Shown here: positions 1 to 64,000 of the stretch, piece by piece | Layout: each line of letters begins with the position of its first letter | How positions within the stretch are numbered: position 1 is the stretch's first letter | Origin: Octopus sinensis | Lineage: Eukaryota | NCBI RefSeq assembly: GCF_006345805.1 | Contig: NC_043003.1 | Location: 51,336,001 to 51,400,000 of the forward strand | DNA length: 64,000 nucleotides | Reading direction: 5' to 3' | Notes under the pieces: generated by a model | The model's database searches: none | Seen by the model: only the letters and a program-made list of their open reading frames with translations | Told to the model about the DNA's origin: nothing | Made by a program: the position numbers and the translations under genes

Positions 1-888
1 TTGCAATAACACAAACGCACATGGAAAAAAAAATGTTGATGCTACGATTCTCTCTGGTCGAACACAACTTCTCTATTCACAAACAATACAGAATAGCCCT
101 TCAAAATAAGCACGAAATATACAAACTTTTTTTATTGCAATAACACAAACGCACATGGAAAAAATAATGATGCTAAGATTCTCTCTGGTCGAACACAGCT
201 TCTCTATTCACAAATAATACAGAACAGCCCTTCAAAATAAGCACGAAATATACAAACATTTTTTATTGCAATAACACAAACGCACATGGAAAAAATAATG
301 ATGCTAAGATTCTCTCTGGTCGAGCACAGCTTCTCTATTCACAAATAATACAGAACAGCCCTTCAAAATAAGCACGAAATATACAACATTTTTTATTGCA
401 ATAACACAAACGCACATGGAAAAAGAAAGATGCTAAGATTCTCTCTGGTCGAACACAGCTTCTCTATTCACAAATAATACAGAACAGCCCTTCAAAATAA
501 GCACGAAATATACAAACATTTTTTATTGCAATAACACAAACGCACATGAAAAAATAATGATGCTAAGATTCTCTCTGGTCGAACACAGCTTCTCTATTCA
601 CAAATAATACAGATAGCCCTTCAAAATAAGCACGAAATATACAAACATTTTTTATTGCAATAACACAAACGCACATGGAAAAAATAAAGATGCTAAGATT
701 CTCTCTGGTCGAACACAGCTTCTCTATTCACAAATAATACAGAACAGCCCTTCAAAATAAGTACGAAATATACAAACATTTTTTATTGCAATAACACAAA
801 CGCACATGGAAAAAATAATGATGCTAAGATTCTCTCTGGTCGAACACAGCTTCTCTATTCACAAATAATACAGAACAGCCCTTCAAAA
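1..888. repeat. Tandem satellite, ~130-bp unit, ~6.8 copies (continues past left edge)
   Basis: TTGCAATAACACAAACGCACATG recurs at 1, 135, 266, 396, 526, 655, 786; a further partial unit at ~1211-1330. Confidence 0.95.
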
Positions 889-1648
889 CAAGTTAAGAAA
901 ATTTACAAATTTACATATCTACAGTTTTCAATCATACATTCGACCAGCTTTAATACCCACAATTGCCTCTGTAAACATCCTTTATTTATTATTTTTTTAT
1001 CTTCTCTCTAAAAACATCACTTTTTTCTTTTTTTTTTTTTTCTTTTGTGGACTTACAAAACCCTAAATCTTTCTATGAAAATCTGACTTTTCTCTGCTTC
1101 CTCCCTGAATATTCAAATATAAATGTAAACATATACTTTTTATTGTAAAAACACACCTGTTCTTCTAACTGGACATACAAACATCTCTAGAAAAGTCAAC
1201 TTCAACCTCCATATACAAACACTTTTTATTGCAATAACACAAACGCACATGGAAAAAAAAAATGTTGATGCTACGATTCTCTCTGGTCGAACACAACTTC
1301 TCTATTCACAAACAATACAGAACCGCCCTTCCTTAATTTTTCTTAAGCCTAATAGTAGTAAACATCTGAACTTTTTTTGAGCGATAGGACCGCACCTAAA
1401 GGAAAAAAAGGAAAGACAGTCAGCCAGCCAACCACCAAGCCAGCCAACGAGACAGACAGACACTACTGTGATGGTGATAATGATAAAAAAACAAAAATAA
1501 CAATAATAAGATACTGCTGTGACTACACATAAAACAATATCATTGATGATGATGGTGGTGATGGTGATGGTGATGATGATAATGATGATGGTAATGGTGG
1601 TGATAATGATGATAGTGATGGTAGTGGTGATGATAATTATAATAATAA

Positions 1649-4600
1649 GCCGACTACGGCTGCTATAATGGTACGATTATAATTGTAACGGCAATGATGG
1701 CCGTCTCCACACGAGCCAATCAAAGCTAAAAAATGATAACATTATCGTAGCACCAAAATGTTTTTGGAAACTAAAAGGAAAACTAAATTAGTATACCAAA
1801 TCGCTTGTCCTATGGTTAATCTGGAAGCGCGTCCCCCAGGGAAGAGCCAGCCTGGGATCGAAAAGTCATCAACTGGCACAAACTCTTCTCCGAATACGGA
1901 CATGGATGGTCACTTGAACGGGAAATCCCCCAACTTGAGCCCTCCAAGTTCACCACCACAACCACCACAGAAAGAAAAATGTAAGCGGAACAAATGGACC
2001 CGAGAAGAGTATAAAGAAGTAATATACGCTTATTACTATGCATTAGGTAGGCCATCTCAAGAGAGACACACCGCAAACTCTTACAGTATATGGAGAACAC
2101 GGAATCAAGACAGTAGGCCCTATTTGGACGAGAACAAATTAGCAAATGTGAGGAGGGATATCTTTAGAAATAACAGACTCACAGACAGTGAAATAAGCGC
2201 GATCAAGCACGCAACGGAAAATGACATAAATATAAGACACAAAGGAAATGAAGAATCAGATGAACAGTATAGCCCGCCACGAGGCTTAATTGAAAGACTG
2301 CCATCTTGACCAAAGTACGCAAAGGCCTGAAGATACAAGAAATTCTATTGTACCTGTTAAAGATAGCCAGGAAAACGAAAAAACGACAGTAACTGAAGAT
2401 CTCGCATTTGCTGAAGAACACAGAGAGTCTATAGCAGAAATGAGGCAGAAAATCCTGAATACGCTTGAAGTTGTAAGACATACAAGTATGAATGATAGAG
2501 AACCGCTTCATAAACTCTCAAATACAAACCAAAATAAAAAACAAATCCAAATTGGCAACTATGTAACAAATGAAATAATACGAGAATTAAAACCTGATTT
2601 TACTGAGTTAAATGAAATTATTTACGCTTCTGCTAGGGCAATTGAAACCAGCTGTATGCCCCCGAAAAAACAAAGAAAACAAAACCCGGGAAGAAATCAA
2701 ACCTGGAGAAGTAAAATTGAAAAAGAGATTGAATTTATGAGAGGGGAAATATCAATATTAAATGAACTAATATGTGGAAATGATGTAAGATCCAGAACAG
2801 GAAGAAAGATGAAGAGAAAATTTGGATCCTCACCAGAGAAGAACTGATATCAATAAAAGAAACGCTGAAACAAAAAGTCCAAGCAAAAGCCCAAAGAATA
2901 CGAAGATTTGAGAAGAGAAACAAGTTTTACAAGCAAAATAAGCTGTTCACATCCAATGCCAAAAAATTCTACAGAGAAATAGGGAAGGAGAAAGTAACCA
3001 TGGAAGAAGTTCAAAACTTTTGGAAAAGGATTTGGAGTGACAAGACGTACAACATAAATGCAGACTGGATTATACAAACTGAAGGATCCTACCAAAATTT
3101 ACAACAACAAGCATGGGAAGACATCACAATAGCAGACCTAAGAAAGGCACTCACGAAGGCCCATAATTGGAAATCCCCCGGTAAAGATAGGGTGCCGAAT
3201 TTCTGGCTCGCATCGCTCCCGTGCGCACACGGTAAGCTAGTTCAGCTGCTCAATGGAATTATGAGAGACCCAAAGAAAACACCTGAACGGTTAGCAAGTG
3301 GCATTACTTACCTACTCCCAAAGAATAACGAAACCAACCTTCCAAAAAGCTATCGGCCTATAACCTGTCTATCCACCACGTATAAAATCCTAACATCTAT
3401 CCTGGCGGAGAAAACATATGCATTCATGGAGAAGAACGATATTTTCCCCATTGAACAAAAAGGGTGCCGCCGAGGCTCTTACGGATGCAAAGATCAACTG
3501 CTAATCAATCGTATGATCCTTGAGAACTGTCACAACAAGCGCAGAAATCTCAGCACCGCATGGATTGACTATAAAAAGGCCTTCGACAGTATACCGCATC
3601 CATGGATCTTGAGATCGCTGGACATCAAAATTTCCCCTGTGATTTCAAACTTCCTGAAGCACAATATGTCGTTGTGGAATACGAATCTCCAATTATACCA
3701 CTCTAATGGAGTACTTGCCTCAGAAAATATAAACATCAACTGTGGAATTTTTCAAGGTGACTCACTTTCACCTTTAATATTCTGCATAGCCCTAATACCC
3801 CTTACAAGTGAATTAAACAGAACAGGGTATGGGTATAAAATTGCCAATAAAAAAATAAGCCATCTATTTTATATGGATGACTTAAAACTTTATGGTAAAG
3901 ACAATAATGAACTTGAAGGCCTATTGCGCACCGTGAAATCATTCAGCGATGACATCGGGATGGAGTTTGGACTTGAGAAGTGTGCCAAGGCCACTTTCCA
4001 GAAAGGGAAAGTGAAGACCACAAATTCAGTCGTGTTAGATGTTGACACAGTCATAAGAGAGCTTGAGCAAGAACAAACATACAAATATTTAGGGATAAAT
4101 GAAGGCTCTGGTATTCAGCATGCAAGCATGAAAGAGAAAATCAGGAAGGAATGTTATAGGAGAGTTCGTGCAGTCCTGAAATCTGAACTAAATGCACGTA
4201 ACAAGGTGTTAGCTATAAATTCCCTAGCAGTTCCAGTTGTTACTTATAGCTACAATGTGTTGAACTGGAATATGAGTGAAGTAAAGAATATAGATAGAAA
4301 AATACGCAAGCTGCTGAGTTGTAATAGGATGCACCACCCAAAGGCAGACGTAGATCACCTTTACCTTCCCAGAGCCCAAGGAGGTCGAGGCCTGATCCAA
4401 TTTGAACTAGCTTACAAAACAACCACAATTGGACTGGCCAAATATCTCGAAATATCGAATGACTGGATGCTAAAGCTCGTGGAAAATCACGAGAGACGAA
4501 AGAAGCTTCATTCTATCATCAAGGAAAGCAAAAAATTTGCTATTGATCTCGTGCAGGATACCCAAACTGAACAACCCGAGGGAAGTACGGCAACTATTGT

Positions 4601-5622
4601 TGCAAAGAAGGTGAAAATGATGGCAATGAAAAAAGCGCACGAGCAATTGGCTGATAGGTGGGAGGAGAAACCTCTGCACGGCAAATATGTGACCCGCAGC
4701 AAACAAGCTGATGTTGACCAGAAGCAAACCCATCAGTGGCTGCGGAGCTCAGGGCTAAAAGCAGAGAGCGAAGGTTTCATCCTGGCTGCTCAAGACCAAA
4801 GCCTATCAACCCGGAACTACCAGGCCAATGTGATGAAAAATGGAGCAGACCCAAAATGCCGATTCTGCAACGACATGATTGAAACAGTGGACCACCTAAT
4901 CTCTGGATGTAAAGTCTTAGCACCAGTGGAGTATAAATTAAGACATGACAGAGTTGGCCAATATCTCCACTGGCTAATAAGTCGGCATTACAATATCAAA
5001 ACTGCCGACAAGTGGTATAATCACCACCCTGAGGCTGTAACTGAAGGAGAAAACGTAACCATTCTGTGGGACTTTCCAGTACATACAGACCGAACCATCA
5101 AGGCCAATAAACCAGATATTGTTGTGAAAGACCAAAACAATAAAGTTTGCTTATTGATCGACATGAGCATCCCCTGTGATCATAATATCTCAGCGAAAGA
5201 GTTTGACAAGCTCAGAAAATATAAAGACCTACTCATTGAAATTGAGAAAATGTGACATCTCAAGGCGGTTACAATACCAGTGATCGTAGGAGCACTAGGA
5301 ATGATCAAGAAGGGAACCGAAAATTATATGAGAATGATCCCTGGCTTACCATCCCTGCAAGAAGTGCAAAAGATTGTCTTAACTGGTACATCACACGTAT
5401 TGAGAAGAGCATTGTCGATGTGAGAACTGTTGCTGCTCATGCATTTTAATTTAACTTTAAAAAAAAAAAAAAAAAAAAATGAACGAACTACTGAGTTTGG
5501 TTTAATGGCCTACCAATATACACTATGAGTTTCTTTGCCCTAGGAGTCGGGAAGACACTCGGCAAGAAATGGAAGAAAATTTGAAAGAAGAAGAAAAAAA
5601 AGTAATAATAATAATAATAATA
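1649..5622 (+). mobile_element. R4/Dong-clade non-LTR retrotransposon (RT + CCHC + restriction-like endonuclease), near full length, inactivated
   Basis: Single ORF broken into 1758-2309, 2290-2847, ~2850-5255 and 5256-5423. RT motif LFYMDDLKLY, zinc knuckle CRFCNDMIETVDHLISGC, RLE motif KPDIVV..CLLIDMSIP. TAA repeats at both ends (1641-1648, 5602-5622). Confidence 0.92.
3000..5423 (+). pseudogene. RT-RLE polyprotein of the R4/Dong element; premature TGA at 5253-5255 (likely from TGG)
   Basis: The frame continues after the stop as HLKAVTIPVIVGALG...VLRRALSM to TGA at 5421-5423, a typical R4 C-terminus. Confidence 0.88.
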
Positions 5623-6180
5623 AATGCCCTGATGCAGTACCAGGCAGTGGCTCTCATGGCTTCTGATCTTAACTAATTGGAAGTGTTATCATGTACATTG
5701 TTTTGTCTTGGTATAAAAGATGGGCTACAGCAAATATTCTGCTCAATACCACAGATTTGCTTGTCAGTTGTTTGACCTTAACCAGTTGAGCATGTCCCTT
5801 AGTGGCTGACGATATGTGCATCTCTCATCACGAGCAGAAGTAGTGGGGGAGCATCATAGCCATGTGTTGAGAGGGATTCTTTGGGGTTTGAATAATTCAC
5901 CTCTGGAAACATGGGTGGTTCTTTCAACATCCTTAAACAACCCTTATTCAGGGACCTTTTGAGCGGGAAGGGCTACTCAACCTGAAGAAAATTCTAACTG
6001 GGCCCCACCTGCAAGGTCATGTGCTGTTTATCTTGATATGAGATCACCATTTCGCGCACATATGGTTGTGATGCATGTGCCTGGTGTACCCTTATCAGAC
6101 GGGTAGTCATGATGGGTATATTGGGCTTCGTATATTTTACCCCAGTGTCACTTTGATGGCATGCACTGCTCTCTCATTCA
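5623..6180. mobile_element. ~560-bp non-coding interspersed-repeat-like element bounded by (TAA)n on both sides
   Basis: Complex sequence sharply delimited by TAA tracts at 5602-5622 and 6179-6252; no meaningful ORF. Confidence 0.55.
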
Positions 6181-6201
6181 ATAATAATAATAATAATAAT
6201 G

Positions 6202-6281
<80 letters not shown>

Positions 6282-6646
6282 AAGAATGAATGAATAATAA
6301 TGAATGAATGAATGAAAACGAAGACATTACTAACTGCAAATGGATGGGCTTCATATCCATACTGGTTTAGGGCGGCGTTGAAAGCAGCCAAAATGGTCAC
6401 CACTGCACCCAACATTTTCCTGCTGTTCACGGGTTAGCGCCTTTTTGATAAATGCAGTATAGCAAGCGGAGACGATTGCGTGTTTGATCGTGTGCATGGT
6501 GGGGTTGGGGGGAGGGAGGGAATGCAATTGAATAAGAAACCATTGTAAAATCATGTCCTGTTGACAAACATTTCTGTATATCACAGCGAACAATTTCACT
6601 TATCGCTATAAACAATGTTGCGAATGAACGACGGCCTCCCCCTCTG

Positions 6647-6678
<32 letters not shown>

Positions 6679-6989
6679 ACTCTCTCTCTCTCTCTCAGCC
6701 TCTCGCTTTCTCTCTCTGTCTCTCTTTCTCATACAAACACAAACGCATACACGCACTCATACACACACAAGACTTTTATATTCGTTCACATAAACTGTAT
6801 TACATGTTTTTAATTCCTGCTCATGGTGAACGATGTTATTTTTGGCATAGGATGGCCAACCCACAGCGTACATTTAAGATATGCATAAATATAAACATGA
6901 CTGCGTATGTATTTATATGTATGTATACATGCATGCATGTATGTATGTATGTATGTATGTATGTATGTATGTATGTATGTATGTATTAT

Positions 6990-7425
6990 AATATAATAAT
7001 AATAATAATAATAATAATATAATAATAATAATAATAATAATAATGAAATTATTGTATACAGTGCTCAGGTGCACCACAACTTGTCAGAAAGTGCGTATAA
7101 AGTATATGCTGTAATGTACAAATGTCTGGAAAGCGAACAATGTATGAGTCAGATACATGCCTGTGTGTATAGAGGGGAGAAAATCAGGTGTAGTGTTGGC
7201 GAATCTCAGAAAGCATGGAAGTTTTGAAGGATGCAGTGCTCCGACAACTAACAACTGATGCCGGCAGTTTGTTCTATGCTTCAGCAACTCTCAGCGTGAA
7301 ATAATGTTTTCTTAAGTCATGGGAGCTGTGCTGTTTTCTGACTTTGTAAATATGTCTACGGGTGTTAGACAGGTGGAGTTTGAAAAGGTGCTCAGAGTTA
7401 TTGTTTGTAAGATGGTTAATAATTT
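6990..7425 (-). mobile_element. 5'-truncated CR1/L2-type LINE 3' end with (ATT)n tail
   Basis: Minus translation KIINHLT..NTRRHIYKVRKQ..RKHYFTLRVAEA*NKLPASVV..SFKTSM matches the C-terminus of CR1-type ORF2. Confidence 0.8.
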
Positions 7426-7457
<32 letters not shown>

Positions 7458-7553
7458 TGTATGTATGTATGTATGTATGTATGTATGTATGTATGTATGT
7501 ATGTATGTATGTATGTATGTATGTATGTATATGTGTGTGTGTATATGTGTGTG

Positions 7554-7629
<76 letters not shown>

Positions 7630-7704
7630 CATCTATCTATCTATCTATCTTGTCTGTATGCCTGCTTGTCTATCTTTCTACATACATACATATATGTTCC
7701 CACT

Positions 7705-9490
7705 GATACTGATGTGAGGGAAACGAACGAAGTTGACTCCCAACACAAAATCGCAGACATAACCTTCACTGCCACCGACATCGTAGCAGCAATAAATGAG
7801 GTCAAACATTACTCTGCTGTAGGCCCTGATAGATTTCCCGCTAGTCTCCTGAAGAAATGTAGATATCAACTTGCAGCCCCTCTAACCAACCTCTGGAGAA
7901 ACTCGTTAGACGCAGGTTATATACCGAAACAGTTTCTATCCCAGTCGGTCATCCCGGTTTTCAAACAGGGAAACAGATCCCTCGCAGTCAACTATCGCCC
8001 AATCTCACTCACCTCCCACATCATTAAAGTGTTTGAAAGAGTGTTAAGATCAAGGATAGCTGACTTCCTGGAGACCCACAAACTCCTAAATTCAATCAGC
8101 ATGGCTTTCGCTGTGGCAGGGACTGTCTAACACAGCTCTTACACCACATTGAAGATGTACTCAAAGCCTTGGGAACAGGTTCGAACTCTGACGTCATATA
8201 TCTTGACTTCAGTAAAGCGTTCGACAGGGTAGACCATAACATCCTACTCTCAAAATTGGCAAACGTTGGAATCCGTGGAAAAGTTCTACACTGGATTCAG
8301 TATTTCCTGGCGAATAGAACACAACATGTTGTAGTTGATGGAGTCCACTAAAACCCAGCAAAAGTCACCAGCGGTGTTCCCCAGGGAACTGTTTTGGGTC
8401 CGCTACTCTTCATAATTTACTTAAACGACCTTTCCAGTGTCGTACATCACTGCAAAGTGAAAATATTCGCTGATAACACTAAGCACCAGCAAATCGTCAA
8501 TGAAGAAGCAGACCGAACTCAACTCCAGTCTGATCTATATGCTGTGAGTCAATGGGCAGACAGAAACAAAATGCAACTGAATGAGGGAAAATTTGAGCTG
8601 ATGCATTTTGGAAGAAATTCCTCACTAAAACAACCATACTCTCTTCCTTCAGGGGAACCGCTCACAGCCTCTAACAATATCAGAAACCTGGGTGTAATTG
8701 TTGATGACGATCTCAGTTGGAGTGCACACATCAACAAGAAGGTCGATATAGCTCGTAGGATGAGTTCCTGGATCTTAAGAACTTTCCGGTCCAGAGAACA
8801 AGGTGTCATCATACCACTTTTTTCCTCCTTTGTACGGCCACACCTTGAATACTGCTGCCCACTGTGGTCTCCTCACACAAGACAAAACATCTCCAGAATT
8901 GAGTCACCCCAGAGGGCTCTCACTAAACAAATTGAAGGCATGGCTGCTCTCGATTATTGGGATCGCCTTAAAGCCTTGAAACTTTACTCCCTCCAGCGTC
9001 GCCGTGAGCGGTACATCATTTGTACGATGTGGAAAATATACCGCCAACTTTGCCCAAACGACCTAAACATTAGCTTCAAGGTTCATCCAAGACTTGGACC
9101 ACGGGCTATACGTCCCCTGCCAAATTCAAGATCACAACATACATGTACACTGCAACAAAATGTCTTTTCCTCAACAGGCCCTGCCCTATTTAACATTGTC
9201 CCGAGGGAGATCAAAGAGGAAAAGGATCTCATCAACTTCAAACAGAGTCTGGATAGATTCCTTCAAAGAATACCAGATAAGCCACCCATAATTGGATACA
9301 ACTCACCCAACAAGAACTCACTACTTGAACAAAACTGGATACAACTCACCCAACAAGAACTCACTACTTGAACAAAACTTGACTTAAACAGGATTCGAAT
9401 AATCCTATCAGGTGGTGCTATTAAGTTAGACATGGCCTGGACCAATCTCTGGTCGAAACATATCTAAGTTTATCTAAGTTTATCTAAGTT
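7705..9490 (+). mobile_element. 5'-truncated CR1/L2(jockey-like) LINE, RT domain, degenerate
   Basis: NYRPISLTS, YLDFSKAFDRV, SGVPQGTVLGPLLF, FADN (for FADD); frameshift/stop at ~8095 and 8349. 3' stem-loop GACCA-ATCTC-TGGTC, (TATCTAAGTT)3 tail; 43-bp tandem duplication at 9294-9379. Confidence 0.92.
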
Positions 9491-9578
9491 TATATATATA
9501 TACTAGCAGAATTGCCCGGCGTTGCTCGGGGCTGAATTGCTTGAAAGTACTGTTAATGATTGCACTGAATTATGATGA

Positions 9579-10101
9579 TTATTCAGGCAAATATTGATAT
9601 AAGTTTACGGTGGGAGATAAGGACTTAACGATAAAACGTGTGCCATTGCATTGTTTTGGGGGAACCAAATTTCTGATGAGCATTATAGGGGCACCAACTT
9701 TAAGTTTCAGAAAGTGTGGTGGTAGTCCGGGGTGCTCAAAGGAATTGAGTACCTCTATTGGATAGTTGATGACGTCCTCTGGGTCAGGAGTTGTATCGAA
9801 AAGACTGATATACATAGACTTCCCCAGGAATGAGTTTTAGCTTTTCATCATTAATATGGTGAACAGTTTTATTCCTCGGGGCCAGTATAGCCTTTTTGCC
9901 AATCCAATCCATATTCTGATAATTAGCTTGTAGATCTGGGAACACTGCATCTCCGAGATCAGAAGGCGTCTTAACAATGGTACAAATGGAATCGATGGCA
10001 ATATTACCATTTTCATCCCCTGGTATTTTGCCTTCGCCAAGTGCAAGGAGGGTGTGAGGAAATGCTGCTGATGTGATATTACGTCGCATATGAGCACGCA
10101 T
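9579..10101 (-). pseudogene. Helitron PIF1-like helicase fragment (frameshifted)
   Basis: [37 protein letters not shown] motifs split across ORFs 9784-10101 and 9579-9815. Confidence 0.88.
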
Positions 10102-10349
10102 ATTGGTGTGAAGTTTGAGAGTTACTTCCCTTTATTAAAAAAATATGCATTAAAATGGAAAAAAATGATGGTAAATTATTTGTAAAATCATAGACTCATC
10201 GTAGACGCGCGCTAATACCCAGAAGGGCTCGATATGAATCACGACTATAAGATACCCGGTTTTGGTTAAACTGCATCGCAAAATGTGGGAGTAGTTAGGA
10301 ATCTAAATCGGAGTAGACAGACACACAACCTTTCTTTTATATATAAATA

Positions 10350-11027
10350 TTTTCGTCCTAAAAAACTTTGTATGGATTGAATGGTTACCTCTATGGAAAT
10401 ATATACACGCACATTATACATACATGTGTGTATAGATGAATATATAAATACATTTAAATATCTATATACACTTTTGGGCGATCTTTCTTTTTCTTAGAGA
10501 TAACTTTAGATCTTATATTCGTCCTAAAAAACTTTGTATGGAGTGAAAGGTTACCTCTATGGAAATATATACACACACATTATACATACATCTGTGTATA
10601 GATGAATATAAAAATACATTTAAACATCTATATACACTTTTGGGCGATCTTTCTTTTTCTTAGAGATAACTTTAGATCTTATATTCGTCCTAAAAAACGT
10701 TGTATGGAGTGAATGGTTACCTCTATGGAAATATATACACACACGTTATACATACATGTGTGCATAGATGAATATATAAATACATTTAAATATCTATATA
10801 CACTTTTGGGCGATCTTTCTGCTACTTGTATATACTTTAGATCTTATATTCGTCCTAAAAAACTTTGTATGGAGTGAAAGGTTACCGCTATGGAAATATA
10901 TACACACACATTATACATACATCTGTGTATAGATGAATATATAAATACATTTAAATATCTATATACACTTTTGGGCGATCTTTCTGCTACTTGGATATAG
11001 GTCTTATATTCGTCGTAAAAAACTTTC
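10350..11027. repeat. ~166-bp tandem satellite inside Helitron, ~4 copies
   Basis: CGTCCTAAAAAAC at 10354, 10520, 10686, 10851 and a variant (CGTCGTAAAAAAC) at 11011. Confidence 0.95.
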
Positions 11028-11044
11028 CTGTCACACACTCACGC

Positions 11045-11087
<43 letters not shown>

Positions 11088-11619
11088 CACACACACTCAC
11101 ACACACGCAGACACACACGTTAGCTTACAATTTTATTTATATATTTGCATGTCTATGTGTGTTAAGAGGAAGTGGGAATGTAGAGTGAGTCACTCACTAC
11201 AGAAAGTGAATTACTTTCACTTTATTCGTTGCACACTGTGTGTGCTGTATCCCACACTAAGAGAAGCATTTGACTTATACACCACAATGTGAGTTTTCTC
11301 TAAATTTTGCTTAATTGGGGTTGAAATTTTAAAAAGTGGACCTGGCAAGACCCGATGCATTCTACTCTTAAAAATGCTAGGTAAATTGTAATTGAAGAAA
11401 TCCTATATTGTAGATTTCTATAAGAGACAAAGGGAGGCAGATAAAATCTGCCTTTTAGAATAAGAGATATTTGAGTAGTTGAATGAATTATCTTATCAAG
11501 GATAATTCAACTCCATTCTTTCATTTACATATATATATATATATACATACACACACACATACATACATACATACATACATACATACATAATACATACATA
11601 CATACATAATATATTATTA

Positions 11620-12168
11620 CGAGCAAAACGCACCCCCGTCCAATGGACGGTGCTGAGTCATATCTGCTGAATAAAAAGCAATCAGTGTTTTCTTTTCATT
11701 TAAAAATAATTAAACATGCCTTTATTTCAATAATTTTGGGGGTTTTGTTAAACGAAGTTAACGCAAAAAAAAAACTTCTTGAGAAAGCAAATAGTCTTTC
11801 CTTCCTTCATGCCAAGTTTGAAGAAAATATCTCTTTTGCATCTTACTCTTTTGGTCCGTTAAATATACTGCATTTTGTGGCATTATTTCAAGCCAGCCGG
11901 CTTTTTTGAGCAAACTGCACTGTATTTTTCTCGCGTACGCGTAGTATCGATCGCAACAGCTGATGTACTTGCGCGTACAAATGCACGTTCCCACGGCTTT
12001 ACCGATCGCATTCTCACCTGGAATCGATTTTTGTAATTTTTTAAAGACTTATACACGCTCTGATACCGTCGGTATCTATATATCAAATTTGAGCGCAATC
12101 GGATGGAGGATGCCCGAGATCCTAAAAGACACACACACACACACACAGACCGGATTTTATATAATAGA
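11620..12168 (-). mobile_element. Short non-autonomous Helitron-like element, copy A
   Basis: Minus 5' A|TCTATTATATAAAATCC; 3' hairpin CCGTCCA-T-TGGACGG then CTCG|T. Confidence 0.7.
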
Positions 12169-12401
12169 TATGATCGAACGCCACGCATCCTTTTCCAAGT
12201 TTTACATACATACATACATAAATACATACACACATACATACATATATACATAATACATACACACAAACATACATACATGCACACACATACATGCATACAT
12301 AATACATACATACATACATACATACATACATACACCCACATACATACATACATACATACATACATACATACATACATACATACATACATAATATATTATT
12401 A

Positions 12402-12948
12402 CGAGCAAAACGCACCCCTGTCCAATGGACGGTGCTGAGTCATATCTGCTGAATAAAAAGCAATCAGTGTTTTCTTTTCATTTAAAAATAATTAAGCATG
12501 CCTTTATTTCAATAATTTTGGGGGTTTTGTTAAACGAAGTTAATGCAAAAAAAAAAATTTTTGAGAAACCAAATAGTCTTTCCTTCCTTCATGCCAAGTT
12601 TGAAGAAAATATCTCTTTTGCATCTTACTCTTTTGGTCTCTTAAATATACTGCATTTTGTGGCATTATTTCAAGCCAGCCGGCTTTTTTGCGCAAACTGC
12701 ACTGTATTTTTCTCGCGTACGCGTAGTATTGATCGCAACAGCTAATGTACTTGCGCGTACAAATGCACGTTCCCACGGCTTTACCGATCGCATTCTCACC
12801 TGGAATCGATTTTTGTAATTTTTTAAAGACTTATACACGCTCTGATACCGTCGGTATCTATATATCAAATTTGAGCGCAATCGGATGGAGGATGCCCGAG
12901 ATCCTAAAAGACACACACACACACACAGAACGGATTTTATATAATATA
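12402..12948 (-). mobile_element. Short non-autonomous Helitron-like element, copy B (tandem duplicate, 5' TC mutated)
   Basis: Near-identical to 11620-12168 with a 782-bp offset; flank and (TACA)n also duplicated. Confidence 0.7.
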
Positions 12949-13224
12949 TATGATCGAACGCCACGCATCCTTTTCCAAGTTTTACATACATACATAAATA
13001 CATACACACATACATACATACATAATACATACACACAAACATACATACATGCACACACATACATGCATACATAATACATACATACATACATATACCCACA
13101 TACATACATACATAATACATACATACATACATACATACATATTGTGACCCTCGACTTCAACTTAAAAATGTAATGGCAAGTATTTATTGACTTTTTCTTT
13201 CCTTTAAAATTCGGCACGAACTTT

Positions 13225-13581
13225 CCGGACAACAGCGTGATGCTTCGTTTGCCTTTATTGACCTAAGGCTTTTGATACTATTAGCCGCCCACTACTATGG
13301 AATATGGATGCCCTCCTAAGCTTCTTGCCATGCTACGCCAGTTCCATACCGGCAAGCAAGTACGTGTGACATTGGGTGGTGATCAGTCTTACTACTTCAA
13401 CTTTCAAGTTGGAGTTAAACAAGACTGCGTCCTGGTCCCTGTCCTCTTCAATGTGTTTCTTGTTGCTGTGACCTAACTATCTCGCTACGACCTCAACCCC
13501 GAAGATGGCAATCCCAGTTCGATATTGCCATGATGGCAATCTCTTCAACTTGAGGAGGCTAGAATCACTAAGACTCAGCCC
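13225..13581 (+). mobile_element. Degenerate RTE (BovB-like) LINE RT fragment
   Basis: Frameshifted translation FAFIDL-KAFDTISR..YGCPPKLLAMLRQFH..GVKQDCVLVPVLFNVF..DGNLFNLRRL. Confidence 0.75.
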
Positions 13582-13935
13582 GGATCTTTACCTTTTGACC
13601 AACAGACTAAAAAAATTTTTTTGTAACTAAACACTTTCAAACTTCGTATACTGGTAGAATGTGTCACATAAAACATCTTTTACTCTTGGCGTTGTTGAGA
13701 AAATTCTGTATTTTGGAAGTTATTTCTTGTTAAAGTTGTATTTCGGTAATTTCAACCAATCAATGACATGTATTCAGTTGAATAAAATTACTGCCGTTGT
13801 TTGTCAACAACTATCGGCGGTGTATATTTCATTTGTCACTGTTATTTATGACATATTCTATAAGTATACGAAGTTTGAAAGTATTTAGTTACAAAAAATT
13901 ATTTTTTAAATCTGTCGGTCAAAAGGTAAATATCA
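13582..13935. mobile_element. MITE with ~70-bp imperfect TIRs
   Basis: GGATCTTTACCTTTTGACC..TTCAAACTTCGTATACT mirrored at 13862-13935; internal homology to 15726-16166. Confidence 0.75.
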
Positions 13936-14644
13936 GGACTGAATCTTTGTTAGTGATTTTAGTCTCCTCAAGTTGGACCAGAAGGCTGCAATTGGTTGGG
14001 TTGCATATTGGCGCGCAATAGAGCAAGAGACAAATTGCGCCAATACCAACCAATCAGAGTAGTGGACACAACAGGGTCTAAAAAGATCACCGAAGGCTAG
14101 CTGTTATCTACTACGTCCGTATTTATGTATATATAACAGAGAGAGAGTAGATTTTCCCTTAAGTCGTACGCTACAAATTTATCACTAGCTGGTGATTAAT
14201 ACACGTTGAGGATGGGTATCCACCTAGAAATTCGAGTCCGTGTGTCTCACGTAAGGCTAGGGATGGGAGCAAATACTAATCGGACACAGAAGGTGTGCCA
14301 TATTGTTATGTTTTAATACAGAATTATCCATGTGAAAACTCGTTCAGCCCGTCTAACTCGTCCGGCAATGATAGAGTGAATATGTGAACAATATATACTT
14401 AAAAATGCATGTTGATTAAAGCAGAACCCAAAACTCCACGTGCAAAACAAAGCAGTATGCAAATTAGAACTATTATTTGTACAAATTAACAAAATACAAA
14501 TACATTTACTAAACAAGGTAAAAGTCACCAAACTCAGTTCGATACCTAGTCAGAACTGAATTAGAGCAATATAACACACACACACAGACACATATATATA
14601 TATATATACATACATATATATATATATATGCATATATATTCGTT

Positions 14645-14835
14645 TATTCTTTTACTTGTTTCAGTCATTTGACTGCGAACATGCTGGAGCACAGCCTTTA
14701 GTCGAGGAAATCGCCCCTAGTACTTCTTCTTTGTGAGCTTAGTACTTATTTTATCGGTCTCTTATGCCGAACCGCTAAGTTATGGGGTCGTAAATACAAC
14801 ATCGTTTGCCAAACGATAGTAGGAAGACAAACACA
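14645..14835 (-). mobile_element. SINE family A, 3' half
   Basis: Reverse complement of the CCAGCATG..CAGTCAAATGACTGAAACAAGTAAAAG tail. Confidence 0.75.
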
Positions 14836-14904
14836 CACACACACATGCACATACACTCATACACACACACAAATGTATGTATGTATGTATATATATATTA
14901 TGTA

Positions 14905-14945
<41 letters not shown>

Positions 14946-15405
14946 TAAATAAGCGTAGAAATTGATATTAATCAATTAAAACCAGTGGCTTAGCATATTT
15001 TTTTTAAAATCCGAAGATTAAAAATTGTTTTACATACAAAATTTAGAGGACTGACCACTAAAAGTGGACAGCCTATATGCTAAACATAGACATCAAATCG
15101 CCATTACCACGAAGAATGTGTTCTCAAGAAAAATCTCAGAAAAAAAAACAAAATGTAAAAAGAAGCAAGACAAATGAAAATATACGAAATAAAAAAAATG
15201 ATTACCTATGTACCATTGGTTTCACGTGTTTGTATTTACGTGTATGGACATGCAAACATCTGCATGGTAGTTACCGATCTCAGCGTGCCAAAGTGATGAC
15301 ATTTGAAAGATACACTTAAATATAATTTGTAGAACTTTATACATGCTGGATTTCGGTTGAGCGTTCTGTATCTAGTTCTGGAAATTATGTTTTGTAGACG
15401 ACAGA

Positions 15406-15479
15406 CTATGCTGATGATCTTGCAGATGTTTGCGTGTTCATACACGTAAATATTAACAAGTGAAACCAATGGTACATAG
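15406..15479 (+). ncRNA. Type I hammerhead ribozyme (predicted)
   Basis: CTATG-CTGATGA-T-CTTG..hairpin..CAAG-T-GAAA-CCA-A-TGG-TA|CATAG: stem I 5 bp, canonical core, GUA cleavage triplet at 15472-15474. Confidence 0.85.
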
Positions 15480-15725
15480 GTAATTGTTTATTATTTCGTA
15501 TATTTTCATTTGTCTTGCTTATTTTTACATTTTTTTTTTCTTGCTGAGATTTTTCTTGAGAACACATTCTTTGTGGTAATGGCGATTTGACGTCTATGTT
15601 TAGCATGTAGGCTGTCCACTTTTAGTGGTCAGTCCTCTAAATTTTGTATCAAAACAATTTTTAATCTTCGGATTTAAAAAAAAAATATGCTAAGCCACTG
15701 GTTTTAATTGATTAATATCAATTTC

Positions 15726-16166
15726 GGATCTTTTCGGTTTGAACGGCAGTTTTTTAAAATAATTTCCACGTAACTAAACACTTTTAAACTTCGTATACTG
15801 GTAGAATGTGTTTATAAAACATCTTTTTCTCTTGGCTTTATTGAGAAAATTCTATAGTTTGTAAGATATTTGTTGTTGTTTTTTCTTCAATTTCTGCAAA
15901 TTCAACCAATCAATGACGTCTATTGAGGTAAAAAACAATCTGTACCGTATGAATATGTCCCTCATTTAAGAAACAGATTGGGTTTATTTACATTTCTGAA
16001 GAAAAAAAGATACTCTTCCCACCACCCTTAACCATAACCCTAACCCTAACTCTAACCCTAACCCTAAAACAGATTGAAATGCAATAGATCAATACTAGGA
16101 TCATAATTATGGGTGACAATTTCCTGACACCGCAAGAAAAAACTGCCGGTCAAATCGAAAAGAGCC
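15726..16166. mobile_element. MITE, 30-bp TIRs, 8-bp TSD, internal (CCCTAA)n
   Basis: TIR GG(A/C)TCTTTTCG(G/A)TTTGA(A/C)CGGCAGTTTTTT; TSD TCAATTTC at 15718-15725 and 16167-16174. Confidence 0.88.
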
Positions 16167-17185
16167 TCAATTTCTATCTACCCTTATTCAATTTTAAATT
16201 TTAAAATGTTCTCTAACCGGTAAATTGACTGCTGTAGTTTATTAACTGCAGGGTAGTTTCCGATCTCAGCGTGCCAAAGTGAAGACATTTGAAAGATACA
16301 CTTAAATATAATTTGTAGAACTTTATACATACAGATCCATCTGCAAAATGAGCATTATTTATAATTCAATGGTACAACACTGTAAGAGTTTGCTTTGAGA
16401 TATACTTAGATTTACCCTGTTTGACAACTATTGGAAATAAACAAACATAGGAGTCCCTACATGGTCCCTACTAGAAATAGCAGCCACATATCACACTACT
16501 ATCTTAAAATAAAGGCAGGACACATTGGTTAAAATAGACCTATGTATGGTATACCCAAAGATATGTCATGAGCGGAAATGCCTGTGATCGTAGGCTGATC
16601 TGAGGCTAAACACCTCCTATAACAACCATCAAAAGCATTTCTTACCATTTGCTGTTGTTGTTTACCCCAAGATTAGCCACGATCTGCTAACCTATGATAA
16701 AAGATATTTTAACCATGACCATCCCAGGCTACATAATCCTATGTCTTTTTTGTTTTCAATGGCAGTGTGTGAGTTTAGAGAAAATATCAGGTTATGTGAA
16801 CACGATGTTGTTTATGATCAGGCGGTCCTATTGTTAAAGACATTATGTCAAGACTTTTTTAGATGTAGAAATGTCATATTTTATGTCTTTTCTTTGCTTT
16901 GTTTAGCCAAGTAGGTGCAGACGTGACACATCAACACATGCGTTCCAACTATAATCACCCCTCTTTTTATCTTATTCTACACAAGGTATCTGGGAAAACA
17001 TTTCTCAATGTGCCTTTCTTTTTAAGACGATAGAGTGTGATTTGACGAAGAGCAGCCAAACACCGCCACCACCACCAAATTGTCACACAGAAGACCGTTA
17101 CTAAGTCTACATTGTAGAGTTGTGAATACAACCAACAACTTCAAAAGACAGATATATATTTGCATAGCAAGTATTTTTATCTCTA

Positions 17186-17349
17186 CACTCGCGGAGTGGT
17201 TGGCGTTAGGAAGGGCATCCAGCTGTAGAAACACTGCCAGATCTGACTGGGCCTGGTGCAGCCTTCGGGCTTCCCAGACCCCAGTCGAACCGTCCAACCC
17301 ATGCTAGCATGGAAAGCGGACGTTAAACGATGATGATGATCATCATCAT
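17186..17349 (+). mobile_element. RTE-tail-type short retroposon (family D) with (GAT)n tail
   Basis: GAGTGGTTGGCGTTAGGAAGGGCATCCAG...GGACGTTAAACGATGATGAT; related copies at 26.3, 38.3, 46.7 and 57.3 kb. Confidence 0.75.
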
Positions 17350-17640
17350 GTGCTGAAACTAAAGCAATTGCAAAAGACACAAGCTAGCCATTCAGAAATG
17401 CACAAAGACTGTTTTCTTCACTAAAACATTTACTTGTAACATGGCGACAAATTTTTCGTTGCTTGAAACTGCGATCTGTTCACTGACAAAAAAATTCTGC
17501 TGCATCAGAGAATAGCATTTCTGTCAGTGGCGGCTCATGTGTAGGCACTGCAGCACCCCCTATTTCCACTCGATATTATTGATAACATTCAATTTCTTTC
17601 TTTATACATGTACGTTATATAATCCTTAAGATTTAAAAGA

Positions 17641-18042
17641 TTTTTTTCTATTCTAGGCATAAGGCCCGAAATTTTGGGGGAGTGGGGGCAGTCGACTAAA
17701 TTGACCCCAATACGCAACTGGTACTTAATTCATCGACCCTGAAAGGATGAAAGGTAAAATCGACCTAGGCGGAATTTGAACTCAGAACATATAGATGGGC
17801 GAAATACCTATTTCTTTACTACCCACAAGGGGCTAAACTCGGAGAGGACAAACAAGGACAGACACACGGATTAAGTCGATTATATCGACCCCCAGTGCGT
17901 AACTGGTACTTATTTCATCGACCCCGAAAGGATGAAAGGCAAAGTTGACCTCGGCAGAATTTGAACTCAGAATGTAGCGGCAGACGAAATACTGCTAAGC
18001 ATTTTACCCGGCGTGCTAACGTTTCTGCCAGCTCGCCGCCTT
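17641..18042 (-). mobile_element. tRNA-related SINE family B, dimeric form
   Basis: Two GAGTTCAAATT B-box-like units, each followed by TTTCATCCTTTC.GGGTCGAT..AAGTACCAGTT. Confidence 0.85.
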
Positions 18043-18973
18043 TCTATAATGCTTACGATTAATACCAGTTGCCTAGTTTATGAAAAAATACAAAAATCCT
18101 TGTATACAACTGTGAGCTTCACACTTCCAGCGATGCAGTGTTTGGTTGTTGTGTGTATGCTCATGAATCCAAGATAGGAAGCTTCACGCTAAGAAGAGAG
18201 AGCACTGGATTCACGCAGTACCATCCCCAGTGTGCTGGTGAAAGGTCGTGTTTCTTTTTCACTCTGTGTCTTGTGTTTAAAAACATGTTTATATTCTTGA
18301 AAATGATAGTATCGAATTAGATTATTATCCTGCTTCCAGCTTCAGTGTTGCTGCCAGGATTTGAAAAATCGGGCACATTCCCCCCACCCCTTATTTTGTG
18401 ATTTAGGTGGAATTTTTGAAAAACAAGGGGGAATTCACGGTGAGTTCAGTGAACAAATTAAACAAACAATCCGGCAGAGGCTAAAACGTGAACCAATCAA
18501 GTTTATGTATAAATATTCTTTTTATATGTTTGTTTCATTTTACACAATATTAAAACAATGGCTAAAAATATTCTGAAGCAGCACCCCAATTTGGTAATAA
18601 AAACACAAGCTGCTAGTCTCAGATCTCGAGGAGTAATTTTCATATTTATTTTTATATATTTCATAGCTTTTGTTAGAGAAGGGAGGAAAGAGTCATTGAT
18701 TTTGTAGGTTCACTTGATTGAGCAGAGGGTTGCTTGCAGTGTTGGTGCAGACATGGCCGTATGGTTAAGAAGTTGTTTTGTGACCACATAGTTTCAGGTT
18801 TAGTGCCAGGCCAATCAATAATTTTTTAGTGAATTTGATTGATGGAAACTATGAAGAAATCCATCATTTTTCTTTCTAAGGGGTTTTTCAGCCCAATGTT
18901 TAGAGACTATAATTTTATAGCTTACCTCACTGTTCTCAATAAATATATATATATATATATTATATATAAATAT

Positions 18974-19015
<42 letters not shown>

Positions 19016-19024
19016 TATATATAT

Positions 19025-19114
<90 letters not shown>

Positions 19115-19202
19115 ATTGAGGTAATCAGATCAGATGGTTCATATTTGTAGATATTTATTTATATATTACATTTTTTACATATATATCATATCATATCATT
19201 CG

Positions 19203-19253
19203 GATTTCGGATTAGCGCTTGCTCCCATTCTAGTGGGCTTTTCAAATCAAATC
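19203..19253 (-). ncRNA. Hammerhead-like variant in Penelope 3' arm (copy 1)
   Basis: GATTT-GAT-TTGAAAA-GCCCA-CTAGAA-TGGGA-GCAA-GCGCT-A|ATC-CG-AAATC; U3-A8 core but A at 11.1 and C at 13. Confidence 0.5.
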
Positions 19254-19608
19254 AGTTGTGGGAAGTTTGAACATTTTATAGTTTTGTAGTAGTGGGTGAG
19301 GAGGAAGTGAGACAGAGAAAAAAATGTGTGTATGTGTATGTGTGTGTGTATATGTGTGTGTGCGTGTGTGTGTGTGTGTGTGTGTGCGCGTTTATATCTG
19401 AGAGTGAAGAAGTGTTATTTCCGTTGGTCTACTGGACCGCCTGTGGTTTTATAAGAACTTTGGCCGTCCATTTCGATGTCACTGAGTGTGTGTTGTGCGT
19501 AGGTTGGCCTGGCAAATGTCATTTGGGGTCACACTTTCTATGATCATTCTGTGGAGGTGTGTGTGTGTGTGTCTCTGTGTGTCCGTGTGTGTTTTTGTGT
19601 GCGTGCGC

Positions 19609-19639
<31 letters not shown>

Positions 19640-20150
19640 TGTGTGTCTGTGTGTTTTGAGAAGGGGAGAGAGACAAAAAGAGAAAAGGGAAAATAAAAAA
19701 ATAATAATAAAAATAAAAAAATAAAAAATATAGAAATATAAAAATAAAAAAAAATATAAAAATTAAAAAAAAAATATAAAGAATAAATAAAAATATAAAA
19801 AATAAAAAATAAAAAATAAAAAAATAAAAAAATAAAAATAAAAATAAGGGAGGAAGTGGAGAAGAAAAAATATTTTTGTGTGTTGATATTTATACCAACA
19901 CATATATATACACACACACAGACTTATACATAAAATATTTGAAAAAACCTTTTTATCGGTTCAAAATGAACAACCAAATTATACCATCTTGAAAATTGTA
20001 TATCATAGGAAAGTTAAAATTAAAGTGACAATTAAAAGGTAAAGATGGAAGTGAATTATAAAGATAATAATATAATATGATGTATATAACAGGCAATACA
20101 CACATCTACACACACACAGATTTGTCCTTCAATGTATGTTGAGTAAAGTT

Positions 20151-21540
20151 TCAGCCATTTAATTTGGGGGAGAACTTAGCTATGAAATGTTTTTCCATAT
20201 TCCTCCTGAAGGGGGTGTCGTTCTTCGGACACTTGTAGAAGGTAAATATCTTAAATTTTCCTTCTCCACATGTAGCTAGGTGTGTGCTTAGTGGTATTTT
20301 GCGTAGTTCTTCCTGCCGAATATGTTGTCGGTGGATCCTGGCTCGCTGGCACAAAGAATTACCAGTTTCACCTACGTAATTCTCCTTGCACGTGGGGCAG
20401 GTTATGCAGTATATGACGTTCTGCGTCTTGCAGTTCATATCTGCATTTACTTTGAATATGACACCATTTTTAAATCTTATCTCTCTGTTGCTCTCTATGT
20501 ATTTGTAGGTGGGGTTGCTGCAGGTCCCACATCTACATCTCCGCACTCTTTTGCAAAGAATTCCGTTTTAGTTTCTGAAGAGAATTTCGCTCTTGTTAGG
20601 TGTTTTTTTAGGTTTTTGTCCTGTCGTCTACTGTTTTTTATGCTATATTTGTTTAATATGTTTTTCATTTTGGGGCTCTGTAAGGCTATTGGTAGGTTTG
20701 AATGTATGGTTTGGAAGATGTTGGTAACTCCAGGGTTGTGTGTGTTTATAAAAGGGATAGTGTTTTCTTTGTTTTTTGTTTTGGGTGTCCTGAGTTGTGT
20801 GATGTCTAGTTTTAATGCTCTTGTGATTCCATTTTCTATTAGCTTAAGGGGGTATTTTTGCTCTAGGAGGAAGCTTTTGAGTTCATCTAGTCTTATTAAT
20901 CGTATTTGTGAATCAGTTACTATGCTACATATTCGTCGTGCCATACTATATGGGATGTTTCTTTTTGTGTGGGATGGGTGGCAGGAGTGGAAATTTAAGT
21001 ATTGATGTGTGTCAGTTTTTTTGTAGTGGATGTCTGTTGTGACGATGGAGTTGTGTATTTTGATGTTGATGTCTAGGAAGGGAAGTTCGTTGTGGCTGGT
21101 ATCTATTGTGAAATTGATAGATGGGTGCAGCGTATTGAGGATGTTGTGGAATGTTTGTAGGTCCTCTTCTGATCTGTTCCAAAAGATGAAACAGTCATCG
21201 AGGTAGCGTTTCCACTTTTTCTTGATGTCTTCTCTGAAGTCGTGTTCGAAGACTTTCCCTATTTCGTCATATAGTTTTTTCTCCAGGAAGCCCATCACCA
21301 GGTTGGCATATGAAGGTGCGAATTTTGTACCCATAGCCGTCCCTTTTATCTGTCGGTAGTATTAGTTGGGTGGCTTGGGTGATAAAGTTTGTCTTGAAGC
21401 GTTCGTCTATAAGTTCTCTGTATTTTTCTATTGATTGTTTTATAGCTTCTAGACCTAGGGTGTGTGGTATGTTTGTGTATAGATTTGTGACATCAAAGCT
21501 TGCAACTATAGTGTTTTTCGGGACTGTATTTGGAATCTTA
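20151..21540 (-). pseudogene. Penelope-type reverse transcriptase + GIY-YIG endonuclease (truncated, frameshifted)
   Basis: ORFs 20495-21334 and 20151-20546 plus an upstream motif-A segment to 21540. Confidence 0.9.
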
Positions 21541-21739
21541 TAAAACCACAGGCGGTCCAGTAGACCAACGGAAATAACACTTCTTCACTCTCAGATATAA
21601 ACGCGCACACACACACACACACACGCACACACACATATACACACACACACACACATACACATACACACATTTTTTCTCTGTCTCACTTCTTCCTCACCCA
21701 CTACTACAAAACTATAAAATGTTCAAACTTCCCACAACT

Positions 21740-21790
21740 GATTTGATTTGAAAAGCCCACTAGAATGGGAGCAAGCGCTAATCCGAAATC
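21740..21790 (+). ncRNA. Hammerhead-like variant in Penelope inverted arm (copy 2)
   Basis: Identical to the 19203-19253 motif, on the plus strand. Confidence 0.5.
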
Positions 21791-21922
21791 CGAATGATAT
21801 GATATGATATATATGTAAAAAATGTAATATATAAATAAATATCTACAAATATGAACCATCTGATCTGATTACCTCAATTTTTCTAATATATAATACCTGT
21901 ACATCATCTCCAAACCTTCCGA

Positions 21923-21977
<55 letters not shown>

Positions 21978-21981
<4 letters not shown>

Positions 21982-22640
21982 GAAGGTTTGAAAATGAAAA
22001 TGCAATTTAAAGATGTTTTATTACTTAACCGGTTTCACTCTTGGTAAAAGATTGTCAAAAGTAACATTGAATATTATGGGTTCAAAAAGTTTTTTACATA
22101 ATTGTCACATTGAATATTATGAATTCAAAAATGTTTTTTTATACATAATTGTCACATGACATGTATAATATAGTGTTTGGTAACAGAGATATGTTAAGGG
22201 CATAAAAAAGTTCAATAGTGTGATGAGAATATTGGAAAAAATGGCAGAAGGCAGAAAAGAATAAAACAAATATATTATTGGAAATTTGGTTGCGTTAATT
22301 ATTGGTTGTCGCAAATTGTCACTTACATGTATATATATACAGTCTTTGGTAGAAAGGACATGTTAAAGACAAGGAAGTGTAATAGTTTGGTGAGAAAGTT
22401 TGTAATATTGACAGAGAAACTTAAAATGGATATTTTATACATCGCAGAATATTTTGAAATGAAGGCGAGAATTTGTTTTTACTGACCTGTTTGTTTTAGC
22501 AGAAAAGTTGAATTGAGAGAAAAAGATGTGTACCCAGTTTTGTGTATGTTCCCTTCAAGCATCAATGATTTTGGGTTATCGGGAGGTGAGTATGCGGGTG
22601 TGAATAGAGTGTCCGTGTGCCTGTGGTCAGACGGCGTCTG
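21978..22640 (-). mobile_element. Second, older Penelope-like 3' relic
   Basis: Minus ORF ends LMLEGNIHKTGYTSFSLNSTF (weak GIY-YIG C-terminal resemblance); AT-rich UTR with internal repeats, HHR near the end, (TA)n flank. Confidence 0.45.
22021..22064 (-). ncRNA. Minimal type I hammerhead ribozyme, U3-A8 variant (predicted)
   Basis: TTACTT-TTGACAA-T-CTTTT-ACC-AAGAG-T-GAAA-CCGG-TT|AAGTAA: 6-bp stem I, palindromic stem III ACCGGT, GUU triplet. Confidence 0.75.
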
Positions 22641-22815
22641 TTTGTCAAACACATATATAACACACACAACAACACACAACACACACACGTAGCATACAAC
22701 ACACACCACATACACAACAACACACACACACACAGAACACACACATACACATGTTGTTGTATATAAATATATATATATCTATTATATTGATATATATATA
22801 TATATTTATTACAAC

Positions 22816-23098
22816 AACAATTGCAGCGTGGAGGGGTTGATAAGCCATTTAAGAAACACACAAAAGCCGTTCGATTCACTTCAACATTTAAGTTTAATTT
22901 GTCAAAATATTTTCGTCGCTAAAATCCGCGACCTGTTCAATGACAAAGTCCGTGCTGCACGGACTTTGTCAGTGAACAGGTCGCGGATTTTAGCGACGAA
23001 AATATTTTGACAAATTGAAACTTAAATGTTGAAGTGAATCGAACAGCTTTTGTGTGTTTCTTAAATGGCTTATAAACACCTTCCACGCTGCAATTGTT
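22816..23098. mobile_element. Near-perfect ~280-bp palindromic MITE
   Basis: Arms mirror around GTCCGTGC-T-GCACGGAC (centre 22956); degenerate half-copy at ~17388-17530. Confidence 0.85.
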
Positions 23099-23167
23099 TT
23101 CCTTTCAGCACACGATCTCGATCAAATTACTTGCTATGCGAGTACACATCCGTAATATATTATATAG

Positions 23168-23252
<85 letters not shown>

Positions 23253-23303
23253 GTATTTATATATAGATATATATTAATATATATTATATATTTATATATA
23301 TAT

Positions 23304-23335
<32 letters not shown>

Positions 23336-23379
23336 GATATATATATATATATATATATTAAATATATATAATATATATA

Positions 23380-24623
23380 CGAGGGGCGTTCAATACGTTA
23401 ATGCCCCTGACCACTTTCCATAGAAGTAGAGCAACGACACTTGGCACAGTTATTAGTCTTTTCCACATAGGGAAACTACCCAGAGTTATGCATTTCTCCC
23501 ATCGTTTGATACAGGTCTGGAGACCGTTTTAGTAGAAGACCCCAGCTTGGTCCTCCAACCACGACGTGACTTCAGAAATCAAGGCTGCATCATCTGGGAA
23601 ACGCTTTCCTTTCAAAATCAACTTCATGGCTGGGAAGAGGTGAAAATCAGAGAGTGCAAGGGGAGGAGTTCATAGCTGCACGCCTGTGCTTCTGATCTGG
23701 CGACACGCGAGTTGTGGACCGGAGCGTTGTCCTGCAGGAGGAGGATGCCTTTGCTGATCTTGCCCCGCCTCTTGATTTTGATAGCTTCTCTTAATTTCCT
23801 CAAAAGTGAAGCATAATAGGCTCCTGTAATTGTGGTACCTTTGCCAGGAAATCTGTCATCACTACTCCGTCCTAGTCCCAGAAGACTGTGAGCATAACTT
23901 GTCAGCGGAGGGCTGCACCCTGCCTTCTTTGGAGGAGGTGAGTCACGGTGCTTTCACTGCATTGACTGGGCTTTGGTCTATGGATCATAGTGATGGACCC
24001 AGGTTTTATCCTGTGTGATCAGTCTTTTGAAAAATATTGACTCATCTTCTTGGCACATCTCCAATTCTTCCTCGAGCACTCAACGCGTTCTTGCTTCTGG
24101 AAAGGTGTGAGCAACCTGGAATCCATCTGGCAGACACTTTTGCATATGCAAATGGTCATGAATGATAGTTTCCACAGAGCCGGTACATCTTGACCTTATG
24201 GGCTATTTGGCGAATAGTTATGCGTCGATCTTCCAAAATGGCAGCCTCAACTTGACGGACAGACGTCTCATCAACAGCAGAAGGGGGCTACCAGATCTGG
24301 GAGCTGTTTCCACATAGTTCCGACTATGTTTGAATTCACAATGCCAGCGTTTTACAAGGTCATATGATGGGGCATTCATCACCATAAGTTACTTTCATTT
24401 CATCAAAAGTCTCCCGTGGGTGCGTCCTTTCAAATAAAAAACCAGATCACTGCTCAACACTCAACAGGCTCCATTTCACATTGACTCAGTTCAAACACCT
24501 GTATATCAGAAACCACAATTAGCTCACTTAATCTATAGAGGTATAAACAAGTGCACATGCAAAATTTCAGCTAGGTCAAACAAAGGCAAGTGGTCAGGGG
24601 CATTACTTATTGAACGCCCCTCG
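23380..24623 (-). mobile_element. Full-length-sized mariner (Tc1/mariner) transposon, decayed transposase
   Basis: TIR CGAGGGGCGTTCAATA.GT.AATGCCCCTGACCAC at both ends, TA on left; minus frame MEPVEC..KRWH.EFK..APRSG.P, VFWD, LLQDNAP with stops and frameshifts. Confidence 0.9.
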
Positions 24624-24779
24624 AATATATATATTTATATATATATTTATATATATATATATATAAATATCTATAATATATTTATATATATATATATTAA
24701 ATATATATATATATAAATATATATATCTATATATATAGAAATATATATATATATAAAATATATAAATATATATATATAT

Positions 24780-25016
24780 ATCTATACAATATGTACATTA
24801 CTCGGTAGTCAAGATAAAACTCTGAGTTTCAGATGCCGAAGTGGAAATCCACAACACCATCTCTTCGGTTATATGGTGTTGTGGATTTCCACTTCGGCAT
24901 CTGAAACTCAGAGTTTTATCTGACTACCGAGTAATGTAACATATTGTATAGATAAATTTCCTCTATTTACAATAATATTGAGGTCTCTTTCTTCTTTTGT
25001 TATCTTACCGTTTTAT

Positions 25017-25020
<4 letters not shown>
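24780..25020. mobile_element. Short fold-back element (80-bp perfect hairpin arms) between (TA)n tracts
   Basis: 24781-24860 mirrored by 24873-24952 with a 12-nt spacer. Confidence 0.8.
24814..24872 (-). ncRNA. Type I hammerhead-like motif, U4C variant
   Basis: ATAA-CCGAAGA-GATG..GTGGA-TT-TCCAC..CATC-T-GAAA-CTC-A-GAG-TT|TTAT. Confidence 0.6.
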
Positions 25021-25071
<51 letters not shown>

Positions 25072-25074
25072 TTC

Positions 25075-25285
25075 TCTTCTTGTCAGGTATCCCAGATGAA
25101 CCAACTTCACGGCAGGAGGTGCAGATGAGGGCAGCTGCATCAAACTCTCTCATGCACCAAATGACAGATGCTAAAAAGCATTCGTGAAGTAAAACCATGT
25201 AGCAACACTAAATGGCGGTGCCCCAGCATGGCACAGCTCGTGAGCTGAAACTAGAATCAATCATCAATCAATCAATCAATCAATA
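25075..25285 (+). mobile_element. CR1-type LINE 3' end fragment with (AATC)n tail
   Basis: Encodes GIPDEPTSRQEVQMRAAASNSL, homologous to the end of the 29.3-33.1 kb LINE. Confidence 0.85.
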
Positions 25286-25306
25286 AAATGCATATATATT
25301 AAATAT

Positions 25307-25339
<33 letters not shown>

Positions 25340-25472
25340 ATATATATTATCTATATAAAATATATATATAAATATATATATATCAATATAAATATATATA
25401 TATATAAATATATATATAATATATATATATAATAATATATATATAAATATATATATATATCTAAATATATAT

Positions 25473-25518
<46 letters not shown>

Positions 25519-25744
25519 TATATAAATATATATATAAATATATATATATATAAATATATATATATAAATATATATATAAATATAAATATATATATAAATA
25601 TATATATCTATATATATAAAAAATATGTATATATATAAATATACATATATAAATATATATATATATAAATATATATATAAATATATAAATATAAATATAT
25701 ATAAATATATATATATATAAATATATATATCTATATATATATAT

Positions 25745-25796
<52 letters not shown>

Positions 25797-25821
25797 ATTA
25801 TGAGATTTATCATTATATAAA

Positions 25822-25860
<39 letters not shown>

Positions 25861-25861
<1 letters not shown>

Positions 25862-26255
25862 TCTCTTTTACTTGTTTCAGTCATTTGACTGCGGCCATGC
25901 TGGAGCACCGCCTTTAATCGAGCAACTCGACTCCGGGACTTATTCTTTGTAAGCCCAGAACTTATTCTATCGGTCTCTTTTGCCGAACCGCTAGGTAACG
26001 GAGACATAAACACACCAGCATCGGTTGTCATGCAATGCTAGGGGGACAAACACAGACACACAAACACACACACGCATATATATACATATATACGACGGGC
26101 TTCTTTCAGTTTCCGTCTACCAAATCCACTCACAAGGTTTTGGTCAGCCCGAGGCAATAGTAGAAGACACTTGCCCAAGATTCCACGCAATGGGACTGAA
26201 CCCGGGACCATGTGGTTGGTAAACAAGCTACTTACCACACAGCCACTCCTGCGCC
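25861..26255 (-). mobile_element. tRNA-derived SINE family A, full length
   Basis: A box TGGCTGTGTGG, B box GGTTCAGTCC, central (AT/GT)n, stem-loop tail. Confidence 0.88.
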
Positions 26256-26352
26256 TATATATATATATATATATGTATATATATACTAGCTGAAGGTGAC
26301 CCGCTCTACGCGCGGGTAAGAGTGTGGTTGTTACTTTCTGTTGCTTCCTTTC

Positions 26353-26666
26353 AGCACGTAAAAAGCACCATCCGAACGTGGCGGATTGCAGCGCCGCCTT
26401 GACTGGCTTCTGTGCTGGTGGCACGTAAAAAGCAACAACCGATCGTGGCTGCTGCCAGCCCCCCTGGCACCTGTGCAGGCGGCACGAAAAAAGCACCCAG
26501 TACCGACACAGAGTGGTTGGCGTTAGGAAGGACATCCACCTGTCGAAACACTGCTAGATCAGACTGGAGCCTGGTGCAGCCTCCTGGCTTTCCAGACCCC
26601 TGTCAAACTGTCCAACACGTCTAGCACGGAAAACGGACGTTAAACGATGATGATGATGATGATGAT
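26353..26666 (+). mobile_element. Family D retroposon nested in Helitron H2
   Basis: GGCACG(T/A)AAAAAGCA repeats, RTE-like tail, (GAT)n; same insertion at 38355-38667. Confidence 0.75.
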
Positions 26667-27351
26667 TCTCCCTCTTTGTTTCTTTCTCCTTTCTCTCTCA
26701 CTTTCCCACTCTCTTACTCTTACTTTCTCTGGGACTCTCCCTCGCTTTCTCTTACTCTCTATCTTTATGTATCTCTCCCATTTATAAACAACAAATGATC
26801 TTGAGTAAGTTGAGAAATGAAATATTTAGAAAGATCAATCATAAATATCAGGCAGTAACAACGGAAAGGTCTGCTTCAAGACAGACAGCAAAACACTAAC
26901 TTTAAAAGGGACAGACGAACTTGCGAGCTGAATAAAAATAATAAAATATTGGAAACCAAAGTTTGAAGGGATAGAATTTGAGGATAGTAGAGTCATCATG
27001 GCTGGCATTTCTTAACGACGGACAGCAACGTATTGACAGTTCAACGGCTGGCGTAAAATGTTGAACTTGATGTAAAAGAAAATCCCTAAAAACCAAGTTT
27101 TGAATTGATTCTTTCTCACGACAGTAGACTCACGATGGCAAGCATTCAAAACTTCTTCATCATGGACGGCAACACATTGACGATTAAAAGGCTGGCGCAA
27201 ATTTTTTAGCTTGATGTAACAGAGAATTGCTAAAAACCCGCTCCTTTAAATTTTAATCCCCTTCCAGCCCCATTTAGACCCCTTTTCACATTTTGGTTAA
27301 TATAACCCGATTTCATTTGGGTCTACTGGGGCCACATTTTATAAGATGAGG

Positions 27352-27549
27352 ACTCAACCAAGTTTCCCAAGTTCTGGTCATAGACCATAGAACAGTCAAG
27401 CAAGTTTCCCGAGTTCTGGTCATAGACCATAGAACAGTCAAGCAAATTTCCCGAGTTCTGGTCATAGACCATAGAACACTCAACCAAGTTTCCCGAGTTC
27501 TGGTCATAGACCATAGAACACTCAACGAAGTTTCCCGAGTTCTGGTCAT
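27352..27549. repeat. 42-bp minisatellite, ~4.7 copies, each with a stem-loop
   Basis: Units start at 27352, 27394, 27436, 27478, 27520; internal GTTC-TGGTC-ATA-GACCA-TA-GAAC. Confidence 0.95.
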
Positions 27550-28772
27550 TTGCAGAATAAATAGAGACGGCGGAGGCGGCAGACGTCGTTGCAATGTAAA
27601 CATGATTTGTTATAAGAGAAAGATTGTCCAGATTGTGTGTTGGTGGTGGTGGTGGTGGCGATGATAATTATCTTTAAGAATGGAGATAAAGAGAAATTGA
27701 ATGGGAGTTAGAGGTAGAAAGAGAAGGTGTAAATTTTGGAGTGAATCCGACGGGATGTAGTGGGCTTTAACCCCGGCAAAAAAAATAATATCTGTTGCGT
27801 TTCTGAAGTAGGAATATTGAAACTTTTGCGGATGTCATTGATAGACTCGTTGTAGAATAAATAGAGACGGCGAAAAAAGAGAGAGCTCGAGAAAGAAAAG
27901 GTGATATATGAAAGGGAGGACGGGAAAATGAAATATTTTGCAATGTAAACATGATTTGTTTCAAGAGAAAGATTGTCATGATTGTGTGTTGGTGGTGTTG
28001 GTGGTGGCGATGATAAATATCATTAGGAAAAAGAGTGAGTGAGTGAGGAAGACATACATAAGTTGTGGCGATGATAATTGTAGACCCCTTTTCACAGTTT
28101 GATGAAGAGAACCCGATTTCATTCGGGTGTACTGGGGCCACATATAGGTGTGTGTGTGTGTGTGTGTGTGTGTGCACGCTGTATAAATTAAATTAGAGAT
28201 CAAACCACTAAAAGTGAGTAAAACAGTAAAAAAAACGCAAACATAAAAATAAAAATATAATATTAGATATATGTATATATGTGGTGTGTGTGTGGGGGTG
28301 TGTGTGTGTGTGTGGTTGACAGGTAGACAAAAGAATGCGATGGCGATGGGGATGGCGATGTATAATTTTGTTACTGTCCATGAACGCTGATAGATACATG
28401 AGTAAAATGTATAGGAAGGTAAGAGATAAGAGCGAGTGAAAATGTTCTTGGAAGAGAGTAAATAGCGACAGACAGAGTGATTTGAGGAAGACTTTACATT
28501 AAATAACGGTAGTGCATTGTCAAATGAAGAGGAGTGACAGAGAGTACTGGAGGAATAGGGTGAGGTAGGAAGATGGCCCCTAGCAACCACACCTTTTAAG
28601 ATAGGGATTCTAAGGTAGCCCACGCGCATCGTCACCTCATTCTGCATGCCCTGTAAATTTGGAGCGAATCGGACGGGATGTAGTGGCATTGAAAGCGAAC
28701 CAAGCGGTAAAAACGCATTTCAGTTTTATATATAGAGAAGATATATAAATATATATATAAATATATATATAA

Positions 28773-28840
<68 letters not shown>

Positions 28841-29291
28841 TGTTGACAGGTAGAAAAAAGAATGCGATGGCGATGGGGATGGCGATGTAATATTGTTACT
28901 GTCCATGAACGCTGATAGATACATGAGTAAAATGTATAGGAAGGTAAGAGATAAGAGCGAGTGAAAATGTTCTTGGAAGAGAGTAAATAGCGACAGAGTG
29001 ATTTGAGGAAGACTTTACATTAAATACGGTAGTTGCATTGTCAAATGAAGAGGAGTGACAGAGTACTGGAGGAAATAGGGTGAGGTAGGAAGATGGCCCC
29101 TAGCAACCACACCTTTTAAGATAGGGATTTCTAAGGTAGCCCACGCGCATCGTCACCTCATTCTGCATGTCCCTGTAAATTTGGAGCGAATCGGACGGGA
29201 TGTAGTGGCATTGAAAGCGAACCAAGCGGTAAAAACGCATTTCAGTTTTATATAGAGAAGATATTAAATATATATATAAATATATATATAA

Positions 29292-29325
<34 letters not shown>

Positions 29326-29327
29326 GG

Positions 29328-30089
29328 GTGTGTGTGTTGTGGTGTGTGTTTGTGTGTGTGTGTGGTGTGTGTGGTGTGGCTGTGTGTTGTGTGTGTGTGT
29401 GTGTCTGGTGTGATCCAGGGGTTCCTCAGGAAAATGGATCACCTACCCCGGTGAATGACCAAGTAGTGAAGGATAGGGGAGCCAAGGGAGCAGAAACCGG
29501 AAGCCCCCCTGTACCAGTGGTCCTACGAAGAAATAAAAAATTAGAAAAATTAGAAAAACAGAAGAAAAAAGGAAGAACCGAAAGCAAAAATAAGGAGGGA
29601 AAAGGCAAAACAACCAAAGCTGAAACCCCAACCCACCACACAAACAGCAGAGAACCCCATGGAGGATCCAATGCCACCCAGTACACTTCAGGAAAGAAGA
29701 AATCTGGAAGGCACCGAAGAACCTGTAAGTTCTACCTGCGGGGCAAATGTTGGCATGGTGAGGACGGCAAAAACTGCCGGTTCGCCCAGCCGACACCCCG
29801 CCAGAACTTCAGGGGACTCAAAGAGAAAAAGTTTACCGAGGGAACACAAGAAATGTCTCCCAGGAAAACTTTCAAAAGCGAAGTGCGCTCCTCAGATGTT
29901 CTGCGCAACGCAGCAGCTGAGCAAGAGTCTTTTTTATGCATGGCGGAAAGAATTGTCCGGCAGCTAACCTGGCTACACCAAGCACAGAGAAGGAACCCTG
30001 CCCACCACTATGCAAGACCACCACAGTCAACAGACACGGGATGGCCTCCCCTAACGCCTGCACAGCCGTCACCCCAATACTTTTACTAA
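29328..30089 (+). pseudogene. LINE ORF1, Lys-rich with degenerate CCCH zinc finger
   Basis: CKFYLRGKCWHGEDGKNCRFAQ = C-x7-C-x8-C-x3-(H>Q). Confidence 0.65.
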
Positions 30090-33032
30090 ATATTGGGGGC
30101 CTGTTGCATCAAAATAGAAACAACATTTCTTTCCTGAGAGATCTTACTGCATGCAATCTAGCCCTATGCATAGCACTTGTGGAAATTCACCTCAACCTTG
30201 ATATAGAGGACGCAGAAGTACACATACCAAACTATGCCATACTGCGAACAGACAGAAGGGAAATGAGCCATGGTGGAGTTGCTGTATACATCCGAGATGA
30301 CCTCACACCCCAGGTCTTGATGACATACTCAAATTCGGTATGTGACACCTTAATTGTATACATAAGACAACATAATATAGTCATATGCAATACATATTGC
30401 CCACCGGATGCCCCAAATCACATAGGCAAGTTTGAAGATTGCCTCACAAGAATTAAAGAAATCCTCATGAATCTGGAACACCACGTGACCATATTTCTTA
30501 TGGGTGATTTCAACTTCCCCAACGTCAAATGGCCCGAAGTTCACATACTCTCAGGAATGAATCATTGCAAGCAAGTACAGGTGGAGTCCCTGCTCAATCT
30601 CACCAATGCCTTATTCATGGAGCAAGTTGTACTCAAGCCAACTAGGGCGAATAACATTCTGGATCTCTGCTTCACGAACAATATGGACATCATTCATGAT
30701 GTGAAAGTGACACCGACATCAGTTTCGGATCACAACATAATAGAGCTGTCTATGTTTTGGCCGAAAGTGACCAGAGACATACAGCCTAAAGGAAGCACCC
30801 GAAATCTCTCCAATCTGAACTTCCATAAAGCAGATTGGAAATCGATCCAAAAAGAGATCCTCAGAGAGGACTGGCCGGAATGTCTCTCCACACCAGACAT
30901 TGACATGAAACTAGAATGTTTCATGTCATCTGTGCAAGCCGTATGCCAGAAATATGTCTCAGAGCACAAGGCCAAAACAAATAGGAGCAAGATTCCAAGA
31001 GACAGGAAGATCCTCATGAGACGACGGACGAAGGTTGCAAATCGTCTCAACCAACATCCCAAAAGTAGCGAAACGTCCCGCCTAAAACAACACTGATGGA
31101 GATCGAAAAAAGGCTGCAACAATCCTATGTGAAGGAGAAAGCAGACAAAGAAGCCTGGGTTATAAAAAAACATTAAATCAAACCCAAAGGCCTTCTTTCA
31201 TTACGCGAAAGAAACAGTCTCAGTGCACTACAAGATAGGACCCCTCCTCCAAAAGGATGGCTCCCTCACAGACAGTCCAACTATGATCAGTGAGATGCTG
31301 AATGGCCAGTTCAAAAGTGTCTTTACCACCCCGTTGGAACACAGACAAGTGAACGAACCAGTGGACTTCTTTACCGCCTCACCTATAACCAGCGAGGCAG
31401 TTACAATAGAATGTATTGACATTAACAAAAAGATGTCCTACTAGCCATAGATGAAGTGGACACAAACTCAGCTGCTGGTCCAGACGCTTTCTCAGCCATC
31501 CTCCTCAAAGCGTGTAAGCATGCCTTGGCAAAACCCCTCAAGATTCTCTTCCAGATCTTTCTTGCGAATGGCAAACTGCCAAGCAAGCTGAAGGAGGGAA
31601 TAATATGCCCAATACATAAAGGGGGAAGTAGAGCAGATGCCAAAAACTATAGGCCTATCTCTCTGACTTCAGCAAAGTCATGGAAAGGATAGTCAGAAAG
31701 AGACTAATCGCATTCCTTGAGGAAAATAACTTGCTGAGTAATACCCAGCATGGTTTTCGACCAGGTAGGAGCTGCCTGACCCAGCTCTTACAGCATTATG
31801 ACCGGGTGTTGAGGCAGTTACTCAACAAATCAAATGTGGACGTAATCTACCTTGATTTTGCAAAAGCTTTTGACAAGGTGGATCATGGTATTATATGCCA
31901 TAAACTACGTGACCTTGGCATAGCTGGAAAACTTGGAGTGTGGTTGCATGACTTCCTGAAAGATAGGAGTCATGCAGTAGTGGTTAATGGAGCCACCTCT
32001 ATGAACACACAAATAGTGAGCGGTGTTCCACAGGGCACTGTCTTGGGACCACTGCTTTTTATAGTGGCCCTCTCAAATATGCCCTCAAATGCCCGGATAG
32101 CCACTCTGGCCAGCTATGCAGACGATACGAAAGTCTCGCAGAAAATACAGAACCCCAGCGATGTTGCACACCTGCAGCAGGAGTTGGACTCAATCTACAG
32201 ATGGGCTGAGGATAATAATATGCAGTTTAATGCTGAAAAATTCCAGGCCCTGCGCTACCAGCATCCAAAACTGAATATTAAACTTACAGGATACACCGGT
32301 CCACAGGGAATTTCAATCCCAGAGCCTAAGTCTGTGAGGGACCTGGGTATCGACATGAGTGATGATACCTCTTTCCAAGTGCACATTACCAGGAAGGCGA
32401 CAAAGTGCAGACGACTGGCTGGGTGGATCCTAAGAACATTCAGAACCAGAGATAAGGAAACCATGATGGTCCTCTGGCAGACATTTGTCCTCAGTCGCCT
32501 GGATTACTGCTCACAGCTATGGTCACCCACCAGTGTAAAATTAACAGCAGACCTTGAAGCAATCCAGAGAAGATTCACAAAGAAGATCGTCTCTTTGCAA
32601 CAGCTCAGCTACTGGGAAAGGTTGAAACAGCTGAGACTCTACTCCCTGGAGAGAAGACGGGAGATGTATGCAGTAATATATGTCTGGAAGATCCTGGAAG
32701 GAATTGTGCCAAATTTTGGCATTGTAAGCTACACCAATGCTAGAACGGGACGACACTGCATAGTGCCAAAGATCCCAGCAATGCCATCACGCTTCAGGAC
32801 CAGCTTCTGCAACAGCCTGGGTTTCAAAGGCCCACAGCTTTTTAATATTCTCCCAAAGAGTCTGAGGAACTTGCACAAAGTAGATGTAGCGGTTTTTAAA
32901 TCAAAGCTGGGCATCTTCCTGTCAAGAGTCCCAGATGAACCTACCTCACGGCAAGAGGTGCAAATGAGAGTAGCTGTATCAAACTCCATTCTTCACCAAG
33001 TGCCACATATTAGACGAAGTTCGTCGCAATAA
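29936..33032 (+). pseudogene. LINE ORF2 endonuclease/reverse transcriptase, fragmented
   Basis: ORFs 29936-31096, 31223-31444, 31456-31692, 31680-33032. Confidence 0.9.
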
Positions 33033-33115
33033 CAGTGCAGCACAAAACGGCGGTGCATCAGCATGGCCGCAGCTCTGAGCTGAAACTAGAAAAAAATATA
33101 TATAAATATACATAT

Positions 33116-33192
<77 letters not shown>

Positions 33193-33322
33193 TATATATA
33201 TATATAAAAGCAATAAGATTCAAGTTAATTTAATGAATTTACTTGAATATGGTACCTAACTTAGATGCACCAAAACAAACTATACGGTTTTAACAATACA
33301 GTAATGTGGGGTGATTATAAGC

Positions 33323-33379
<57 letters not shown>

Positions 33380-33561
33380 TATGGTCTTACCACTAACAAA
33401 GGAATGGTAAGACCATAGCGGGTCTTCTTCTAGCATAATAGATGTCCACTTACAGGTCATCCCTCTTATATGTATGTAATATAATTTTTTCTGAAACATC
33501 AGATTTTTCAATATGCTACACCAATTGATATTACTCAAATTAATATGTATATATATATATA

Positions 33562-33626
33562 CTAGCTGAAGGTGACCCGCTCTACGCGCGGGTAAGAGTG
33601 TGGTATATATATATATAAATGTATAC

Positions 33627-33704
<78 letters not shown>

Positions 33705-33726
33705 TATATATATATATATATAATAT

Positions 33727-33764
<38 letters not shown>

Positions 33765-36700
33765 AATACAGATATATTCACTTTGTATATATAAAGATTA
33801 TTATATATACATATTTATATATAGATACACAAACACATATATAAATTAACCCAATAAATATCTGATTCATAATATTTGTTGTCATGATTGAGTGGTGGTT
33901 GTGGCGATGATAATTCTCTCTATGAATGCAGACAGACATGGAGAGTGAGAGTGTGTGAAAGCGCTGTGGAAGGCAGGGAGGGGGATAACGGACGCTGTGA
34001 AACGACGTTATAAAGAGAAAGTGAATGTAAGGGAGGTAGACGCTGTGAAACGACGTTATAGATAGAAAGTGAAAGGAAGGGAGAAAAGTGAGTGAGTGAT
34101 GGAGGAAGAGAGATACATAAAAGAATGAGAGTGTTGGATGTTTTGTTTGTTGGACCAATGTATTAAGGTAGTATTGTTTTATTGTTTTAAAACGAAAGAG
34201 GCAATGTGTTTGTTTCAAAAATTAAAAAATCTGTTATAGTGAATGAAATTAGAATTCACACCCAGCTCAGTTTTGTAGAAAGAGTATCACGATGTGAACT
34301 CATGAGTTGGGAGTTTGACTGTGAGAGTTTATATGGTGACACATGCCAGTCCTTTCGACACCACCTAAACAATGGAATAGTGTATAAAATGTAATTAACA
34401 ACTCATTCACTTTATGAATGTCTTATGTTAGCGAAGAAACAATAACTTGACAAAACCGTTTAATGGAGACGTAGAAGGAATCGGAAAATGAGGAATAAAG
34501 AGAATGAGTTGGATCAAATGTTTGCAAACATCTGAACCCAATGTTCTTTATGAACCATGTTCTTTTTAATGTCTTTATTTTCAAGAATGAAGAGATAATG
34601 AAGAGGTGCAAAATAAAAAATCAAGCAAAATTTCATGACTTACAATCAGTTTTCTTTTGTCAGAGCCTCCTGATAAACCACGTTCCTTGTGCGCTCATGA
34701 TTGCCAAGAATGAAGAGTTTATGTGGATTTCCAACTCGAGAACAGGCTACGTACAATTGACCATGACTGAAAACCGGTTGTGACAGGTTAATGCCTACAA
34801 TGTCCAGTGATTGTCCCTGTGACTTGTTGATTGTCATCGCGAAGCATAGTTTTATTGGAAATTGAAAGCGTTTAAACTGAATGGGAACATCAGAGGGTGA
34901 AATACTCATTTTATGTATCATTTTGATTGTTCCTACAAATGGTCCACTCAAAATTTCAGCAGTTATAACATGGCTTTGAATCCTCCTAATAACCATTCGG
35001 GTTCCATTGCATATTTCAGGCGTTTCCATATTTCTGAGCACCATGATTGGAGCACCAACTTTCAAACACAAATGATGAGGTGGAAGTCCCGGAGGTGTTA
35101 GCTTGTTGAGTAGCTCGGGTGAATATTTGACTGCATCATTCTCATATTTATTTGTATCGATGGACATGAAAGAAACTATCTCACCAGGATTCATATCAAG
35201 TACTTGTTTATTTGTAGCATGAGCTGTTGTATTATGAGGCGATAGAATAGCTCTTGCTCTTAGCCAATCGAGATCCTGGAAGTTGGTTTCGACGTCAGGT
35301 AAAACGGCTCTTATAAGTTCTTCTACATTTGGAACGAAATTCCCAAAAGGCAACCGAATATGCTCATCATCAACGAAAGGCAAAACTCCATCACCAAGAT
35401 CTAATAGGTGTTTTGCGAAAGCCTCAGACTCCACATCACCATGTAGGTGGACTGTCATGTTTGTTTGAAGATGGCGACTGATAACACTGTGCCACACAAA
35501 AGAATGCTTTATACATGCATTAACCTCATCAGCTCTAGTGCCTGCTCGGACAACAGGAAGAGTTTGTCGAAAATCTCCTGCCATGAGAAACGTAGCTCCA
35601 CCCATTATTTTTGTATTGTGACGCAAATCTTGGAGAGTTCTGTCAAGAGCCTCAACATAGCCTTATTACTCATTGTAGCCTCATCCCAAATAAAAAGACT
35701 GCATTCACGAAGAAGTCTTGCTCTTGAGGAACTACGATCTATATTACATATAGGATTATCTTTCTTTCCAATGTCCATGGGCAATTTGAATGCACTATGT
35801 GCCGTACGGCCGCCTTGAAGCAGTGTCGCTGCAATACCACTTGAGGCACATGCAATGGCAAATCGACGTTCAGCGCGCAGCTTTGCGAGAATCAAATTGA
35901 TAACGAAAGTTTTACCAGTACCACCTGGAGCATTCAAAAAGAAAAGCTTTCCTTGGTTCAATCTAACGCTGTCAATAATTTCATTATAAATCTCTCTTTG
36001 TTCAGGCAAAAGTCTTGGTTCATCTCACGTAATTGTTTCCGTCAATTCGGCAATGTTGTAGTTGTTTTCTGACATGTATTTAACATCCAAAGGCGCTTCA
36101 TGATGGACAGGTGTTGGCAGATGGAATTCACTTAAACCGCGTATAACATAGCGTCTGATGTGTCTGTCCATGTCGATTAATGCCTCATTATAAACATCGT
36201 CGTTGCCATCACGTTGCGCTAAATTAGCCTGTATGTCCTTTGATAGGCTCTGTCTGAACGATTCCCAAAGGTTAAGAGGGTTGCTGGGATTACAGTGGAT
36301 TAATATGCTACAAAACAATCGACGCATTTGCCATGGCAGTTTACAATTTGAAGCCTCTGCTAATGTCCTGTGTAAGTGGTCGTCATTGAGAAGAAGTCCG
36401 CGCCTCAAACATGCTTTCCTGTTAGTGGCGCAGATGATACCATCAACCGTGCGAAGATCAGCAAAAGACTTCGGTCCAGTAACTACATGAAGTAGCATTC
36501 TCAAAAAGATTTCCTGTTTGGTAGGATGGATATTATACACACGCCCAATGACGTTCTTCCTAGAAACACCGGGCCAATTGTCAAGTTCTGTTCCATGTGA
36601 CCTGCGCTTCCAATTATTGTTGTTGTATGTGTAATATTCCGGTACTTCAGGGTAAATGAGAGTAGCAGCAAACTCATCAACTGAACACAATTTAAAAAAT

Positions 36701-37893
36701 GCTGTAAGCGTAGTCCCTTTTGGATTTTCAATGACTTGACGTGCATTTTTCTCTGTGAAGTAAATCAGCTGTCTCTTCTGTAAATGAACATTCAGGTGGA
36801 AAACTGATGGTGAGCTTAGATGAATCTCGTATCCAAAAATGCGCCACGCTGCTTAATTGGAGGATACATACCTACCCCAAACGAATTGTTTAATTTCGTC
36901 ATGTCTAAAGTCTTCATCACTGAACACAAACACGGCCATATCATCGCCCTTATTAATGTACTTGCAGATGTATTGTATGCATCTCACCGAACTGCAGTAC
37001 TCAACATTAATGTGTGCATTAAATGTTTTGGAAAGCAAAGGGTTGAATGGAACGATCCAGGCATTATCAACATCGAATGTTTTTAGCCGTTGTCTAATTG
37101 TAGCTGTGCGGCCACCCAAACCTGGGTCACATATATGAAAGAGAGGACGGGAAAATGAAATATTTTGCAATGTAAACATGATTTGTTTTAAGAGAAAGAT
37201 TGTCATGATTGTGTGTTGGTGGTGGCGATGATAATTATCATTAGGAAAAACATAAGTTGTGGTGATGATAATTCTAGACCCCTTTTCACATTTTGATGAA
37301 GAGAACCCGATTTCATTCGGGTCTACTGGGGCCACATATAGGTGTGTGTGTGTGTGTGTGTGTGCGCACTGTAGAAATTAAATTAGAGATCAAACCACTA
37401 ACAGGGAAATGAAACAGTAAAAAAACAAAAACATAAAAATATAATATTAGATATATGTATATATGTGTGTGTGCGTGTGTGTGTGTGTGTGTGTGTTGAC
37501 AGGTAGACAAAAGAATGCGATGGCGATGGGGATGGCGATGTAATATTTGTTACTGTCTATGAACGCTGATAGATACATGAGTAAAATGTATAGGAAGGTA
37601 AGAGATAAGAGTGAGTGAAAATGTTCTTGGAAGAGAGTAAATAGCGACAGAGTGATTTGAGGAAGACTTTACATTAAATAACGGTAGTTGCATTGTCAAA
37701 TGAAGAGGAGTGACAGAGTACTGGAGGAAATAGGGTGAGGTAGGAAGATGGCCCCTAGCAACCACACCTTTTAAGATAGGGATTTCTAAGGTAGCCCACG
37801 CGCATCGTCACCTCATTCTACACGTCCCTGTAAATTTTGGAGCGAATCGGACGGGATGTAGTGGCATTGAAAGCGAACCAAGCGGTAAAAACA
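33562..37893 (-). mobile_element. Helitron family H2, copy b, internal-deletion derivative retaining RepHel
   Basis: Same 3' terminus (CTAG at 33562); 5' module shared with copies a and c; RepHel remnants inside. Confidence 0.8.
34646..37130 (-). pseudogene. Helitron RepHel (Rep motif 3 + PIF1 helicase), frameshifted
   Basis: VPFNPLL..HINVE..QYICKYINKG, APGGTGKT, GRTAHS, IWDEA, GDFRQTLPV, CNGTR, FAMTINKSQGQSL, HGQLYVACSRV. Confidence 0.92.
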
Positions 37894-37959
<66 letters not shown>

Positions 37960-37963
<4 letters not shown>

Positions 37964-38270
37964 ATTAAGGACTGAGCACGAAAAGTGGACAGTCAACATG
38001 CTAGATATAGACGTCAAATCGCCATTCACCACAAAAGATTATGTTCTCAGATCAAACTCAACACAAAACCATAGCAATAAACAAGTGAAAAATATACGAA
38101 ATAAAATAATTACCCATGTACTAAATTAGTTTCAGCTGTTATTTCCCGCAAGGAAAACTGCAGCCATCATCAGCATGGTCCGTTATAAATGTAATTTGCT
38201 GGATTCTTTTTTAATATGCTAGACCACTGGTCTTAATTGATAAATATCAATTTCTACCCTTAATTAATTT
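37960..38270 (-). mobile_element. Second copy of the hammerhead-bearing element family, with short inverted 3'-end copy
   Basis: Homologous to the 14956-16176 arms; plus-strand ..AATATGCTAGACCACTGG..ATCAATTTCTACCC at ~38205-38265. Confidence 0.7.
38114..38178 (-). ncRNA. Type I hammerhead ribozyme (predicted)
   Basis: CCATG-CTGATGA-TG-GCTG-CA..hairpin..AA-CAGC-T-GAAA-CTAA-T-TTAG-TA|CATGG; canonical core, GUA triplet. Confidence 0.85.
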
Positions 38271-39663
38271 TATATATATATATATATACTAGCTGAAGGT
38301 GACCCGCTCTACGCGCGGGTAAGAGTGTGGGTGTTACTTTCTGTTGCTTCCTTTCAGCACGTAAAAAGCACCATCCGAACGTGGCCGATTGCAGCACCGC
38401 CTTGACTTGCTTCTGTGCCGGTGGCACGTAAAAAGCACCAACCGATCGTTGTCACTGCGAGCCCCCCTGGCACCAGTGCCGGTGGCACGAAAAATGCACT
38501 CACTACACTCACAGAGTGGTTGGCGTTAGGAAGGTCATCCACCTGTAGAAACACTGCCAGATCAGAGTGGAGCTTGGTGCAGACTCCTGGCTTCCGAGAC
38601 CCCGGTCACACTGCCCAACCCGTGCTAGCACGGAAAACGGACGTTAAACGATGATGATGATGATGATTCTCCGTATTTGTTTCTCTCTCCTTTCTCTCTC
38701 ACTTTCCCGCTCTCTTACTTTTCTTTTCTCTCGGACTCTCCCTCGCTTTCTCTTACTCTCTATCTTTATCTATCTCTCTCCCATTTATAAACAACAGAAG
38801 ATATTGAGTAAGTTGAGAAATAAAATATTTAGAAAGATCAATCAGAAATATGAGGCAGTGGCAATGGAAAGGTCTGCTTCAAGGCAGACCGCAAAACACT
38901 AACATTTAAAAGGGACAGACGAACTTGCGAGCTGAATAAAAATAATAAAATATTGGAAACCAAAGTTTGAAGGGATAGAATCTGAGGATAGTAAAGTCAC
39001 CATGGCTGGCATTTGTTAACGACGGACAGCAACGTAGTGACAGTTTAACGGCTGGCGTAAAATTTTGATCTTGATGTAAAAGAAAATTCGTAAACACCAA
39101 GTTTTGAAGTGATTCTTTCTCACGACAGTAGACTCACGATGGCAAGCATTCAAAACTTCTTTATCATGGACGGCAACACATTGACGATTAAAAGGCTGGC
39201 GCAAATTTTTTAGCTTGATGTAACAGAGAATTCCTGAACACCCACTCCTTGAAATTTTAATCCCCTTCCAGCCCCATTTAGACCCCTTTTCACATTTTGG
39301 TTAATATAAGCCGATTTCATTCGGGTCTACTGGGGCCACATTTTATAAGATGAGGAATTTTGTTCTAGAGGTGACGCCTTTCATTTGAGGAACAAAATAG
39401 TTGTCATGCAAACTTGTCAGCACCTTTATCATAGGTGTGCATATTTTCAGCTGAATCGACCGACTACGTAATGCACACATTATATATATATGTATATATA
39501 TATATGTGTGTGTGTGTGTGCACGCATTATATATACAAATGTATACAAATGAGATATATATCTGTATAAATTAAATTAGAGATAAAACCACTAATAGGCA
39601 AATCAAACAGTGAAAAACCAAAAACAAAAACATAAAAAAAGAAAATATAACATAGAAAATATA

Positions 39664-40680
39664 TCTATATATATAAAACTGTAGTTGTGTGAGTGTCTGT
39701 CCCCTTCGATTTAGATTCATAACTACTCCCACATTTTGCGGTGCAGTTTAACCAAATTCGGGTATCTTATATTCGTGATTCATATCGAGCCCATCTTGCT
39801 ATTAGCGCGCGTTTACGATGAGTCTACGATTTTAAAAATAATTTAACATCATTTTTTATTCCATTTTAATGCATAATTTTTCGTGTGTTGATGGCGGCGG
39901 AGTTGGCGTCCATGGTCACATCTGCACCTGTTTGCTTCTCCCTCGTGAAGCTGTGGGGAAGGGAGTGTAAGGAAATCAACGTCGTAAAGCGTTGTGAAGG
40001 AGACCAGCGTTCTTTTAGAACAACGACTTCATGGCTTGAAGACACTGAGACAACGATTTAAAAAAAAAATTACCATCACTTTTTATTCCATTTTTAATGC
40101 ATTTTTTTGCTATAACTCTCTAAAAATGCTTATATAGTTATTTCCCTTACAAACCCGAGCAACGCCGGGCGATACTGCTAGTCTTTATATATAAAAGTAA
40201 GGTTGTGTGTCTGTCTCCTACGATTTAGATTCCTAACCACTCCCACATTTTGCGGTGCAGTGTAACCAAAACCGGGTATCTTATAGTCGTGATTCATATC
40301 GAGCCCTTCTGGGTATTAGCGCGCGTCTACGATGAGTCAACGATTTAAAAAAAAAATTACCATCATTTTTAATTCCATTTTAATGCATTTTTTGCTATTA
40401 TATAAGGGAAGTAACTCTCTAAAAATGTCTACGATGAGTCAACGATTAAAAAAAAATTACCATCATTTTTTATTCCATTTTAATGCATTTTTCGTTATTA
40501 TATAAGGGAAGTAACTCTCTAAAAATGTCTACGATGAGTCAACGATTAAAAAAAAAATTACTATAATTTTTTATTCCATTTTTAATGCATTTTTTGCTAT
40601 TTTTTTTGCTATAACTCACTAAAAATGCTTATATAGTTATTTCCCTTACAAACCCGAGCAACGCCGGGCGATACTGCTAG
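39664..40680 (+). mobile_element. Two head-to-tail short Helitrons (39664-40181, 40182-40680)
   Basis: A|TC start, CCCGAGCAACGCCGGG hairpin + CTAG at both 3' ends, direct CTAG-TC junction; ~100-bp internal repeats at 40325, 40427, 40527. Confidence 0.9.
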
Positions 40681-40830
40681 TAAAATATAAAATTGAAAAC
40701 TTTAAATTATTTAAATTGAAAATAAAAATTATTAAATTATATTTATAATTTGTTTAAAAATATATATAACTATGAAAAAGTATGAAAAAGTTTAATATAC
40801 ATAAATACAGATATATACACTTTGTATATA

Positions 40831-41093
40831 TACATTATATATACATATTTATATATAGAACACACACACACACACACATACATTACATATACATATTTAT
40901 ATATAGAACACACACACACAAACATACATTATATATACATATTTATATATAGAACACACACACACACACACATACATTATATATACATATTTATATATAG
41001 AACACACACACACACACACATACATTATATATACATATTTATATATAGGACACACACACACACAGACATTATATATACATATTTATATATAGA

Positions 41094-41125
<32 letters not shown>
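40831..41125. repeat. Minisatellite ~42-46 bp, ~7 copies, built from AC/AT microsatellite
   Basis: ACATTATATATACATATTTATATATAGAAC(AC)n repeated. Confidence 0.85.
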
Positions 41126-41128
<3 letters not shown>

Positions 41129-41549
41129 AATGAACGCAAGAATATCTGATTCATAATATTTGTTCTCATGCTCGTGTGTTTGTTGGTGACAGACATATAC
41201 TTAAAAGAACGCCGCCGAAGTGATAGGAAGGTAGGAAACAGAGTCAGTGAAAAAGAAAGGAAATAGCGATAGTGACAGATACTTTAAATAACCGTAGTGG
41301 ACTTCTGAAAGTTCTGAAGAGGAGTAAGAGAGGGAAAGGAGGAAATAGGGTGAGTGAGGAAGATGGCCCCTAGCAACCACACCTTTTAAGATAGGGATTT
41401 CTAAGGTAGCCCACGCACATCGTCACCTCATTCTACATGTCCCTGTAAATTTTGGAGCGAATCGGACGGGATGTAGTGGCATTGAAAGCGAACCAAGCGG
41501 TAAAAACGCATTTCAGTTTTATATATAGAGATATATAATATATATATAT

Positions 41550-41588
<39 letters not shown>

Positions 41589-41589
41589 C

Positions 41590-41811
41590 ATATGTAAGTC
41601 TATGTGTGTGTCTGTGTGTTTCACCCTGATCACTGCTTCACAGCTGCAGTTCGTCTCTTCACATCCCCATAACTTACTGGTTTCACAAGAAGAAACAGAC
41701 ACAATAAGTACCAGGCTTATCAAAATTTAAAAAAATGCACTAGGCAGTGTCTCATATTTTTCTTTGCCCACTCAGTTGTATCTATCAATTTATCTTTTTG
41801 TGTGTGTATGT

Positions 41812-41849
<38 letters not shown>

Positions 41850-41867
41850 TATATATATAATATATAT

Positions 41868-41948
<81 letters not shown>

Positions 41949-42180
41949 ATATGTAAGTGTATGTGTGTGTCTTTGTGTTTTGCCCTCATCACTGCTTCAC
42001 AACCGCTGTTCGTTTATTTACATCCCCATAACTTATTGGTTTCACAAGAAGAAACTAATAGAATAAGTACCAGGCTTATCAACATAAAAAAAGCACTAGA
42101 CTGTGTCTCATATTTTTGTTTGCCCACTCAGTTGTATCTATCAATTATCTTTTGTGTGTGTGTGTGTATGTATGTGTGTA
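41590..42180. repeat. ~355-bp tandem duplication of a degenerate SINE A segment plus flank
   Basis: ATCACTGCTTCAC..CATCCCCATAACTTA..AATAAGTACCAGGCTTATCAA..GCCCACTCAGTTGTATCTATCAATT occurs twice. Confidence 0.75.
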
Positions 42181-42274
42181 TATATATATATATATTATAT
42201 ATATAATATATAATATATATATATATATATATACATAATATATATATATACATATTATATATATATATATATAT

Positions 42275-42335
<61 letters not shown>

Positions 42336-42368
42336 TAATATATTATATATATATATAATATATATATG

Positions 42369-42674
42369 TAGAGGTGCAATGGCCTAGTGGTTAGGGCAGC
42401 GGACTCGCAGTCGTAGGATCGCGGTTTCGATTCCCAGACCGGACGTTGTGAGTGTTTATTGAGCAAAAACACCTAAAAGCTCCACGAGGCTCCGGCAGGG
42501 GGTGGTGATCCCTGCTGTACTCTTTCACCACTCTTTCTCCCACTCTTTATTCTGTTGGCCTGCTCACTTAGCCAGCGGGGTGGCGTCATTCGAAGGCTAA
42601 AACAATGCGAACGCATTGTGACCAGCGATGTGTAACTACATGTGATGGACTGGTCCGTCACGTGATCACGTGAT
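42369..42674 (+). mobile_element. tRNA-derived SINE family C
   Basis: A box TGGCCTAGTGG, B box GTTTCGATTCC, 3' (CACGTGAT)2 tail, in (TA)n. Confidence 0.8.
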
Positions 42675-44329
42675 ATATATATATACATATATAATACACA
42701 CACACACATATATATACGTGTTCATGCGTTACAGTTACTCAGAAGTCCGTCTGAATGCATATATCTGGTTTTGAAAGTAAGCTCTTTCAGATATACACAT
42801 GTATATATACACTGGTACACAACCTCATACATTAAATGTACACTCTCACACAGATGTACACAGATACTGTGTGTGTTTATATATATATATATATACATAC
42901 ATATTAATACACACATGTACACACACACACAAATGGTATTGGCATAGGGAAAATGGTTGAATTAAGTTTATTTCAAATGGCAAAGTTGAGAATCAGAAGA
43001 GAAATTGTTTAAACAAGCTATCGATCAAGTGGAATACATCTCACAATCTTAGATTGTATCATATCGCAGCTGTCATTTATAGAAGTGGTACAAAGCAGCC
43101 AGGTCAGATAAACAGAAATTCAAAGATATGCATGCTGTGGTCCACACATACAAACACACTTTAGAACATTAAGATATATCAGCCAATATACTTCCTCCTT
43201 GTCTCCGTAACACAATTATAATAAGGCTTCATGGATTCACCTGGAGTTCATTTCTACTGTCACAACATGAAACTAACAAAGTCTCCACAAGATCACTCAA
43301 CTGGCTTGAAATAGCAGCCAAATGTCCTCAAATCACACAGAGTTGTCTTTAAAAAAGGAGGACTACACTGGATAATGTAATTTTAGATACACTGTGCCTG
43401 AATAATGACAGATGGTCTTGGATAGAATATCCCACTCCTACATGGCAGATAGAAAGAGTGTGTGTGTGTGTTAGTGTGAATTTAGATAAGAGAAAAATGT
43501 ACTGAATACATGTAGTGGGGTTTTTCCAAGAAGGACTTAAAAGAAAAAGTGAAACAGAAGAGTAACAAAATGAAGCCCCAGCTTTGGAAAATTGAAAATA
43601 TATATGTCACCAATATTGTCATTGTCATATCAGCTTTTCTGTGCTAGTATATATCAATATAGCTATATGTGACAACAGTAGCAGGGTACTTTACTTCAAT
43701 CACTGCAACATTAATACCTAATGTGTCAACTAACGCATGAAACTATTGAAAAATCAAACCCTGCAACAGCTTTACAGTTAATATTTTACTTATTGATTTA
43801 CAGTAAATATATTTTAACACTATCAATGAAAGCTTTATATTAAGTGGTTCCAGAGCTGTACTTTTATATATAACCTTTGTGCTTGTTTGTGTGAGTAATA
43901 TGGGGCATTCCTCTGAGCACACGGAGGCTCAAAATTGGGAAGTAAAAATTAATGTGAAGCAGCAAAGATCACAATTGAGTAATAACTGTCTGGATTACAT
44001 GAAAAATTTTGTATGTTTTTTTGGAGAAGGAAGATAAAACAGATCATTTCAAGTAGAAAGTTATAGCCAACAAATTCAGAAGGAAATGTATAAGTACAGC
44101 AGTAGTCGATGGGTATGACATTTCTGAAGCCCTTAATATCACCATCCTATCTGTCTGTTTGTCTCTCTATTTCTCTCTCTCTCTCACTTACTGAAAAATA
44201 TGGAAACACATGAATTCCACTGATTAAAGTTATAGTTCTTACATATCTCATACTTACCATAAATTCATCCTATTATAATATTAATCACATAATACATAAA
44301 CAAACAACACTAAAATAGAAAAAGAAAAG

Positions 44330-44692
44330 CAAGCATGGCTGTGTAGTACGAAGCTTGCTTCCCAACCACATGGTTCTGGGTTCAGTCCCACTGCGTGGCA
44401 AGTGTCTTCAAGCTGACCAAAGCCTTGTGAGTGGATTTGGTACACACAAACTGAAAGAAGCTGCTGTATGTATGTATGTATATATATCTTTATTGGTATG
44501 TGTATTTATATCCCGACCATCGCTTCACAACTGATGTTGGTGTGTTTACACCTCTGTAACTTAGTGGTTCGGCAAAAGAGACCGACAGAATAAGTGCTGG
44601 GCTTACAAAGAATAAGTCCTGGGGTCGATTCGTTCGACTAAAGGTGGTGCTCCAGCATGGCTGCAACCAAATGACAGAAACAAGTAAAAAAA
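44330..44692 (+). mobile_element. SINE family A, degenerate full length
   Basis: Head, middle and tail homologous to 25861-26255. Confidence 0.8.
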
Positions 44693-46684
44693 AATGTATA
44701 AAGCTATTCACTTGATAATTGAAGCTCATCATTTCAAGCCAACAAATTACTAGAAATAGTAACTAAATTTCATTCAAATCAAACCTAGCACCTTAAAAAA
44801 AAAGAGGACATAGTGAACAAGGGTAATCCAGTAATTCTGTGGATGGAGAGAAAGTGCTGTGTGTGTGGATGCTCAGAGCTAGAATGCTGCATAATCAAAA
44901 CAGATTTGGGAACAATCACCAACAGCCTGTCACCAAATATATTTAACACCTGCTTGTCTACTGACCAAAATAATCTTTGTTATTGAAAACTTTACACTCT
45001 CCCATTTTCACTACTGTCTCTCTTATTCCTGAAACAGTTACATATCTCAGTGTGCCCTGTTTCACATCCAACATTTCAAGCTAAATATTTAGACACACTG
45101 ACTTCTCCCTACATATCAATCAAAATGTAATCTGGAGAATTTTAGAGCAATACTTTCCTTAACTTTCGAGTAACTCTCAGCCAGCTGACCTATGTTGAAA
45201 GGTATTTCATCCAGTCACAGAAAACATTTTTCAGACATTGTATATCTAGTACTACCATTAGTCAATGGATCTCTCTTAAAAGATAGAAGTGGGATTTGGC
45301 TGCTATTTCTAAATCAAGTGACTGCTAAGAGGCTACGTCATTGGCCATCTTGGAATGTCAGCTATCACAGGATGTGCTACCCAAAATATGTTTCCAGGCA
45401 GAGAATGGGGTATTAATTTAGGGCCTTGTAGAGAACAAGTAATTTCTGTGATAAGAAAGCCAAGTTCCTTTGATGTTTTTCTGACATTTCAACAATAGTA
45501 CAATTGGAATAGAAGAGAAATCCTAATGTGCAAAATAAGTAGTTTATTTGAAGTAGGAGAATGAAGAAATCCATGATAGCAAGAATATAAAATCTCCATT
45601 TAAACTCAAGCCAATCAAAACTTTGTGAGAGTATTTGGGAAATAGAAACTGAAAGAAATTCATCATGTGTATGTGTGTGTGTGGTGTGTGTGTGTGTGTG
45701 TGTATACGTATCATCATTATCCATCATTTTAAATCTGGGTTTTGTCCCCGTTGATGGGGGTGGCCGGATCTACCTCAATGCCATAGCAACTGCCCTCACA
45801 CCATCTTGCCTGGTTTTGGTTGTCCTCCTTTCTCAAGCCAACCGTCCCAATTTCCTCCACATCTTCCTCACTTTTGCTGTCCATTTACCTGAAACTTTAG
45901 CACCCTATTCAGAACATGCTCCTCATACCTCCTCAAAACATACCACTCCAATCCATTCCACTAATTCCTCCAACTGCAGCATCCCCATCAAGCCCCTCAG
46001 TCCTCCTCTTATCAAACAGCCTCATGCCACACATTTCTTTCACCATTGCTCTCTCAGTCCTTCTCAAAATTGCCATGCATACATACATACACACGTAAGT
46101 GTAAGCCAAGTAATGAGCAGTAATAAGAACTATGACAAAAGAATAAAGGATTATTTGATGAACTTCATTAGCTTACAGCTCTTTCTATTGCAAGATGCAG
46201 TGGGCTCATAGTTGAGTGCCTGAATAACATCTTATATCTTCATCATTCTTTCTTATTATTGCTCTATACTCTGCTAACACTTTGTTCTGAAAGATAACGC
46301 ATATTGAGTTCTACACTTGGTTGTTAGTCTTACAATGCCTAAACAAAATATATATAGTCAATAAAAAAAAAACACAAAGGAAAACAAACAAACGTGTGGA
46401 CAAAGCACAAGCAGTGTATTAATAAGATGCTCAGAGAAGGAAAATAGGAGTTTTACATTTTGAGCATAGCTCTTCTTCAGAAACAGGAAAAACAGTAGAA
46501 TCCAAGACGGATGAAAAGAAACACATGTTGGAATGTGTTGAATTTGACTTTTTGAAACAGTGTTTTATGACCTGATGCCATTCTTGATGCACCCATAAAA
46601 AACCAAGAATGGAGTCTAGATTGGGCACAATGTATTATTGTAAGACTTGTGACAGATACCAGAGTCACATAAAAACATCCATTA

Positions 46685-46838
46685 CACTCTTGGAGTGGTT
46701 GGTGTTAGGAAGGGCGTCCAGCCATAGAAACCCTGCTAAATAAGACTGGAGTCTGGTGCAGCCTTCCAGATTGCTGGCCCTGGTCAAACTGTCTAACCCA
46801 TGCCAGCATGGACAATGGATGCTAAATAATGATGATGA
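46685..46838 (+). mobile_element. Family D retroposon 3' end
   Basis: GGAGTGGTTGGTGTTAGGAAGGGCGTCCAG..GATGATGA. Confidence 0.7.
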
Positions 46839-46905
46839 GGTGGCAGAAATGTAGGACGAGACTGAGATTAAGACAGCAGCAACAATTGAGTGAAAGAGAA
46901 GAGTA

Positions 46906-48887
46906 TCTCTTATTATAAAAGGCAGATTTTATCTGCCTCCCTTTGTATCTTATAGAAATCTACAATATAGGATTTCTTCAATTACAATTTACCTAGCATT
47001 TTTAAGAGTAGAATGCATCGGGTCGTGCCAGGTCCAGTTTTTAAAATTTCAACCCCAATTAAGCAAAATTTAGAGAAACCTCACATTGTGGTGTATAAGT
47101 CAAATGCTTTTCTTAGTGCGGGCTACAGCACACGCAAACGCACACACACAGTGTGCAACGAATAAAGTGAAAGTAATTCACTTTTTCTAGTGAGTGACTC
47201 TTTCACTCTGCCTCCCACTTCCTCTTTACACACATAGACACGCAAATATATAAATAAAACTGTAAGCTAACGTGCGTGTGTGTGAGTGTGTGTGTGTGTG
47301 TGCGTGTGTGTGTGTGTGAGGGTGCGTGTGTGTGTGTGTGCGTGTGTGTGAGTGTGTGACAGGAAAGTTTTTTACGACGAATATAAGACCTATATCCAAG
47401 TAGCAGAAAGATCGCCCAAAAGTGTATATAGATATTTAAATGTATTTATATATTCATCTATACACAGATGTATGTATAATGTGTGTGTATATATTTCCAT
47501 AGAGGTAACCTTTCACTCCATACGAAGTTTTTTAGGACGAATATAAGATCTAAAGTATATACAAGTAGCAGAAAGATCGCCCAAAAGTGTATATAGATAT
47601 TTAAATGTATTTATATATTCATCTATACACAGATGTATGTATAATGTGTATGTATATATTTTTATAGACGTAACCATTCACTCCGCACAAAGTTTTTTAG
47701 GACGAAAATAAGATCTAAAGTTATCTCTAAGTAGCACAAAGATCGCCCAAAAGTGTATATAGATATATAAATGTATTTATATATTCATCTATGCACACAT
47801 GTATGTATAACGTGTGTGTATATATTTCCATAGAGGTAACCATTCACTCCATACAAAGTTTTTTAGGACGAAAATAAGATCTAAAGTTATCTCTAAGAAA
47901 CAGAAAGATCGCCCAAAAGTGTATATAGATATTTAAATGTATTTATATATTCAACTATACACACATGTATGTATAATGTGCGTGTATATATTGCCATAGA
48001 GGTAACCATTCAATCCATACAAAGTTTTTTAGGACGAAAATATTTATATATAAAAGAAAGGTTGTGTGTCTGTCTACTCCGATTTAGATTCCTAACTACT
48101 CCCACATTTTGCGATGCAGTTTAACCAAAACCGGGTATCTTATAGTCGTGATTCATATCGAGACCTTCTGGGTATTAGTGCGCGTCTACGATGAGTCTAT
48201 GATTTTACAAATAATTTACCATCATTTTTTTCCATTTTAATGCATATTTTTTTAAATAAAGGGAAGTAACTCTAAAACTTCACACCAATATGCGTGCTCA
48301 TATGCGACGTAATATCACATCAGCAGCATTTCCTCACACCCTCCTTGCACTTGGCGAAGGCAAAATACCAGGGGATGAAAATGGTAATATTGCTATCGAT
48401 TCCATTTGTAACATTGTTAAGACGCCTTCTGATCTCAGAGATGCAGTGTTCCCAGATCTACAAGCTAATTATCAGAATATGGATTGGATTGGCAAAAAGG
48501 CTATACTGGCGCCGAGGAATAAAACTGTTCACCATATTAATGATGAAATGCTAAAACTCATTCCTGGGGAAGTCTATGTATATCAGTCTATCGGTACAAC
48601 TCCTGACCCAGAGGACGTCATCAACTATCCAATAGAGGTGCTCAATTCCTTTGAGCACCCCGGACTACCACCACACTTTCTGAAACTTAAAGTTGGTGCC
48701 CCTATAATGCTCATCAGAAATTTGGTTCCCCCAAAACAATGCAATGGCACACGTTTGATCGTTAAGTCCTTATCTCCCACCGTAAACTTATATCAATATT
48801 TGCCTGAATAATCATCATAATTCAGTGCAATCATTAACAGTACTTTCAAGCAATTCAGCCCCGAGCAACGCCGGGCAATTCTGCTAG
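46906..48887 (+). mobile_element. Composite non-autonomous Helitron, copy 2
   Basis: A|TC at 46906, CTAG|T at 48884-48888, 3' hairpin; satellite at 47363-48040; helicase fragment. Confidence 0.92.
48290..48811 (+). pseudogene. Helitron PIF1-like helicase fragment (173-aa open frame)
   Basis: [38 protein letters not shown]; lacks Walker A and C-terminal motifs. Confidence 0.88.
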
Positions 48888-49900
48888 TTCTAAATATAAT
48901 TGGCCATGGCACATGAGAAAATATGACAGAAATTAAGCACGCATTAATTTATGCTACTGAGACTACTGGCCACAGGAGATAAGATTTTACTACTACTGCC
49001 ACTTAGTTAAGCTGGGCAAAGCATTTACCTCCCCATGACTCATTTTCATCTGACAGTGGAAAATTGATACCAACCTCTTTCACAGAATAGGTCAAGCAAC
49101 AAAGTTAAAAACTTCAAGTTAACCACCTCATTCATGAAATCGTATAAAAATAGATGTTAAAAATGAAATGGGTGTACATACAAAAAAAATACAAAACCGA
49201 GAAGAGAATATGATCCATTCCAAATACTTGGTCAAGTGAAACAAAAACAAGTTTCATCATATTTATAATTTACTATTATAAAAGGTTACAACAACTATAT
49301 ATTTGGCTGTGTGTACATGAGAGTATTCATTTGTTATACATTTGCTTTTCCATGTCACCCTGGGTTAAGATGACTATATTATTGAGGTACTGTTTTCCAA
49401 ATGGATGCCTTTCTTGGTCAATTTGTGTTTACATGTGTCTGTATGTGTGCATGTACACACACACACATACATACATACATAAATCTTTATTGTTTTTAAT
49501 CAGTACAATGTTACAAAAAGTTACACAAAAAAGTGACCGCCAGAATGGAGTAAGTCGAGCAAGAACACACATGGAAACGAAAAGTATTTCTGAAGAGGTC
49601 ACAGATGTGTGATAAAAGATTTCCGGACAACAGACAGGCATTAAAATAATAACAGTAATAAACGAGTGAAGAAAAAAAGTGCTCCAGCATGGCCACAGTC
49701 AAATGACTGAAACAAGTAAAAGAATATATAGTGCGTGTGTTTATTTGGTAAAAAAAATAATAATAAATAAAATGACCATCCCAAAAAACATCTATTTCAA
49801 CACATGATTTCACATCAGGAATCTTGCAAACGAACTGATATACATTTATATATAACAAAAAGCAGGTGTAATAGTTTGACACTTGGGAAAGTGAGAACGT

Positions 49901-49936
49901 CTTTTACGTTTCGAGCCTATGCTCTTCAACAGAAAG
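49901..49936 (-). ncRNA. Minimal hammerhead-like motif, A6U variant
   Basis: CTTT-CTGTTGA-A-GAGC-ATAG-GCTC-GAA-ACGT-A|AAAG; palindromic stem III, GUA triplet. Confidence 0.55.
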
Positions 49937-49951
49937 GAATATGAGGAAATA

Positions 49952-49998
<47 letters not shown>

Positions 49999-50021
49999 TA
50001 TATAGAAGGAGCTTCTACAGG

Positions 50022-50063
50022 ACTAGAACTGTTTCATTCAAGAGAAATCTTCAGGAAGCTAGT
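50022..50063 (-). ncRNA. Degenerate hammerhead-like motif
   Basis: ACTAG-CTTC-CTGAAGA-TTTC-TCTT-GAAT-GAAA-CAG-TT|CTAGT; canonical core but stem I displaced by 4 nt. Confidence 0.35.
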
Positions 50064-50650
50064 TAACAAGAATTGTATTGGCATTTATACATTTAGGCAG
50101 GTTTAAAGGGGTGTTGGTGGGGGACTTTTTGGGGGTAGGCATAGCGCAAAATATCATACTTGGGGGAGTGGTCAAGGAGTCAGTGTTAAATTAGATAGAA
50201 GAATAAATAAAAAAATAAAAAAATATATTAAAAAAAATATAAAAATATATATAAAAAAAGTTAATAGAGCTTTAGGTAAATAAGGAGATTCTCACTTATA
50301 CCTATGCACATATGTATACATATATACACACACACACAAACATATATACATATACATACACACATACGTACACACACACATATATACATATATATACACT
50401 TACACATACATATACATATCTACACATACACATGTATGTATACATACACACACTCACATGCATACACGTATACACACATGTATATATACACACACGACCA
50501 CACATACATATACACACAGAAAAATATATATACACATACACACACATACTCACATACACGCATACACACACATATCCACACACACACATGCACACACAGC
50601 ACACTAGTCCCTATATACACATACACACATATATATACACACACATACAT

Positions 50651-50704
<54 letters not shown>

Positions 50705-51166
50705 GTGTACCTATGCATACCTACACATACACACATATATATACACATACAAATACAGACCCATTCCCTAATTTTAATTTTATTATCTTCATTTATCACT
50801 TTTGTTATCTTTGATCGCTGGTCACAAACATCTTGGCTATGACAGCCAGTCCATTTATCTGTCTACTGGAAAACAAGCACTCATTTACTCACGCACGCTC
50901 TTTAGCACGTACACTCACTCATTCGTACACTCATACACATACACGAACGCACGCGTTATATTCATACATACATACATCTACATACATTCACGTATATTCA
51001 CATACGTACGCGTACCTACAGATTCATGTCTACACTCTTAGAAGGCTAGTCTATACATATACACCAATAAATATAAATACACACACATACATATACACCT
51101 ACATACAAATACATACATGTATACATATATATACATATATATACATATTCACATATATATACATAC

Positions 51167-51215
<49 letters not shown>

Positions 51216-51473
51216 CATATATATACATACACACACATACATACACATACATACATATACACACATACACATACATACGTATACATACATACATACATCC
51301 ATTACATACACATACACACACACATATATATATATATATATTAAGGTATGTAGAAAAATACAACATGGACAAGAACGTATAACTCTTAGAAGACGATACA
51401 ATAAACACGGACAGGACATTCGAAACCCTCAGTCTTCAGTCAAGAACCGGATCATCGTAGTAATTTCGGCTGA

Positions 51474-51509
<36 letters not shown>

Positions 51510-51865
51510 CACACATATACATACATACATATACAAATATACGCACACACATACATACATACTCATATACACATACACGCACATACACATGTACATGCGT
51601 ACCCATACACACACACGCGCGCATCGATATATACACATAAGTACACACATGCGTAAAAGTATACATATATCTATGCTTACACATACACACACACACTCGT
51701 GCCTCCTTATATTCATACTTCCATGCATACTCAAAAAATAAGTAAATAGTAAAATATATATACGCGCAGTTATTCATACATGCATACTCAAAAAATAAAT
51801 AATAAATATTAAGTATATGTACGTGCAGTTACTCATTATATAGACGGATACATACATATAAACTT

Positions 51866-51920
<55 letters not shown>

Positions 51921-52172
51921 ATACACATATATATACACATACATATATACATATATATACACACACACACATATACACACATATATATATATATATATAC
52001 ATATTTACACACGTGTACAAATACATACACACATAGATAACTCTACGTACCTACATATACATAAACACACGAGCGTACACGTATATGTACATATACACAT
52101 ACACACACACACACATATATATATATACATATATACACACACACACACATATATATACACACACACATATAT

Positions 52173-52238
<66 letters not shown>

Positions 52239-52305
52239 CATATTTTACTCTACTATGTATTGAGTACCTTATTTACTGTGGTTAACCCCGAATCAACCCG
52301 GGACC

Positions 52306-52345
<40 letters not shown>

Positions 52346-52347
<2 letters not shown>

Positions 52348-53130
52348 CATGACTGTGTGGTAAAAAGCTTGCTTCTCGGCCACATTGTTCCGGATTCAGT
52401 CCCATAACGTGGCACCTTAGGCTGACCAAAGCCTTGTGAGTGGATCTGGTCGATGGAAACTAAAAGAAGCCTATCATATATATATTGTTGCTATTATGTT
52501 AAACTGTCATATGTCCAAATTTGGCCAAATGTGTATTTTTCAATATTTAATTTGGCTTGTAATAACCAGATTTTTGGTCAAACTATTATCTCCAGCTCCT
52601 TCAAATGAGAATTGTCAAAGTGTAGTACAAATGGTATAGCATTTTTCAAAAGTGTAGTAAGCCCCACATACGACAGTTTTGCAAAAATATTTCCGACAGG
52701 AAACATTCATGGAGTTATGATTTTATGCAACCAACAAAGTATTACTGTTAAGCTGAAACTATTACTAATGTAAAAAGAAATGGAATAGTGAAACTATTTT
52801 TTTGTTTTCTGAAAAAGCAATGTTTTGTACTTACAACACTTTTGCATAATAATGATATATATATTTATGTGAGCGTGTCTTTGCCCTGCCCACCAGAAAG
52901 AAGCCTGTCACATATATATATATGTATGCTTGTGTGTATGTATGTGTTTGTACCCAATGCTAGTGTGTTTACGTCTCCTGTAATTTAGCATTTTGGCATA
53001 AGAGACCACTGGAATAATACTAGGTTTACAAAGAATAAGTCTTGCGTCAATTTTTTTCAACTAAATCCCTTCAAGGTGGTGTTTCAGCATGGCTGCAGTC
53101 AAATAATTGAAAAACATAAATGAATAAAAG
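52346..53130 (+). mobile_element. SINE family A split by a ~370-bp insertion (possible MITE, ~52487-52855)
   Basis: Head at 52346-52480, tail at 52900-53130; weak TIR-like TATTATG.AAA ends on the insert. Confidence 0.55.
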
Positions 53131-53305
53131 AATATAACCAGACACACTTAGGTGACCTTAATATGTATCTTTTCAATGTTGATTTGTAAATTGACACACT
53201 ATTCAGATATAGAAAGTGTGTGTGTGTGTTTTATGAAAGGGCATGACATCTGGACAAAAATCTCTAACATAAACCTTCCTTGTTAGTGACATAACAATAA
53301 AACTG

Positions 53306-53344
<39 letters not shown>

Positions 53345-53352
53345 CGTATTAT

Positions 53353-53825
53353 GGAGCAAATGTAAGGACAACCAAGTTCGGCAAGCTGGTATACAAAAAA
53401 ATATTAAATACATTCAATACAAAAAATGTAAATACATATACATATAAAAAAGACAGAATATAAATGACAACATTTCAAATGTAAATTTCTTCCCTGAAGA
53501 CGGTTGCTGGTAGTATCCAATTATGGAATCAAGTAACAATCATTATTTTGGACCACCAAGCCCTCAGAAACAGTTGTTGGACTCATAAAACTCTTACTCA
53601 ACCCCTTTAATTCCTGATATTATTTATATTCTTTACATCAGACTTTTTTTTATATGCATACATATGTACATTTTTTTGTATTAAATGCATTTAATATTTT
53701 TTGTATATCGACTTGCCTAACTCACTTGTCCTTACATTTGCTCCTCTACCTGCTCAAGTTCAAATCCCTTGAGCACTATGAAGTGTATTCTATACAGAGA
53801 TTACCTGTCTCTAACCTATAAATTA
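53353..53825 (+). mobile_element. Short element with inverted ~110-bp 3'-end copy and decayed HHR core
   Basis: 53353-53464 mirrors 53621-53744; CTGAAGA at 53494, GAAACAGTT at 53567. Confidence 0.6.
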
Positions 53826-54487
53826 TATATATATATCTGATGTGCATGCATGTGTGTGTTGTGTTGACGTTAAATGATTAGTTGTAAACAAATGTTACCA
53901 TCATACAAATTGTGTTTCATTCTTCTTCCATGAAAATATGTCTGGGCATGGGAAAATATAAAATATTACTTTACTTGGAAACAGGTGAAGGTTGGCATCC
54001 AGGAAGACATCCAGTCATTGAAAATTCACAACAAAAATTGTATCTGATCCATGTAAAAATGGATGTTAAAATGATGATGTGAAAGACAATTTTCCTTTTG
54101 TTTTACCTTCATTGGCTTCACAAGAGAAACAGATCTGCTGCAGATGGTGGGGATCGACTGACTTGAGAACTAGGAATCATTATGAATCCAAACTTTTTAG
54201 GGCCACCATGAGGGTACTGGATATTGTCTGAAATAATATCTAAAGGCTCTACAGATATTTTTCATATTAGTAATGATTTTCTTTGACCGGTATAAAATCA
54301 GTTTTGGTCTATGTGGTTGCAGTTAATATATAGAAGTCAGACTTCATTTTGGCAGCATCTAAACTCAATATAAAGTTTTTTTTTTACAAGTTTTGAAAAG
54401 TTCTTCTCATGTGAACGAGGCTTCTTGGCCAAATAATGAGGTATTTTCAAAATATGCTGAGTCTTGTTTTGAGAAAGCTATAATAAT

Positions 54488-54686
54488 CCTTTCTACTCTA
54501 GGCGTAAGGCCTGAAATTTGGGGGAGGGGCCTTGTCGACTTCATCGACCCCAGTGCATAACAGGTACTTATTTAATCGACACCGAAAGGATGAAAGGCAA
54601 AGTCGACCCTGGCGAAATTTGAACTCAGAATGAAATACCACTAAGCATTTTGCCTGGTGTGCTAACGATTTTGCTAGGCTACCGCC
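54488..54686 (-). mobile_element. SINE family B, monomeric form with 20-bp TSD
   Basis: TSD TTTGAGAAAGCTATAATAAT at 54468-54487 and 54687-54706. Confidence 0.88.
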
Positions 54687-54927
54687 TTTGAGAAAGCTAT
54701 AATAATGATGGCAATGATGATGATGATGATGATGATAATAATGATGATGATAATGATGATAGTGAAGCATTAGGGGAGGAGGAAGCAGCAAAGGAGAAGA
54801 AAGAGGAAGAGGAGGAAAAGGAGATTATTGATGAAGATGCAAGCAAAATATTTTTTTAAAAAACCAACGAAATCACGTGCAGAGATGCTGTATCCAAGAA
54901 GGACTAATGCATCAGCTAGTGACCTAC

Positions 54928-54993
54928 CTTTTGAGTTGTATTCCATGAAAGAGAAGTCTGTTGAAAGTTTGGTTTCTTTTGCAAGTACTTCTG
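54928..54993 (-). CDS. Possible small host exon
   Basis: Polypyrimidine tract, CAGCAG acceptor, AG|GTAGGT donor, 63/66 nt, all frames open. Confidence 0.3.
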
Positions 54994-55199
54994 CTGTGGA
55001 CTTCGGTGGGTTTAGTGTGGATTAGAGAAAAGAGAGGATAAAAACATTTTAGAATGTTATGTTTTAAATAAGATTAGCTGCCAAGAAATCAAATGGGAAG
55101 GAGGGAATTGGAGAATGAGGGGTAGAGAGAGAGAGAAAGAGAGACACACAAACACACAAACACATGCGAACATACACGCAAACACACACACACACATAT

Positions 55200-55360
55200 A
55201 TGATGGGCTTCTTTCAGTTTCCATCTACCAAATCTACTCATGAGGCTTTGGTTAGCCTAAGGTTATAGTAGAAGACACTTGCCCAAGGTGCCATGCAATG
55301 GGACTGAATCTGGAACCATGTGGTTGGTAAGCAAGCTACTTACCACACAGCCACTACTAC

Positions 55361-55363
<3 letters not shown>
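55200..55363 (-). mobile_element. SINE family A, 5' half
   Basis: Head homologous to 26100-26255. Confidence 0.8.
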
Positions 55364-55395
<32 letters not shown>

Positions 55396-56149
55396 GCATA
55401 CATGTGTGCAGACAAAATTTTACTTTACACAAGTTTTATCTTTCTTTGCAAGTATGTGTTCATCCATGCAAATAACCATCTCTCAAATATCATACGGACG
55501 ACCTAAGCAAATGCATGCCATTTTATTTTTGTGCTCATTGCCTGCACCCACAGTAAAACAATTAGAAGGAACGTTGTCTGTAAATTACTTTGGGATTCAC
55601 TGAAGTTTTCCCTTTGAAGAACTCAATCTTGTCAGTAACAATGTGGCAAGATTCTTTTGTTTAAATCAAGATAATTCTTAGACATTGTAGTTATCTAAAT
55701 TGATTTATACATATATATAAGTATGTGTGTGTGTGTTTGTGTGGCTAAACTTGTACTCGATTAGAGAGTTTGCTTTGTTATTGTTTATACAAGGTGTGTA
55801 TGCATGTGTATTACATGTGCATATGTAACTATTTGTATATCTTCACCCAGCTATCTCAAATGAAGAATCACTGAAATATTTTGTATGCATGTATACATGT
55901 ATGTTAACTTGGAACAGTGGATAGAAAAATGATTTTGTTGAGGTAAAAGTTACCTTTATATCTGAAAGTTCATTGTAGAAAAGCTTGTTATAATTAATGC
56001 TTTCTTTATTCCAGGAGCAATAAGTTAACCCTTTGTAGTCCCACTCTATATATGAAGGGCACATATCAGGTTGAACAGAGAGGGACAAATAGTTTTTCAA
56101 CAGACGTTTCCTGTCAAATAAAATAAAAGCAACATAGTTAAATGTGGTA

Positions 56150-56470
56150 AAGAAAATTCTCTCTAGAAATTCCCTTACTAGGACTATGTATTTGGATTGT
56201 GAAATTTTGAGATTCCATGATCCAAATTAGAAATGAAATATCTCAAGGTATAATGTGAGAGGTCACAGCTCTGGTACTACTGTCATATGATTAGAAAGTC
56301 ACAGGAAAGAATTGCAAAATGGATACTTCAGGCCAAGCCAACTGGCAGGTGACCTAGGTAAGCCCAAGACCAAGTTGATTGGATAACATCCATGGTTTCA
56401 GTTGGTCATGCTTGGGAATCCACTTGGAAAGTTTAATAATGGCTGCTTCTAACAGGACCCTGTTGAGAAG
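56150..56470 (+). mobile_element. Degenerate RTE LINE 3' coding relic
   Basis: ERSQLWYYCHMIRK..AKPTGR*PR(G)PRP/TSWLDNI resembles the RTE C-terminal GKRPRGRP motif. Confidence 0.55.
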
Positions 56471-56576
56471 GTGCTATTGAGAAGTATATATTCTTCTAAT
56501 ATCCTATTACACACAATTACAATATTTCAATGTATTGAGGACAGTGTCATATGCTCTCCAAGTTCAATCCCTCTCT

Positions 56577-56801
56577 TATTTCTTTACTGCCCACAAGGGG
56601 CTACACACAGAGGGGACAAACAAGGAGAGACAAATGGATTAAGTCGATTACATCGACTCCAGTGCATAACTGGTACTTATTTAATTGACCCTGAAAGGAT
56701 GAAAGGCAAAGTCAACCTCGGTGGAATTTGAACTTAGAATGTAAAAACAGACGAAATACCGCGAAGCATTTCTGCTAATGTTTCTGCCAGCTCGCCGCCT
56801 T
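56577..56801 (-). mobile_element. SINE family B, first-monomer form with 14-bp TSD
   Basis: TSD TTCAATCCCTCTCT at 56563-56576 and 56802-56815. Confidence 0.88.
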
Positions 56802-57319
56802 TTCAATCCCTCTCTGTGACACGAAAGACTGTTGTAACATGAGTTCCTTACCTTTCATACTCTTTTAAATTCAGTGACAACAAAACAGGAAGTCCTATTC
56901 TGTTGCTTGCTTGGAACTTCTTATCATTTCCAATATGTAGATATGGCAGTGGAAAAATGAGTCGATTGAAAGTGAAAACTGTTTTTGATTGGTTGCAGTA
57001 AAAATTAACCTAAAAAGACAACCAATATAACAACATTTCAAGTATTTAAAACATACATCAATTGAAATTGTTGGAAATATTTATATTTTTCATGAAAAAG
57101 GAAAGTAACATGGGTAACCCACTTTACATCCTAATATGAGATGATTTAAATTTAGTCACTTGGATCTACAACAGCTGCAACCAAATTATCCTCAAATCAT
57201 AACTAACTATCTTAAAAGTAAGCTCATTAAATCATGTAGTCTGAGGTACACTATGCTCACATATAATAAAGAAATAATTCAAAATCAAAATCGATCAACA
57301 TCAATGGAAATTGTAGCTG

Positions 57320-57512
57320 TGATACCAGTGCCGGTGGCACATAAGAGAACCATCCAAACGTGGCCGTTGCCAGCGCCGCCCCGACTGGCCTCCGTGCTGG
57401 TGGCACATAAAAAGCACCATCCGATTCTGGCTGTTTGCCAGCCTCGTCTGGCACCTGTGCCAGTGGCATGTAAAAAGCACCCATTGCACTCATGGAGTGG
57501 CTGGCGTTAGGA
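57320..57512 (+). mobile_element. Family D retroposon 5' repeat region
   Basis: GTGC(C/T)GGTGGCACAT(A)AAAAGCACC repeats ending GAGTGGCTGGCGTTAGGAAG. Confidence 0.65.
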
Positions 57513-59721
57513 AGTGAAATGTTTGAATGATTTTTGTAAAAAGTCTGAATGATTAGGATTGACTTAAGGCAAAACAACAATGTTAACTTGATTAAATTTT
57601 AAACAAGGTTTCACTTGTAACTATTCCCAAACCATATGAGAAAAATCTTCATTAATTCATCCTGTAAATTCTAATATTAATCCCTGATTTTACTACAAGG
57701 GACTAAAGAGTGCAGAAGGCTTACTGAATAGGATAACAGATGTCTAGGAAACTGGGCAAGACACCACCAGTTCAAGTCCTGTACTTGGCACATGCTATGC
57801 TTGTAGTCAGGACACTAGACTGTAAAATAGCTTCAGTCAACTTAACAAAATATTTACCATGGCCTAGAAACAATTTATTGTGTTCAAGGCTAGGATAATA
57901 ATTCAGAGATGACTCAGTCTACTAAGCTGTATATAGTTAGCAAAGGTAGAATCAAGTTCAGGACACTAATTCACAACTGATCCAGTCCACCTGAATGTAA
58001 ACAGGTTATGCAAGATAAGAACAACTTGTGCCCAAGGCCAAGACACTAATTCACAGGTGGCCCAGTCTACTCAGCTGTAAACAGGTTAATGGGTAATGCA
58101 GGGGAGGAACAATCCCTTGCTCCAAGCAACAAAAGAACTGTTGATTTGACAACTGATTCATTAACTTGCAGAAATGAATTTAACCCTTTGTGTGGAATAG
58201 AGAAAAAGCTACTGACCTAAGATGGTGTAGCACCCTGTCAAGGTCATATATACCTCTCATCCACATAAGGTAATGAAACAGGTGATTAAGCACCAGGTAT
58301 ATGAGATTATTGTGACTCAGAGGGATTAACATTGAGTGACCACATTTTTGTATTGTAGTTTCAAGATTACTGACTCATTGTAACTTCACACAGAAATATT
58401 TGTAGCACTTTTCAGAATCTCATCTTCTTACCCAAGTAAGACAAATACATTGAGATGATTATTCATTAATTTATTAGACCAGATAGTGCATGCATCAACA
58501 TTAGTCATCATTCAGTACAATTTCAATAGTTTTTATTGATATTAAATGACAAACAACAAAAATAAACTGTCAATCAATTATATATGCAAATTGGTATAAC
58601 AAATTTCAGCCTGTGCCATGAAGATAAAGGTAAAACAGAAGACAAGCATTCCCTGACTTCTTCCAGACAAATTATTTTCCATCTATGAGCAATGTTTCAC
58701 TTCATAAAATGTTTGATTTATATAGCTTGGGCTATGTCATGCTGATAATTTTTTAAATGAATGAAATAGTACTATGCATGATTAGCACTGACTAGAAATT
58801 TTAAGATCTCCATAATAAGAAAGCAGCAAACAAAAAAACAACCCCCCCCCCCTCAAATATGTGTATTCTGTGCATTTTTACCTTATTCCTTAATTTTAAA
58901 TTCAAACTTCTAATTCCACCACATATAATAAAGAAATAATTATCTTCCTTGTACTAACAGTCTGCTTGGAGACACCATATGTTTGCAAACAGTTGAAGAC
59001 GGTACTCACAGCGAAACCCCAAAATAGTTTGAAACATTCTTCTATCCATCAATATATTGTACATAAAGATGTGTTTACACCTGCCTAAACGTAGCATTGT
59101 TTAAAAATCTATGGATATATTCTGTAGTACAGTATAACATTGAGACAGAAAATATCTGAGAAATTCATTTGACATTTTACGACCCCATTGTTGTTATTAT
59201 TGATGGTGTTATTATTGTTGTCATTGATATTTAGTTTAACTGGGCAGTCGTATATTTAGACAATCATCTTGTATTTGGATAATCAGCCAAGAGCTGTTCT
59301 GTGTTATGATTTACTTGAGGTCAAAACTCTTATCTCTAAATGGCTGAGCTGGTTTAGTAGCATGAAGTACTGCTTGCTGGGAAGTATGATTTTTCTCTAA
59401 ATAATGTTTGCAAAGCAAAATTAGTAAATGATCCAGAGATTTGTGTCTCCTTTCTCTCATGGAAAATGTTATTTGCCACCAAGTAACATGTTATCGAGAG
59501 GAAAATATGCATCTCACTTGCTTCAAACCTGAGAAATAGGATATAAGCCCATGAAGGTCTATGAATGGAAAGAAAATATGCAACCTGTTCCATTCAATAT
59601 GTTATTTATGGGTGAACTGAGTCTGACTTTGCACAAGGGTGAGTAAGAAAGTTATGCAATTTTTAATTGTATTACATAATGACTCTTGTATGTATGGGGG
59701 TGAAGTGAAAAATAATGTAAG

Positions 59722-60133
59722 CAAGCAAGAGTGGCTTTGTCGTAAGTAGCTTGCTTACCAACCACATGGTTCCGGGTTCAGTCGCACTGCGTGGCACCTT
59801 GGACAAGTGTCTTCTACTATAGCCTCAGGCCGACTAAAGCCTTGTGAGTGGATTTGGCAGACAGAAACTGAAAGAAGCTCGTCATATGTATGTATATATA
59901 TATATATGTGTGTGTATATGTTTGTGTGTCTGTGATTGTCCCCCCAACATCACTTGACAACCGATGCTGGTGTGTTTACGCTCTCGTAACATAGTGATTC
60001 GGCAAAAGAGACCGATAGAATAAGTTCTAGGCTTCCAAAGAATATGCCCTGGGGTCGATTTGCTCAACTAAAGGCGGTGCTCCAGCATGGCCACAGTCAA
60101 ATGACGGAAACAAGTAAAAGAGAGTAAAAGAAA
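59722..60133 (+). mobile_element. SINE family A, full length
   Basis: tRNA-like head, central microsatellite, tail GGCGGTGCTCCAGCATGGCCACAGTCAAATGAC. Confidence 0.88.
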
Positions 60134-60304
60134 AGGGAGTAAGCATCGCATTACTTTCTGACTGACCATTTTAATAATGTGCCTCTATCTAAATGGAATC
60201 TTAATGAATCCATACATAAACTGTGTTCAACACGTCTGTGAACAGCTGATGTCTCAGTGATTCACCCATAGGATATGAATAAAAAATAAAACCTTTGTAC
60301 TTAC

Positions 60305-60461
60305 TTCACGTTGAAGGTATTCTATTTTAACCAGTAGGACAGTAGGTTGTCTGAAGTAGTCTGTTTTTAGAATGACTATTTCCTGTACAATACCATTTAC
60401 TGATGTTACAGCTCTATTGATGAAACTCTGAAGTGGAAACGACACAATATGTGCTAAATGC
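60305..60461 (-). CDS. Probable host-gene internal exon (protein not recognised)
   Basis: TTTCAG| acceptor (alternative in-frame acceptor at 60427), GAA|GTAAGT donor, open frame HLAHIVSFPLQSFINRAV..KIEYLQRE. Confidence 0.6.
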
Positions 60462-60656
60462 CTGAAATATAACATTTTGATTTATGTTTTATTCCATCAA
60501 ACCCATTCAATATTTATCTATTGAATTTTTTTCTCATTTTGCCAATTTACACGTTATTATTATTTCAACTAAGCACAACTCAGTGCCTTGGATGTGTTTA
60601 CAGTGTTGATTTGATGTATTGAGTCACCCCATCAATAATGTGGGTTTTTTTCAAAT

Positions 60657-61052
60657 TGCAGTGAGCTGGCAGAATCGTTAGCATGCTGGGCGAAATGCTT
60701 TGTGGTATTTCGTCCGCCGCTGCATTCTGAGTTCAAATTTCGCCTAGGTCAACTTTGCCTTTCATCCTTTCGGGGTTGATTAAATAAGTACCAGTTACAC
60801 ACTGGGATCGATATAATCGACTTAATCCGTTTGTCTTTCCTTGTTTGTCCTCTCTGTGTTTAGCCCCTTGTGGGTAGTAAAGAAATAGATATTTTGTCTG
60901 TCATTAAGTTCTGAGTTCAAATTCCACCGAAGTCGTCTTTGTCTTTCATCCTTCCTGGGTCAATAAATTAAGTACCAGTTGCATACTGGGGTCGATCTAA
61001 TCAACTGGCCTCTTCCCCCAAAATTTCAGGCCTTGTGCCTAGAGTAGAAAAG
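60657..61052 (+). mobile_element. SINE family B, dimeric form
   Basis: Reverse complement of the 17641-18042 architecture. Confidence 0.85.
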
Positions 61053-61149
61053 AATTGCACAAACTAAATGTTGCAGGGGGACAGGATGAACTAACTGCAT
61101 CAACTTGCTATAAAAGCAGGTAACAATTTTACATTGTCCTTATTCTTAG

Positions 61150-61726
61150 TAAAAGTTTTAAAAGTTTGATTTTAACAGTTATTTTTTCAAAGCTATAATG
61201 GAAGTGAAAAAGGAGCATATTTGGCCATATTTTTCTTTATGAGTTCAATAAAGGCAACAACTCAACAGAAAGTGTGAGGAACATTAATGAAGTATATGGG
61301 GATTAGACAATAAGTGTAAGCCAGTTTCAATGGTGGTTCCAGAAATTCTGAGCCAGAAACTACAGCTTAGAAGATGAGCCTTGTCCTGGAAGATCTGTGG
61401 AGCTCAATGAAGATGTCCTGCAAACCCTGGTGGGACAAAATTCTATCATAACTGTTGAGGAACTTGCAGAAAAAACTAGGATTTGGTCATTCAAGTCAGT
61501 GCTAGAAGAAAAATGACCATCTTTGGTTTCAAGATGAAAGGTGCTCTTCCATCAGGATAATGCTTGGCCATATACAGTGAGAACGACACTCCAGTTGGAC
61601 TGGGAAACGATGCCCCACCCACCATATTCACCAGACATTACCCCATCTGATTATCATTTGGCATTGGTCATCAAAATTATTTGGACAGAAAAAATATGAA
61701 TTCTGTAGACAAGGTCAGAACAGTAC
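61150..61726 (+). mobile_element. Internally deleted mariner transposase relic (Mos1/Hsmar-like)
   Basis: MEVKKEHI..YEFNKG..SLEDEP..GR, LFHQDNA, HPPYSPDITPSDYHL; interrupted by SINE A 3' half at 61727-61867. Confidence 0.85.
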
Positions 61727-62346
61727 TGGGTTCAGCAAAAGAGACCGATAGAATAAGTACTAGGCTTACAAAGAATAAGTCCTGGGTTCGATTTGCTCGA
61801 CCAAAGGCAGTGCTCAAGCATGGCCGCAATCAAATGACTGAAACAAGTAAAAGAGTAAAAGAGTAAAAAAGTATGAATTGTGATCTTCTGGTCAGTTTTT
61901 GTAATGGATATCTGATTTGCAATTAATAATATCAAGAAAAAAATACACTGTTTTTGGAAGAGGGATTCAAGGCATGGTAGAATGGAAGTTCTTGTACAAG
62001 TATTTTTTTTTTGTTTGAATGTTACCAGCATCATGGAATGGTGTTTAGTTTGTGTTTCATCCTTTCAGGGTCAATAAATAAGCACATGCTTCATCTTTTC
62101 GCCTTCTACCCACCTCCTCTCTATATATTTATACACACACATATGGATTGATGGATAGATAAATAGACAGATAGCTAGATATAGCTAATATGTCTTTATA
62201 TATAAATAAGAGTACAAAAATGTTTATATATCTGTATGACCATGTACACATAAATGTATGCATGTATGTGCATTTGTGTGTATGTATGCAGGCGTGTGTG
62301 TGTGTGTGTGTGTGTACAGATATGTAGGTATGTATGATTAACTAAC

Positions 62347-62535
62347 CTTTATCCAATATTTCTGTGAATGTACCTCGAACATGTCAATTCCAAAAAGGTA
62401 TGAGACTTCAATGAAATGGTCAAATGGAGGCAGTTCTAAGACACTGACTTCAGCCAAACTCAACAATTGCCCGAGATGGTTCACAAATCGCTCTTTCAGA
62501 GGGAGAACATTACTGAAGGTATGTTGGTCTAAAAC
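62347..62535 (-). CDS. Probable host-gene internal exon, 63 codons (protein not recognised)
   Basis: CCTTCAG|GTT acceptor, AAG|GTTAGT donor, phase 0-0, VLDQHTFSNVLPLKERFVNHLGQLL..SYLFGIDMFEVHSQKYWIK. Confidence 0.65.
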
Positions 62536-64000
62536 CTGAAGGTATACAACATAGTCCACAGCTACACATTGTAGGTATAGTTTAGAATAGAAAATTACCA
62601 AATATATGTTAAACTTTTATTCTTTTATTCATGTACTGGTTTCAGTCATTCGACTACAATCTTACTTGAATGCAACTTTCAAAGGTTTTTTTTTATTCAG
62701 TCATATCACACTAAGTACTTCTATATACAATAAACTCCATTGATACAGATATTAGATTTTGATCTTGGTTTTCCTAATAGGTGTGTGTGTTCTGTCTAGT
62801 GTCTGCTCCTTGTTAGTCACTCAGTGCTTAGTACATGCTGAACCAGTGATGGATTGTTTACATGGTTGTCTTAACTGTTAGTAATAGCAGCTAAATTTCC
62901 TCAAATCATTCCTTGCTTTCTGAAATTGGGTATGCATTGGACAATGTAGTTATATATACATGCAGGCACATATGCATATGTACTCACGCATAAGGTTAGA
63001 GGTCTGGGTACCAACCTAATCACTCTCCTTACAAAAAAAAAAAACTCCTACACACATACCAACCCCTTTAACCCTACCCCTACACACATCAGCCTGTCAC
63101 ACTTTTGTTGGTATCCCATCTAACTCAAGTTTTTGTGGGGCAAGGGATATTATCCTTGATGAATTCTTCTCTTAATTGTCTCCCAACAACTTCATTTCAT
63201 CTTTTTCTGCAGCGCTCACAAACCATATTTAATACTTCCTCACTCTCAGTAACAGAGAGCAATCGCTTTGTCTTTGATGAGCACAGTTAGTAGCTGATTA
63301 TCTAGTTACTTATTATTCAGTGTGTAACTGATTGGTAATATCAGCAGTAATGGATCTATAATGCTGTATACTTTGAGTAATATGGACCACATTGTTGACA
63401 AATATATGAATGACTATTTTTTTCTGATATGGATTCTTAGATGCCAATGTAGTCTTAGCTGTACAAAAATGGCTGATTATCTCATCTGGAATACCCTGTA
63501 GCTTGGATTTGCTCAATCAAGGCCAACATTTGATTACAGAGTAACAACTAAGTGGATATCTTACAGAACTAGAAGGAATTTCAACAAGCTTATAAAGGAG
63601 ACTTTAGGTGCTAGAAATGGTAATCAAATATCCATGAAATGACATCCTAAAAAGAGAACAACATATTAAATAATTCAGTCTTAAATACTCATAAGGAGAT
63701 CATAGTCTATTCTATAGACCTGCTACAGTAACAACAATAACAACAATGACAACAACACAGAGGAATTTCATTATGCTGAAAACACTAAAGTTAAAGCATA
63801 AGATCACCAGAACACATGCATCGATGTCGCGTTATGAAGTTTGCTTTGCAACCATGTAGTTTTGAGTTCAGTCTCAACATGTGACCCTTTGGACAAATGT
63901 CTTTTATTATAATCTCAGACCAATCAATGCCATGTGAGTGAATTCACTTGATGAAAACTATGTGGAAGCCAGTTAAAAAAAAAGTACTTGAAATATATAT

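What the first reader, a model, noticed from the sequence alone, without database searches (positions are those of the whole stretch)
15406..15479. Canonical-core hammerhead ribozyme with covarying paralogue at 38114-38178
Seen: both copies fold as type I HHRs with CUGAUGA, GAAA and a GUA triplet. Every stem differs in sequence yet still pairs: stem I CTATG/CATAG vs CCATG/CATGG; stem II CTTG/CAAG vs GCTG/CAGC; stem III CCA-A-TGG vs CTAA-T-TTAG. Both keep a CA/AA internal loop in a long stem II and an unusual U after A9 and before G12. Established: HHR core consensus. Inference: covariation indicates selection for self-cleavage in an active non-coding retroelement family, and the CA/AA loop may be the tertiary contact.
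Basis: partly seen in the sequence, partly recalled or inferred. Interest (0 to 1): 0.88.

Follow-up and report, generated by a model that had tools for sequence, protein, structure and literature searches.

The report
Penelope-type hammerhead ribozymes in octopus repeats
Two diverged copies of a short non-coding repeat in an octopus genome each carry a real-looking hammerhead self-cleaving RNA motif of the kind already known from Penelope-like retrotransposons, so this is a good but ordinary example, not a new kind of ribozyme.

Summary
Both have CUGAUGA, GAAA and GUA. They differ by four double compensatory changes in helices I-III, with no disrupted pair.

A structural descriptor finds exactly these two motifs in the window, against 0.025 per random window. 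Neutral drift would keep the core and pairs about 3 times in 10,000.

The features match the published minimal hammerheads of Penelope-like elements (PLEs):
- short helix I and long helix II;
- an extra nucleotide after A9;
- a small near-palindromic helix III that favours dimers.

The genomic setting also fits PLEs:
- head-to-head inverted copies with a shared 3' end;
- (TA)n microsatellite flanks;
- a third copy that lacks the catalytic 5' half;
- a decayed RT/GIY-YIG PLE 4.7 kb away.

The host is an octopus.

Nothing shows that the family is active. The copies are old, and one is interrupted by a nested insertion. G10.1-C11.1 is replaced by U.U in copy 1 and G.U in copy 2, so activity may be weak. 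No further family copies could be retrieved, so covariation rests on two sequences.

Verdict: new member of a known kind.

The parts
15406..15479 (+). Hammerhead copy 1 (type I). Helix I is 5 bp, followed by CUGAUGA. U opposite U lies at the base of helix II. Helix II is 4 bp, then a CA/AA loop, then a 13-bp hairpin. GAAA follows, then helix III (ACC/GGU with an AAU loop) and GUA. The predicted cut is between 15474 and 15475.
   Evidence: (the minimum-free-energy fold is the hammerhead fold, -20.3 kcal/mol, z -3.3)
38114..38178 (-). Hammerhead copy 2 (type I), on the minus strand. It has a bulged U after A9 and a G10.1.U11.1 wobble, then GCUG/CAGC, a CA/AA loop and a 7-bp hairpin. Helix III is ACUA/UAGU with an AUU loop. 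The predicted cut is between 38119 and 38118.
   Evidence: (the hammerhead fold, -16.9, equals the minimum free energy)
15206..15264 (-). Third, dead copy. It keeps only the 3' half of the motif (distal helix II, GAAA, helix III, GUA, the 3' strand of helix I). The 5' strand of helix I and CUGAUGA are replaced by unrelated sequence.
   Evidence: (no hammerhead fold, z +0.2)
15345..15725 (+). Right copy of the repeat (R). It holds 61 nt upstream, hammerhead copy 1 and about 245 nt of body. Its last ~70 nt continue at 16175-16245, after a nested insertion.
16175..16245 (+). The rest of the 3' end of the right copy, beyond the nested TIR element (the 8-bp duplication TCAATTTC lies at 15718-15725 and 16167-16174).
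14943..15344 (-). Left copy of the repeat (L), inverted and joined head to head with R at 15344/15345. It is 93% identical to R from helix II to the 3' end. Its 3' end abuts (AT)n.
37961..38215 (-). Repeat copy carrying hammerhead copy 2. It is about 72-76% identical to R and L over 215-240 nt. It lacks the last ~95 nt of the family's 3' end and abuts (AT)n at 37897-37960.
38190..38271 (+). Inverted fragment holding only the family's 3' end (about 91% identical to the L and R termini). It is joined head to head to the copy-2 repeat and is followed by (TA)n.
15260..15344 (+). 85-bp segment repeated directly at 16246-16330 (96.5% identical), so the pair brackets the right copy. Read on the minus strand it is the 5' part of L. 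It holds a 26-nt block homologous to the region upstream of hammerhead copy 1.
16246..16330 (+). Second copy of the 85-bp direct repeat.

Best explanation
These are Penelope-type (PLE-type) type I hammerhead ribozymes. They are carried on the sense strand of a short (about 0.45-0.55 kb) non-coding repeat family in an octopus genome. That family is most likely a pseudo-LTR fragment or a non-autonomous derivative of a Penelope-like retroelement.

Inferred mechanism: in the element's RNA the motif cuts after GUA (15474|15475 in copy 1, 38119|38118 in copy 2). The weak, near-palindromic helix III favours a double hammerhead formed by two motifs, either from two RNAs or from tandem copies. The cut would trim or release unit-length element RNA.

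Shown here: the motif, its fold, the compensatory changes, the repeat family and its insertion architecture.

Inferred only: cleavage activity, dimer use, and the link to a PLE reverse transcriptase. The three copies in this window are old relics, not active elements.
For: The motif and its statistics:
- The core and helices are read directly.
- The descriptor gives exactly 2 hits against 0.025 expected.
- There are 4 double compensatory changes and no broken proximal pair, plus one more in a possible outer helix I beyond a conserved C(A/G)GA / GUAA internal loop.
- Neutral retention of the core and pairs is about 3e-4.
- The hammerhead fold equals the minimum-free-energy fold, or ties with it.
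- Predicted homodimers gain about 8-9 kcal/mol through an 8-10 bp helix III.

Match to published PLE hammerheads (PMC4209133):
- helix I of 4-5 bp;
- an enlarged helix II;
- a conserved extra nucleotide between A9 and 10.1;
- a small palindromic helix III;
- families rich in covariation;
- pairs of motifs 100-700 bp apart on opposite strands. Here the remnant at 15206-15264 (-) and the motif at 15406-15479 (+) form such a pair.

Match to PLE insertion structure (PMC8557442: inverted 5'-truncated copy at the 5' end, partial tandems, (TA)n targets):
- Both loci are head-to-head inverted pairs with different 5' end points and one common 3' end next to (TA)n.
- An 85-bp direct repeat brackets R.

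Supporting context:
- A U.U at the base of helix II has a cleaving precedent in axolotl HHR_Amex2 (PMC7229834).
- The host is an octopus: 96% identity to an O. sinensis scaffold and 88% to an O. sinensis protein.
- Octopus genomes carry PLEs, with an expansion at Jukes-Cantor distance about 0.2 (PMC13282606).
- A decayed RT + GIY-YIG PLE lies at 20151-21334 (-) in the window.
- 92 kb of O. sinensis holds two textbook minimal hammerheads, against 0 in 150 random sets. One has the same CUGAUGA-N-GGCUG...CAGCU-GAAA helix II base as copy 2.
Against: - No RT/GIY-YIG ORF is adjacent to either copy. The PLE remnant 4.7 kb away shares no sequence with the repeat and has no hammerhead. The PLE link therefore rests on architecture and literature.
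- G10.1-C11.1, which is conserved in canonical and PLE hammerheads, is absent: U.U in copy 1 and G.U in copy 2.
- No Rfam hammerhead model matches, even at E <= 10. The same models also miss the textbook octopus minimal hammerheads.
- Only two intact copies are available. They are related, and the alignment was fitted to the structure.
- PLE minimal hammerheads cleave poorly in vitro, and the hammerhead is dispensable for PLE insertion in vitro (PMC4209133; PMC11167929).
- Copy 2's repeat lacks the common 3' end. The left copy is not simply 5'-truncated: it carries a replacement of the hammerhead's 5' half.
Confidence: 0.72

Rival explanations
1. Monomers or fragments of a metazoan non-LTR retrozyme. 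This would be a small non-autonomous repeat whose tandem copies are transcribed, self-cleaved by type I hammerheads and ligated into circular RNAs.
For: - The size (about 0.45-0.55 kb), low GC content, non-coding nature, type I hammerhead and long flanking duplication all fit the description in PMC7229834.
- Retrozymes are argued to derive from PLE pseudo-LTRs (bioRxiv 10.64898/2026.07.22.740005), so this overlaps with the best explanation.
Against: - No head-to-tail tandem of hammerhead-bearing units exists at either locus. The arrangement is inverted, and there is only one intact hammerhead per locus.
- These loci therefore cannot release a unit-length RNA.
- The unit is longer than the 170-400 nt typical of animal retrozymes.
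Confidence: 0.15
2. A fold-back or MITE-type DNA transposon whose long hairpin happens to contain hammerhead-like boxes. The motif would have no ribozyme function.
For: - 14958-15725 is a 770-bp palindrome with about 40-nt inverted termini and TA-rich flanks.
- Rfam finds no hammerhead.
- The G10.1-C11.1 pair is missing.
Against: - The catalytic 5' half lies outside the palindrome. It is present in R only, so the hammerhead is not a by-product of the inverted repeat.
- The second locus is not a TIR element: it holds a long copy plus only a ~80-nt 3'-end fragment.
- Variable 5' end points with a constant 3' end indicate reverse transcription.
- The chance rate of the motif is 0.025 per window, and retention with 4 compensatory changes is about 3e-4 or lower.
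Confidence: 0.08
3. A host-domesticated hammerhead that acts in cis on a cellular transcript, for example in mRNA or lncRNA processing, as proposed for the conserved amniote hammerheads.
For: None specific. The only support is that genomic hammerheads can be exapted (established knowledge, cited in PMC7229834).
Against: - Both copies lie in repeat-dense, ORF-poor sequence among LINE, Helitron, PLE and microsatellite DNA.
- The motif is part of a multi-copy repeat.
- One paralogue has lost half of the motif.
Confidence: 0.03

Closest known systems
Minimal/variant type I hammerheads of Penelope-like elements (Cervera & de la Pena 2014, PMC4209133)
   Same: - Short helix I (5 bp).
- Enlarged helix II.
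- A conserved extra nucleotide between A9 and 10.1.
- A small near-palindromic helix III suited to dimers.
- Strong covariation within families.
- Frequent solo or opposite-strand pairs 100-700 bp apart.
- Location in retroelement repeats next to microsatellites.
   Different: - G10.1-C11.1 is replaced by G.U (copy 2) or U.U (copy 1).
- Helix II is much longer (35-52 nt) and has a conserved 2x2 CA/AA internal loop.
- Helix III is a real 3-4 bp stem, as in the D. virilis, rotifer and shrimp variants, rather than absent.
- No RT/GIY-YIG ORF is physically linked here.
Axolotl retrozyme hammerhead HHR_Amex2 (Cervera & de la Pena 2020, PMC7229834)
   Same: - A type I hammerhead with a U.U mismatch at the base of helix II and a short helix III.
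- It cleaves weakly as a monomer and better as a dimer.
- It sits in an AT-rich non-coding repeat.
   Different: The axolotl motif sits in 330-350 bp head-to-tail tandem arrays that yield circular RNAs. Here there is no tandem array, helix II is much longer, and the host is a cephalopod.
Metazoan non-LTR retrozymes (coral, mussel, amphibians)
   Same: A small non-autonomous, low-GC repeat carrying a type I hammerhead, with long target duplications and a proposed PLE origin.
   Different: The defining tandem organisation and circular RNA products are not seen at these loci. The copies are inverted and solitary.
Rfam Hammerhead_1 (RF00163) and related hammerhead families
   Same: The same catalytic core and the same three-helix junction topology with helix I open.
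   Different: Neither copy reaches E <= 10 against any Rfam hammerhead model. The long helix II, the extra U, the missing G10.1-C11.1 and the minimal helix III fall outside those models.

Membership tests
Hammerhead ribozyme, type I | Conserved core: C3 U4 G5 A6 N7 G8 A9, G12 A13 A14, A15.1-U16.1, and H17 not G | tested here: met
   Both copies have CUGAUGA ... GAAA ... U-A.
Hammerhead ribozyme, type I | Three helices around the core, with helix I open (5' and 3' ends) and helices II and III closed | tested here: met
   Descriptor hits show helix I of 5 bp, helix II of 4-5 bp plus a distal hairpin, and helix III of 3-4 bp. The minimum-free-energy fold, or an iso-energetic fold, is the hammerhead fold.
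Hammerhead ribozyme, type I | G10.1-C11.1 pair closing helix II next to A9 (metal site) | tested here: not met
   Copy 1 has U opposite U. Copy 2 has a bulged U and then a G.U wobble. There is a precedent for U.U in a cleaving hammerhead (PMC7229834).
Hammerhead ribozyme, type I | Match to curated covariance models (Rfam hammerhead families) | tested here: not met
   No hammerhead family matches at gathering score or at E <= 10. As a control, the same models also miss two textbook PLE-type minimal hammerheads in O. sinensis, so this failure carries little weight.
Hammerhead ribozyme, type I | Site-specific Mg2+-dependent self-cleavage 3' of H17 | not testable with these tools
   This needs in vitro transcription and cleavage assays.
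Hammerhead ribozyme, type I | Tertiary contact between helix I and helix II elements | tested here: inconclusive
   The CA/AA loop in helix II and a C(A/G)GA / GUAA loop beyond helix I are conserved in both copies. With only 2-3 related sequences, conservation cannot be told apart from ancestry.
PLE-type hammerhead (Cervera & de la Pena 2014) | Short helix I (4-5 bp), enlarged helix II, extra nucleotide between A9 and 10.1 | tested here: met
   Helix I is 5 bp. Helix II is 4-5 bp, then a loop, then 7-13 bp. A U follows A9 in both copies. The features are as listed in PMC4209133.
PLE-type hammerhead (Cervera & de la Pena 2014) | Palindromic 15.2-16.2 / loop 3 that allows a dimeric double hammerhead | tested here: met
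   ACCAAUGGU and ACUAAUUUAGU are palindromes with one central mismatch. The predicted homodimers form an 8-10 bp helix III and gain 8-9 kcal/mol.
PLE-type hammerhead (Cervera & de la Pena 2014) | Located in the pseudo-LTR of an element encoding RT + GIY-YIG endonuclease | tested here: inconclusive
   No such ORF lies next to either copy. A decayed RT/GIY-YIG PLE lies at 20151-21334 (-) but shares no sequence with the repeat. Most published PLE hammerheads are likewise solo motifs.
PLE-type hammerhead (Cervera & de la Pena 2014) | PLE insertion architecture: an inverted 5'-truncated copy at the 5' end, partial tandem or direct repeats, and microsatellite (TA)n targets | tested here: met
   Both loci are head-to-head inverted pairs with different 5' ends and a common 3' end next to (TA)n. 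An 85-bp direct repeat brackets R. The description is in PMC8557442.
Metazoan non-LTR retrozyme | Head-to-tail tandem repeats (about 170-400 bp), each with a hammerhead | tested here: not met
   Self-comparison shows only inverted pairs and one 85-bp direct repeat without a second hammerhead.
Metazoan non-LTR retrozyme | Expressed as linear and circular unit-length RNAs | not testable with these tools
   No transcriptome data are available here.

The most novel reading that the evidence does not exclude
An octopus-specific, PLE-derived non-coding family may carry a hammerhead variant that has replaced the usual loop 1 / loop 2 tertiary contact. The replacement would be two internal loops: CA/AA four to five pairs into a very long helix II, and C(A/G)GA / GUAA five pairs into an extended helix I. 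The variant would also tolerate a non-Watson-Crick 10.1/11.1 position. If it cleaves efficiently, this would be a new structural solution within the hammerhead class and the first characterised cephalopod ribozyme family.
Probability: 0.12. Interest if true: 0.5.

Novelty: new member of a known kind. Interest (0 to 1): 0.25.

Why it matters
It adds a cephalopod example to the very large set of retroelement-borne hammerheads in animals. The papers searched here contain no description of octopus hammerheads.

It also illustrates two practical points. Curated covariance models (Rfam) miss PLE-type hammerheads altogether. Pairwise compensatory change between old repeat copies can still identify them.

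The specific variant, with no G10.1-C11.1 and a long helix II carrying an internal loop, could be a useful test case for how much the helix II base and the tertiary contacts can vary. It does not open a new question. The biological role of PLE hammerheads is already an acknowledged open problem, and these decayed copies are not a better handle on it than published systems.

Tried and rejected
- Rfam at gathering score over the whole window, and at E <= 10 around both copies: no hammerhead family matched. The control on O. sinensis minimal hammerheads also gave no match. Rfam's silence was therefore judged uninformative.
- Search for further family members outside the window. An exact 19-mer from the conserved body found nothing in viral contigs. 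It found 8 metagenome hits that are bare 19-21 nt chance matches. A hammerhead-shaped gapped pattern in viral contigs gave 3 hits without any helices.
- The window's LINE ORF is not on record in the assembly index.
- Four O. sinensis loci (92 kb) fetched through PIF1-like proteins hold only AT-rich fragments resembling the family's 3' terminus, and no hammerhead-bearing copy.
- MAFFT alignment of the two motifs mis-registers the 5' half and helix II. No covariance model was built, and pairs were counted on a structure-guided segmentation instead.
- The 52-nt CTGATGA...GAAA...TA strings at 9673 (+) and 48666 (-) were rejected as hammerheads. They have no helices and fail the descriptor.
- A link between the repeat and the PLE remnant at 20151-21334 was rejected. 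The only similarity is T-rich low-complexity sequence, and the remnant has no CUGANGA on its sense strand.
- ORFs next to the O. sinensis minimal hammerheads have no Pfam domains.
- A simple '5'-truncated at TGCAG' reading of the left copy was abandoned. A 26-nt block upstream proved homologous to the right copy (1 of 2000 shuffles reached its alignment score).

Full report
**Observation**

I read both sites directly.

- Copy 1, 15406-15479 (+): CTATG-CTGATGA-T-CTTG-CA-[GATGTTTGCGTGT tcat ACACGTAAATATT]-AA-CAAG-T-GAAA-CCAATGG-TA-CATAG.
- Copy 2 is the reverse complement of 38114-38178: CCATG-CTGATGA-T-G-GCTG-CA-[GTTTTCC ttgc GGGAAAT]-AA-CAGC-T-GAAA-CTAATTTAG-TA-CATGG.

Four corrections apply.

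- Copy 2 is on the minus strand.
- The one-nucleotide loops drawn for helix III cannot form. As monomers, helix III is A15.1-U16.1 plus two or three pairs, with a three-nucleotide loop.
- Copy 2 has one more nucleotide (G) after the U. It reads best as a bulged U plus a G10.1.U11.1 wobble, whereas copy 1 has U opposite U.
- A third homologous copy on the minus strand (15206-15264) keeps only the 3' half of the motif.

**Is it more than chance?**

- I wrote a descriptor requiring CUGANGA, a helix II of at least 4 bp with up to two unpaired bases at its 5' side and one at its 3' side, GAAA, an A15.1-U16.1-closed helix III of at least 3 bp, H17 not G, and a helix I of at least 4 bp. It finds exactly these two sites in the 64 kb on both strands. 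It finds a mean of 0.025 sites in 200 first-order Markov random windows.
- The two copies belong to one repeat family (72-76% identity over 215-240 nt), so they are not independent occurrences. Their divergence is what makes them informative.
- On a structure-guided segmentation, the proximal helices differ by four double compensatory changes: one in helix I, two in helix II and one in helix III. None of these pairs is broken. A fifth double change lies in a possible outer extension of helix I.
- I simulated neutral substitution of copy 1 at 25% divergence. The core and all 12 proximal pairs survive in about 3e-4 of trials.
- RNAfold gives the hammerhead fold as the minimum-free-energy structure of copy 1 (-20.3 kcal/mol, z = -3.3). 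For copy 2 the hammerhead fold has the same energy as the minimum-free-energy structure (-16.9).
- Predicted homodimers form double hammerheads with an 8-10 bp helix III and gain 8-9 kcal/mol over two monomers.

Caveat: only two intact sequences are available, and the alignment was fitted to the structure.

**Surroundings**

Locus 1:
- It is a 770-bp palindrome, 14958-15725 (83% overall; 93% from helix II outward).
- It consists of a right copy R (15345-15725, continuing at 16175-16245) and an inverted left copy L (14943-15344), joined head to head at 15344/15345.
- L ends at an (AT)n microsatellite.
- The catalytic 5' half of the hammerhead lies outside the palindrome. It is present only in R.
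- In L that segment is replaced by about 55 nt of unrelated sequence. A 26-nt block further upstream is again homologous between L and R (1 of 2000 shuffles reached its alignment score).
- R is interrupted by a nested 441-bp element with 24-bp terminal inverted repeats and an 8-bp duplication, TCAATTTC (15726-16166).
- R is bracketed by an 85-bp direct repeat (15260-15344 and 16246-16330, 96.5% identical).

Locus 2:
- It has the same logic. A long copy on the minus strand (37961-38215) carries hammerhead copy 2.
- That copy is joined head to head to a fragment of about 80 nt that holds only the family's 3' end (38190-38271, +).
- Both sides abut (AT)n.

Different 5' end points with one common 3' end next to a microsatellite indicate reverse transcription rather than cut-and-paste transposition. 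The hammerhead is on the element's sense strand.

**Host and genomic context**

- Window 34229-37127 is 96% identical to an Octopus sinensis scaffold. A PIF1-like ORF is 88% identical to an O. sinensis protein.
- The window is dense in transposons: LINE RT/APE ORFs, a Helitron-like PIF1 region, and a decayed canonical Penelope-like element. The PLE has an RT with YLDD at 20495-21334 (-) and a GIY-YIG domain at 20151-20546 (-).
- That PLE remnant shares no sequence with the hammerhead repeat and has no hammerhead core on its sense strand.

**Comparison with what is known**

Cervera and de la Pena (PMC4209133) described the hammerheads of Penelope-like elements. Their listed features are:
- an enlarged helix II;
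- a conserved unpaired nucleotide between A9 and 10.1;
- a conserved G10.1-C11.1;
- a palindromic 15.2-16.2 or small palindromic helix III that implies dimeric action;
- extreme within-genome variability, full of compensatory changes;
- mostly solo motifs, sometimes two motifs 100-700 bp apart on opposite strands;
- low cleavage in vitro.

Craig et al. (PMC8557442) describe PLE insertions as partial tandems that often have an inverted 5'-truncated copy at the 5' end. They also note a bias for (TA)n microsatellites.

Both descriptions fit these loci point for point, with two exceptions. G10.1-C11.1 is replaced by G.U or U.U, and no RT/GIY-YIG ORF is physically linked.

The U.U at the base of helix II has a cleaving precedent in axolotl HHR_Amex2 (PMC7229834).

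Octopus genomes contain PLEs, with an expansion at Jukes-Cantor distance about 0.2 (PMC13282606). That is compatible with the roughly 25-28% pairwise divergence seen here.

In 92 kb of O. sinensis DNA I found no hammerhead-bearing member of this family. I did find two textbook PLE-type minimal hammerheads, against none in 150 random 92-kb sequences. One of them, L012 6702-6747, has the same CUGAUGA-N-GGCUG...CAGCU-GAAA helix II base as copy 2. This supports the bulged-nucleotide plus G10.1.U11.1 reading.

**Rfam**

No hammerhead family matches, either at gathering score or at E <= 10. The same models also miss the two O. sinensis minimal hammerheads. This failure therefore says more about the models than about the motif.

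**Mechanism**

- Shown: a conserved hammerhead core and three-helix junction, maintained by compensatory change, on the sense strand of a retroelement-like repeat.
- Inferred: in element RNA the motif cuts 3' of GUA. Helix III is weak and near-palindromic, so efficient cutting probably needs two motifs pairing through helix III, either in trans or in tandem transcripts. This is as proposed for PLE and amphibian hammerheads.
- The function of such cleavage in PLE biology is unresolved. Hammerhead mutants do not affect PLE insertion in vitro (PMC11167929).
- Copy 1, which lacks G10.1, is likely weaker than copy 2. The left copy is dead.
- The conserved CA/AA loop in helix II and the C(A/G)GA / GUAA loop beyond helix I are placed where tertiary contacts would be expected. 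The data cannot separate function from ancestry.

**What is not supported**

- There is no evidence that the family is 'active'. The copies are diverged, one is interrupted and one is truncated.
- There is no tandem arrangement that would make these loci retrozymes able to release circles.

**Verdict**

The feature is a new (cephalopod) member of the known class of Penelope-type hammerhead ribozymes in retroelement relics. Interest is modest.

Noticed in passing
window 15726-16166 (related copies at 13546-13975): A nested 441-bp element sits inside the right repeat copy. It has 24-bp terminal inverted repeats (GGATCTTTTCGGTTTGAACGGCAG / GGCTCTTTTCGATTTGACCGGCAG) and an 8-bp duplication, TCAATTTC. 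It contains an interstitial CCCTAA telomere-like run at about 16020-16068. A related, itself palindromic copy lies at 13546-13975.
   Followed up: partly
window 20151-21334 (-): A decayed canonical Penelope-like element. The RT fragment carries the YLDD motif and is followed, in another frame with several stops, by a GIY-YIG endonuclease domain (Pfam E = 2.6e-7). No hammerhead core was found on its sense strand.
   Followed up: partly
window 34229-37127 (-): A Helitron-like PIF1 helicase region that is 96% identical to the Octopus sinensis scaffold VCDQ01003854.1. This identifies the host as an octopus.
   Followed up: partly
window 9673-9724 (+) and 48666-48717 (-): Identical 52-nt strings with CTGATGA...GAAA...TA on opposite strands. 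They are copies of some other repeat. They have no hammerhead helices and fail the descriptor.
   Followed up: partly
window 37300-37961 vs 28106-29322; 38271-39200 vs 26268-27196: Both flanks of the copy-2 locus are 90-92% identical to segments elsewhere in the window, and all of them end at (AT)n runs. (AT)n microsatellites appear to be shared insertion hot spots for several repeat families. No clean empty site could be reconstructed.
   Followed up: no
L012 6702-6747 (-), L014 13005-13087 (-), L012 23129-23212 (-) (Octopus sinensis): Three further hammerhead candidates lie in 92 kb of O. sinensis. Two are textbook PLE-type minimal hammerheads; one is about 60 nt upstream of an (AT)n run and the other follows an (AAT)n/(AAC)n run. 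The third is a looser one with a 46-nt helix II loop. No Pfam-recognisable ORFs lie next to them, and Rfam misses the two that were tested (the minimal hammerheads at L012 6702-6747 and L014 13005-13087).
   Followed up: partly
window 3000-5255 (+), 8394-9371 (+), 29936-33032 (+): LINE-type ORFs (RVT_1, and an APE endonuclease followed by RT). The 751-aa ORF has its best database relatives at only 66% identity, none of them labelled as octopus. Labelled relatives are from shrimps and a coral.
   Followed up: no
window 38357-38533, 57343-57514, 26354-26497: Short SINE-like repeats with an internal duplicated 'GGTGGCACGTAAAAAGCACC' unit lie next to the copy-2 locus and elsewhere in the window.
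   Followed up: no
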